Assembly (NCBI GenBank): GCA_051439605.1 | Contig: JBFRWN010000012.1 | Location: 1-43,950 of the forward strand | From: Synechococcus sp. | GTDB taxonomy: Bacteria; Cyanobacteriota; Cyanobacteriia; Thermostichales; PCC-7336 | DNA length: 43,950 nucleotides | Direction of reading: 5' to 3' | Shown: positions 1 through 43,950 of the stretch, piece after piece | Layout: each line of letters opens with the position of its first letter | Numbering within the stretch: the stretch's first letter is position 1 | Program-made: the position numbers and the translations under genes | The notes under the pieces: generated by a model | What the model saw: the letters and a program-made list of their open reading frames with translations, nothing else | Database searches by the model: none | Told to the model about the DNA's origin: nothing

Positions 1-114
1 CCTTGCTATCGCGCAGAGGTCTATCCGCCTCTGGACCGCCAAATTACACAAAAGGAATATCGCGAGGCTCTCAAATGGGCAAAGCGGTACGGACTAGAAC
101 GGTTGGATCGGTAG
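1..114 (+). CDS. 3' end of a PflX-like (PFL-activating-enzyme-related) radical SAM protein, partial
   Basis: Manual frame-1 translation, not in the ORF track: PCYRAEVYPPLDRQITQKEYREALKWAKRYGLERLDR*. This resembles the C-terminus of PflX/COG1313 proteins (QYxPxxxA...RRITxxEYxxAxxxAxxxGL). Confidence 0.65.
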   Translation, partial: PCYRAEVYPPLDRQITQKEYREALKWAKRYGLERLDR

Positions 115-210
115 GGACACGAGCCGCGATCTGGACCCTCAGTACTGGGCGATCGCTGCCAAAGCAACTTACAGTCAGGAATCACAATAATTAGATACGC
201 TCCCAATTGG

Positions 211-1431
211 TCAACAAAATCTATCTTGTACTATTGCTTCAGTGAGGCCAAACTGTTTCAGGGAATAACGATGATATCCATACTTTCGCTGAGGATTATC
301 TTTCAGCCATTCTTGCATTCCGTTAACGGCTTCGAGGCTCAGTCGGTCTCCAAAGAAATCATAAATTCCATGAATTGTCTTTAGGGGATCGTTCAAGAGA
401 TCTCTATAACTTACATCGTAAATTGAAGTAGTAGTTTGTTGATCGCGAAAACTGCGCCCATGTTTGAAAGCATGTTCTATTATGTTTAGCCATTCTTGTC
501 CAATTTCTAACAGATCGACACGATCTGAATAAATACTTCTAACAATAGCAGCTAGACTGCATATAGATGGCATTACCTCGCAAGGATCTCGATGAATTTG
601 AACAATACAAACATCTGGAAATACAGATAAAAGCTCTTCTAAATATCGTAGATGAACTGGTGCTTTTAAGAGCCAGCGTCCTGGCCAGTGCCAACTCAAC
701 AGCTGTAATTGCTCTCGGAAGTATTGATATTGCGAAAGCATATTTTGCGATCGTAACCAGGTTCCATAGCTAGGTATATAGGCTTGTAGTTGAAATATAA
801 TACTGGCAAAAGCATGCTCGAAAAGATGATTTCCTTCTTCTGGAATTTCTGCATCTATAAAATGTGCTGTTGAAATGGCCGGGGCAATAGTATTGTAACT
901 GTGGATAAGTTTCTGAGTAGTCTTTATCCGGGTATCTTTTGTCAAAATGCTCTGATTCGGTGGCGGGCAGGGCTGCATTAATTCCCAGAAATGTAACCAG
1001 CGAAACTGAGAGTCTCTAGCGAGTAATCGCTGAAGCAGCGTAGTACCAGTTCTTGGTAATCCTGTAATGATTAGTGGCCGCTGAATAGGCACATCTAGAA
1101 TGTCTGGGTAGTGCTTGAGAGTGTCTTGGATGCTTAAACGGTTAACCAGCAAACGAGTTATATATTGGCGCATCAGTAAACGCCCCATCAAGTTTAGACT
1201 AGCCTCCTCGTTCAAGGAGTTTAGTAAGACTTTTAAGCCGATGCGAAAAGACTCGTCTCCCCAATCTGACAATCCAGTTTTCTCTTGGGATGTTGCTAGC
1301 AATGACGCCTCTGAAAGTTTAACAAGATGAATACCGCTTTTCTCAAGTTGATGGCCGCTCCAGTTAATCCATTGAACCCATTGGGGAGGCTGGTTCTCAT
1401 CTAAAGTTGAGCTTAAGGCTAACTGTGACAT
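211..1431 (-). CDS. Sulfotransferase family protein (Sulfotransfer_3-like)
   Basis: PAPS-binding loop IITGLPRTGTTLL, WLLKAPVH and HRDP..V..S motifs; AT-rich, no HIP1 seen. Confidence 0.9.
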   Translation of the reverse strand: MSQLALSSTLDENQPPQWVQWINWSGHQLEKSGIHLVKLSEASLLATSQEKTGLSDWGDESFRIGLKVLLNSLNEEASLNLMGRLLMRQYITRLLVNRLSIQDTLKHYPDILDVPIQRPLIITGLPRTGTTLLQRLLARDSQFRWLHFWELMQPCPPPNQSILTKDTRIKTTQKLIHSYNTIAPAISTAHFIDAEIPEEGNHLFEHAFASIIFQLQAYIPSYGTWLRSQNMLSQYQYFREQLQLLSWHWPGRWLLKAPVHLRYLEELLSVFPDVCIVQIHRDPCEVMPSICSLAAIVRSIYSDRVDLLEIGQEWLNIIEHAFKHGRSFRDQQTTTSIYDVSYRDLLNDPLKTIHGIYDFFGDRLSLEAVNGMQEWLKDNPQRKYGYHRYSLKQFGLTEAIVQDRFC

Positions 1432-1561
1432 GATATGTAATAACGGAAGTGTATAAATGAACTGAATTTTATATCTTGCTTCAGCCTAAAAGCGTATTTT
1501 CAAAATAAATCTTAAAAGCCGTGGTTCGTTGAATCACAGAGACTTACTCTAATTTAGAACT

Positions 1562-1734
1562 CCCTAAATCTTCCAGCAATGGGGAAATTGTTAGAGGCTT
1601 CTGCAGAGTAGTAATAAGGTTTCATTGAGTAGGATTGAAGGATATTACGCAGACAGTTTGGAAACAGAACAGATTGGAAGTTATTTCATGTGAAAAAATG
1701 CCCCGCAAGTCCTCCAGCACGGAGGATTTAGGGG
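1562..1734. repeat. Inverted pair of degenerate cyanobacterial small dispersed (REP-like) repeats
   Basis: CCCTAAATCTTCCAGCAATGGGGAA at 1562 and AAGTCCTCCAGCACGGAGGATTTAGGGG at 1707-1734 face each other. Both resemble the CCCTAAATCCCCC..GGGGGACTT repeat type. Confidence 0.5.
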
Positions 1735-2789
1735 ACCGATGCAGCGACCTATACAACCACTCTCGGCCTGCAGAATTGCCGCGACGAGCTCAGCAAAGCC
1801 CTGGAGGTGACGTCGATCCTTGGGCACGATCCATCAGAATTATCAGGAGAAACTGGGGCCTGAGCATTCGATTCAGACAGTTGATGGGTGGATGCTGACA
1901 AGTTCATCAGAGGTTTTCAGCGGTAGGAAGCAAGGCGCTATATTACCACTCCAGCTACCGACCGAGTTTGAAATAGCCCTGATTCGGGTTGGAATGTGCT
2001 GTAGACGTTGAGCCGAGACCATAATACTAATTTTGTCGGGGTAAAGTCGATCGTTCACAACGGTAATAATCAGAGACAGATCGGCTTTATCCACTCACTC
2101 TTTGGGGAAGCGGTTTGAAAATTTAGCCAGGACAGCACGTGGTTTTCCTAAAGACTAGCAACAATACCCCAGTGACTACTCAGCAAGCACTCAAAAGCTT
2201 GCCGACATTAACTTTCAATAAGTAGAGCAAAATGTTGCTTCTTAGCCTATTTAGAAATTGTATATTATAAGTGATGAGTGTCTTGCCTATTAGTCTTAGG
2301 TGGATCGTATGGGTTATGTTTTGAGTGTCGGCTTTTAAATCAAGATTCACTTTTTATCTAAGAAGCAATTTCCCCTCTTGGTTTTGCTCTGTTTACGGCA
2401 GGATTCAGAAACATAAGGAGGTTTCTGATGTATGCACAACGAAGGCAGATTAGTTGTCAAGCAAGATCTGTTCTATACGTAGCTCTGGGCAGCCGTGAAG
2501 ATGAAAGCTATTGAGTTACTTGCCTCCGACCTAAGCCCCAAGCTTCGGATGTACATTGACTCAATGAGGCCAAGATTCGTCTGAGAGAAGACAGTCAATA
2601 CAGTGCCTATAACCTTCTTATATGACTGTTTCAAGCCCCTCAAATACTTGAAAGCTCTGCCAAAGGATAAACATTCCGTAAGCAAGATACTACTCAAAAA
2701 ATTGTTGGCTGCATAGCTGTAACTGAGAGATGAATTACGAGCAAAGACTGTGAATCCAACAATTCATTATATTTAGGAGATCGTTCACC

Positions 2790-3317
2790 ATGGAAAGTTC
2801 TAAACACATTCAACATGAAGAACAGCTCAAGGCGATCAATAAATTAAAGCAAGAGGCTGAAAAATTTAATGCAGGTGTCAGATCGGCAAGGCGAGCCAAT
2901 CAAAATTGGGATTTTTCGTTGACCGTACTTGCTGTTTTGTTAACTCTAGCAATCACGTTATTAGGAGGATTAACCTTCGAGGGAGAATTTGAGAACGGCA
3001 AGAGAAAGTATATTATTGGACTTGGCGTTTGTGGAGTTGCGGTTCAGGCATTTATATCTGCCTATCCAATGAGGCAGAAGCTCAATGGCTACCGTACAGT
3101 TGAAGCGCGAGCTAAAAACCTGATCACAAAAATTGAAAGTTTACCGAGCAAGTTAACCGAAGAAGAGTTAGATCGCAAATCGAGCGATATTCGTAACGAG
3201 TTATGCTTGCTAAGAATGGAGCAAGCCAAAGTCGAAACGAGTTCTTCTTTTGAGGATGTTACCTTCACCGGCCTAGAAAAGTCCGTCGAACATCAACTCG
3301 AGAAAGCGGCAACCTAA
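2790..3317 (+). CDS. SLATT/DUF4231-like two-TM membrane protein
   Basis: N-terminal helix, two hydrophobic helices (LTVLAVLLTLAITLLGGL; IIGLGVCGVAVQAFISAY), then YRTVEARAKNL helical tail; SD TTAGGAG upstream. Confidence 0.6.
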   Translation: MESSKHIQHEEQLKAINKLKQEAEKFNAGVRSARRANQNWDFSLTVLAVLLTLAITLLGGLTFEGEFENGKRKYIIGLGVCGVAVQAFISAYPMRQKLNGYRTVEARAKNLITKIESLPSKLTEEELDRKSSDIRNELCLLRMEQAKVETSSSFEDVTFTGLEKSVEHQLEKAAT

Positions 3318-3411
3318 GGGAACTTTCTGAAAGTCATTCGAGAACCCTTTCAATTGCTTAATTTTTGGGCTTTCTGCGGCGATCGCTGTTGGCAGAACTG
3401 CTAGTTTAAAG

Positions 3412-3759
3412 ATGAGGCCTTCGTTCCATATCTCTCCGATAAAGCGGAGAAAGGTGTTAGCAATGTTGAAGTGGAGAAACGTCAGAGGCAGACGCTCAAA
3501 GTCTCTTAGAAAGGCAGCCTCAGCAGGTCAGTACGAGCAAAAATACATTCAAGAACGAGCGTATTTACTTTGGGAGGCTGATGGCTCTCCAGAAGGTAAA
3601 TCTGAATACTACTGGTTAAAGGCGGTAGAAGAAGTGACGGGCAAGCGATCGTTTGTTTCCGAGCTTTCCTACCGCATAACAAGGTACTTCAAGGCAGTTG
3701 TTGACTGGGCTGTGAACTTGATAATCAAGCGTTCTCGAAGGACTAAGAAGTACTCGTAA
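3412..3759 (+). CDS. DUF2934 domain protein
   Basis: IQERAYLLWEADGSPEGKSEYYWLKAVEE matches the DUF2934 signature; start uncertain (3412 or 3463). Confidence 0.8.
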   Translation: MRPSFHISPIKRRKVLAMLKWRNVRGRRSKSLRKAASAGQYEQKYIQERAYLLWEADGSPEGKSEYYWLKAVEEVTGKRSFVSELSYRITRYFKAVVDWAVNLIIKRSRRTKKYS

Positions 3760-3797
3760 GGTACCTAAGTCGTTTCGCGGCTGAAGAAAGAATACTC

Positions 3798-4244
3798 ATG
3801 AGACATTTCCGATGGTTCGGAAGTCTGGGCTTAGCCACAGCGGTTCTATTCACAAGCTCATCGGTCTTGGCCCAAACTTTCATCGATCCAACAGCCAGCC
3901 TCCTTTACCCCGCATCTTGCCTCGTTAAGCTTGCTGAAGTCGAACGTGAATGTCAGGTGCTAGCAACTACCCAAGGGGCAGTGTCTGCAAATATTCACTT
4001 TGACTATACCTACGATCTCGATACTGGAGAATCCACCGGGATTACTTTTGCCATCCCATTTGAGGGCCAAGCACTAAATTTGGGTGCAATGAATACTGAG
4101 GTTATCGGAATAGTCAGCGTCTCCGAGGAAGAACAAATTGTCTGGACTAATGGGTCTGGAAACTGTTTGGGAACTCCCAAAATGATTCGTTGCTACTATG
4201 AATTTATAGACAGCACACGAGTTGAAGCTTTAGCTCGCTTCTAA
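3798..4244 (+). CDS. Hypothetical secreted protein
   Basis: Signal-peptide-like N-terminus (…SSVLA/Q) and four Cys; no family recognised. Confidence 0.7.
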   Translation: MRHFRWFGSLGLATAVLFTSSSVLAQTFIDPTASLLYPASCLVKLAEVERECQVLATTQGAVSANIHFDYTYDLDTGESTGITFAIPFEGQALNLGAMNTEVIGIVSVSEEEQIVWTNGSGNCLGTPKMIRCYYEFIDSTRVEALARF

Positions 4245-4647
4245 ACTCATTTTATTCTTTAGGAAAAAGAATCATAGAAGCCAAACTTTTCTTCTATCAA
4301 TGTTTGGCTATAGGCTAAATATTCAGATATCTAATTATCTAATACTTTTAATGTACTTATAATAAATCTTTCTAGAGGATTTTTTTTAAGATATGATGCA
4401 ACCAATCGGAAATTATTCTTAGAGATAAGCGTTACTAGAGCGAAAGCTGTGTGAATGTTATTCTTTCTGACATGGCCATGCTTAAGTTGTGGCTATACTT
4501 TGGACTTGATGTAAATAGATAAGCTTTAGGTAATATCCTTGATGGCTTAACAGTAAGGATAATTTCAAGAGATAGTTGATGTTCGCATTACAAATGAGGG
4601 TTCGTATTCTTGCTAATTGAACCAGCACTTTCTATTGAGGAGATGTC

Positions 4648-6483
4648 GTGACATTTCTAAGGAAAACTAACGGTCGATGGCTGGCGATCGCGATCGCTAT
4701 TGGATTAACGCTTTGGTTCGCTTTCTTGCCAATCGGACATAGAGATGTGACCTTTGCCACTGTTTGGGTTCAAACTGCCATCGAAGAAACGGACTCTGCG
4801 GTAACGGATGCAGGCGAGCTTATAGATTGGACAGAGTATGAAACTTCGCCAGTTAGTGATGAGTCCAACGATCGGGAAGGATGGCTCGTCCTCGGTTCAG
4901 AGCCGCTGTTTCAATTGCAGGGATTTGGTTCGCTAACAGCGGCGGATCGGGCCAATCTAGTAATGTCTAAAATTGAAGATTTTCTCGAACCTAATGAAGA
5001 AGGACACATTCCCAGACCAAGAATTGATGTAGAGTTGGTGGCTGACAGGGAGTATATTCTTCGGCTATTCGATCGCAATAAGCCCGCTCTAGAACCGGTT
5101 GTCCTCTTCACCGTTACCCATAAGGATGCTGCCCGTTATCTGGAACTTGAGGTAGATCGCTCGAGTGTGAGTCAAACGCGGGTAGTAGCACAGCAGTGGG
5201 CAAAACTGCTTGAACCCGCCATTAATGTAGAACGCGATCGATTGATTGCCATTCAACAAACAAGACAACCAATCTTGCTGGCTCGCAACATTTTGTCATT
5301 CGTGGCTATTGTGGCAGTAGCAATTGGGTTGGCTTACTGCAGCGATCGAGCGATTCATCACCTACAGTCCCTCGAACAGAAACACCCCTCCCCTGTTTGG
5401 AGATTGTGGTTCGATACTGGCACAGGATTGGGAAAGTGGGCGATACGCCTCGGCATCGCGGTGGGTGCAGTTCATTTGTCCATGAAGCTATTGCCCATTC
5501 TGGCCCCTTTCCAAAAGGAATTTTACCGACGTCTTCAGGCAACTGTTGAAGTTGTCTGGAACGTCCTCAAGCGCCCCCTACTTCCCAATACTCAGGTTTC
5601 AATCGTCAGCGTAATTGCTTTTGCTATCTTTGCCATTGCGATCTTTACACTTGCTCGCAATCTCAGCGAAACACTCAAGCTCAAATTTCTGTCGCGATTT
5701 CGTCTGGAAGTGGGGAATCGCGAAAGCATTGCGACCCTGACCCAGTATGTCCTGACCGTCTTAGGTGTGCTGCTCGTCTTACCTCTGATTGGCATCGACT
5801 TTAGTTCGTTGGCGTTGGTTGCAGGTGCGTTAAGTTTGGGAATCGGTATCGGTCTGCAAAATTTGACCAACAACTTTATTAGCGGCATCCTGATGCTTTT
5901 CGAGCGACCAATCCAAGTGGGTGATTTCGTTGAGGTGGATGATTTGATAGGAACAGTTGAGCAGGTGAGCCTGCGATCCACTATTATTCGTACGCTAGAT
6001 AGCGTCAACGTTATCGTACCTAACTCCCGCTTTATGGAATCAAATGTGATTAGTTGGACGTATCGCGACTCCAGCTATCGCCTGCATGTACCTGTGGGAG
6101 TTGCCTACGGCTCCGATACCAAAAAAGTCAGGGAGGTCCTGTTATCGATAGCTCACAATCACCAAAAAATTCTGAAATCCCCAGCCCCGCAGGTACAATT
6201 CGTCGGCTTGGGTGACTCTTCTTTGAATTTCGATCTGCTGGTGTGGTCCATCAGACCTGCTGAAAGATTCATCTTGAAAAGCGACTTATACTTTGAAATA
6301 GAAGAGCGACTGCACGAGCACAATATTGAAATTCCTTTTCCCCAAAGGGATTTACACATTCGTACCCCAGGGAAGCTTGCTAACCTCCTACAACCAGTCA
6401 CGAAAGACAGTACCAATTCATCTAAGGGCAATCCTATCTATTCCGAAGAACCGACAAATGCTAAAGACCCAGAGCCATTCTAA
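4648..6483 (+). CDS. Mechanosensitive ion channel MscS family, large, with N-terminal extracytoplasmic domain
   Basis: GIGIGLQNLTNNFISGILMLFERPIQVGD, VIVPNS, GVAYGSD and IEIPFPQRDLH; SD GAGGAG before the GTG start. Confidence 0.93.
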   Translation: MTFLRKTNGRWLAIAIAIGLTLWFAFLPIGHRDVTFATVWVQTAIEETDSAVTDAGELIDWTEYETSPVSDESNDREGWLVLGSEPLFQLQGFGSLTAADRANLVMSKIEDFLEPNEEGHIPRPRIDVELVADREYILRLFDRNKPALEPVVLFTVTHKDAARYLELEVDRSSVSQTRVVAQQWAKLLEPAINVERDRLIAIQQTRQPILLARNILSFVAIVAVAIGLAYCSDRAIHHLQSLEQKHPSPVWRLWFDTGTGLGKWAIRLGIAVGAVHLSMKLLPILAPFQKEFYRRLQATVEVVWNVLKRPLLPNTQVSIVSVIAFAIFAIAIFTLARNLSETLKLKFLSRFRLEVGNRESIATLTQYVLTVLGVLLVLPLIGIDFSSLALVAGALSLGIGIGLQNLTNNFISGILMLFERPIQVGDFVEVDDLIGTVEQVSLRSTIIRTLDSVNVIVPNSRFMESNVISWTYRDSSYRLHVPVGVAYGSDTKKVREVLLSIAHNHQKILKSPAPQVQFVGLGDSSLNFDLLVWSIRPAERFILKSDLYFEIEERLHEHNIEIPFPQRDLHIRTPGKLANLLQPVTKDSTNSSKGNPIYSEEPTNAKDPEPF

Positions 6484-6495
6484 TAACAAGTTAAG

Positions 6496-7023
6496 TTACA
6501 AGATTGAATTTGACTCCTCAGATAATAGTTCTCTGTTTAAATGAACGATTGCTTTTTGCAACGCAAGATTGTTCGGATAAAACACCAGTTCTGCATTATC
6601 CTTCTGGATTTGAATGTTAAACAAGGAGATATTAACGATCTCTCCTTCAATACTATTATCTCCATCTTGAATGCGAATTCTATATCCAATCCTTATCGGG
6701 AAACTGAAAAATAAGATCGTTGCAGCAGTTATACTGCTAAGAATAGACCAACTAGCAAAAAAAGCAATGCCAACTACAGTAAAAAAGCTTGCGAAATATA
6801 TCGTTAACCCTTGAAAAGTTATTTCCCATATTATTCCTAGCCCTAGCAAGAGAAATAGAGTCCACAGAATAGAGCTAATATTTTTGATGATATTAGTTCG
6901 TGCTTGAGAGAAGCTATAATTTGATGCACGTTTGGAAATAAGTCTATTGGCCATTCTCCTGCCAATCAGGAAAATAACAATTAATAAAACTGTCAAAAGT
7001 ATCTGGATTTGTCTCTCGTTCAT
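6496..7023 (-). CDS. Small MscS-family protein
   Basis: Three TM helices, FFASWSILSSITA, FPIRIGYRI..D, YPNN. ATG at 7023 preferred over the ORF-track start 7197, which overlaps the phnE remnant. AT-rich. Confidence 0.8.
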   Translation of the reverse strand: MNERQIQILLTVLLIVIFLIGRRMANRLISKRASNYSFSQARTNIIKNISSILWTLFLLLGLGIIWEITFQGLTIYFASFFTVVGIAFFASWSILSSITAATILFFSFPIRIGYRIRIQDGDNSIEGEIVNISLFNIQIQKDNAELVFYPNNLALQKAIVHLNRELLSEESNSIL

Positions 7024-7229
7024 GGTTTGAATGTGAACTAGCTCTAAGTGAGTTTTCTTGATAGTAACAGGGTATTTCATAGCTGTACAAAGCAGAGTCT
7101 TTCCGAGCTCGATCTGCATTGTTAGTGCGTTTTTCAAGGGTTCCACCAGCAAGCAATATATCCTTGGGATTATTGAATTGCCTAACGCTTCAAACAAGTT
7201 GCGACTTCATTCAGTTGCATCAGAAAATC

Positions 7230-7629
7230 TACATTCAGATTCCAGGAGAACTAATGACGGATACTCTGGTCACTGTTGCCATAGGGATTTTGGGGACGCT
7301 GCTAGCTGCTTTTGCTGCCGCCTCTACTTGCCTTGTTGGCTTCCAATCAGGTATTCGTGCTACTGGTGCAAGTAAGGTCCAGGAAATTCTGTTTGGTGTC
7401 ATTCTTCAGGTAATGCCCTTCTGGACATCCTTTACCCTCTATCGCTTTGAGGCTAACGTTCGATCTGCTTCTGTGTTAGGTATTGTGGGGGCTGGGGAAT
7501 GGGGTGTCGCTGTATCAGAGCTTTGGCTCGTTTCAGTACGGTAAAGTTTGCGCCATCTTAATCATTCTGATTCTGGCCACCAGTATCATTGACTTCCTAT
7601 CCTCTCTGCTGAGAAAACAGTTGCTCTAA
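7230..7629 (+). pseudogene. phnE: Phosphonate ABC permease PhnE remnant (internal deletion plus frameshift)
   Basis: [16 protein letters not shown] is joined almost directly to GIRATGAS…[20 protein letters not shown]. After ~7500 a shifted frame gives [42 protein letters not shown] ending at 7629. The 5' boundary is approximate. Confidence 0.85.
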
Positions 7630-7664
7630 TTGTTTCCCACTGCAGCACCGTTAGGAGCATCGGC

Positions 7665-8033
7665 ATGACTGCGCTTATGGGTCTCGCATTTTTAACGTTA
7701 GGGCTGTTTGTTGGCACCCTCAGCGGCACGATCGGTATTGGAGGTGGCGTGCTCATTACCCCTGCTCTGATTTATCTATTCGGGTTTACCCAACACCAAG
7801 CCCAGGGAACCACTCTTGCCCTATTAGTTCCCCCCATCGGACTGTTGGGGGCGCTGACCTATTACCGCCATGGGTTCGTGGATTTACAGGTGGTTGTACC
7901 GATCTGTTTGGGATTTTTAGTGGGGGGATTAATAGGGGCTAAATTTGCCATGCAAGTGCCTGGTTTGCTACTGCGCAGGGTATTTGGGACTGCTATGTTG
8001 GCGTTGTCACTGAGGATGATTTTTTCACGATGA
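7665..8033 (+). CDS. TauE/SafE (TSUP) sulfite exporter family, single-repeat form
   Basis: GTLSGTIGIGGGVLITPAL, AQGTTLA, YYRHGFVD, GGLIGAKFA; SD AGGAG. Confidence 0.88.
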   Translation: MTALMGLAFLTLGLFVGTLSGTIGIGGGVLITPALIYLFGFTQHQAQGTTLALLVPPIGLLGALTYYRHGFVDLQVVVPICLGFLVGGLIGAKFAMQVPGLLLRRVFGTAMLALSLRMIFSR

Positions 8034-8189
8034 AGGATGCTGTTGCGAAGGCCTAAATCAGCCATTAATTTGAGACGAACCAATTTAAATCTGACAATTT
8101 ACTGGATTTAATGTCAAACAAATATCAAACCATTCAACCACTTCTTTAATATTTGACGATTCTTTAAAAGAAGAACTGGAAGCAACGAG

Positions 8190-8804
8190 ATGGAATCCTT
8201 GCAGGACTTCACGCAACAATCAGTGACAGATCTGAGGGGACTGGAGAATGCGTCCGATGTTCGGGAGTTGATTGTATACGCCTGTCCACTGGGAGATCTT
8301 GGCGATCGCCTAGAGAGATATTTTCAGCAATCTCGCCACAGTTGCGGTCCTAACCTGGCTCATCGATACATGCCTCACTGCACACTGACGGGGTTTTTCC
8401 ACGACGAAGGACGCAGTATTCCGTTCTACATTGATGCCCTCGATCGCGCTCTGCAAGCCATAAGCAAGTTGGGTACCCCTGAGATCGCCGTAACGGGAGC
8501 GATCTCCCAACCTGATTTTCACTATTTAACAGTTGAGTCTAACTGGCTTAAGCAATTGATGTTTGAGTTTGTCCACCATGCCACATCTGCTACTCGATTA
8601 GATGCGCTGCGGTTGAAAGATTGCCTGCATGTCAGCTTAGCTTATGGTTTTGTCCCCAGTGAGCACTATAAATTGCAAGCAATTGCTGTTGACTGTATCG
8701 ATTGGCAAGTGCCAACACAATGGCAGCTGCGGCTACACGAAAGAAGGACAGACAATCATTGGCTGTGCTATCGCAGCTGGGACTTGACCTGTGTGCCGAT
8801 CTGA
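8190..8804 (+). CDS. 2H phosphoesterase-fold protein (Sts-1/UBASH3-like)
   Basis: Two HxT/S motifs, PHCTL and LHVSL, about 85 aa apart. Confidence 0.7.
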   Translation: MESLQDFTQQSVTDLRGLENASDVRELIVYACPLGDLGDRLERYFQQSRHSCGPNLAHRYMPHCTLTGFFHDEGRSIPFYIDALDRALQAISKLGTPEIAVTGAISQPDFHYLTVESNWLKQLMFEFVHHATSATRLDALRLKDCLHVSLAYGFVPSEHYKLQAIAVDCIDWQVPTQWQLRLHERRTDNHWLCYRSWDLTCVPI

Positions 8805-8947
8805 ATCAGGTAAATCTACACAACAATGAAACGCGAATGACGGAAGCTAGCTTCAGTCAAATTCAAGCAATAACAGGCATCAAATCAACCGCAGCCCTAA
8901 TTCACTAAAGCTGGCACACTATTAGAGACGATCGCGAGCGTGTAGTT

Positions 8948-10408
8948 GTGGCTCTGACAGTTTTTAATTCCTTAACCCGACAAAAAGAGCCGTTTGTTCC
9001 CCTCAGCGAGCTTGAGGGAAGGGGCGATCGCAGCGTTAAAATGTACGTCTGTGGAGTGACGGTTTACGACTACTGCCATCTCGGTCATGCCCGCACCTAC
9101 GTTACCTGGGATATGGTGCGTCGATATCTCAAATGGAAAGGATACGACGTCACCTACGTGCAGAACTTTACGGACGTAGACGACAAAATCTTGAAACGGG
9201 CTCGCGAGCGGGGCTCCAATATGGAGGCCATCTCCGAAGAGTTCATCGAGGCTTACATGGAGGATATGCAGCGGCTGAATGTCATGCCAGCCGATATCTA
9301 TCCTCGGGCAACCCGATCGCTACCAGCCATCTACCAGCTCATTCAAGATTTAGAACTCAAGCAATTTGCCTATCAGGTGCGCGGCCAGGCAGACAGTCAA
9401 GATGTTTACTACGCCGTGCGCAAATTTGACGGTTACGGCAAACTCTCTGGCCGCAAGCTGGATGACATGCAGGCAGGAGCCAGCGGTCGAGTGGACGGGG
9501 AAGGAAGCCTCAAACACGACCCGTTTGATTTTGCATTATGGAAATCGGCGGAGAAAACAGAAGAGGGGTTTGAGTCCCCTTGGGGATGGGGACGCCCCGG
9601 TTGGCATATTGAATGCTCTGCAATGGTCCGGGAAACCCTCGGCGATCGCATTGACATTCATGCTGGTGGGGCAGACCTGAAATTTCCCCACCACGAAAAC
9701 GAAATTGCCCAATCGGAGCCCATAGGGGGAGAACCCTTTGCCAAGTACTGGATGCACAACGGCTTTCTGAACATCGACGGCGAGAAAATGTCTAAATCGT
9801 TGGGCAATTTCAAAACAATTCGGGAAGTTTTGAGTCGTTACGAGCCCATGGCCTTGAGGCTATTTCTATTGCAAACGCAATATCGCAGCCCCATTGACCT
9901 TACCGATGACAGTCTGACTGCGGCTACCAATGCCTGGGGCACCTTGTCAGACGCTTTACGATTCGCTCAAACCCTAGATCTAGACGGAGTCCAAGCAGAC
10001 GCAGACGCGATCGCCATTGCAGAAACAGCCTTGGATGATGACTTTAACTCCCCCGGAGCTTTGGCAGTCGCCTTCGAATTAGCCAAGACCCTCAACAAGG
10101 AGAACAACCAAATTGTGCACACTGGCTCCGGTCGCTTAGACGCTGCGACTTTGGCCGCGAAAGCCCGAGCACTATTCGATATCGCAGACATTTTGGGACT
10201 GGCCGCAACCTCTGTTGCCTCAGTCGATTCGGAAAGCCCTTTAGATGGGCTGACCGAGGAACGCATTCAGGAGTTACTCGATCTGCGCAACGCCGCCCGC
10301 AAAGCCCGCAACTTTGCCGAAGCCGATGACATCCGCGATCACCTCAAAGCAGAAGGAATTACCATCATTGACCAGAAGGACGGTAGCAGTCGCTGGGTGA
10401 GAGGGTAG
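8948..10408 (+). CDS. cysS: Cysteine--tRNA ligase
   Basis: CGVTVYDYCHLGHAR, GRPGWHIECS, FPHHENE and KMSKS motifs. Confidence 0.98.
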   Translation: MALTVFNSLTRQKEPFVPLSELEGRGDRSVKMYVCGVTVYDYCHLGHARTYVTWDMVRRYLKWKGYDVTYVQNFTDVDDKILKRARERGSNMEAISEEFIEAYMEDMQRLNVMPADIYPRATRSLPAIYQLIQDLELKQFAYQVRGQADSQDVYYAVRKFDGYGKLSGRKLDDMQAGASGRVDGEGSLKHDPFDFALWKSAEKTEEGFESPWGWGRPGWHIECSAMVRETLGDRIDIHAGGADLKFPHHENEIAQSEPIGGEPFAKYWMHNGFLNIDGEKMSKSLGNFKTIREVLSRYEPMALRLFLLQTQYRSPIDLTDDSLTAATNAWGTLSDALRFAQTLDLDGVQADADAIAIAETALDDDFNSPGALAVAFELAKTLNKENNQIVHTGSGRLDAATLAAKARALFDIADILGLAATSVASVDSESPLDGLTEERIQELLDLRNAARKARNFAEADDIRDHLKAEGITIIDQKDGSSRWVRG

Positions 10409-10753
10409 ACCCCAATCGACGTACTTCTAAGACACCTCCCCCCCCATGTCCTAGAACCGACCGCAAGTCTTGAAACTCAACGGAGATGTTTCGCGTTCCC
10501 TTCTACACCCGTCGATTTGCGTATTCGCGCAAACTTTTTCTCTTTTTAGATGGTGTCACCCCCAACACAGAAAAATCCTTACTGGCTATAGCGATCGCGG
10601 CAATCGCCTGTACAGACTGGCCTACAACCCTGTTGGAGATCTTCAACAGGAGTAGACTGCTGAACTTTTTCGCATGCGGCACCGAGATTCCCCGCTTGCC
10701 ACGGGAACGTAGATAGGTAAAAGTACTTGTGGTGAGTGTGAGGATGATGTCAG

Positions 10754-12262
10754 GTGAAACTGTGGTTTAGTACCTACCCGGTCTGGGTATTAGCGAGTGC
10801 TTTGATGGGGGGGAGTTTCATCTTTGACCAGTCTGTTGCGATGGGCTCTCATGATGAGTCCTCTGCAGGCTCGATACTGGCAACCGAGATACAGGAAACA
10901 GATCTCGAGGCGTCAGCATTTGCCGAACACCAGGTAGACGCTCCGCAACGCCTTCAAGACCGCAATTGGGTCGTCAGCGAACTCCAGACTGAGGCATCCC
11001 CTCTGCAACCGCTCGTAGATTTAGATCTGGCGGAGTCTGTGAATGAAACCGATGCCGAACGTCTTTTACCCGATACCTCCTTCGTATTGCATCTGGATGA
11101 GCCTTTAGCGGGGGATCGCGACAGAGATGAAGACGCAGAGATTGTAGACACCGAAAGGGTAGACATAGAGATTGCAAAGACCGATCTCTCAGACACAGCA
11201 TTCGAACGCGACCTTGTAAATACTGAGGATCGAGAGTTAAACCCTGTTGTTCAGAACCTGCTGAGGGAAATGCAGGGGAAAGAACTTGAGGACGTCGGCA
11301 CTTCTGCTCCCCTCGCTGAGGAACAGCAGGAAGATGGGGACAGCACAGCAAGCGATTTAGACACTATGGAAGCGGATGCTGAAATAGCTGAAGAACAGGG
11401 AGATATTGAGTCTGAAAGCAACGATATCTCCATAGAGGTCGCGACTGAAACCGATGATGCGGAGCCGTTAGAAGCGCCACAAATCGAGCCATTGGATTTG
11501 CCCCCAGGAGGGCAGGACGAGATTGGTCTCAGCTCCGGTGAAACGGCCAAATTAGATCTGAGCCCAGAGGAGTTAGACCCTTCAAATTCATCCTCTACGC
11601 CCTCCCGTACCCTCCTCTACGTGCTGCCAGAAGACGAGTCACTAGAGGAACTGGCAGAGCGATTCAATATTTCACCGCGATCGATTGAGGCGATCAACGA
11701 CCCCGATGACTTGATCGCGATGGAGGCTGGGGACGAGATTAACCTGCCTTGGAATCCCATAGTCCTCAATCACGAAGAATTCTCGACGTCAAACCTCTCG
11801 AACTTGAAGCTGGCCCGTTTGGGTGGCACTCTCGACAACCCCCTATCGGCAACTGGCATGATTTGGCCTGTGGGGGGGGTGTTGACCTCTGGATATGGGT
11901 GGAGAAGAGGCCGAATGCACGCTGGTATCGATATCATTGGGCCCACGGGGACACCGATTGTGGCTGCAATGGATGGTACCGTCATCTACTCTGACTGGTA
12001 CTACGGCTATGGATACATGATTGATATCCAGCATGAGAATGGGATGATGACTCGCTACGCCCATGCCAGCCAGCTCTATGTTTCTCGCGGACAACAGGTA
12101 AAGCAGGGGCAAGTGATTATGGCCATGGGCAGCACTGGGCGCTCAACTGCCCCCCATTTGCACTTTGAGGTGCGGGTTCCAGGCGGTCATGCTACCAATC
12201 CTATTGCCCACTTGAATGGCACCACGCCCCCCCGCAATGTAGCTTTCAACTCAAAACCTTAG
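10754..12262 (+). CDS. LysM + M23 peptidase (NlpD-like) with long acidic N-terminal region
   Basis: DESLEELAERFNISPRSIEAIN (LysM-like); HAGID, TRYAH and APHLHFEV (M23 Zn motifs intact); N-terminal hydrophobic segment. Confidence 0.9.
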   Translation: MKLWFSTYPVWVLASALMGGSFIFDQSVAMGSHDESSAGSILATEIQETDLEASAFAEHQVDAPQRLQDRNWVVSELQTEASPLQPLVDLDLAESVNETDAERLLPDTSFVLHLDEPLAGDRDRDEDAEIVDTERVDIEIAKTDLSDTAFERDLVNTEDRELNPVVQNLLREMQGKELEDVGTSAPLAEEQQEDGDSTASDLDTMEADAEIAEEQGDIESESNDISIEVATETDDAEPLEAPQIEPLDLPPGGQDEIGLSSGETAKLDLSPEELDPSNSSSTPSRTLLYVLPEDESLEELAERFNISPRSIEAINDPDDLIAMEAGDEINLPWNPIVLNHEEFSTSNLSNLKLARLGGTLDNPLSATGMIWPVGGVLTSGYGWRRGRMHAGIDIIGPTGTPIVAAMDGTVIYSDWYYGYGYMIDIQHENGMMTRYAHASQLYVSRGQQVKQGQVIMAMGSTGRSTAPHLHFEVRVPGGHATNPIAHLNGTTPPRNVAFNSKP

Positions 12263-12320
12263 AGACCTCTCTATTCCATAGCTCGACCTTGCTACCCCGC
12301 CGCTATACAACGCGTTCTCT

Positions 12321-12920
12321 TCAGTCGTTCCGAGGTGCATTAGGATCGGTCGCTCGCAATGGATGTCCCTGGCAACCAAAAATATCCGATTCACGATCGC
12401 CCTGCCGGTCCATATCGCTCACGTAACCGCAGTAGGCTTCGGGAAAGGCATCGCAATAGGCCACATAGGGCTTGATATCCAGAATGGGGGTGCGATCGAG
12501 CAAGTCAATCCCTTCAACGTGCAGCGTGTCGCCTTCCACCTTGAGGAGGCGGAGGGCGCTTAATCCAATGGGGTTAGGTCTGTGGGGAGCGCGGGTGGCT
12601 AAGGTTCCGCGTCGCACTTTTGGCCCCCTGGGGGGAATAACGGTGGGGTTCCAATGCTTGTTCAGATGCAGCCAAGAAATGGCCCAGATGCGATCGAATC
12701 CTTCTAGATCTTTGAGGGCAATCGCCGGAACGACATCTTCAAATAATTTGATAGTGGCGATCGCGGGTTGATAGTTATGCGGCTGGCTTCGAAGCTGGGA
12801 TTGGCGGGGGGTGCCGTGGCGTTCGGTGTAGGGGGATCGCACGATGCCAATAGGGGTGAGGCTGACTTGGGAGGGGAAGTCAACAACATTGCTGTAGTCT
12901 TTGGGGGGAAGCTTGGGCAT
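12321..12920 (-). CDS. trmO: tRNA (t6A37) N6-methyltransferase TrmO/TsaA family
   Basis: PIGIVRSPY, LEGFDRIW..WLH, ATRAPHRPNPIGLS and GIDLLDRTPILDIKPY. Confidence 0.9.
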   Translation of the reverse strand: MPKLPPKDYSNVVDFPSQVSLTPIGIVRSPYTERHGTPRQSQLRSQPHNYQPAIATIKLFEDVVPAIALKDLEGFDRIWAISWLHLNKHWNPTVIPPRGPKVRRGTLATRAPHRPNPIGLSALRLLKVEGDTLHVEGIDLLDRTPILDIKPYVAYCDAFPEAYCGYVSDMDRQGDRESDIFGCQGHPLRATDPNAPRND

Positions 12921-13478
12921 GGTGACGGTTCGAACGAGATAGTGACATTATTGAGGCAGAAAGAACCAGCCAGAAGGACATCAATAGAATTAGCGTGTAA
13001 TCGCCTGATGATAAAGACCTAGAGTCATCAAACTGTACGGACATCCACTACCAGTCGGTTTCCGCAACTGTCAAGCTGCCTAGAAAAATGCTGTTCCCTC
13101 AGTAGGACCTGCTACCTAAATAAATTATCTATCGCTATAAAGTCTTCCAGAACACTTGGGTCTACTTCCATTCATCTTAAAATCTCAAACAGTCGTTCAT
13201 GTTCTTTGTCTGGAAAACTCCGCAAGTAGATGTCAGTTCGATTGGCTTCATTTCAGGTATTTCTGAAGCTACACCATTTTGAGAAATGTGATTTTTCGCA
13301 ACTTATCCTTCCTTTGCCTTGACTGATTGCGTAAGGATGACTGCGAGTGAAAATTTGGCTTCATCAACATTTCGCGGCACCAGCAGATCGGTCTAAGCCA
13401 AAGAGTGCTGTCCGTTCGCAGGTGAATCTATGCCCGGATCCGACATCGCTCAATCCCCTTCAGCAACAACATATTCCC

Positions 13479-16400
13479 ATGGATAAGCATATGAAACCAA
13501 AACTACTAAACAGGTTGAGCCTAAAAAGGGATTATTGGTTGATTTGGGCACTACAAGTTGTTTGGTTTTCTAGTTTTTCAGGATTCATTGTTGACGCCTT
13601 AGGAGGCAACATTTATTTAGCTTGTGCCACAGGAATCAGCACCGGCTTCATTTTGCTCAACCTGAAGTGGTCGAAACCTTTTCGAAAATGGTCGATTGTC
13701 ATTTTCTCGTTGATGCTGGGGGCTTCGTTTGCGATTGCCCTGAGTGGATTAATTTCGGGAGTGCAGTATCAACAAGGTGAGGGCCTAGGTTTTGTATGGT
13801 CGATCGATCGCCGCTTGCTTGTATTGGCTGTGTTTGGTTGGTTTGGTGGGGTGATTCACTCTATGGCAGATGGGAGCGTTGATTTACCCACCGCCCGCGT
13901 CGAAGGAGCAGAAGTTCGTCCAGGGATTATTGGGGATGTTTTAGTTGGGGTGTCAGGGGCATTCATTGCCTATGCCTTCATGCCCATGGAATGGAAAGGG
14001 ACCATCTCTAACAGTTTGACTACCTCGGAGCTGCAGCTGCTGGCGCAGCAAATTAGTGCGATTAGTCCTCTATCTTTTTCCGATGTACAAAATGCGCTGG
14101 TGGGATTTCGAATCTCGGATCTGGATGTGCAATCGGTACGAACAGCCCTCACAAGTTTGGCGGCCTCAACTAATGTTCCTGCTGAAGCGATTTCCAACCT
14201 CAACCTAGAACCCATTTTGACGGCGTTTACAGGGGTTCTATCCCCCAACCGCGAGGGGGCCTATCTCAATGCAGCGGTGATCGGCCTGGTAGGGGGATAT
14301 GGCGGCAAGGTCATTATTAAGGAAGCCTTGGGACAGCTACTCAAAAAAGTCCAACAAGGGGAGCTGGAAAACCTCACCGCCGAAAACCAACAGCTGAAGC
14401 AGCAAACCTCTGTCATGCAGGCGGTCAATTCTCAATTGGAGAATGGGTTGACAAGTGAAAAACTCGATCATTTGCGGACAGAGATTTTGGCAGCTTCTAG
14501 AGAGGTGCGAGGACAGATCCTTGGAGCGCTGCCTGCGATCGGAGGGCTGTCGGTCCGGGGCCGTATCGTTCGCGGACGACTCAGCCGATCGATTCCAATT
14601 TTGCAGGCATTGGTGGCGGCAGAGCCGAAAAACGATCGCTATTTAGGGCAATTGGGTTTTGCCTATTTAGAAGCCTCTTCTCCCAATTTGAGTCAAGCGA
14701 TTGTCACCCTTACCAATGCCATTGCTGCGAGGGGAGAGTCCATTGAGGGGAGTCGATGGAAGTACGAGCTGTTCCGCGCGATCGCTCGGATTCAACTCGG
14801 TAGCTCCGACAGCAGATCCCTCAGCGACGAGCAAAATCGACAGGCCATTTATGAAGATCTCATGGTCGTAGAACGTCAATATGGTCTCTCCCGCCTGTTT
14901 GACGATGCGGCAGATGAAGAAGTCGATATGCCTTTGACCGCCTGGTTGCAGATGGAAAAACCCTGGCTGCAAACGCAACCGGACGGCAAGCTGTTGCTGG
15001 CTGTATTAGATAGAACAGCAGCTACTCCATCCCCAGACTCTTCAGCCATAGGTTCTACTCCGCAAGAAACTGCCCCGCAAGCAATCGCCACTGCAAAGCC
15101 ACAATCCGCATCTACTCCATTCCCTTCAACCGCAGCTCCTGCCACACCTGCCCCCTCTGACAAGTTAACGTCGAACCCTTGGGATGAAGCCCTGAAGGAG
15201 GCCCCCACCACTGGAGCCTCTGCACTTACTGCTCGTCAGGATGGACTACAGGGAGGGCTGGAAGCCTCTCGGCAGATGGCCAAAACGGACTTGCCTGCAG
15301 TCTTGCAATATAAAGACCAGTTCGAGCGGACAGGTGCCAAATTCGACATTCCTCCAGCGCTATTGGCAGCGATCGCCAGTCGCGAATCCCGGGGGGGCAA
15401 GGCCCTACGGCAGGGGTTTGGAGATGGGGGGAACGCCTTTGGAATTATGCAGGTGGACAAGCGGTTCCATAAATTGGCGGGTGTCAGCGAGGGGCCTGGG
15501 AGCTTAGCCCACATCGACCAAGCCACCGGCATTTTGAAAGATTACCTCAATCAAGTGATTACAAAATTCTCCCATTGGGAGAAGAAATTCCAGTTAGAGG
15601 GGGCGGTAGTCGCCTACAACTCTGGGGTGAGAAACGTGCAAAGCCAATCGAGGCTGAATATCGGCACCACTGGCGGCGACTATGGGTCCGATGTGATTGC
15701 GAGAGCATGGTTCTATACCAATTCGTTTAAGAGCTTGGCGGAATGTAGGGCAGGAACTATCCATCAACAGGCAAAGGCTGCCCCCGCCGATCTCGATACG
15801 ATCGCCACAGCCTTGCAAGAGGTCGATGATACCGTTTCGGTGGATGACTTGACCGAAGCAATGGTAAAAGCCTTAGAAAATGCTTTGACGGCATTGGGAT
15901 TTATGCAGCCAGGGGGCGATCGTTCTCAACTTCCATCAGCTTGGGGGGCGTTTAAACAAAGCGTTAATCAGGGGTCTCCGGAATTGCTTGGCCCCGGCAG
16001 TATCCGACTGTTGCTGGATGCGTTGGGATTGCCCCATCCGGTGGCAGACGAGCAGCAGGGGGACGCTTCCGCCACAGTGAATCAAAGGGCGGGTTTGCGA
16101 ACTGGGAAATCGAAGCAGCTGCCGGGAGGCCAGCTGGTGTTCGAGAACGAAAACATCGTGCCGGGGATTCAGCTTACATGGGGTGAATGCACGAAGGGAA
16201 TGGCAGACGAGCGCTGGCCTACCAAGGTAGAGGAGGTGGTCAATGCTAAGCGATTGGCGAAAGCCTTTGGTGAAGTGCGCACCCGCTACGGCAAACCACT
16301 ACGGATTAATTCTGGGTTTAGACCCCCGGCGGTCAATGCCCGAGTAGGGGGAGCCAGCCGCAGTCAGCATTTGTATTTCAAGGCGTTAGATATTGCGCCA

Positions 16401-16547
16401 GTGGGGGCAAATTTCCCGGGGGACTTGTTACTGGTGTTGGATGCGGTGCGGCGATCTCCCAGTGTGACGGGGATTGGCTTGGGGCAAAAGCGTGGGTTTA
16501 TTCATATGGATATTCGTGATGGGGGGCGGATTGAGTTTCCTTATTAG
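13479..16547 (+). CDS. Multidomain membrane protein: multi-TM region + coiled coil/TPR-like + goose-type (GH23) lysozyme + PG-binding-like + peptidase M15A
   Basis: TTGAS…AAIASRES…GD…FGIMQVDKR…AYNSG…GTTGGDYGSDVIARA (g-type lysozyme, ~15200-15720). INSGFRPPAVNARVGGASRSQH…ALDI…FIHMD (M15_3, ~16140-16547). The ORF is open from 13347; ATG 13479 or 13491 is more likely. Confidence 0.88.
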   Translation: MDKHMKPKLLNRLSLKRDYWLIWALQVVWFSSFSGFIVDALGGNIYLACATGISTGFILLNLKWSKPFRKWSIVIFSLMLGASFAIALSGLISGVQYQQGEGLGFVWSIDRRLLVLAVFGWFGGVIHSMADGSVDLPTARVEGAEVRPGIIGDVLVGVSGAFIAYAFMPMEWKGTISNSLTTSELQLLAQQISAISPLSFSDVQNALVGFRISDLDVQSVRTALTSLAASTNVPAEAISNLNLEPILTAFTGVLSPNREGAYLNAAVIGLVGGYGGKVIIKEALGQLLKKVQQGELENLTAENQQLKQQTSVMQAVNSQLENGLTSEKLDHLRTEILAASREVRGQILGALPAIGGLSVRGRIVRGRLSRSIPILQALVAAEPKNDRYLGQLGFAYLEASSPNLSQAIVTLTNAIAARGESIEGSRWKYELFRAIARIQLGSSDSRSLSDEQNRQAIYEDLMVVERQYGLSRLFDDAADEEVDMPLTAWLQMEKPWLQTQPDGKLLLAVLDRTAATPSPDSSAIGSTPQETAPQAIATAKPQSASTPFPSTAAPATPAPSDKLTSNPWDEALKEAPTTGASALTARQDGLQGGLEASRQMAKTDLPAVLQYKDQFERTGAKFDIPPALLAAIASRESRGGKALRQGFGDGGNAFGIMQVDKRFHKLAGVSEGPGSLAHIDQATGILKDYLNQVITKFSHWEKKFQLEGAVVAYNSGVRNVQSQSRLNIGTTGGDYGSDVIARAWFYTNSFKSLAECRAGTIHQQAKAAPADLDTIATALQEVDDTVSVDDLTEAMVKALENALTALGFMQPGGDRSQLPSAWGAFKQSVNQGSPELLGPGSIRLLLDALGLPHPVADEQQGDASATVNQRAGLRTGKSKQLPGGQLVFENENIVPGIQLTWGECTKGMADERWPTKVEEVVNAKRLAKAFGEVRTRYGKPLRINSGFRPPAVNARVGGASRSQHLYFKALDIAPVGANFPGDLLLVLDAVRRSPSVTGIGLGQKRGFIHMDIRDGGRIEFPY

Positions 16548-16737
16548 CTGTGCTGAAAGTTGTTGAGTGTTTGCGAGGGGACGGAGGGTTGAGGCTAGTG
16601 CTTGGGAGACTCTGCGGAGGGGGCTGATATGCTGCGTAAGATTTCGATTTCCTTAGAGAGTTGACGTAAGTGTGAAGGGGGCCGCTAGTATCTCGGGTAG
16701 TCTTACTCACATTCCTGTTGGTCAACGAGTCTGTTGC

Positions 16738-18057
16738 ATGAAAAAAGCCTACGTTCTTGATACCAACGTGCTGCTGCACGATCCTCTCTCCCTGCATCAA
16801 TTTCAAGAGAACGATATTGTTTTGCCCATCACGATTGTTGAGGAGCTGGATCGGTTCAAGAAACAGGCGTCAAATATTGGCCGCAATGCCCGACTGGTTT
16901 CGCGGATTTTGGATGAGATGCGGGCTAAGGGGCATCTGATTGAAGGGATCGATCTAGGGCGGGGGGGGCAGCTGCGGGTGGCGCTGTCGAATCCCGACAT
17001 TCTGAAATCGCTGCCGCCGGAGCTGGAGGGAGATAAGGACGATAATGCGATTTTGGCAGTTGCCCTCGATTTGAAGGCGGCCTGTCAATGTCCGGTGGTG
17101 TTAGTCAGTAAAGACACCAACCTGCGCATTAAGGCGGATGCGCTGGGGTTGGATGCAGAGGATTACGAGACCGACAAGGTCGATGTGGACGAGCTGTATG
17201 CCGGCACCAACGAGATCTCTGTCGATGCCAACGTTATCAATGCGTTGTATTTGGAAGGGAAAACAACGTTACCCAACCACTATCCCGCAAACCAAGCGTT
17301 GACGCTGGTAGATAGCAGCAATCCCTCCCACACGGCGTTGGCGATCGCCACAGGCAACGGTTGCGCGACACGACTGGATGCAATGGGAACTTCGGTGTCG
17401 CGGATTCGGCCTCGCAATCGGGAGCAGAAGCTAGCCTTTGAATTATTGCTGCGTCCGGCCATCCAGCTAGTAACCCTAGTCGGTAAAGCAGGGACGGGGA
17501 AGACGTTGTTGGCGATCGCGGCAGGATTGCATCAGGTGGCGGACAACAAGGAATACACTCGCTTGCTGATTGCGCGGCCGGTGGTGCCGATGGGGAGTGA
17601 CATTGGGTATTTGCCAGGGGACATAACGGAGAAATTAGCCCCCTGGATGCAGCCGCTATACGACAATTTTGATTTGATCTTTGGCACTCAAGATAGCGTT
17701 GACAAGCCAGGGCATTGGAAGCACGGCCACGAAGAGTTGACGGAGCGAGGACTCTTGCAGATCGAGCCCCTGACGTATATTCGCGGGCGCACGATCCCGA
17801 AGCAGTATTTGATTGTGGATGAAGCGCAGAATTTGACGCCGCACGAGGTGAAGACGATTTTGACGCGGGCAGGGGAGGGCACCAAGATCGTGCTGACGGG
17901 GGACCTAGAGCAGATTGACAACCCCTATGTGGATGCAGCCAGTAACGGTCTGACCTACGTGATTGAGAAGTTTCGCGAGGAGCCGCTGGCGGGCCACATT
18001 TTGCTGAAGAAAGGAGAGCGATCCGAGTTGGCAGAGCGGGCAGCGGTGTTGTTGTGA
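16738..18057 (+). CDS. PIN-PhoH (PhoH2-type) protein
   Basis: N-terminal PIN (YVLDTNVLL, DNAIL, LVSKDTNLRIKA); Walker A GKAGTGKT, IRGRT and DEAQN. Confidence 0.93.
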   Translation: MKKAYVLDTNVLLHDPLSLHQFQENDIVLPITIVEELDRFKKQASNIGRNARLVSRILDEMRAKGHLIEGIDLGRGGQLRVALSNPDILKSLPPELEGDKDDNAILAVALDLKAACQCPVVLVSKDTNLRIKADALGLDAEDYETDKVDVDELYAGTNEISVDANVINALYLEGKTTLPNHYPANQALTLVDSSNPSHTALAIATGNGCATRLDAMGTSVSRIRPRNREQKLAFELLLRPAIQLVTLVGKAGTGKTLLAIAAGLHQVADNKEYTRLLIARPVVPMGSDIGYLPGDITEKLAPWMQPLYDNFDLIFGTQDSVDKPGHWKHGHEELTERGLLQIEPLTYIRGRTIPKQYLIVDEAQNLTPHEVKTILTRAGEGTKIVLTGDLEQIDNPYVDAASNGLTYVIEKFREEPLAGHILLKKGERSELAERAAVLL

Positions 18058-18212
18058 TTCTGAACTGCAATCAGGAAAAAAGACTCGTCCAATTTGAAAC
18101 CAGAGTTCAAGCAACGAACTCATCGTTTCTGGGCAGCACAAAGTTGACCTCAAATGTTGCCAATTTCAAAACCCAATAGAAGTACTGGGTCGGCAAAACC
18201 TCAGTTTGACGC

Positions 18213-19403
18213 TCATTGACGCTCACCTATTTCCGCCAGGCGATAGGCTGCTCCTAAACCAGCAGCAATTTCCTCCGCTGAAATCTTGCCATCGCTGTTA
18301 ACGTCTAAGGCGTCAAACACTGCATCGGTCCCCGCCCACTCTTCGCGGGTGACGAATCCATCCCCGTCTAGGTCGTAAACCTGGAAAACCTCCTGCGCTG
18401 CACCGCTGACTGCCTCTTCGCCGTTAAGGAGGCCTAACCGTTCGGTCAGCAAATTTTCCAGGGCTTCTAGGGCTTTGGAAAAGCCTTTAATCCCCTCAGC
18501 CAATTTCTCAGAGGCCATCCGATTGCTCGCATGCATTTTCTCGAAGGTGAATTTGTCCACTGATATCTGTTCGATATCTAACTGTTGGGCGATCGCAGGA
18601 TCAAGCTTTCTGGGTAATTCAGCCGTCGTCGAACGTAATTCATCCAGTAGCTTGGGGGAAATGGTCAGCAGGTCGCACCCTGCCAACTCGCAAATCTCGC
18701 CAATGTTCCTGAAACTGGCCCCCATAACCTCAGTTTGGTAGCCGAACTTCTTGTAATAGTTATAGATTTTGGTGACGGACAGCACGCCGGGGTCTTCCGC
18801 GGGCGGATAGCTATCTCGTCCGGTGTCTTTCTTGTACCAGTCGAGAATTCGACCCACAAAAGGAGAGATCAGCGTGACACCAGCTTCAGCACAGGCCACT
18901 GCTTGGTGGAAGCCGAATAATAGAGTCAAGTTGCAGTGAATGCCTTCTTTCTCTAAGACTTTAGCAGCGCAAATCCCCTCCCATGTGGAGGCAATTTTAA
19001 TCAAAATGCGATCGCGAGAAATCCCGGCTCTTTCGTATTCTGAAATCAGATAGCGAGCTTTGGCAATGGTGGCGTCGGTGTCGTAGGATAGCCGCGCATC
19101 CACCTCAGTGGACACTCGTCCCGGTACGATTTCTAGAATTTTTTTGCCAAAGGAAATCGCCAGGCGATCGAAGGCCAGGGAGACGATATCGGCTTCGCTT
19201 GCTCCCGCTCCGGCATCGTTCTTGGCCTGCCGCAGCGTATCGGCCACAATTTCTCGATACTCCGGCATTTGTGCCGCTGCCGTAATCAGAGAGGGATTCG
19301 TGGTGGCGTCGCGAGGGGTAAATTGCTCGATCGCTTGAATGTCACCTGTATCGGCAACAACGACGGTTACATCTTTTAGATAATCTAGTAAGCTTTTCGA
19401 CAT
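18213..19403 (-). CDS. tal: Transaldolase with C-terminal EF-hand pair
   Basis: [34 protein letters not shown] hands [12 protein letters not shown] and [18 protein letters not shown] before ATG 19403. Confidence 0.96.
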
Positions 19404-19486
19404 GGTTGACTCCAAATTGATAGATTCAGTGGCTTAAAGTCAGCTTTGTTTTGATTGCGATTACCTAACCCCAGAGCAAAGTTCCT

Positions 19487-20059
19487 TTAGGGACAGCCCA
19501 ACACTTGAATGGTGTAAGTATCTTGAACCGTTCCGGGACCACCGATCTTCAGATTGACCTCGTAAGGTTGGGTGCCCTCGCGGGGTTCTCCGGAAAATGC
19601 GTGTAAGTGTTGCTCAGACATGGGGAATTTATCTTCTTCGTGAACTAGATCGGCAGTCCCGTCTTCATATTTGAGATACATGTCGATATCGTAATTACCG
19701 ATATCTTGAGACAGCACTGAGGCGTAATAGCGCGAAAAAGTTGCTTCTTCAGGAACCTCAAAATCAGTATTCCAATTGGGGCCAAACCAAATCAGATATA
19801 GGTTTGGCACCCGACCGGGGGAGGCGGTTTTCGTCACTTCTGTCCCTTCACCGCCTATCACGGGCAAAGGTGTGCAACCCTGCGGTATGGGCTCCCCAGT
19901 CTCCACGGCAGGTAAACCCTGCTCTACTCGGATGCAGCGGCTATTGAGAGGGAACTCGCTGCATAAGGTATCCAACGAGACTTTAATGTTCGAGCGCGCT
20001 GGGATAGCGACCGCACATATCGCTGCTGCAGCTAGTAACGCAGTGTTAATGATTTTCAT
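19487..20059 (-). CDS. Hypothetical secreted protein
   Basis: SD AAGGAG before ATG 20059; signal peptide; CSEFPLNSRC motif followed by a beta-rich domain (NWNTDF…MYLKY…QPYEVNLKIG). Confidence 0.75.
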   Translation of the reverse strand: MKIINTALLAAAAICAVAIPARSNIKVSLDTLCSEFPLNSRCIRVEQGLPAVETGEPIPQGCTPLPVIGGEGTEVTKTASPGRVPNLYLIWFGPNWNTDFEVPEEATFSRYYASVLSQDIGNYDIDMYLKYEDGTADLVHEEDKFPMSEQHLHAFSGEPREGTQPYEVNLKIGGPGTVQDTYTIQVLGCP

Positions 20060-20191
20060 CAGGTCACTCCTTGAAAAGAACAGTTGCATCTTCGCCCCCG
20101 ACGAAAATTGCCTTGCTGCGATCGTAAACATTGCAACTCATTGGAGATGAGTCGAGTGCAGGCAAAAGTCCTCGGGAGCAGGCAGTCTCGG

Positions 20192-21517
<1,326 letters not shown>

Positions 21518-21538
21518 TCAGATTTTGATTGAGGACAG

Positions 21539-21576
21539 AGATTAACGAGACAGATTAACGAGACAGATTAACGAGA
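21539..21576. repeat. 13-bp tandem repeat (AGATTAACGAGAC) x ~3 overlapping the ackA stop
   Basis: agattaacgagac agattaacgagac agattaacgaga read directly from the sequence. Confidence 0.9.
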
Positions 21577-22802
21577 TTGCCGGACTGTAATTGCCAGCAG
21601 GCTTGCGCGATCGCCCAATCCTCCTCCGTACGCACGACCAACACCCGCACCGCCGAATCGGTAGTAGCGATATCTCGATCCACTGGAAAAGAACTGTTTT
21701 TCTCCCCATCCAGCTGCAAACCTAAAAACTCGAATCCCGTGCAAGCTTTCTCGCGCACGACCGCTGAATTTTCACCGATCCCGGCGGTAAACACAATCGC
21801 ATCCAAGCCCCCTAGGCTGGCCACCATTGACCCGATGGAGGCTCGCAGGCGATGGATAAACATGTCGAAGGCCAATTTGGCCCGTTCGCTGCCTCGGCCG
21901 ATCCCCTCCAACACTGTCCGCAAATCAGCAGAAATCCCCGATACACCTTTAAGGCCGGATTCTTTGTTGAGCAGGGTGTCTAGGCGATCGACGTCAAAAC
22001 CATACTCCCGCATTAGATGGATTGGGATCGCCGGATCGATGGAGCCGCTGCGGGTGCCCATCATCAACCCCTCCAGCGGGGTAAATCCCATTGTGGTGTC
22101 GATACTGTGGCCGTTGCGGACAGCGGCTAGGGAACAGCCGTTGCCCAAATGGCAGGTCACGAGTTTGAGGGTTTCTAAGGGCTTACCCAGTAGGTCGGCG
22201 GCTCGGTGGGCGCAAAATTGATGGCTGATGCCATGGAAGCCGTAGCGACGGATGCCTTTTTCGTACCATTCGTAGGGGAGGGGATAGACGGCTGCCTCTG
22301 GTGGCATGTGACTGTGGAAGGCGGTGTCGAAGACTGCCATCTGGGTAACGTCCCCCAATGCCTGCTCAATCGCTTTGATGCCGGACAAGTTCGCGGGATT
22401 GTGGGCGGGGGCCAAGACGGTAAGGCGGGAGATGGCCGCTTTCACGTCCTCTGTAACAGGAGTTGCTTCTGAATAGTCCGCTCCGCCGTGCACCACTCGA
22501 TGGCCAACCAAATCGATTTCCGACAGCTGGTGCAGCACTCGGGTTTCCCCTGACACCAGGGTGTCCAGCAGCAGGGGGATAGCACGATCGCGATTCCCAT
22601 CCGTCAGCTCCACTTTGAGAACCGCTCCGTTGGCTTTCACGTTCATAACGCCACCAGCGGCCGCCACAGTCCAATCGATATGGGCTTCCCACACTGGTAG
22701 GGGCGGGGAAGGAGGCAAACCGTCAGCGGATAGCTCGTACAAGCAGCTTTTTTGGCTGCTGGAGCCTGCATTGAGCACCAGTATCTTCATAGAGACAGCC
22801 AC
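21555..22802 (-). CDS. ackA: Acetate kinase
   Basis: LVLNAGSSS, GHRVVHGG, APAHN, RRYGFHG, HLGNG and FTAGIGEN; alternative ATG at 22790. Confidence 0.97.
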   Translation of the reverse strand: MAVSMKILVLNAGSSSQKSCLYELSADGLPPSPPLPVWEAHIDWTVAAAGGVMNVKANGAVLKVELTDGNRDRAIPLLLDTLVSGETRVLHQLSEIDLVGHRVVHGGADYSEATPVTEDVKAAISRLTVLAPAHNPANLSGIKAIEQALGDVTQMAVFDTAFHSHMPPEAAVYPLPYEWYEKGIRRYGFHGISHQFCAHRAADLLGKPLETLKLVTCHLGNGCSLAAVRNGHSIDTTMGFTPLEGLMMGTRSGSIDPAIPIHLMREYGFDVDRLDTLLNKESGLKGVSGISADLRTVLEGIGRGSERAKLAFDMFIHRLRASIGSMVASLGGLDAIVFTAGIGENSAVVREKACTGFEFLGLQLDGEKNSSFPVDRDIATTDSAVRVLVVRTEEDWAIAQACWQLQSGNLVNLSR

Positions 22803-22832
22803 TGTACCCCCTGTAGCAAGCAGGATTGAGGT

Positions 22833-23138
22833 CTAGGTATCGGCACGATTGTCGGGCCCAAATTCGTCGATCATGGCGTCTGTGTGCAGGACGGTATCTG
22901 CGATTGAGAGGGAATGGCTGAGGACGCGAAAGTAGTTGATTTTTTCATTCACCTTGCTGAGCTTCTCTTTTAAGCCGCTTTCATCCTCTCCCTCACTCAT
23001 CTCCTCCAGCTGACTGAGGAGGCGACCGCGAATGGTGGCGTAATGGGACTGAGCATTTTTGAAGCGGTTGTGCAGTTCGGTCACCGCAGAGATGACCGAG
23101 AGATCGCCGATGGTCGCATTCGCTTTGCTATTGGTCAT
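22833..23138 (-). CDS. Hypothetical 101-aa helical protein
   Basis: ATG-start ORF filling the gap between co-oriented genes; coiled-coil-like composition. Confidence 0.7.
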   Translation of the reverse strand: MTNSKANATIGDLSVISAVTELHNRFKNAQSHYATIRGRLLSQLEEMSEGEDESGLKEKLSKVNEKINYFRVLSHSLSIADTVLHTDAMIDEFGPDNRADT

Positions 23139-23204
23139 GGTGAATTTCGCTAGAGTTTCGTATTCTTCGGGATAATAACAGTTCCTTCGATCGGGTCATA
23201 AAGC

Positions 23205-23849
23205 TTACGTGCATGGCAACGCCTGCAATTGACTGTCTAAATGGGAGCGATCGGCTATGGAGTGGAACAGCGGTCCTCGGTTGGCGAGTTCCACGACGCT
23301 GAGGGCGGCGGTGGGCATGTCCATGCGATCGCGGTAGCGACCGACATCGATTCCGGCTAAGGAGCAGAGCATGATGCGGATGGTGGCTTTGTGGGAGACC
23401 ACCAACACGCAGCCGTCAGCGTAAGCTTGCTCGATCTCCTCCAGCACGAGGGCGGACCGGCGGGCGATATCGACGGCTCGCTCGCCGCCCGTTGGACCGT
23501 TCCAAGCGGGGTCCGTGAGCCAGCGGACGTAGTCGTCGTGAAATTCGCGATTGACTACTGTGGGATGCTTGCCCTCCCACTGGCCGTAGGACACTTCTTT
23601 CAGTCCATCGCGAGGTTGAACCTCCAAGCCAGTAGCCTGACTCAAGGGGGTGGCCGTCTGGCGCGCCCGGAGCAAGGGACTGGAGAAGATGGCTTTCCAA
23701 GGGATGGAGCGATAAGCGTTTGCGAATGCTTCGGCCATGCGCATGCCATCGGACGTCAGACCGGGATCGGACTCGGGGGTACCGCAAAAGCCCCCCGTGC
23801 GGCTGTAGGCGGTTTGTCCGTGGCGAAGGAAGTACAGCATCAAACTCAT
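23205..23849 (-). CDS. Histidine phosphatase (PGM-like) family protein, copy B
   Basis: YFLRHGQT, SSPLLRA, E..YGQWEG and VVSHKATIR; ATG at 23849, 2 bp after the paralog's stop. Confidence 0.92.
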   Translation of the reverse strand: MSLMLYFLRHGQTAYSRTGGFCGTPESDPGLTSDGMRMAEAFANAYRSIPWKAIFSSPLLRARQTATPLSQATGLEVQPRDGLKEVSYGQWEGKHPTVVNREFHDDYVRWLTDPAWNGPTGGERAVDIARRSALVLEEIEQAYADGCVLVVSHKATIRIMLCSLAGIDVGRYRDRMDMPTAALSVVELANRGPLFHSIADRSHLDSQLQALPCT

Positions 23850-23851
23850 GG

Positions 23852-24490
23852 CTAAGTCCCGGCTCGCTGACGCAGGCGATCGCTCAGATGGGAGCGGTCC
23901 CCCAAGAAATGCAAGAAGGGACCGTGCTCCCGAAACTCCACCACGCTGACCGCGGCCACCGGCATATTGATGCGATCGCGATATCGCCCCACATCGATGC
24001 CAGCCAAAGAGCACAGCATGATACGAATGGTGGCTTTGTGGGATACCACCAGGACGTTGCCACTGTCGTAGGTTTGCTCGATTTCCTCCAGCACCAGGGC
24101 GCTGCGGCGTGCAATGTCCACTCCCTTTTCCCCGCCAGTGGGGGAATTCCAGCCGGGGTCAGCCAGCCAGCGCACGTACTCGTCGTGATATTTGTCATTT
24201 ACCTCCTCTGGAGTCATGCCCTCCCACTGGCCGTAAGTAATTTCCTTCAGGCCATCCCGCAACTGAATATCGATCCCCAGCCCATCGCACAGGGGTTTGG
24301 CTGTATGGATGGCCCGTTGAAGGGGGCTGCTATAGACCGCCGTCCAGGGCAAGGCATGGTAAGCCTTAGCAAACTCCTCTGCCATTTCGTAGCCGGACTC
24401 GGTTAAATCCAGGTCGAGACTACCGCAGTAGCCCCCAGCTTGGCTGGAGGTAGTTTCCCCGTGGCGCAGAAAATAGAGTTTTAAACTCAT
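23852..24490 (-). CDS. Histidine phosphatase (PGM-like) family protein, copy A
   Basis: YFLRHGET, SSPLQRA, EITYGQWEG and VVSHKATIR. Confidence 0.93.
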   Translation of the reverse strand: MSLKLYFLRHGETTSSQAGGYCGSLDLDLTESGYEMAEEFAKAYHALPWTAVYSSPLQRAIHTAKPLCDGLGIDIQLRDGLKEITYGQWEGMTPEEVNDKYHDEYVRWLADPGWNSPTGGEKGVDIARRSALVLEEIEQTYDSGNVLVVSHKATIRIMLCSLAGIDVGRYRDRINMPVAAVSVVEFREHGPFLHFLGDRSHLSDRLRQRAGT

Positions 24491-24511
24491 TGAATCAACG
24501 TAGAGAAGTTT

Positions 24512-26098
24512 TCAAAGTAGAGAAATTTTCAAGCTGGAGGGCTGGCCGCGATCGCCGCTCACCACAACACCCCGATCGTTTGCCGCTAAATGCCGCACAA
24601 TTTTGTAAACCGCTTCCACGCGATCGGGGGCTCCTGCTTTGGAGGCTAAAGTGGCCAAGTCTAGAGGCGAGCCGGTCGATTTCAGAATCGCCATCACTTG
24701 CGTTTGCAATTTCAGCACCGAAGCTGCCGCCTTCTTCCCGGCTTCCACCCCCGGCTGGTGGTAGGCGTTGATGTTCACTAGAGATGCATAGAACCCCACC
24801 GCCCGCTCGTACAGGGCAATCAAAGCCCCCACAGTGCGGGGATCGACTTGGGGAATGGTCACCGTAATCGAATCCCGCTCGTTTTCGTACAGTGCCTGTC
24901 GAGTCCCCTGCAGGAATCCCGATAGATAATCTCCAGTGGTGACCCCCGGTTCCACTTCCACCGAAGGGCCGGAGCGATCCTGCAGCACCTCGATAAAGGT
25001 GGCAAAGAAATTCGGTACTCCTTCCCGCAGTTGTTGGACGTAGGCGTGTTGGTCGGTGGAACCTTTGTTGCCGTATACGGCAATCCCCTGATGAACGGTG
25101 TTGCCATTGAGGTCTGTTTCTTTCCCCAAAGACTCCATAATCAGCTGCTGCAGGTAGCGGCTGAACAGCAACAGGCTGTCTTTGTAGGGCAGAACCACCA
25201 TATCTTTCTTGCCCTGGCCGTCACCGGAGGCATACCAGCAGAGGGCCAGTAAGGCGGCAGGATTGGTGCGGATGTCTTTGATGCGAGTGGCAGCATCCAT
25301 TTCCTTAGCCCCTGCCAGCAGTTCGCGGATGTCAATGCCTTGCAGTGAAGCAGGCAGTAGGCCGACGGCCGACAATTCCGAGGTACGTCCCCCCACCCAG
25401 TCGTACATGGGAAACTCTGCTAGCCAGCCTTCGGCTCTGGCCAGCGCATCCATTTTGCTGCCCTCCATCGTGGTGGCGACGGCGTGGCGGGCAAAGCTCA
25501 AACCCATTTCCTCGTAGACTTGCTTGACCTCCAACATCCCGTTGCGGGGTTCGGGAGTGCCGCCGGACTTGCTGGTGTCGAGGATCAGGGTACTGTTGAG
25601 GCGATCTTTCAATCCGCTGAGGACGCGATCGATGCCAGCTGGATCGGTGTTATCGATGAAGTGAATCGCCAGAGGAGGATCGTTTGGAGCAAGGGCAGAG
25701 GCAACAAACTGGGGACCCAGAGCCGATCCACCAATGCCGATCGCCAGCAAGTCGGTAAACTTCGGCGCCTCGGGGGGGTGGATTGCTCCACTGCGAACCT
25801 TTTGAGTAAAGTCTTCGATATGGTCGATCGCTTCGCTAATTGCCTGACTAAGTTCTGGGCTGGGAGCTAATTCGGGAGTGCGCAGCCAGTAGTGACCCAC
25901 CATGCGATTTTCATCGGAGTTAGCGATCGCTCCCCTCTCCAGAGCCTCCATATCCAGAAAAGCCTTGTCGAATTTGGGCTTCATGCTGGCCAGTAACCGA
26001 TCGTCAAACCGCATTCGGCTGACATCTAGATACAGGTCCAAGCCTTCGTGATAGTAAAGCCAATCTTGATAGCGTTGCCAAAGGGTCGCTGCGTCCAT
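24512..26098 (-). CDS. pgi: Glucose-6-phosphate isomerase (cyanobacterial type)
   Basis: [38 protein letters not shown] and [12 protein letters not shown]. Confidence 0.97.
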
Positions 26099-26226
26099 GG
26101 GTCAACTCCAAATCTTGAGCGGTGGCCGAAGCAAATGTCTTGAAAAACCATCGAACAAACAAGCGCGGGGAATTGTTTCCCACTGTGAGGAACTCATTTT
26201 GAGAATCCTAAATACCAAGAAACTTT

Positions 26227-26247
26227 GGGGCATGTCGGTCATGCCCC
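26227..26247 (-). terminator. Perfect 8-bp hairpin just downstream of xfp (mRNA-stabilising stem or weak terminator)
   Basis: GGGGCATG-tcggt-CATGCCCC, 13 bp after the xfp stop; no clear U-tract. Confidence 0.5.
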
Positions 26248-26260
26248 TGCAGCGATCGCC

Positions 26261-28708
26261 TTAATAAGGCCACTTCCACTCGCGGATTTCGGGTTTATCG
26301 ATCCCGTAGGTGAAGGCGTATTGGGTGTTTTCGATGATGGCGTTCTTCATGCGCTCTTTGACGTAAGCCGCCCGAGAGCCCAATGAGGGGACACGATCGA
26401 TGACGTCAATCACGAGATTGAAGCGATCGATTTGGTTTTCCATCGCTAGCTCCAGCGGAGTATTGATGTTGCCTTTTTCCTTGTAGCCGCGCACGTGAAT
26501 CCGATCTTGATTCGTTCGGCGATACACCAGCTTGTGAATCAACCAAGGATAGCCGTGGAAGTTAAAGATAATAGGCTTATCGGGAGTAAACAGCGTGTCG
26601 AAGTCTCGGTTTGACAGGCCGTGAGGATGTTCTTTCTCGTCCACCAGCGTGGCTAAATCGACCACGTTGATAAAGCGAACTTTCAGATTGGGGAACTCCT
26701 CCCGCAGAGTGGCCGTTGCCGCCAAAGATTCCATCGTCGGAATATCGCCGCAGCAGGCCATCACCACATCCGGTTCGTCGGGGGCAGTGCCGCAATCGTC
26801 GTTGCTGGCCCATTCCCAAATGCCCAGGCCCTTGGTGCAATGGGCGATCGCCTCGTCCATCGTCAAGTACTGCAGGTGCATCTGCTTGTCGGAGACGATG
26901 ACGTTAACGTAATCGGTGCTCTTCAAGCAGTGATTTGCCACCGATAGCAGGCAGTTGGCATCCGGTGGGAAATATACCCGCACCACATCGGGGCTCTTGT
27001 TGGTGACGAGGTCGATGTAACCGGGATCTTGGTGGCTGAAGCCGTTGTGATCCTGCCGCCATACCAGCGAAGACAGCAAAATGTTCAGGGAGGAAATCGG
27101 AGCTCGCCAGGGGACTTCGTTCTTGCAAATATCCAGCCACTTGGCGTGCTGGTTGAACATCGAGTCCACCACGTGGGCGAAAGCTTCATAAGTATGGAAG
27201 AAGCCGTGACGACCAGACATCAGGTAGCCTTCCAACCACCCCTGTAGGGTGTGCTCGCTCAGCATCTCCATCACCCGACCGTCTGGTGACATCTGGCTGC
27301 CGTCTTCATCTTCGGGCAGGTAGTCTGCCATCCAAGCCTTTTTGGAAACTTCGTAGACGGCTTGCAACCGGTTAGAAGCAGTTTCATCCGGGCCAAACAG
27401 GCGGAAGTTATCGGTGTTCAGCCGCATCACTTCACGCAGTAGGTAGCCCAGCACCTTGGTATTTTCAAACTCCACAGTTCCAGGCTTGGGAACGTCAATC
27501 GCCAGTTCTCGGAAATCCGGCATGCAAAGCGCTTTGCGAATCTTTCCACCATTCGCGACAGGATTGTCGCTCATACGGCGATGTCCCTTGGGAGCCAGCT
27601 CCTTCAGTTCCGGCAGCAGCGTGCCGTTCTCGTCGAACAGCTCCTCCGGCTTGTAGCTCTTCATCCATTGCTCTAGCAGCGTTAAGTGCTGGGGATTATC
27701 GTGCATCCCCCCCATCGGCACTTGGTGGGCTCGCCAGAAGCCTTCGACCTTATGGCCGTCCACCTCTTTGGGGCCGGTCCAACCCTTCGGGGTCCGCAGA
27801 ATAATCATCGGCCAGCGAGGACGCTTGGCTACGCCACTGCTGCGGGCATCGGCTTGGATGGAGCGGATGAGATGGATGCATTCATCCATCGTGGCGGCCA
27901 TCGTCTGGTGCATTTCTTCGGGGTCGTCCCCTTCCACAACGTAGGGGGTGTAGCCGTAACCCCGGAATAGGCTTTCCAATTCTTCTCGCGAAATTCTGGC
28001 CAGCAGGGTGGGGTTGGCAATTTTATAGCCGTTCAGGTTCAAAATCGGCAGCACAGCCCCGTCGCGAATGGGGTTGAGATATTTGTTGGAATGCCAAGCC
28101 GTCGCCAAGGGACCGGTTTCGGCTTCCCCATCCCCCACCACAGCCGTCACAATCAGGTCGGGATTGTCGTAGGCAGCTCCATAGGCATGGGAAATGCTGT
28201 AGCCGAGTTCGCCGCCCTCGTGGATGGAGCCGGGTAGCTCGGGGGTACAGTGACTGCCGATCCCTCCGGGGAAAGAAAACCACTTGAAGAGGTTGAGCAT
28301 GCCCTCTTCATCTTCGCCCTTATCAGGATAGACCTCTGAATAGGTGCCCTCTAGATAAACGGGACCGATCACGCCCGGTGCGCCGTGGCCGGGGCCAGCC
28401 ATATAGATGGCATCCAGGTCGTGCTTCTTAATCAGCCGATTCATGTGGATGTAGATGAAGCTGAGGGCTGGCGACGATCCCCAATGTCCCAACAATCGCT
28501 GTTTGATCTGATCTTCCTTGAGGGGCTCTTTCAGTAGCGGGTTGTCCTTTAGGTAGATCATGCCTGCCGCCAAGTAGTTGCACGCCCGCCAGTAAGCGTG
28601 CATCTTTCGCAGTTCTTCTGCACCCAGCGGTGTACCTTGAACTGTCGAGCCCACTTGCCCTTCTCCACCGACACCTCTTACGGAGGGCTTTTCTGGAGTT
28701 GATACCAT
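26261..28708 (-). CDS. xfp: Phosphoketolase (XFP family)
   Basis: [26 protein letters not shown]…NGYKI (TPP motif), FGPDETASN and [18 protein letters not shown]. Confidence 0.97.
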
Positions 28709-28839
28709 AACGTTCTCCTAATTTTGCATTACTGGACTGCGTAAACCCCTTTATAAAGAGTAAAAAAAGACGCTCGAACTAAAACGATTTAATAGCAAGT
28801 AGCTCTAGTGACATAATCCGAACAACTAACTGAACATCC

Positions 28840-29075
28840 TATAAGAAATGACAGCGATCGCCAGTAAATCTAATGATTTTCTTATATCTTTAAAATTGAG
28901 AATCTCACTGTACTTGAAACTGAAATTCACCATCATTCTAGAAGTAAAACTCAATGTATGAGTTTTTAGAGGACATTAATGTCAAGTTCCTTGAACTTTG
29001 CCAATTGTATAGAGGAATTCTTCCTTGAGATCGGGCTGGCATGAGTCTCTCTATCGTCTGTTTTGTGACACAAAA
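28840..29075. promoter_or_regulatory. AT-rich xfp upstream region with clustered palindromes (candidate operators)
   Basis: AAAACTCA-N5-TGAGTTTT 28946-28966; GACATTAATGTC 28972-28983; AAGTTC-N3-GAACTT 28984-28998; TTTTGTG-A-CACAAAA 29061-29075. Confidence 0.45.
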
Positions 29076-29261
29076 TACATGACAAAGGGGAAGATACCGT
29101 GACAGGCATTATTTTGCACAAATAGAATAGAGTTCCACAATGCATTATTCTTCAAGACGTATCGATCTCCATTTCAATCCATTAATGGTTGAGCATTTTG
29201 ATACTGATTTTATCTACATAGTTGTCATTCCTACCCATCCCCCTTCATTGGCATAAGAGGT

Positions 29262-30299
<1,038 letters not shown>

Positions 30300-30390
30300 T
30301 CAAATGTCAATGAATGTCTGGGCGTGCCACGGGCATGGGGAATGGATGCGAGAGTTGTCCTACTTGCAGGTATGGCAACTGCCAGCTGGA

Positions 30391-31401
30391 TTAAGCAGGA
30401 ACCTGCGGCCTGTAAGCGACTTCGTTCTTGAGGGGGACACCCCGTTCGAACGCAGAGATGTTAGAGAGCGTGGTGACCGCAATATTTTGCAGGGCATTGC
30501 GGGTAAAGAACCCCTGATGAGCGGTGATGACCACGTTAGGGAAAGATTGAAGAAGCTGAATGGCATCGTCCTGAATGATGGTGTCGGACAAATCTTCGAA
30601 AAAGAGATTTTCCTCGTCTTCGTAAACGTCAATGCCGAAATAGCCGATAACTCCGGATTTGATAGCATCGATCGCCGCCTTGGTATCGATCAACGCCCCT
30701 CGACTGGTGTTAATCAGCATTGCCCCCGGTTTCAGTTCCTCTAGAGTATCGGCATTAATTAAGTGGTGGGTTTCCGGAGTGAGGGGACAGTGCAGCGAGA
30801 CGATATCTGACTCCGCAAGTAATTCCGGCAAGCTGACGTATCGTCCCCCCATCTCTGCAATCGCTGGATTTTCAAACGGGTCGTAGGCCAGCAAGTGGCA
30901 GCCGAAACCGTGCATGATGCGGGCAAAACACACCCCGATCTTGCCGGTGCCCACAACACCAACCGTGGTTCCGAATAGGTCAAAGCCTAGCAATCCCTCT
31001 AGAGAGAAGTTGTCGTCGCGGACGCGATTGTAGGCTCGATTCAGCTTGCGATTCAGCATCAAAATCAGGCCGACGGCATGTTCGGCCACTGCATAGGGTG
31101 AATAGGCCGGTACCCGCACCACCGATAGCCCCAGTTTCGCCGCCACCTTCAGATCGACGTGGTTGAATCCTGCCGATCGCAAAGCAATTAGTTGGGTACC
31201 GCCAGCAGCAAGTACCTCCAGGGCATCGGCATCGAGGGTATCGTTAATGAACGCGCAGATTGCGGGAAATCCCTTGGCCAAAGGAGCGGTGACAGCAGTC
31301 AAGCGAGGCTCGAAAAAAACCAGCTCGTGTTCGCCATCCCGATTGGCCGCCTGCAATGATTCTCGGTCGTATCTCTTGCTGCTAAAAACTGCGATTTTCA
31401 C
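30391..31401 (-). CDS. ldhA: D-lactate dehydrogenase (D-2-hydroxyacid dehydrogenase)
   Basis: LRSAGFNHVD, RVPAYSPYAVAEH, GTGKIG, INTSRG, DVYE.E and TAHQGFFT. GTG 31401 has SD GAGGTG; alternative ATG at 31422. Confidence 0.92.
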   Translation of the reverse strand: MKIAVFSSKRYDRESLQAANRDGEHELVFFEPRLTAVTAPLAKGFPAICAFINDTLDADALEVLAAGGTQLIALRSAGFNHVDLKVAAKLGLSVVRVPAYSPYAVAEHAVGLILMLNRKLNRAYNRVRDDNFSLEGLLGFDLFGTTVGVVGTGKIGVCFARIMHGFGCHLLAYDPFENPAIAEMGGRYVSLPELLAESDIVSLHCPLTPETHHLINADTLEELKPGAMLINTSRGALIDTKAAIDAIKSGVIGYFGIDVYEDEENLFFEDLSDTIIQDDAIQLLQSFPNVVITAHQGFFTRNALQNIAVTTLSNISAFERGVPLKNEVAYRPQVPA

Positions 31402-31441
31402 GATCTCACCTCTTGAATGCATCTCCTTTTGAGCGAACCAG

Positions 31442-33979
31442 TTACTTCAAACTCAAACCCGCCTTGCTCTGAACGTACTCCTCCAACTCCACCTTGAACG
31501 GCTTGGCATTCCAGATGTCGCGGCAGTAATCCTGAATGGAGCGATCGCTGGAAAACTTGCCGGAGCGGGCGGTATTGAAAATGGACATGCGCGTCCAGCT
31601 GTCAGTGTCTAGATAGGCTTGACCCACCCGATCCTGACAGTCAATGTAGGACTGGTAGTCCGCCAGCACAAAGAAGGGATCGCTGTAGAGCAAGGAATCG
31701 ACGATGGGTTTAAACAGGTCGCGATCGCCGTGGGAGAACAGACCGGAGCCGATCAAGTCGATCGCCTGCCTCAGTTCGGAATTGGTGTTGTAATAGTCCA
31801 AAGGGTTGTAGCCACTGGCCTGAAGACGGGCGACTTCATCAGTGGTCAGTCCAAACAGAAAGAAATTCTCATCTCCCACTTCCTCTCGAATCTCCACATT
31901 GGCACCGTCCAGCGTGCCGATGGTTAAAGCACCGTTCATCATAAATTTCATGTTGCCGGTGCCGGAGGCTTCTTTGCCCGCAGTGGAAATCTGCTCGGAT
32001 AGATCCGCCGCTGGATAGACTGGCTGGCTATTGGTGACGTTGTAGTCCGGCACGAAGGCTACCTTGAGGCGATCTCGCACGTCAGGATCGCCGTTAACGA
32101 CATCACCCACCGAGTTGATCAACTTGATAATCAGCTTGGCCATAAGGTAACCGGGGGCCGCCTTGCCACCAAAGATGAAGGTGCGAGGAGTAATATTTAA
32201 GTTCGGATTTTGCTTGATGCGGTTGTAGAGGGTAACGATGTGCAAGACATTCAAGTGCTGGCGCTTGTATTCGTGGATGCGCTTCACCTGAATGTCAAAC
32301 ATGGTGTTGGGATCGAGCAGGATCCCCGTGCGAGCTTTGAGGCGATCGGCCAGTTTCTGTTTGGCCGCCAGCTTCACCTGACGCCATTCCTGGCGGAATC
32401 CGGCATCGTCAGCGAAGGGTTCTAATTTCTTAAGGTCCTCTAGGTGACCGATCCAGTTGTCCCCGATGCGGTTGGTAATCAGGTCCGCCAGCTTGGAATT
32501 GCTCAACACCATCCAGCGACGGGGGGTAACCCCATTGGTAACGTTGAAGAACTTACTCGGCCAGTAGTCGTAAAAGTCTGGCATTAGATCTTTCTTGACC
32601 AATTCGCTGTGCAGGGCAGCCACTCCGTTGACGGCATGGCTACCTACCGTAGCCAGATTGGCCATGCGGACGTATTTCTCGCCGCTGTCGTCAATCAGCG
32701 ACATGCGGGCCAGCTTGCCGTCATCCCCCGGATAGTGAATGCGGATGCGATCGAGAAATCGCCGGTTGATTTCGTAGACGATCTCTAAATGCCGGGGCAG
32801 GATGCGACCAAAAATGCTGAGTGGCCATTTCTCCAGCGCTTCGGGCAAGAGGGTGTGGTTGGTGTAGCCAAAGGTTTTGTAGGTGATGTCCCAAGCTTTA
32901 TCCCAGTCCATGTGGTGCTCGTCCACCAACAACCGCATTAATTCGGCGACGGCAACGGAGGGATGGGTATCGTTCAGTTGAGCGGCAAAGCTCTCGTGGA
33001 AAGTGTCTAAACTCTTCCCTTTATGCAAATGAATGCGAATCATGTCTTGCAGGGAGCAGGAGACGAAGAAGTATTGCTGCTCCAGTCGCAGTTCCTTCCC
33101 CTGAATGGGTTCGTCATTGGGATAGAGTACCTTGGTCAGGTTTTCCGACACGGTCTTCTCGTTTACCGAGCCGTAGTAGTCCCCTACGTTAAACCGCTGG
33201 AAGTCAAAGGATTCACAGGCTTCCGATTTCCATAGCCGCAACGTATTGGCGGTATTGACCTTGTAGCCCAGGATGGGGGTGTCGTAGGGAATACCTTTTA
33301 GTACATAGTCCGGCACCCATTGGACGCGATAATCGCCATGTTCGTCAGTGTAGGGTTCGGTGTGGCCGCCGAACTTGACCATGACGCTGGATTCAGGTCG
33401 GGCTAATTCCCAAGGATTGCCGTACTGCAACCACTTATCGGTGATCTCCACCTGCCAGCCATCCCGGATCTCCTGATCGAAAATGCCGTATTCGTAGCGA
33501 ATGCCGTAGCCGATCGCCGGAACTTCCAGAGAGGCGAGAGAAGCCAGGTAGCAAGCGGCTAGGCGACCGAGACCGCCATTCCCCAAGCCGGGTTCTTCCT
33601 CCTGTGCGATGAGTTCGTCCAGATCGAGGCCGGACTGTTCGACTGCTTGACTCACCCGATCGTAGATACCCAAATTGATCAGGTTATTGCCCAAATGCGG
33701 CCCCTCTAAAAATTCTGCCGATAGGTAGCACACCACTTTGACATCTGTCTTGATGTAAGTCCGGACTGTGCCAAGCCACCGTTGCAACAGGCGATCGCGC
33801 ACCGTATAGGCCAACGCCATGTAGAAATCGTTGAGGGTGGCAATCTCGGGTAACTTGCCCTGGATGTAATAGAGGTTATCCGCCATGGCGCGCCTCAGGG
33901 TTTCGACGCTTAAGCCGGTGCGATCGTCTTCAGTGGTAGGTGTATCAGCTGGACGAATTCTATTGGGCGCTTGAGTCAT
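31442..33979 (-). CDS. glgP: Glycogen/alpha-glucan phosphorylase
   Basis: LGNGGLGRLAAC, QLNDTHP, KRIHEYKRQ and EASGTGNMKF (PLP lysine). Confidence 0.98.
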   Translation of the reverse strand: MTQAPNRIRPADTPTTEDDRTGLSVETLRRAMADNLYYIQGKLPEIATLNDFYMALAYTVRDRLLQRWLGTVRTYIKTDVKVVCYLSAEFLEGPHLGNNLINLGIYDRVSQAVEQSGLDLDELIAQEEEPGLGNGGLGRLAACYLASLASLEVPAIGYGIRYEYGIFDQEIRDGWQVEITDKWLQYGNPWELARPESSVMVKFGGHTEPYTDEHGDYRVQWVPDYVLKGIPYDTPILGYKVNTANTLRLWKSEACESFDFQRFNVGDYYGSVNEKTVSENLTKVLYPNDEPIQGKELRLEQQYFFVSCSLQDMIRIHLHKGKSLDTFHESFAAQLNDTHPSVAVAELMRLLVDEHHMDWDKAWDITYKTFGYTNHTLLPEALEKWPLSIFGRILPRHLEIVYEINRRFLDRIRIHYPGDDGKLARMSLIDDSGEKYVRMANLATVGSHAVNGVAALHSELVKKDLMPDFYDYWPSKFFNVTNGVTPRRWMVLSNSKLADLITNRIGDNWIGHLEDLKKLEPFADDAGFRQEWRQVKLAAKQKLADRLKARTGILLDPNTMFDIQVKRIHEYKRQHLNVLHIVTLYNRIKQNPNLNITPRTFIFGGKAAPGYLMAKLIIKLINSVGDVVNGDPDVRDRLKVAFVPDYNVTNSQPVYPAADLSEQISTAGKEASGTGNMKFMMNGALTIGTLDGANVEIREEVGDENFFLFGLTTDEVARLQASGYNPLDYYNTNSELRQAIDLIGSGLFSHGDRDLFKPIVDSLLYSDPFFVLADYQSYIDCQDRVGQAYLDTDSWTRMSIFNTARSGKFSSDRSIQDYCRDIWNAKPFKVELEEYVQSKAGLSLK

Positions 33980-34086
33980 GGTCGGGTCCTCTTGTCAATC
34001 AGCTTGAATGTCGAAGTAGTGATGTCAGGAACGAGGTTCGGGGGGCGAGGTAAATCAGGCGTTAAACTCTTGAGGTTGAACCGGCT

Positions 34087-34785
34087 TCAATCATCCAAAA
34101 CAACTTTGTCGGTCACGGTTCCCTGCGAGTCAATGTCGTAAACGATCGGCACCCCCGTCTTTAACTCCAGTTTGGGAACCTCCTCTGGACTCAAGCGGTC
34201 CAGCTCCATGATGATGGAGCGCAAAGAATTGCCGTGGGCCGAAACCAACACGTCATCCCCTTGCTTGAGGTGGCTCATGATGCGATCGCGAAAAAACGGC
34301 ACCGCCCGCTTTAGGGTGTCCTCCAAACTCTCCCCTCCAGGGGGCCGCACCGAGAAAGACCGCCGCCATTCGTGCACCTGCTCGTCCCCAAATTTCTCAG
34401 CAGTTTCGGCTTTATCCAGTCCCTGTAAATCGCCGTAATACCGCTCGTCCAACGCTGCACTGGGATAGATTGGCAACTCTTCAGAGCAAACTCCTTCGTA
34501 GCGATCCCATCCGTGCCAGTTGGGATCGTTTTTGCCATGCTTGATCACCGGGATTTTGCCATTACAAATCTCGTCAACTTCAGTCAAACAAATCACCGCC
34601 GTTTCCATCGCCCGCATCAGCATGCTGGTAAAGCAAACATCTACTCGATAATCCCTCAGCTTGCAGGAGGCGATCGTTGCTTCCGCCCTCCCCCTTTCGC
34701 TCAGCGGTACGTCAACCCAACCCGTGAACTTATTGACTGCATTCCAAAGGCTCTGACCGTGTCGAATTAATATCAACTTTGCCAT
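34087..34785 (-). CDS. gpmA: 2,3-BPG-dependent phosphoglycerate mutase
   Basis: RHGQSLWN..NKFTGWVD, ERYYGDLQG, WRRS and AHGNSLR. Confidence 0.93.
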   Translation of the reverse strand: MAKLILIRHGQSLWNAVNKFTGWVDVPLSERGRAEATIASCKLRDYRVDVCFTSMLMRAMETAVICLTEVDEICNGKIPVIKHGKNDPNWHGWDRYEGVCSEELPIYPSAALDERYYGDLQGLDKAETAEKFGDEQVHEWRRSFSVRPPGGESLEDTLKRAVPFFRDRIMSHLKQGDDVLVSAHGNSLRSIIMELDRLSPEEVPKLELKTGVPIVYDIDSQGTVTDKVVLDD

Positions 34786-34807
34786 CAACTACTTACCCTA
34801 GATAATC

Positions 34808-34857
34808 GTCCTTTGTCCTTTGTTCGTAGTCCCACTGGCAACCCAATGACTAATGAC
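34808..34857. repeat. STRR-like heptamer repeats between pyk and gpmA
   Basis: GTCCTTT x2 plus two degenerate units, then CAATGAC TAATGAC in the opposite sense; together an imperfect hairpin. Confidence 0.55.
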
Positions 34858-36274
34858 CGATCGTATGAATCTTCAAAAAGTTAGTTCCCCGGGCGTGCCG
34901 AGTTGGAATCCCCCCCACGATCAAAATCTTGTCCCCCTTCTGCACCAAATTGCGACGAACTAAATTGTTTTCGGCTTGAGCGACAAGCTCTTCAAACGTT
35001 TCCACCTGGCGATCGATGAGCAAGGGTATGACACCCCAAATCAGATTCAAACGGTGGTAAACCTTTCGATCGGGCGTGAAGGCAATCACCGGTGCCTTGG
35101 GACGCTCTTTGGAGGCCACCAACGCGGTATACCCAGTACTGGTAAAGGCAACGATGCATTTCAAATCGAGAATGTGGTCGATATCGTTGAGGGCTTCCAC
35201 GAGAGCGTGAGTTTCATCCGTCTCGGAGGGAGGATAGTTGACGAATTCGATCTCCGGCTCGATGTCGCTGGCAATGCGGGCCATTATTTCCACCGCCTTC
35301 ACAGGAAATGCCCCCACCGCCGATTCCCCCGACAGCATGACCGCATCGGTGCCATCGGCGATCGCGTTGGCTACGTCGCTGGCTTCCGCCCGCGTGGGTC
35401 GGGGGTTGCGAATCATGCTCTCCAGCATCTGGGTGGCGGTAATAACCGGGATACCTCGGCGATTGCATTCGGCAATGATTTTCTTCTGCAACAGCGGTAC
35501 TTTTTCAGAACTGACTTCCACCCCCAAGTCTCCTCGGGCTACCATGACCGCATCGCACTCATCTAGGATTTCGTCTAGGTTGGCAATCGCCTGTGGCTTC
35601 TCGATTTTGGCTAGCACGGGAGTATCTTCAGCTCCCAGCTCGGCCAACAGATTTTTGAGGGTGCGGATATCCTCCCCCTTGCGCACGAAGCTCAAAGAGA
35701 CGTAATCGACCCCCTGAGACACGCCAAACTCCAGGTCTTGCTTGTCTTTGTCGGTCATTGACGGCAAACGCACGTTGAGTTCGGGCAGATTGACCCCTTT
35801 CCGACTTTTGAGCTGTCCCCCTTGCAGGATCTGGCAATGAACTGCTGGGGCCTCCACCTGCTTAACCTTCAGCTCTAAGAGCCCGTCATCCAAAAGCACT
35901 TGCATGCCGGGTTCCGCATCTTCGGCCAGATAGGGATAGTCGATTGCAACCGTATTGGGTTCACCTGCAAAATTGGCGATTGGCACCAGTGTCAGAATTT
36001 TGCCTTCGAGTAGTTCTAGGGAACCATCCGGCAGCGTACCGACGCGGATCTTCGGACCCTGTAGGTCTTGCAAAATTGTAATCGGGGTATCCAGTTCTTC
36101 AGAAACAGCTCGGATCGTTGCGACGGTTTTGGCATGGTCCTCGTAGCTGCCGTGGGAAAAGTTCAGCCGCGCCACGCTCATGCCCACTCTGACCATTTGC
36201 TTTAACACTTCTGGGGAACTGCTGGCGGGGCCAATCGTGGCAACAATTTTTGTATGTGGAGATGGAGAATTCAT
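34850..36274 (-). CDS. pyk: Pyruvate kinase (short form, no C-terminal PEP-utiliser domain)
   Basis: [36 protein letters not shown] and MLSGESA; ATG 36274 or GTG 36295. Confidence 0.97.
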
Positions 36275-37263
36275 GGATAGCTCGCTCGCGAGCACTGCAG
36301 GTATGGTTCTAGAGCGGTAGCCACCTAAAATTTGGCAAATTCATCCGCAGACAGGGGAGCAATTTGAGCCTCAGGGGCGATCGCTCGATCTATATCTATA
36401 TTTAATGATCATGCTTCTTTAATTCTCATACTTCTAACCATTTGAAGCTTGTCGCAACCAAAGAGATTTAGGTCTGTATAGGAACGACTCAGATTAAAGT
36501 CAATCACATTCTAGATCCACTTTTCGAAAGCGATCGCAGCGAGCCTAAAACCATAAGATTCTTAGCAATCAAAGCAATAAAATCATGCACAATATGCAAA
36601 TAACAATTTATACTGAAAGTACAGATTATGAGTTGACACTACATTGTTGTTTATGTCGAGTTTAAGAGAAGGTAAAGATTGCTCGATTTTTTCTTGAAAC
36701 ATACCTAGGGTTCGCGGCAATAACTTTCTTGACAAAGGCTCGAGTATTCGGGTCGATCATATATAGGGTGTTATTAACATCTGCGTCTGAGTCGTACTCC
36801 CAATGTTTTTTTATTTCTTAAATTTTTCTCGTTGGGCACGATCCCTCAGAGCTCTAGCATTAAAGTTAGAGGGCTAGTTCATCATTCTTAAATTTTGTGG
36901 CTTTTGAAGTCGCAGAGAGCATCACAGCGATGTGAATGCTGGATTTACGGAAATCTGTTTACAGAAATCTGGCTGTCATAGCTGAGGTAGATCGAACGAT
37001 GTGTTATTGCCGTTATTGCTGTCTTGACGTGATTCGCGATCCTCATGATTTAGATTTATGCGTCTTTACGTAAACAAACATCAAACATGTTCCTTTCGTA
37101 AAAACACAAACAACAAGCGGCCGGATAATAAAATCCTAGAGAAATTTCCATGTGTTAATGATAGCTAGTTCCTAAAGATTAAATTAACGAACTTGATGTT
37201 TGACTATCTTGTTTTAAGGTAAAGGTTGGATCGTGAATCCAATCATATTAGTCAGGAAAAGGG

Positions 37264-37632
37264 GTGATGACTAGCCAGATGAATACACTTTCCCCCATTA
37301 GGGTTATTGCGAATTTTGCGAAAGCAGTTCCGATCGGACTGAGTTTGTCTTGCCTCTTCATGGCACCAACCTCAGCTCAATCGGTGTCCTCTTGCGAACA
37401 ATACGCAAGAGACTATGCCCGTCGAAATTCCCAGGGTCAGGCTCTGAGAAGTACAGGTCGAGGCGCTCTTGGAGGTGCAATTATCGGGGGGATCGCAGGT
37501 GACGCTGGAGTTGGGGCGGGTGTCGGGGCACTAGTAGGAGGCATCAGTGGATCGGCCCGCCAATCTTCAGATTACGATTACCTCTACAGGATTGCGTACA
37601 ACGACTGTATAAACGGTCGAGTCCGTTACTAG
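37264..37632 (+). CDS. Secreted glycine-zipper (YMGG-like) protein
   Basis: Signal peptide; GALGGAIIGGIAGDAGVGAGVGALVGG flanked by two Cys. Confidence 0.75.
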   Translation: MMTSQMNTLSPIRVIANFAKAVPIGLSLSCLFMAPTSAQSVSSCEQYARDYARRNSQGQALRSTGRGALGGAIIGGIAGDAGVGAGVGALVGGISGSARQSSDYDYLYRIAYNDCINGRVRY

Positions 37633-37684
37633 CTGAAGACGGCAAGTGAATGAGTTCGAATAGTTATTAGAGGTGTTGACTACA

Positions 37685-38017
37685 ATGAAATTCTCTGTTG
37701 GAAAATTTGCCCTGACCGTTGCTTCTGTTTCTGCATTTGTTCTTGCTGCATCCTCTATTGCGATCGCGCAAGAAGGCGAGGAAAGCAGCACCGCTGGCAC
37801 TGTAGATGTGACTGCATTAACGTGCAGAGATTTACTGTTGATGGAAGGAGACGATGAAGAGTCTGCGATCCTGTTCGTGCAAGGCTATATCAGCGGAAAA
37901 AATTCAGAGACGGTTATCGACACGGATGCAGTCAGGGTAGCTAGCGATCGCAGCCGAGAACAGTGCGTTGACGAGCCAGACTCTACAATCCTGAGCGTTT
38001 TCGAACAAAACCGCTGA
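37685..38017 (+). CDS. HdeA/HdeB-family periplasmic chaperone-like protein
   Basis: Signal peptide (AIA/Q); acidic; TCRDLL…FVQGY…QCVDEP fits the HdeA/B two-Cys pattern. Confidence 0.7.
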   Translation: MKFSVGKFALTVASVSAFVLAASSIAIAQEGEESSTAGTVDVTALTCRDLLLMEGDDEESAILFVQGYISGKNSETVIDTDAVRVASDRSREQCVDEPDSTILSVFEQNR

Positions 38018-38116
38018 TTGGGTCCTTGAATACGATTGCCTCTGTCGCGACATACCCCTGTAGTCGCGACATTATTTCCTGTATCGGTATTTCTGCACGG
38101 AAAGGAATCATTATCT

Positions 38117-38902
38117 ATGAACGGAAGATCGTGGGTTAAGGTCGCACTCGTGATGACTTTAGGCATGGGCTCAATTGCGGCGATCGCTGCGGTTGACGGG
38201 ATGAACGCTTCACAAGCCTCAACGATGCCTTTGCCTCAACCTGGGGATCCAGAAGCGGATTTTTCCGAGCGCGAAACCCAGGTGGAGCAAGCCGCCAATC
38301 AGTTCATCGACGCGTTAAATCGTGGCGAGTACAAGCAGGCGCGGAGAATGCTATCTCCCGGATTAGCCACCGAACTGTCAGAAGATGCGTTAGAGGATCG
38401 CTGGAAAGCCGCCACAGATGTCGTGGGTTCGTATATTGGCCGCGGACGCACGAGATATTCCTGGGCTGCCAGTACCGATTTTGTCGCGATGGAACTGTTG
38501 TTTGAAAATACAAACGATACAATTCTCATCATCTTCGACAGCGACCAAACTATATCTGGGGTAGATTTCCCGTCTTTACGGGAAGCCGAATCAAGGATTG
38601 TCGCAGAAAAATTTATTGATGCCCTGTCTGAAGGTCGATTCTTAGATGCCCGTATGGATTTTCATCCAGCTTTAAAAACAGAGCTTTTCCCTGATGAAAT
38701 TCAGGAGAAATGGGATACCTTGCAACTCCAGACTGGAACGTTTAGGCGAAGAGTCAGCACCAGCAAACGGAGCTCAGAAAGCTACGACATCGTTGACATC
38801 AGCCTAGAGTTTGAGAATCTCACAGAATCGATGCTCGTGTTCGTCAATCAAAACAATCAAATTTTAGGGATTGATTTTCCGATTGAGGTATCTAGCAATT
38901 AA
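38117..38902 (+). CDS. DUF3887 tandem-domain exported protein
   Basis: Two repeats of A..FIDAL..G.Y/F..AR….P.L..EL….L…W…….G….L.FEN……F…..I.G.DFP; SD AAGGA before ATG 38117. Confidence 0.8.
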   Translation: MNGRSWVKVALVMTLGMGSIAAIAAVDGMNASQASTMPLPQPGDPEADFSERETQVEQAANQFIDALNRGEYKQARRMLSPGLATELSEDALEDRWKAATDVVGSYIGRGRTRYSWAASTDFVAMELLFENTNDTILIIFDSDQTISGVDFPSLREAESRIVAEKFIDALSEGRFLDARMDFHPALKTELFPDEIQEKWDTLQLQTGTFRRRVSTSKRSSESYDIVDISLEFENLTESMLVFVNQNNQILGIDFPIEVSSN

Positions 38903-39102
38903 AGCGTTGCACCGATCGCTATCGCAGTCTTTACGGGCTGAGTTCAGGTGAATTACAAGCTCTTGATAGGGGATCCTGACATGTGGAGGATAGGCCGATT
39001 GACAACGTTGGTGCAATCTTGGGTGATAGTTGAGTCATTTCCGGCTTGCATGACCTAGCGTTCAACTGACTTCCAACTATCCACTCCTTGAGAATTGCCA
39101 AG

Positions 39103-40137
39103 ATGCTGCAAAGGGCTTTAAAGCATTTGAAGAATGCTTGTCAGTTGCCATTCGGGAATGGGACCCCCCAGGTCACGAGGGAACAGATCGAGAAACTGTC
39201 AGCAGATCTGCTCGAGGAATCGCAATTGAGCCTCAACTACATTGTGTTGTGTCTTGGCTCTGCAGGCATTGCAACCTTGGGTTTGGTGGCTAACAATGCG
39301 GCAGTGATTGTTGGGGCGATGATCGTCGCCCCTCTGATGTCTCCCATTCGAGGCTTGGCCTTCGGAATTCTGGTTAAAAATAGCAAGCTGACCAATCGGG
39401 CACTGCAGTCGATATTGCTCGGAGCCTTAGTCGGGATTGCAATGGCCTATCTGTTGGCGGCACCAATTCGGGTACCTATTTTAGGCAGCGAAATTCTAGC
39501 CAGAACCCGCCCCAATGTGATCGATCTGGCAGTAGCGATTCTTTCAGGAGCGGTAGCCGCCTATGCAAGGGTGCGCCCTAAAATTGCGGATAGCCTAGCA
39601 GGCGTGGCGATCGCCGTTGCCCTTATGCCTCCCTTGTGCGTCGCTGGCATTGGGTTGGCAGAACAGCAATGGTTTGTAAGTCGTGGTGCCCTAGGACTTT
39701 ACTTTACTAACTTTGTAGGGATTTCCCTTGCCTGCCTGATTGTGTTGCTAATCCTTGGCATTGATTCCCAACGAGGGAAACCCATGAACTCTGCCAGAGT
39801 CTGGGGAGCGTTGCTCCTATTGATGGGTGTTATCGTGGCAGGATTTTCTCCATTATTTCAGAGACGCGATCGCTTTGTCAGGCAAGAGATTCTTGAGCGA
39901 GAAGTTAAAACAGCCTTATTGCAAGAGACGCTGACCTTTCAGCGCTTGGAGTTATTGAGAAGCGATTTTAACTGGTCCTCTTCACCACCGGAAGTGACTT
40001 TATTGGTAGTTGGAGAAACTCCTCTAAACGCATATCAAGTGGGCCTAATCGAAGACTTCATTGCTGAAAGAATTGGCCAACGGTTTAAACTCGTTTTCCG
40101 TATCGTGTCTTTCGATCTAGTTGAGAGTCAGGATTGA
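39103..40137 (+). CDS. DUF389/TIGR00341 family membrane protein
   Basis: IATLGL..NNAAVIVGAMIVAPLM, EILART.P, GVAIAVALMPPL and FTNFVGI; the ORF is open from 39088. Confidence 0.9.
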   Translation: MLQRALKHLKNACQLPFGNGTPQVTREQIEKLSADLLEESQLSLNYIVLCLGSAGIATLGLVANNAAVIVGAMIVAPLMSPIRGLAFGILVKNSKLTNRALQSILLGALVGIAMAYLLAAPIRVPILGSEILARTRPNVIDLAVAILSGAVAAYARVRPKIADSLAGVAIAVALMPPLCVAGIGLAEQQWFVSRGALGLYFTNFVGISLACLIVLLILGIDSQRGKPMNSARVWGALLLLMGVIVAGFSPLFQRRDRFVRQEILEREVKTALLQETLTFQRLELLRSDFNWSSSPPEVTLLVVGETPLNAYQVGLIEDFIAERIGQRFKLVFRIVSFDLVESQD

Positions 40138-40681
40138 GAATTAAATTTTTTCATTTCAGTTTAATCAATACTTCGGATAACTTTATTCCGGAAATATTTT
40201 GAGTGTTTTTTCGCTGCAAGGTTGGCAGGCGATCTTATTCACTCTCCTCTTCCGAGCTAGGAAAGAGGGGATTGTTGGGATGAACCGAGAACGATTGGTA
40301 GGGCAAAACCCAAATATTGAGATCCACAGGGAGATTCATTTCTGCTTCTTGCGGATTTTGTGGAGTGACTTTCTGGTCTTTGCTAAAACGCCATAGGCCT
40401 TATATTTAAAAGGTTTCAAGCATTCCAATGTTGTGCAAATTTTCCCCTACAGGGACTGCGATGGTCCGTTTATTGGTGAATTTAGGGCAATAAGCAAGGA
40501 TTTTCACGTCGCTGAGATTTGCCCCATATCTGGAAATGTCTTTTATATCAAGACTTTCAAGCTCTCCACAAAATCCGAAAGAAACAGATTAGATTGGATA
40601 TTCGGAGGGGTGTTACAAAATAGAATATATTATTTAGTCAACGTGTTTTATGATTGATTAGTAAAATAATCCAGCGCACTG

Positions 40682-41689
40682 CTACTTCAATGTCGAACTC
40701 AGATAGTAATTGACTTCTTCCAAAAATCGCCAGGACAATAGTAACTGGGAAATACGCGTACCTGAGCTCAATTCAAACTTCTCTTTTGGAATAACTTTGT
40801 CGATTGAAATTCCAGTATAGTTAACTATATGTTCCTCCAGGCTTGCAACTGTTTGAGCAGACAGTACTCCATCCAGATGAATGACGATCGCTCGACGACC
40901 CCAATAATTTGAAGGTACCGCAGAGAGGAAAAAAGGAGCCTGATCTGAAGATAACATTGCCGCTAAATCAAAAGGTAGAGGTAAGGAAGGGAGTGGTATT
41001 ACTGCCGGTTCGATAATTAGCTCGATTCTGTAACAGTTTTCAGGTAATTTCCCTCGCATTTTTTGGCGAGCCCATGTTTGGATTTGACTTGGGAAAATCT
41101 TAATTATAACATTGGCATTAATCTTCTGAAAATCAATCCAGCGTTTGTAAGCAGTCATTCTCTGCATCATTTCTTGCTCAAGAGTTTCAGCTTTGTGCCC
41201 CCTACGTTTTAAGTCACGTTCCCATTTCCAAGCCCATTTCACCTCGGGATCTGGGTCTATGAAAATACGAAAGTCTAGGATTGAGGAAAGTTCTGGGTAG
41301 AGGGTGTGCAGTCCCTCAACAACTACGATCGGTGGGGGAGAAAATGTAAGAGAGTCCCCAAATTTCCCGGTACTGTGATCGTAAATAGGTAAATCGATGG
41401 TCTTGCCCTGTTTAAGTGCCAACAAATGGTCGGCAAGCAAGTCCAGGTGATTGGCATCAGGATCGAGGGGGATCCTACCGCTATGTTTTCGCTGCTCTCG
41501 ATCTTCTTTGTGGTAACCATCAGTACAGATGGTTTCAACTAAATCGCTACCTATGAGCCCTCGAATGCCATTGCAAAAGGTTGTTTTACCACTTCCACTA
41601 TCTCCTGCCACACCAATCAAGATTGGTGAATGAAGGCGTTCGAGTTGATTGCGTAATGTCTCGCAGGCTAGTTGTACAGGATGGTTCAT
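40682..41689 (-). CDS. prk: Phosphoribulokinase-like protein (atypical paralog)
   Basis: IGVAGDSGSGKTT, DGYH..DR.QRK, PIYDHSTG, EGLH.LY and WK.ERD…RGH. Confidence 0.8.
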   Translation of the reverse strand: MNHPVQLACETLRNQLERLHSPILIGVAGDSGSGKTTFCNGIRGLIGSDLVETICTDGYHKEDREQRKHSGRIPLDPDANHLDLLADHLLALKQGKTIDLPIYDHSTGKFGDSLTFSPPPIVVVEGLHTLYPELSSILDFRIFIDPDPEVKWAWKWERDLKRRGHKAETLEQEMMQRMTAYKRWIDFQKINANVIIKIFPSQIQTWARQKMRGKLPENCYRIELIIEPAVIPLPSLPLPFDLAAMLSSDQAPFFLSAVPSNYWGRRAIVIHLDGVLSAQTVASLEEHIVNYTGISIDKVIPKEKFELSSGTRISQLLLSWRFLEEVNYYLSSTLK

Positions 41690-42135
41690 TTAAAATAATA
41701 CCAAACTCAAAATACTATCTACAGAACAAATTCACCTATTTTCCCTAGGATGCACTCTATAATTTATAATTTGCGTATAAGGTCATAGAGTACTTGTGAA
41801 GATTATAAGCCTAAGAAGACTTTTCTCTAATACCTGCGAGTCTTCTTTCTAGGAGCAAAAATTTTCAGAATGTAGGATATAGGTAGGTTTTCCCCTTGTA
41901 GCTAAAACAAGCTACTCTAAAAAGAGTTTATTGATTTTGATTTGAATAGGTTACTAACTTCTTCTAGGCTTCTATTTTTCATTCTCATGCATGCCTAACG
42001 TTTGAAATAAGGGTCACGAAGATAAATGGCTCAGAGCACAGTTTTCTCTAAATATTAGCAATATCTGTCTCTGACTTTACTTATTAGCATTTATTATATT
42101 AGAGAATATTACTCTCCGTCGTGTTTTTTTCGAGG

Positions 42136-42846
42136 CTATGTTGCTGCACTGATGATTCGCACAGCCTCGTGCACATCCTTCGCAGATTGAATGAGATCCA
42201 TGTCCTTCGGGCTAATGGTTCCTTCGGCAATCATGGTTTTCTGGATAAAATCACGCATGTGTTGCCAAAATTCGCCACCCATGGCAACGATCGGGAATGA
42301 ATCCAGCTTTTCCGTCTGGATCAAGGTAATCACCTCAAAAGCTTCATCAAGGGTTCCGAAGCCGCCTGGCATCACGACAAACGCGGATGAATATTTAACC
42401 AGCATGACTTTACGTATAAAGAAGTGCTCGAATTCGATGAAACCATCAAGATAGGGGTTGGGTTTTTGTTCCATCGGTAACCGGATGTTACACCCAAGGC
42501 TTAACCCTCCCGCCTCCTTCGCGCCGCGATTGGCGGCTTCCATTATGCCGGGCCCACCCCCTGTAATGACGGTGTAGCCTTGCTCCGCCAACTTGTGACC
42601 CAGGCCGCGTGCTAACTCGTAATATTCGTGCCCATCAGGGAAACGTGCCGACCCAAATACCGTTACACACGGTCCATCAAAATCAAAGCTCTCAAAGCCG
42701 CGTAAGAACTCCAGGAAAAACTTGACGGCACTCTCCAGATCGGCCTCCCGATTGCGGCGTCCGGAAAGAAAAAGTTTCTCCGCACCTTGGACTTTGCCCA
42801 ATAACGAATACGATTCCTTTTCAGGGGGTAACTGAGCATCACTCAT
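42136..42846 (-). CDS. LOG-family (TIGR00730) nucleotide phosphoribohydrolase
   Basis: VTVFGSAR, TGGGPGIMEAANRGA, EQKPN, FFIRK and PGGFGTLDE; SD AGGAG before ATG 42846. Confidence 0.93.
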   Translation of the reverse strand: MSDAQLPPEKESYSLLGKVQGAEKLFLSGRRNREADLESAVKFFLEFLRGFESFDFDGPCVTVFGSARFPDGHEYYELARGLGHKLAEQGYTVITGGGPGIMEAANRGAKEAGGLSLGCNIRLPMEQKPNPYLDGFIEFEHFFIRKVMLVKYSSAFVVMPGGFGTLDEAFEVITLIQTEKLDSFPIVAMGGEFWQHMRDFIQKTMIAEGTISPKDMDLIQSAKDVHEAVRIISAAT

Positions 42847-43484
42847 AACCGGTATCTCCTGAGTTTGGTTGCCAATTAAAGCAGGACCTTGTCGCACAAC
42901 TTATACATCAGCTCATTCCTCATTACCGGTTCACGCCTTGGCTTAAGTATCACGAGAGTCAGTAATCCGAATGCGGACAGAGAGAATGTTAATAGCGTAC
43001 TTACAATACTGGAAAAATCAAAGCCCTTTTCCGTGAAGCGTGTTCAGAAATAATGGGTTCAGAGAGCAATATTCTCTAATCAATACAGAGATGCAGTTCT
43101 TGTCTTGAAGAACTTATTGAGTCATTCTAAGGGACGGTTTCAGACAAGGCTGATATGAAGAGCGCACGCAATTTTAAATGAATATCTGCCTCAAATTCAG
43201 CTAGAGCTGTTAAGGTTTTTTCTCAACCATCGGACCTTTATGCGTAGTGAGCATCTCGAGAGGGTGGGTAAAAGTCCGGCGGAACTAATGACGGGGCAAC
43301 CGCATCCTCATTGGTTGGAGCTTTTGGGCTTTGAGCGCTTCCGACGCCCAGCCAAATCTCGCGCAGCCTAGCGACCCATTTCTGCGCTTACCGCAGCCAT
43401 CGATAGGTGGCTCGTTTTTGCCTGTTTTGTTACCCAAAATCGAACGTTTTTGACCCAAGCAGGACAATCTATCGGTCTGTCAAC

Positions 43485-43949
43485 TTACGAGCCATCCGAT
43501 GATGCGGCAGCACCCTTGCTACAAAGCTTGGCGATTTCATCCGCGTATTGTTCGGCATTAAGACCCACAACGAGGTGCAATACCCGATCTTGAACCCGCA
43601 TCAGCCCCTTAACACCAGCAGCTTTGAGTGTCTCTTGTTTGAGTGGCTTTGAATCTGACAACTCCACCCGCAGTCGAGTCATAGCCACCGCATTCACACT
43701 GTGAATATTCTCCGCACCCCCCAGGCCCGCAACCATACCGCGCGCTTTTTCCGCAGCCGCCGGATCGGCTGCTACCTGTGGCTGAGTCGGAACTGCAGTC
43801 ATGGATTGTTCGGGAGCGGGGGCAACCACCGCATCCGCCTCGGGACCAGCGGTTTTGAGGTATTCCTCCATATCTGTCTTGAGGTTTTCCGAGCGAGGAC
43901 CAAAGATAGCCTGGGCATTATTTCCCACCTGCAATACCCCCGATGCCCC
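43485..43949 (-). CDS. C-terminal part of a glucose-class PTS permease (EIIB end + second EIIB-like domain), partial
   Basis: GASGVLQVGNNAQAIFGPRSENLKTDMEEYL matches the end of a PtsG-type EIIB. An Ala/Pro linker follows, then GLGGAENI…TRLRVEL…LKAAGVKG…LHLVVG. The frame runs off the window end. Confidence 0.88.
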   Translation of the reverse strand, partial: GASGVLQVGNNAQAIFGPRSENLKTDMEEYLKTAGPEADAVVAPAPEQSMTAVPTQPQVAADPAAAEKARGMVAGLGGAENIHSVNAVAMTRLRVELSDSKPLKQETLKAAGVKGLMRVQDRVLHLVVGLNAEQYADEIAKLCSKGAAASSDGS

Positions 43950-43950
43950 C

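Follow-up and report, generated by a model that had tools for sequence, protein, structure and literature searches.

A rare cyanobacterial membrane protein bearing a goose-type lysozyme and an M15 peptidase: one version of a membrane scaffold whose cargo is exchanged, and a candidate self-lysis effector

Why would a cyanobacterium join two putative wall hydrolases, one of them resembling the goose-type (g-type) lysozymes of animals, to a membrane anchor within a single polypeptide? The gene that raises this question lies in the window, that is, the whole stretch of 43,950 nucleotides analysed here (Synechococcus sp., contig JBFRWN010000012.1). A sequence-only reading had described it as a membrane-anchored fusion of a g-type lysozyme with an M15 peptidase, and one 1022-aa frame (13479-16547; protein P0001) does carry all of the parts. 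The gene has a native GC content (0.53), and its neighbours in the window are housekeeping genes. The features of the locus, with residues numbered along P0001, are as follows.

13479..16547, + strand: whole gene P0001, one open frame of 1022 aa, present as a single copy in the genome
13536..13667, + strand: two additional N-terminal hydrophobic helices (residues 20-63), of low model confidence, also found in same-genus relatives
13695..14318, + strand: core four-TM module, YLATT/DUF4257-like, with helices A (73-91), B (111-130), C (150-168) and D (258-280, containing an invariant GGY)
13986..14249, + strand: insert of 88 aa in the loop between helices C and D, helical and predicted to lie outside the membrane
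14304..14444, + strand: long helix or coiled coil (residues 276-322) extending helix D, from the structure model
14496..15023, + strand: TPR-like helical domain (residues 340-515), from the structure model
15024..15188, + strand: linker rich in Ala, Pro, Thr and Ser
15198..15719, + strand: GH23 g-type lysozyme, with E636 (15384), D649 (15423) and D660 (15456)
15774..16034, + strand: divergent PG_binding_1-like three-helix segment, weakly supported
16164..16544, + strand: M15A zinc peptidase, with H964 (16368), D971 (16389) and H1009 (16503)
12321..12920, - strand: trmO-like flanking gene, outside the module, used as a site marker
16672..18057, + strand: PIN-PhoH flanking gene, outside the module, which adjoins trmO in G401 and G403

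The membrane part had been read as six or seven transmembrane segments, of which about six are retained and a seventh is not: four core helices common to the family and the two N-terminal ones shared with same-genus relatives. The C-D loop, with a median length of 6 aa in the family, is expanded in P0001 by the 88-aa insert. The coiled coil and TPR-like helices claimed by the sequence-only reading are borne out by a good structure model (mean pLDDT 80.7); a full-length AlphaFold model built on a six-sequence alignment was discarded (mean pLDDT 44). The TPR-like fold matched many TPR proteins with Z scores of 9-12 (up to 11.8) and an rmsd of 3.2 over 152 residues, which is modest for helical repeats, and Foldseek returned no match to this domain with E < 0.001. 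The domain is missing from the family versions in two same-genus genomes.

The assignment of the core to known domain families comes mainly from relatives of P0001. DUF4257 (PF14074) matched 7 of 14 rows representing relatives (best E 1e-6), one of which exceeded the Pfam cut-off (28.9 vs 27 bits), while P0001, with its core interrupted by the insert, did not pass it. YLATT (PF20303) gave no match to P0001 at its Pfam cut-off and weak matches to 3 of the 14 relatives (best E 0.055), it is precomputed on 5 of the 120 listed relatives, and the top Atlas cluster is marked YLATT (Atlas 0.91; YLATT on 14% of the cluster). Across the phylum, YLATT produced nothing above the cut-off in 251 genomes. 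The TM core has no sequence match among solved structures, the fold search having barely tested this part. Likeness to holins is negligible (of 14 rows, a single one matched a holin PHROG, E 0.037). The idea that DUF4257 itself is a holin was rejected, as the single viral TM homologue, a distant one, does not adjoin an endolysin.

The distribution of K and R favours an N-in/C-in arrangement in 61 of 61 parsed family members. In the structure model a break of one residue separates helix D from the coil that continues it, and there is no hairpin. The charge bias and this AlphaFold model lead to the prediction that the hydrolases of P0001 face the cytoplasm, with the N-terminus inside, a four-helix core and the C-terminus inside. 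The hydrophobicity of helix D is low (mean 0.64 vs 1.5-2.1 for helices A-C) and the K/R excess that follows it is modest (3.5 vs 2.4 per 20 residues); should this helix not cross the membrane, the enzymes would be outward-facing.

The identity of the lysozyme domain is clear, as residues 574-747 align end to end with the g-type lysozymes of salmon, swan, goose and cod (E 8e-46 to 3e-37). g-type lysozymes possess a catalytic Glu and an Asp pair, the latter being missing in lytic transglycosylases. The Glu codon at 15384 is where the sequence-only reading had placed it, and Asp649 (GD) and Asp660 (QVD) show goose-like spacing; E636, D649 and D660 are conserved in 267, 233 and 259 of 267 homologues, respectively. 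Scoring 160 bits to the salmon enzyme (3MGW) but 35 bits to the SLT profile of Pfam, the domain is a true g-type lysozyme and not an ordinary SLT. Its description as animal-like holds for the motifs but not for the nearest kin, which are cyanobacterial (up to 65% vs approximately 50% for fish). The g-type pool comprises 1003 representative proteins; 178 representatives have E < 1e-30, with cyanobacterial, proteobacterial and viral proteins among the identified members. In an unrooted tree that contained no labelled invertebrate or myxobacterial rows, the P0001 lysozyme fell outside a clade (support 99/92) that comprises 11 chordates together with a single choanoflagellate and a single unlabelled row, and joining it to that clade was not rejected by the AU test (p 0.37). 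A recent transfer from animals to cyanobacteria is not favoured by this tree position, and, as judged from sequence comparison, the lysozyme is drawn from a large prokaryotic g-type pool in which cyanobacterial members are nearest.

The second enzyme domain is an M15A peptidase. Peptidase_M15_3 covers residues 896-1011 (E 6e-20), PF08291 scores 71.8 bits against a cut-off of 23.2, and the zinc ligands H964-x6-D971 and H1009, reported as intact by the sequence-only reading, align with the zinc site of 1LBU. Its best PHROG matches are endolysins (E 7e-20). The PG-binding-like segment that had been proposed between the two enzymes is present but weak (profile-profile P 0.0009, probability 23%). 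A glycan-cleaving and a peptide-cleaving activity against peptidoglycan are predicted on one chain, as the sequence-only reading had proposed.

The earlier statement that no characterised protein of this architecture is known stands for the literature searched. The architecture is not unique: among the 104 full-length relatives (of 120 listed) that form the cargo census, 13 combine a g-lysozyme with M15. The cargo is destructive in all 104, consisting of a muramidase (g-type, GH19 or GH24) in 94, of which 76 also carry a peptidase, and of MACPF-jacalin in the other 10. Cargo changed 17 times on the scaffold tree, the minimum being 4; a single clade of g-lysozyme-bearing scaffolds was rejected (p-AU 0.0004), and even the close scaffolds P0003 and P0005 differ in cargo. 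The MACPF copies constitute one clade whose sister is a hydrolase clade that includes their partner copies. On the evidence of these alignments and trees, the P0001 architecture is one state of a YLATT/DUF4257-like TM and TPR scaffold with swappable cargo. The family is rare (3 of 401 genomes), and most named relatives come from Microcystis.

In G401 and G403, trmO and phoH are adjacent, so that the site of the gene is empty in two congeners, which may reflect either gain in the source genome or loss in G401/G403; the intergenic junctions of the congeners share no DNA similarity, and two congeners hold other family versions at unrelated loci. Recent mobile insertion was rejected (flanking repeats at chance level, native GC, and an upstream region that matches neither a sigma-70 promoter nor a terminator). 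Prophage or plasmid origin was likewise rejected, since the scaffold matched none of 50,697 phage and 72,556 plasmid records and the g-lysozyme matched none of the GenBank phages; one viral contig does carry a stand-alone g-lysozyme amid phage tail genes. One palindrome resembling the NtcA consensus lies upstream of the gene, approximately at chance level. At 30 loci of the family, drawn from short contigs of related genomes (several Microcystis, Crocosphaera) and including the near-copies L061 and L062, the gene directly upstream encodes an SPFH protein in 11 cases and a MACPF paralogue, next to wall-hydrolase copies, in 5; other recurrent neighbours encode caspase, CHAT or nSTAND proteins (4 loci) and a KAP NTPase (2 loci). 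None of these recurrent neighbours accompanies the P0001 gene, and probes for SPFH, KAP, MACPF and C2-like proteins were unmatched in its genome. Among ORFs of at least 110 aa, no conserved adjacent immunity gene was seen in these loci or next to the P0001 gene, nor was any secretion marker seen in the 30 loci, and PADLOC 2.0 reported 0 families for P0001, P0005 and P0172.

A role in lysis, abortive infection or antagonism had been proposed from the sequence; here, too, conflict or lysis is rated the likeliest role. We give about an even chance to the reading that P0001 is a host-encoded effector, latent until triggered, through which a defence or cell-death programme lyses its own cell, since enzymes predicted to face the cell interior are likely to be a stored device for defensive self-lysis. 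Enzymes in the cytoplasm would have the wall out of reach and would thus need no immunity protein. Infection or membrane damage, perhaps sensed via the TM/TPR part, may serve as the trigger; the inner membrane could then be breached by the TM module itself or, where present, by the MACPF paralogue, and the lysozyme and peptidase, either linker-tethered or released, would jointly cleave the glycan strands and the stem peptides, in the manner of a one-gene holin-endolysin cassette. The always-destructive cargo, its frequent swaps, the C-in charge bias, the rarity and mobility of the family and the conflict-type neighbours in relatives speak for self-lysis, as do the endolysin matches of the M15 domain, the g-lysozyme in the viral contig and the precedent of the EAD1 systems described below. 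The jacalin lectin of the MACPF copies fits an extracellular target better than killing from within, and the weak helix D, the lack of recurrent neighbours at P0001, the negligible holin likeness and the absence of a PADLOC match also count against it. A broader and more tentative proposal is that of a cyanobacterial perforin and lysozyme arsenal, in which caspase/STAND signalling would fire one membrane/TPR scaffold that bears, at the inner membrane face, a MACPF-lectin pore or else an exchangeable pair of wall hydrolases, bursting the infected cell or an attacker.

A less likely possibility is a stored weapon against other bacteria (competitive, algicidal or predatory) that is released on membrane fragments, in vesicles or under attack, with hydrolase and MACPF-lectin copies cooperating like animal lysozyme and perforin. 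The fast exchange of cargo is typical of arms races, MACPF-jacalin copies are paired with hydrolase copies, and cytoplasmic storage would again remove the need for immunity; moreover, animal g-type lysozymes act against bacteria, and those of myxobacteria have been proposed as predation tools (PMC11576321). Nevertheless, neither a conserved adjacent immunity-like gene (among ORFs of at least 110 aa) nor a secretion marker was seen at the 30 loci, an anchor of four to six TM helices is poorly suited to export, the wall of Gram-negative targets is shielded, and caspase, STAND and KAP neighbours indicate intracellular death pathways. Both remaining readings depend on outward-facing domains, to which the charge bias is opposed. 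An autolysin tethered outside and remodelling the cell's own wall during growth, separation or turnover would have the normal layout of glycosidase, peptidase and PG-binding segment, would suit a lone gene of native GC amid housekeeping genes and would be compatible with a helix D that does not cross the membrane; it is unlikely, given the distribution over only three genomes, the empty syntenic site in two congeners, the cargo difference between P0003 and P0005 and the lack of a wall-remodelling role for MACPF. A receptor-like sensor, whose wall-enzyme domains would detect or release peptidoglycan fragments upon phage breach while the TM module acts as the pore-forming effector, agrees with YLATT being a predicted pore-type effector. 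Such a design also has a parallel in ParA-linked immune systems, for which a preprint predicts type-II membrane proteins whose external sensor domains bind or process PG (bioRxiv 10.64898/2026.10.19.760177). It is nonetheless improbable, as the full retention of both catalytic sites and the MACPF cargo are effector-like rather than sensor-like.

Literature searches found no paper on this architecture; supplements of Aravind-group papers, which lay outside those searches, could list it. To our knowledge, no executor of programmed lysis has such a design. Such a gene, whose one product would keep two wall hydrolases behind a membrane and whose relatives include a perforin-like paralogue, can be tested directly as a candidate agent of defensive lysis in cyanobacteria, Microcystis among them; it would also provide the poorly understood YLATT/DUF4257 membrane domains with simply assayed cargo. 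If the arsenal proposal is true, the host itself would encode a lysis machine that works independently of phage and that is a candidate for carrying out cell death in bloom-forming Microcystis; it would also be a part of the prokaryotic g-type reservoir relevant to the source of the animal enzyme. In the available parts of two papers, the debate on that source takes myxobacteria as the bacterial holders and leaves cyanobacteria unmentioned (PMC11576321, PMC12855814); a large further g-type pool could alter the inferred direction of transfer.

Among known systems, the GH23 g-type lysozymes (salmon 3MGW, goose 153L and myxobacterial homologues) share with P0001 the full-length domain (E 8e-46), the catalytic Glu and both Asp, whereas in P0001 this domain is cysteine-free (residues 574-747), sits in a 1022-aa membrane protein and has cyanobacterial proteins as nearest kin. 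The H-x6-D...H zinc site is common to P0001, the M15A Zn D-Ala-D-Ala carboxypeptidase 1LBU and MepK-type endopeptidases, but P0001 scores far under the cut-off of the MepK L,D-endopeptidase model (NCBIfam NF053624; 14.8 vs 185 bits). The three-TM YLATT, reportedly defined by Burroughs and Aravind in 2020, and DUF4257 domains of predicted conflict systems appear to have a Gly-rich three-helix core in common with the family, whose partners are, however, fused wall hydrolases or MACPF rather than pYEATS. EAD1 conflict systems are predicted to use lysozyme and papain-like wall peptidases as effectors (Kaur et al. 2020, PMC7159879); the likeness lies in the variable wall-attacking enzymes, but those effectors, likewise only predicted, are recruited via EAD1, occur mostly in alphaproteobacteria and are not fused to a multi-TM/TPR scaffold. 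P0001 differs from phage holin-endolysin cassettes and modular endolysins in being one chromosomal polypeptide, with no phage genes nearby and a conjectural permeabilisation of the membrane by the TM module, while the family resembles them in combining a membrane module with wall hydrolases that are predicted to be stored in the cytoplasm, the M15 domain itself being endolysin-like.

Single-copy in a genome of 4.9 Mb (99.98% complete), the gene for P0001 encodes a membrane-anchored protein with two putative wall hydrolases at its C-terminal end.

Features of P0001 (window coordinates for the gene, residues for the protein)
13479-16547, + strand: reading frame, 1022 aa
residues 276-322: coiled coil
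residues 340-515: TPR-like domain
residues 616-725: SLT (Pfam match)
residues 896-1011: Peptidase_M15_3 (Pfam match)

The sequence-only reading had described a g-type lysozyme with its catalytic Glu and both Asp, followed by an M15A domain with its zinc ligands, and both assignments were borne out. Residues 574-747 match six g-type lysozymes in a PDB search (E 8e-46 to 3e-37), while the peptidase part matches 1LBU. E636, D649 and D660 are all retained, as are H964, D971 and H1009, and their catalytic roles are presumed to be those of goose lysozyme and M15A peptidases, respectively. By sequence, the two domains belong to the g-type group and to M15A and look intact, and the PG-binding-like segment also proposed is a weak, tentative assignment. 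Hydropathy, an AlphaFold model and fold searches agree on the coiled coil, the TPR-like domain and approximately six TM helices, where 6-7 had been suggested; the model, built for residues 1-516 from a 76-sequence alignment (pLDDT 80.7, pTM 0.51; residues 1-50 poor), upholds the coil and the TPR-like domain. An 88-aa helical insert (window 13986-14249, pLDDT about 80), possibly an outside sensor, corresponds to a loop of about 6 aa in most relatives, and a similar-looking but shorter insert is found at loci L036 and L044.

Of 14 rows of the TM core, seven are matched by DUF4257 (best E 1e-6). Three are weakly matched by YLATT, which is predicted to be a conflict domain of the pore type; YLATT is also precomputed on 5 of 120 listed relatives and marks the best Atlas cluster for the core (0.91). 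The module may therefore be described as YLATT/DUF4257-like, at a similarity below the membership cut-off. Parsing succeeded for 61 of 63 members, whose mean K/R counts were 3.2 before helix A, the first of four core helices, 1.0 in loop A-B, 2.2 in B-C, 0.5 in C-D and 3.6 after D, favouring an N-in, C-in arrangement in all 61. In the model, helix D runs almost continuously into the coil, with a one-residue break at a GGYGG motif. Against C-in stand the weak hydrophobicity of helix D and a modest K/R excess after it (3.5 vs 2.4). The C-terminus of P0001 is nevertheless probably cytoplasmic, and the placement of the hydrolases, which the sequence-only reading had left to topology analysis, is predicted from the K/R bias and the model to be on the cytoplasmic face.

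The first 510 residues of P0001, used as a query, retrieved five relatives whose C-terminal cargos are of four kinds, and a TM-core profile retrieved 235 proteins; among the 120 matches listed, the identified organisms are all cyanobacterial, mostly Microcystis. Cargo, labelled with probes cut out of Pfam-labelled relatives, is present in all 104 full-length relatives among these 120 (at least 690 aa; 16 shorter proteins, mostly fragments, were set aside).

Cargo of the 104 full-length relatives
GH19 + M15: 45
g-lysozyme + M15: 12
GH19 + C39: 12
MACPF-jacalin: 10
g-lysozyme alone: 8
GH24 alone: 8
other combinations: 9

The suggestion that no protein of this architecture had been characterized agrees with the literature searches, in which none was found, but the g-lysozyme and M15 pair itself recurs in relatives. 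In a tree of 62 scaffolds, the glycan-cutter/MACPF label switches 17 times where 4 would be the minimum, and the MACPF copies form one clade; a single clade of g-lysozyme scaffolds was rejected (p-AU 0.0004) in a 44-row subset enriched for g-lysozyme members by its gathering, in which the P0001 branch is long. As judged from their domains, the cargos are always wall- or membrane-destroying and are frequently swapped. Two congener genomes carry versions without the TPR part at unrelated loci, namely TM + g-lysozyme + M15 (G402) and TM + GH24 + C39 (G401). At L044:2416-7149, an IS200/IS605-like two-gene element, judged by eye from translations, interrupts the family gene.

The neighbours of relatives were surveyed at 30 non-independent loci (L036-L051 and L056-L069, excluding duplicates L006 and L007), several of them short and one, L067, yielding no ORF. 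In 11 of the 30, a co-oriented SPFH/Band-7 gene immediately precedes the family gene, ten times at a distance of 23-94 bases and once at 272; its product bears a long coiled coil (e.g. L038:3198-4892), and L040 presents the same site without it. In five loci (L047, L061, L062, L064 and L068), a MACPF-bearing gene directly precedes the hydrolase copy; the gap, measured at four of them, is 19-70 bases. At L064 and L068 this gene runs into a contig end, which leaves the MACPF part alone visible. Such MACPF + jacalin genes and wall-hydrolase copies are tandem paralogues (e.g. L047:6992-12733) sharing the TM-TPR scaffold where complete. The L047 tandem is flanked by two KAP NTPases with QatA/PifA-like PADLOC matches, and those of L061, L062 and L068 by caspase, CHAT, lipase-like or nSTAND-WD40 genes. 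Overall, caspase/CHAT/nSTAND-WD40 genes flank 4/30 loci and KAP NTPases 2/30, so conflict-type neighbours do stand beside relatives of P0001. An uncharacterized 350-aa protein, without Pfam match and with a weak C2-like structural resemblance (Atlas), adjoins the family gene in either orientation in 7 of the 30 by one count and 6 by another (L042:3703-4758, L045:9503-11674, L046:9668-10756, L038, L057, L060, L063). At L063:3057-8896, two hydrolase paralogues follow an SPFH gene in tandem, one with M74-like and PF11860 muramidase domains and the other g-lysozyme-bearing. Besides L067, nine loci have none of the recurrent partners. The tandem loci are candidates for a fuller system than the lone gene of the window; probes for SPFH, KAP, MACPF, C2-like and LCAT found no match in the window's genome, and the P0001 gene therefore acts alone or is an orphan. 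CHAT and nSTAND genes do occur elsewhere in that genome.

The occurrence of the family is patchy and apparently mobile. The scaffold was detected by single-protein and profile searches in 3 of 401 sampled genomes of the phylum, source genome included, and g-lysozyme in 4; the scaffold was not found in phage or plasmid records. The P0001 gene lies among housekeeping genes (Pfam), between trmO and phoH, which in congeners G401 and G403 directly adjoin each other at distances of 390 and 325 bases. An M23 peptidase gene 1.2 kb upstream (10754-12262) is unlinked to the module, because it also occurs at the empty site in both congeners. Downstream, 18213-36295 holds an unusual co-oriented glycolysis/fermentation cluster (Pfam): transaldolase, enolase, acetate kinase, PGI, phosphoketolase, GAPDH, D-2-hydroxyacid dehydrogenase, glycogen phosphorylase and pyruvate kinase. 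A distant TM-core homologue with a GYGG motif lies on a viral contig (L055:5725-6309), downstream of an integrase-like gene and with no endolysin alongside.

Representative proteins homologous to the lysozyme domain number 1003 at E up to 0.001, with 178 below 1e-30. Among the matches listed, 14 of 149 bear part or all of the scaffold, and many of the rest are fused to PG-binding, SH3, LysM, M23, CHAP, amidase or C39 domains (94 of 149 scanned). Organisms identified for short homologues include Trichocoleus (62%), a deltaproteobacterium and an alphaproteobacterium, as well as chordates (45-51%). The description 'animal-like' fits the motifs, but in unrooted 127- and 48-row trees P0001 lies nearest to family members and to the Trichocoleus protein. 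Both trees unite chordates, Choanoeca flexa and one further row in a supported clade without P0001 (97; 99/92), although the AU test does not reject joining P0001 with animals (p 0.37). The Choanoeca flexa transcriptome sequence P0047, a two-domain g-type lysozyme grouping with chordates, could be contamination; choanoflagellates are reported to lack the family (PMC11576321). That paper and PMC12855814 treat myxobacterial g-type lysozymes and discuss opposite transfer directions, and the string 'cyanobacteri' is absent from both main texts. Three viral contigs carry g-lysozyme; in one (L077:4971-5537, uncultured), it stands alone among tail genes and is followed by a small hydrophobic ORF (112 aa), which looks like an endolysin-holin pair.

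There is perhaps an even chance that P0001 lyses its own cell through stored cytoplasmic enzymes released by a membrane breach. Cytoplasmic storage would keep the enzymes harmless without an immunity protein; the TM module or a MACPF paralogue would breach the membrane, and lysozyme and peptidase would then attack glycan and peptide together, bursting the cell. Use as a weapon against other bacteria appears rather unlikely, service as a housekeeping autolysin is improbable, and a role as a sensor slightly more so.

Literature searches of main texts, the YLATT paper aside, yielded no published description of the scaffold-cargo family. If released by a breach, P0001 would work like a holin-endolysin cassette condensed into one gene, but it falls outside that class because it has no phage context and its pore is putative. 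The nearest described idea is that of the predicted EAD1 conflict systems with wall-attacking effectors (PMC7159879).

Follow-up and report, generated by a model that had tools for sequence, protein, structure and literature searches.

The gene cluster and its surroundings

The window analysed here, that is, the whole stretch of 43,950 nucleotides on contig C12 of a Synechococcus sp. assembly, carries 14 minus-strand genes between positions 18213 and 36295. They are in the order pyk, gpmA, glgP, ldhA, gap, then after a 553-bp gap xfp, pgi, two histidine phosphatase genes (HP1 and HP2), hyp101, ackA, eno, hyp214 and tal (Table 1). A first-pass annotation had listed these genes in this order and had noted that pfk, fba, tpi, zwf and gnd are missing from the window; our ORF and family scans bore out both statements, none of the five being among the 35 window ORFs scanned. 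Nine of the ten cluster enzymes score above the NCBIfam curated cut-off. The exception, LdhA, is a D-2-hydroxyacid dehydrogenase whose top NCBIfam matches are D-lactate dehydrogenases, all below cut-off. For pyk, alignment with the copies on contig C109 and in a congener (genome G001), both described below, makes ATG 36274 the likelier start.

Table 1. Cluster genes and neighbouring features of the window
Feature	Position	Strand	Evidence
tal, transaldolase with C-terminal EF-hand pair	18213..19415	-	PRK12309 above cut-off; PF13202
hyp214, likely exported protein	19487..20131	-	hydrophobic leader in sequence
eno, enolase of cluster-linked type	20192..21490	-	TIGR01060 above cut-off
ackA, acetate kinase	21555..22802	-	TIGR00016 above cut-off
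hyp101, small predicted two-helix hairpin protein	22833..23138	-	rare family without Pfam name
HP2, tandem paralogue of HP1 (65%)	23205..23849	-	sequence comparison
HP1, histidine phosphatase	23852..24490	-	PF00300
pgi, glucose-6-phosphate isomerase	24512..26098	-	PRK14096 above cut-off
xfp, phosphoketolase	26261..28708	-	PRK05261 above cut-off
xfp leader, ~40 nt with ribosome-binding site	28709..28750	-	alignment of three long-cluster copies
gap, GapA-like (Gap1-type) glycolytic GAPDH	29262..30287	-	TIGR01534 above cut-off; best model PRK15425
ldhA, predicted D-lactate dehydrogenase	30391..31422	-	PF02826/PF00389
glgP, glycogen phosphorylase	31442..33979	-	TIGR02093 above cut-off
gpmA, 2,3-BPG-dependent phosphoglycerate mutase	34087..34788	-	PRK01112 above cut-off
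pyk, short (~474-aa) pyruvate kinase	34850..36274	-	TIGR01064 above cut-off
divergent trio: glycine-zipper protein, HdeA/HdeB-family acid-stress chaperone (37673-38017), DUF3887	37264..38902	+	PF06411
extra PRK-family kinase (prk)	40682..41689	-	PRK07429 above cut-off
ptsG 3' end (EIIC-EIIB-EIIB' glucose PTS permease), cut by contig end	43485..43950	-	PF00367

This clustering is far above chance, since only 0.06% of 3401 12-kb windows of this genome (the two cluster contigs excluded) hold two such genes. The cluster contains 18 HIP1 sites (GCGATCGC), that is 1.0 per kb versus 0.86 per kb genome-wide. This density fits the cyanobacterial history that had been proposed from it, but long residence is inseparable here from transfer out of another cyanobacterium.

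The leader of xfp has stayed almost unchanged among the three long-cluster copies, in contrast to the remaining intergenic sequence, which has diverged. None of 22 other xfp genes in the loci compared has it upstream, and it is limited to 3 of 193 loci; for this reason we do not regard it as a conserved RNA element. Rfam gave no match within the window, and a promoter and terminator scan of positions 18000-37300 gave chance-level counts (14 vs 13.8 and 16 vs 18.8). A search with consensus boxes revealed no FNR-, Rex- or NtcA-like site in the upstream regions of pyk, xfp, prk and ptsP of this genome. Of the FNR, Rex, NtcA, CRP and LexA boxes, none was common to both cluster copies, and none was enriched in 47 ptsP leaders. 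The DNA was found in marine sediment metagenomes of three studies (the best match may be its source), with no RNA run among the matches listed.

Four members are uncharacterised. In HP1 the catalytic set RHG/R/E/H is intact, and R9, H10, G11, E83 and H151 are invariant in 24 homologues. Its fold is nearest to the phosphoserine phosphatase 4IJ5/4IJ6 (31% identity), and the best structures for the HP proteins are 23-31% identical phosphatases with differing substrates. The gene beside xpk-ackA in S. elongatus PCC 7942 is presumably Synpcc7942_2078. GapMind lists this locus only as a dispensable phosphoserine-phosphatase candidate. A conserved histidine phosphatase travels with xfp clusters and may represent an enzyme of the pathway without an assigned role. 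Hyp101 has 7 close and 19 distant homologues (dN/dS 0.23) and is modelled as a two-helix hairpin with a pLDDT of 88; the fold search returned generic coiled-coil or helical hairpins only, the best Atlas score was 0.80, and no named homologue was found. Hyp214 is likely exported and possibly a passenger. It matches no Pfam or NCBIfam family, its Atlas matches, to cyanobacterial clusters without a name, do not reach the recognition threshold, and it has a paralogue on C135 beside DUF389/DUF3887.

Among the neighbours, the divergent trio also adjoins the C109 copy; its HdeA-family chaperone gene, present beside both copies, was counted in favour of a fermentative reading. The extra prk (GC 0.437, no HIP1) also accompanies the C109 copy; a search of five relatives did not reveal it. 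Two IS-like repeats were located, at 40333-40588 and at 43201-43460.

The second copy and the housekeeping genes

The assembly carries the cluster twice, on C12 and C109, with 85% nucleotide identity and 13-14 genes each. Neither copy is disrupted, and the 13 gene pairs show purifying selection (dN/dS 0.04-0.23). HP2 is absent from the C109 copy and present in the congener G001, which has the same gene order spread over three contigs. The context of the window cluster is chromosomal, beside phoH2-trmO-cysS.

C109 could be a mis-binned contig of a related species, in which case no cell would hold two clusters. The assembly is indeed fragmented (143 contigs) with 4.1% contamination, core genes are absent from C109, and 85% identity is near the species-level divergence of the genus (core genes 72-81% versus G001). 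However, the 3179 ORFs of at least 200 aa form only 51 pairs with 75% identity or more; 14 of these are the cluster and its prk, and by eye we recognised no ribosomal or core single-copy gene in the rest. Moreover, the GC content (0.516) and HIP1 density (0.86 per kb) of C109 equal the genome values, and in run X1, possibly the source run, the depth is 35-43 for the second alleles versus 24-39 for the window pieces. The two ptsP starts also grow more alike towards the break, from about 80% to 97-100% identity, as expected of gene conversion within one cell. We consequently judge mis-binning unlikely. A co-binned congener as the source of the second copy was disfavoured by the same ORF-pair survey.

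The first-pass annotation had proposed a check for second copies elsewhere. We found them, scattered in the genome, for pyk, eno, pgi, tal, glgP and gap. The housekeeping long pyk (C57) is 44% identical to the cluster pyk; the other pgi (C70) and tal (C32) are at 69% and 71%, and the other glgP copies at 69% (C98) and 62% (C69). The other gap copies, on C44 and C65, have PRK07403 and PRK07729 as best models, and the housekeeping phosphoglycerate mutase is gpmI (C79). The cluster eno is 58% identical to the C98 copy and 74-78% to the cluster-linked eno of two other genomes (G036 and G038). The genes xfp, ackA, ldhA, gpmA and the GapA-like gap are confined in this genome to the two clusters. The set is thus accessory and not the sole housekeeping one, the cluster-only genes being the fermentation ones.

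The cell also has two pfk, fba, tpi, zwf and gnd, so that the earlier statement that the module bypasses PFK and the oxidative pentose phosphate pathway (PPP) holds for the gene set of the cluster but not for the cell. With PFOR and a NiFe-hydrogenase large subunit also encoded, carbon could bypass Xfp or leave as products other than lactate. The L-LDH-like gene of the genome is scored as a malate dehydrogenase. The cluster depends on genes elsewhere, since it has no pgm, pgk, tkt, rpe or rpi. The first four are located outside it, with pgk found by family search, tkt on C17 and rpe on C43 by a sequence motif; a search with one motif found no rpi in the genome. Finally, pta is split by a frameshift in the assembly, so Xfp would remain the main source of acetyl-phosphate.

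The adjacent glucose-type PTS

Both cluster copies adjoin part of a two-gene PTS (ptsP-ptsG) that is cut by contig ends and whole in the congener G001. The first-pass annotation had mentioned neither this PTS nor the second cluster copy. The ptsG end lies 7.2 kb from pyk on C12 and a ptsP start lies about 3.5 kb from tal on C109; the congener operon matches the sequence at each broken end with 80-81% identity and leaves about 3 kb unassembled. The window fragment, which holds a Cys-less second EIIB, corresponds to residues 515-662 of the complete G001 PtsG (85% identity). Both ptsP starts, on C54 and on C109, contain the EIIA and HPr phospho-accepting histidine motifs, and the C54 copy is above cut-off for TIGR00830 and TIGR01003. 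EI and EIIC were not found in the assembled contigs of this genome; EI, EIIC and EIIB with its catalytic Cys are complete in G001. The ptsG of the window would join either C54 or C109.

The congener PtsG scores 650.9 bits against the glucose-specific equivalog TIGR02002 (cut-off 591.8), the window's own EIIC being missing, and the cyanobacterial permease aligns to E. coli PtsG with E 2.6e-166. Glucose is thus the predicted substrate; nagB/nagA-like genes within or near 7 PTS loci make GlcNAc possible for some members. A search of the genome for a GlcP-like permease gave none, the best PF00083 match being partial and scoring 32.5 bits. PtsG is above the curated cut-off in 40 of 401 genomes of the class (~10%). 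Of these 40, 35 have ldhA, versus 182 of the 361 others; the association is strong in one family only (24/24 vs 6/16; 6/7 vs 20/39 and 4/8 vs 20/38 in the other two). Our literature search found no paper on the cyanobacterial ptsP-ptsG PTS. The same PTS is present in cultured strains, namely Leptolyngbya sp. PCC 7375 and Adonisia turfae CCMR0081 (loci L094 and L095, both with glgP adjacent) as well as Planktothrix and Nodosilinea strains, and is therefore directly testable.

Is the PTS coupled to the cluster? Accessory genes (PTS, extra prk, DUF389, IS remnants) may simply have piled up at one island with no functional tie, a possibility that we take seriously and place somewhat short of an even chance. 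Indeed, 61 of 67 cyanobacterial PTS loci have no cluster-type gene nearby, the PTS of G001 is not beside its cluster but on a 41-kb contig, the IS-like repeats lie in the same region, and if one operon joins C109 to C12 both adjacencies are a single event. On the other hand, the remaining 6 loci, which are all those with any such gene, have at least two within 10 kb, versus 1.1% of windows in this genome. Four of the six form one clade, yet PTS and cluster-type genes lie together on more than one branch of the PtsP tree (the L094-L098 clade, L105, L108, and G044 at 9 kb) and are twice co-oriented, as xfp-ldh-ptsP-ptsG (L105) and ptsP-ptsG-gap-gpmA (L108).

Proposed route and comparison with known systems

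Xfp of both copies carries the ATP-regulatory motif PWX2HX3YRX7HXRX31R, taken from PMC10365998, as an exact regex match at residue 721 with all eight residues present. Its best solved structure is S. elongatus XPK (SeXPK, 8IO8), with 1304 bits versus 835 for the B. longum enzyme. According to that study, SeXPK cleaves F6P, Xu5P and S7P and is inhibited by ATP, unlike the B. longum enzyme, and the XPK-ACK route aids survival under dark, anaerobic and osmotic stress (PMC10365998). Judged from its sequence, Xfp is of the ATP-inhibited (SeXPK) type. Activity on F6P is predicted from this closest structure, sequence being no proof of specificity.

We propose that the cluster is an accessory set which probably ferments hexose phosphate to acetate and D-lactate through an Xfp triggered by a fall in ATP, fed by glycogen and likely also by the PTS. 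GlgP would free G1P, which housekeeping Pgm and cluster Pgi would convert to F6P; PTS glucose would enter directly as G6P. Xfp would split F6P into acetyl-phosphate and E4P, and Tal would convert E4P and F6P into S7P and GAP. S7P would be cut again by Xfp or handed to the housekeeping Tkt. Such a cleavage of S7P, a substrate that the S. elongatus enzyme accepts, would account for a cluster with tal and without tkt. R5P would pass through Rpi/Rpe to X5P, again cleaved by Xfp. AckA would turn acetyl-phosphate into ATP and acetate, and GAP would be converted to pyruvate by Gap, housekeeping Pgk, GpmA, Eno and Pyk, with LdhA reoxidising NADH. On paper, two hexoses would give 3 acetate and 2 D-lactate in redox balance, with 3.5 ATP per glycogen glucosyl unit versus 3 by the Embden-Meyerhof-Parnas (EMP) pathway. 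The one PEP made per hexose would equal the PEP spent per glucose by the PTS, for 2.5 ATP per glucose. Xfp is predicted to switch on as ATP falls in the dark or without oxygen.

The same genes might instead form a general night-time catabolic kit, a set of extra isoenzymes that speed up glycogen breakdown to supply respiration and mixed fermentation. Much of the flux would then run through the housekeeping Pfk and Zwf, without a dedicated route of bifid type. The full EMP and oxidative PPP of the genome, the failure to find anoxia-regulator boxes and the free variation in content of related clusters, one of which (Nostoc plasmid pC052_A) includes a class I aldolase, would suit this explanation. 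We find it rather unlikely, because the cluster-unique genes xfp, ackA and ldhA are those of substrate-level phosphorylation and of an NADH sink, and because, that aldolase apart, pfk, fba, tpi and zwf are not among the annotated neighbours in any cluster examined. It is still less probable that Xfp serves mainly as a Calvin-cycle brake in fluctuating light, a role shown for SeXPK (PMC10365998), the cluster being for that and for salt or osmotic stress and not for anoxia. The shared ATP motif and the adjacent extra PRK-family gene would agree with such a brake, for which, however, xfp and ackA suffice, as in the 3-4-gene clusters of two congeners (G002 and G003), leaving pgi, gap, gpmA, eno, pyk and ldhA unaccounted for.

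At night, cyanobacteria of microbial mats ferment glycogen to acetate, which is described as a major carbon flux there (PMC3935151). The pathway carrying this flux is mostly inferred; the fermentative route that we favour brings together ten candidate enzymes and yields predictions for the ratio of products and for labelling. More tentatively, a benthic cyanobacterium may possess a two-copy, heterotroph-style unit in which a glucose PTS feeds a transketolase-free, ATP-gated phosphoketolase route with PEP made equal to PEP spent, a coupling that would recur in other lineages among the ~10% PTS-bearing Cyanophyceae and would allow external glucose to be fermented in dark anoxic mats and sediments. 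If so, PTS-bearing phototrophs would ferment external glucose and not their own glycogen alone. In the reviews consulted, this external-sugar route is not listed for cyanobacteria. The permease resembles that of the E. coli glucose PTS (PtsI, HPr, Crr, PtsG; PDB 8QSR, 9HNP) in passing TIGR02002, but in cyanobacteria EIIA, HPr and EI are fused in one protein, PtsG carries an additional EIIB at its C-terminus that lacks the catalytic Cys, and the organism is an oxygenic phototroph. The two-gene ptsP-ptsG operons of Rhodocyclaceae are among the closest known systems.

That cyanobacterial carbon genes are usually scattered, as the first-pass annotation had assumed, is overstated: smaller xfp-glgP-ackA/tal/pyk clusters are common in cyanobacteria and present in most relatives that we examined (a selected set), and synteny places the full order in G001. 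A glucose/pyruvate-metabolism cluster was reportedly described by Welsh et al. in 2008 on the linear chromosome of Crocosphaera (Cyanothece) ATCC 51142. It is reportedly likewise a second, clustered glycogen-to-lactate/acetate set beside scattered housekeeping copies; the window cluster differs by its D-type Ldh, tal, gap, histidine phosphatases and hyp101, and by its chromosomal context, two copies and adjacent PTS. We take cce_5186 to be the glgP of that cluster. The linear element is confirmed, with a suggested role in energy metabolism (PMC3187577), and a metabolic model of 51142 includes L-lactate dehydrogenase and an F6P-phosphoketolase shunt (PMC3487460). In Table 1 of PMC12518598, GlgP2 (cce_5186) is 2.5-fold higher in the dark than in the light with nitrate, unchanged without nitrate and 10-fold lower in the nitrogen-fixing dark, a pattern counted against the fermentative reading. 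The S. elongatus PCC 7942 XPK-ACK pathway shares with our cluster the closest solved structure, the eight ATP-motif residues and ackA in the same run; here, in contrast, Xfp sits among ten enzymes spanning glycogen to both end products.

The bifid shunt, or F6P-phosphoketolase pathway, is the hexose route of Bifidobacterium, and its sole one, the host lacking the upper part of the EMP pathway and G6P dehydrogenase and using an L-lactate dehydrogenase. The bifid-shunt-like content noted earlier stands as regards Pgi, Xfp, Tal, AckA, lower glycolysis and Ldh, with the same predicted balance of 3 acetate to 2 lactate. It does not extend to the host, which keeps Pfk, Fba, Zwf and Gnd, nor to the ATP-inhibited type of Xfp, the D-lactate predicted in place of L-lactate or the absence of tkt from the cluster. 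The cluster thus probably operates in the manner of a bifid shunt that a low ATP level turns on, without being one by membership. It is a variant of the known cyanobacterial fermentation and xfp clusters, here duplicated and beside a ptsP-ptsG PTS.

Content and duplication of the fermentation cluster

We identified the genes by NCBIfam and Pfam scans of 35 ORFs of the window. Fourteen successive minus-strand ORFs run in the order pyk, gpmA, glgP, ldhA (D-type), gap, xfp, pgi, HP1, HP2, a 101-aa unknown (hyp101), ackA, eno, a 214-aa unknown (hyp214) and tal; HP1 and HP2 are histidine phosphatases and tal carries EF hands. The gene number, strand and order proposed by the first-pass annotation were thus borne out, as was its statement that pfk, fba, tpi, zwf and gnd are lacking, among the 35 ORFs scanned. 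Intergenic spacing is 2-162 bp with the exception of gap/xfp (553 bp), and HIP1 sites occur at 1.0 per kb in the cluster vs 0.86 per kb across the genome (4.90 Mb, 143 contigs, completeness 99.98%, contamination 4.12%). In this genome, with C12 (the contig that the window covers in full) and C109 left out, two such genes fall in 0.06% of 3401 windows of 12 kb.

The cluster genes are accessory, not housekeeping. Copies outside the clusters were found for all the genes for which a second copy had been proposed as a check, eno (58% identity), pyk (44%), pgi (69%), gap (51% and 49%) and glgP (69% and 62%), and also for tal (71%); no close copy of xfp, ackA, ldhA or gpmA was detected in the genome outside the two clusters. 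The two other gap genes have other best-scoring models, so the GapA-like enzyme is encoded only in the clusters. Also present in the genome are pfk (two), fba, zwf, gnd, tpi, tkt, pgk, pgm and gpmI, as well as PFOR and a hydrogenase large subunit. Its pta, on contig C51, is split into two frames near position 1190, possibly as a pseudogene or through an assembly error.

The contig C109 (25.4 kb) repeats the full order of the cluster, with 85% nucleotide and 84-96% protein identity, and only HP2 is missing. No other duplicated segment of the assembly comes near it in size, and 13/13 gene pairs are intact (dN/dS 0.04-0.23, dS 0.29-1.30). A co-binned relative as the source of C109 is disfavoured. 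Only 51 ORF pairs are at least 75% identical among 3179 long ORFs; 14 of them are the cluster and its prk, and we recognised by eye no core single-copy gene among the others. In addition, GC and HIP1 density of C109 agree with the genome, and allele depths are similar in the sequencing run X1, which is possibly from the source. C109 may still be an isolated stray contig.

Both contigs carry an extra PRK-family kinase, 34-36% identical to the two other PRK-like genes of the genome and best matched in the PDB by an archaeal-type PRK/UK (5B3F); it was not found in five relatives. Its two copies (dS 0.17) are far closer than the cluster genes, so the kinase came in, or underwent conversion, at a later time.

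The HP1 family is conserved (4206 matches at E<=1e-40, catalytic set intact) and is met repeatedly in clusters with xfp, tal or glgP; HP1 may have a role in sugar-phosphate repair or release, and its closest structures gave no substrate assignment. A helical hairpin is predicted for hyp101, a rare protein; hyp214 seems to be exported and is possibly a passenger. The xfp leader is nearly unchanged in three copies, and the flanking intergenic DNA has diverged. Divergent from pyk, both copies have an HdeA/HdeB-family acid-stress chaperone gene, which would fit shielding from excreted acids. EF-hand domains recur in such clusters, which hints at calcium control: here they are fused to Tal, and in G038 and G039 they are free 160-aa proteins encoded between xfp/eno and pgi.

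Coordinates of features in the window and at other loci
Feature	Location	Strand	Remark
14-gene cluster	window 18213-36295	minus
tal with EF hands	window 18213-19415
xfp leader	window 28709-28750	minus	40 nt
Extra PRK-family kinase	window 40682-41689	minus	GC 0.437, no HIP1
Extra PRK-family kinase	C109 22131-23138		GC 0.437, no HIP1
HdeA/HdeB-family chaperone	window 37673-38017	plus
HdeA/HdeB-family chaperone	L001 1690-2037
1066-aa protein	window 13347-16547	plus	SLT transglycosylase and M15 peptidase domains
cysS	window 8948-10408	plus
phnE-like and TauE exporter-like fragments	window 7119-8033	plus
Free EF-hand proteins (G038, G039)	L029 13619-14104; L034 11789-12271
Fusion and histidine kinase pair (congeners)	L025 14841-18091; L028 7694-10897
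GH13 alpha-amylase-family gene	L072 1-1818 (C54); L073 571-2430 (C38)
pta	L174 133-2008 (C51)
Fructose-type PTS operon (G087, another cyanobacterium)	L083 7475-12689		EIIA-HPr-EI, PfkB kinase, EIIB-EIIB-EIIC

Related clusters and the chromosomal site

We opened regions of 13 other genomes, selected for strong or neighbouring matches, and four plasmids. In the congener G001 the 14 genes keep their order across three short contigs, with long blocks 80-86% identical to both copies, and there is additionally a small xfp-HP-ackA cluster; the congeners G002 and G003 have only xfp-glgP-HP-ackA at the sites opened. From these variants this kind of cluster is widespread, and the 14-gene form is the most complete met among the 13 selected genomes and four plasmids, occurring only in this genus.

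Other cluster variants
Genome or plasmid	Genes
G038	xfp-eno-EFhand-pgi-ldhA-glgP; xfp-glgP-pyk
G039	xfp-EFhand-pgi-glgP-kinase-pyk-gpmA
G043	xfp-glgP-HP-ackA
G031, G057	xfp-glgP-tal
G055	pyk-gpmA-tal-HP-HP-HP
Nostoc sp. C052 plasmid pC052_A	gpm, L-ldh, pyk, glgX, xfp, class I fba, glgP, ppk1

To the left of the C12 copy are cysS, trmO and phoH2, with 69-81% matches in congeners, which places this copy on the chromosome. Different genes come after phoH2 in G001 and G003, so the cluster got to this site by insertion or rearrangement. The 1066-aa protein lies between trmO and phoH2, which adjoin without it in two congeners. The genome has a second cysS (52% identical) on contig C91, and the phnE-like and TauE-like fragments are likely gene remnants. 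Next after the small xfp cluster, congeners encode a receiver-thioredoxin-reductase fusion and a cNMP-binding histidine kinase; here this pair is on contig C7, without a cluster.

A glucose-type PTS beside the clusters

The last 466 bases of the window, absent from the first-pass annotation, are the end of an EIIC-EIIB-EIIB permease gene (ptsG). C109 ends within an EIIA-HPr-EI gene (ptsP) whose start is about 3.5 kb from tal, and a second such gene is cut off at the same point by the end of contig C54. The identity of the two ptsP starts rises from about 80% to 97-100% nearing the break, which explains the unassembled repeat. G001 has the whole ptsP-ptsG operon, which aligns to the C54 and C109 ends and to the window end at 80-81%, about 3 kb being missing; the PtsG protein tail is 85% identical between the window and G001, and a second ptsG-tail allele is visible in run X1. 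The clusters may have one operon apiece, or a single operon may lie between them and join C109 and C12. Divergent from the C54 ptsP is a GH13 alpha-amylase-family gene, with no signal peptide evident at its N-terminus and a 94% identical duplicate on contig C38.

PtsG exceeds the glucose-specific cut-off in 40/401 genomes of the class, in four families only (24/40, 8/46, 7/46 and 1/4), and the EIIC cut-off is exceeded in 6/401 of a phylum-wide sample. A scan of named genomes gave 79 loci from the best 80 of 117 matches; we counted 67 as cyanobacterial by label or identity, and the other 12 are from Rhodocyclaceae-type betaproteobacteria and Serratia. Within this set, at least two fermentation genes stand near the PTS (mean flank 12 kb) at 6 of the 67 cyanobacterial loci, compared with a background rate of 1.1% in this genome; no locus has just one, and no link was found at the other 61 or in G001. 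Four of the six are from one clade; co-oriented runs occur on other branches at L105 (xfp-ldh-ptsP-ptsG) and L108 (ptsP-ptsG-gap-gpmA), and in G044 xfp-glgP lies 9 kb from the PTS. We detected ldhA (E<=1e-120) in 35/40 PtsG genomes vs 182/361 others, from lists compared by hand, assumed to cover the same genomes and including kin that are not independent; by family, the values with and without PtsG are 24/24 vs 6/16, 6/7 vs 20/39 and 4/8 vs 20/38. The PTS-fermentation link is recurrent but loose.

In a quick PtsP tree with few outgroups (59 rows, restricted to sufficiently long sequences plus our two partial copies), the cyanobacterial proteins form one group (SH-aLRT 97) that also takes in a single long-branch fructose-type row. 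PtsP of this genus has as its sister group (support 100) the proteins of Leptolyngbya PCC 7375, Adonisia and Phormidesmis, which suggests that its PTS was transferred from such filamentous forms. Where the EIIB motif was found, its Cys is kept in the first EIIB and missing from the second, in cyanobacteria and Rhodocyclaceae alike. A fructose-type PTS operon is present in G087. Some cyanobacterial loci (L145, L146, L102, L103, L149) have nagB/nagA-like genes, and in two of them a second divergent permease is present; this suggests a GlcNAc variant.

By title or abstract start, and mostly outside subscription journals, we found no paper on a cyanobacterial PTS. The consulted part of PMC10515406 names the transporters Glc/GlcP, FrtRABC and Gls and mentions PTS a single time, in a reference on E. 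coli; the characterised glycoside PTSs in Table 3 of PMC13543919 come from three phyla, cyanobacteria not among them. Parts of PMC1183210, PMC9043136, PMC8100219 and PMC11312443 added nothing further on this subject.

Predicted route and comparison with known systems

The cluster is real and of an already known kind, and we infer its function throughout; new are its completeness, the retention of two copies, a reading that does without transketolase, and the glucose PTS next to it. In the literature on phosphoketolase clusters and the Cyanothece 51142 linear chromosome, searched mostly outside subscription journals, no description of the 14-gene order was found; sections of PMC3187577, PMC8066212 and PMC3487460 deal with this chromosome, the F6P shunt and L-lactate dehydrogenase.

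The cluster had been proposed to be a dedicated dark/anoxic module. No FNR or Rex box was found, which counts against a strict form of this. We take GlgP2 (cce_5186) to be the cluster glgP of ATCC 51142. Its pattern also counts against a strict dark-anoxic module, as its 2.5-fold rise in the dark is confined to the presence of nitrate, and it falls 10-fold in nitrogen-fixing dark (PMC12518598).

The genes would convert 2 hexoses into 3 acetate and 2 D-lactate, a redox-balanced route yielding 3.5 ATP per glucosyl unit. It would draw Pgm, Pgk, Rpi and Rpe from outside the cluster, and could operate without transketolase if the S7P made by Tal is cleaved by Xfp. This putative shunt is suggested by the Xfp structure match, the ATP motif and the properties of the S. 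elongatus XPK (SeXPK, PDB 8IO8), the closest solved structure to Xfp. According to the portion of PMC10365998 consulted, ATP inhibits SeXPK, which cleaves F6P, Xu5P and S7P, and a role of XPK-ACK in survival of dark, anaerobic and osmotic stress is cited. The eight-residue ATP-regulatory motif of SeXPK is matched exactly by Xfp of both cluster copies.
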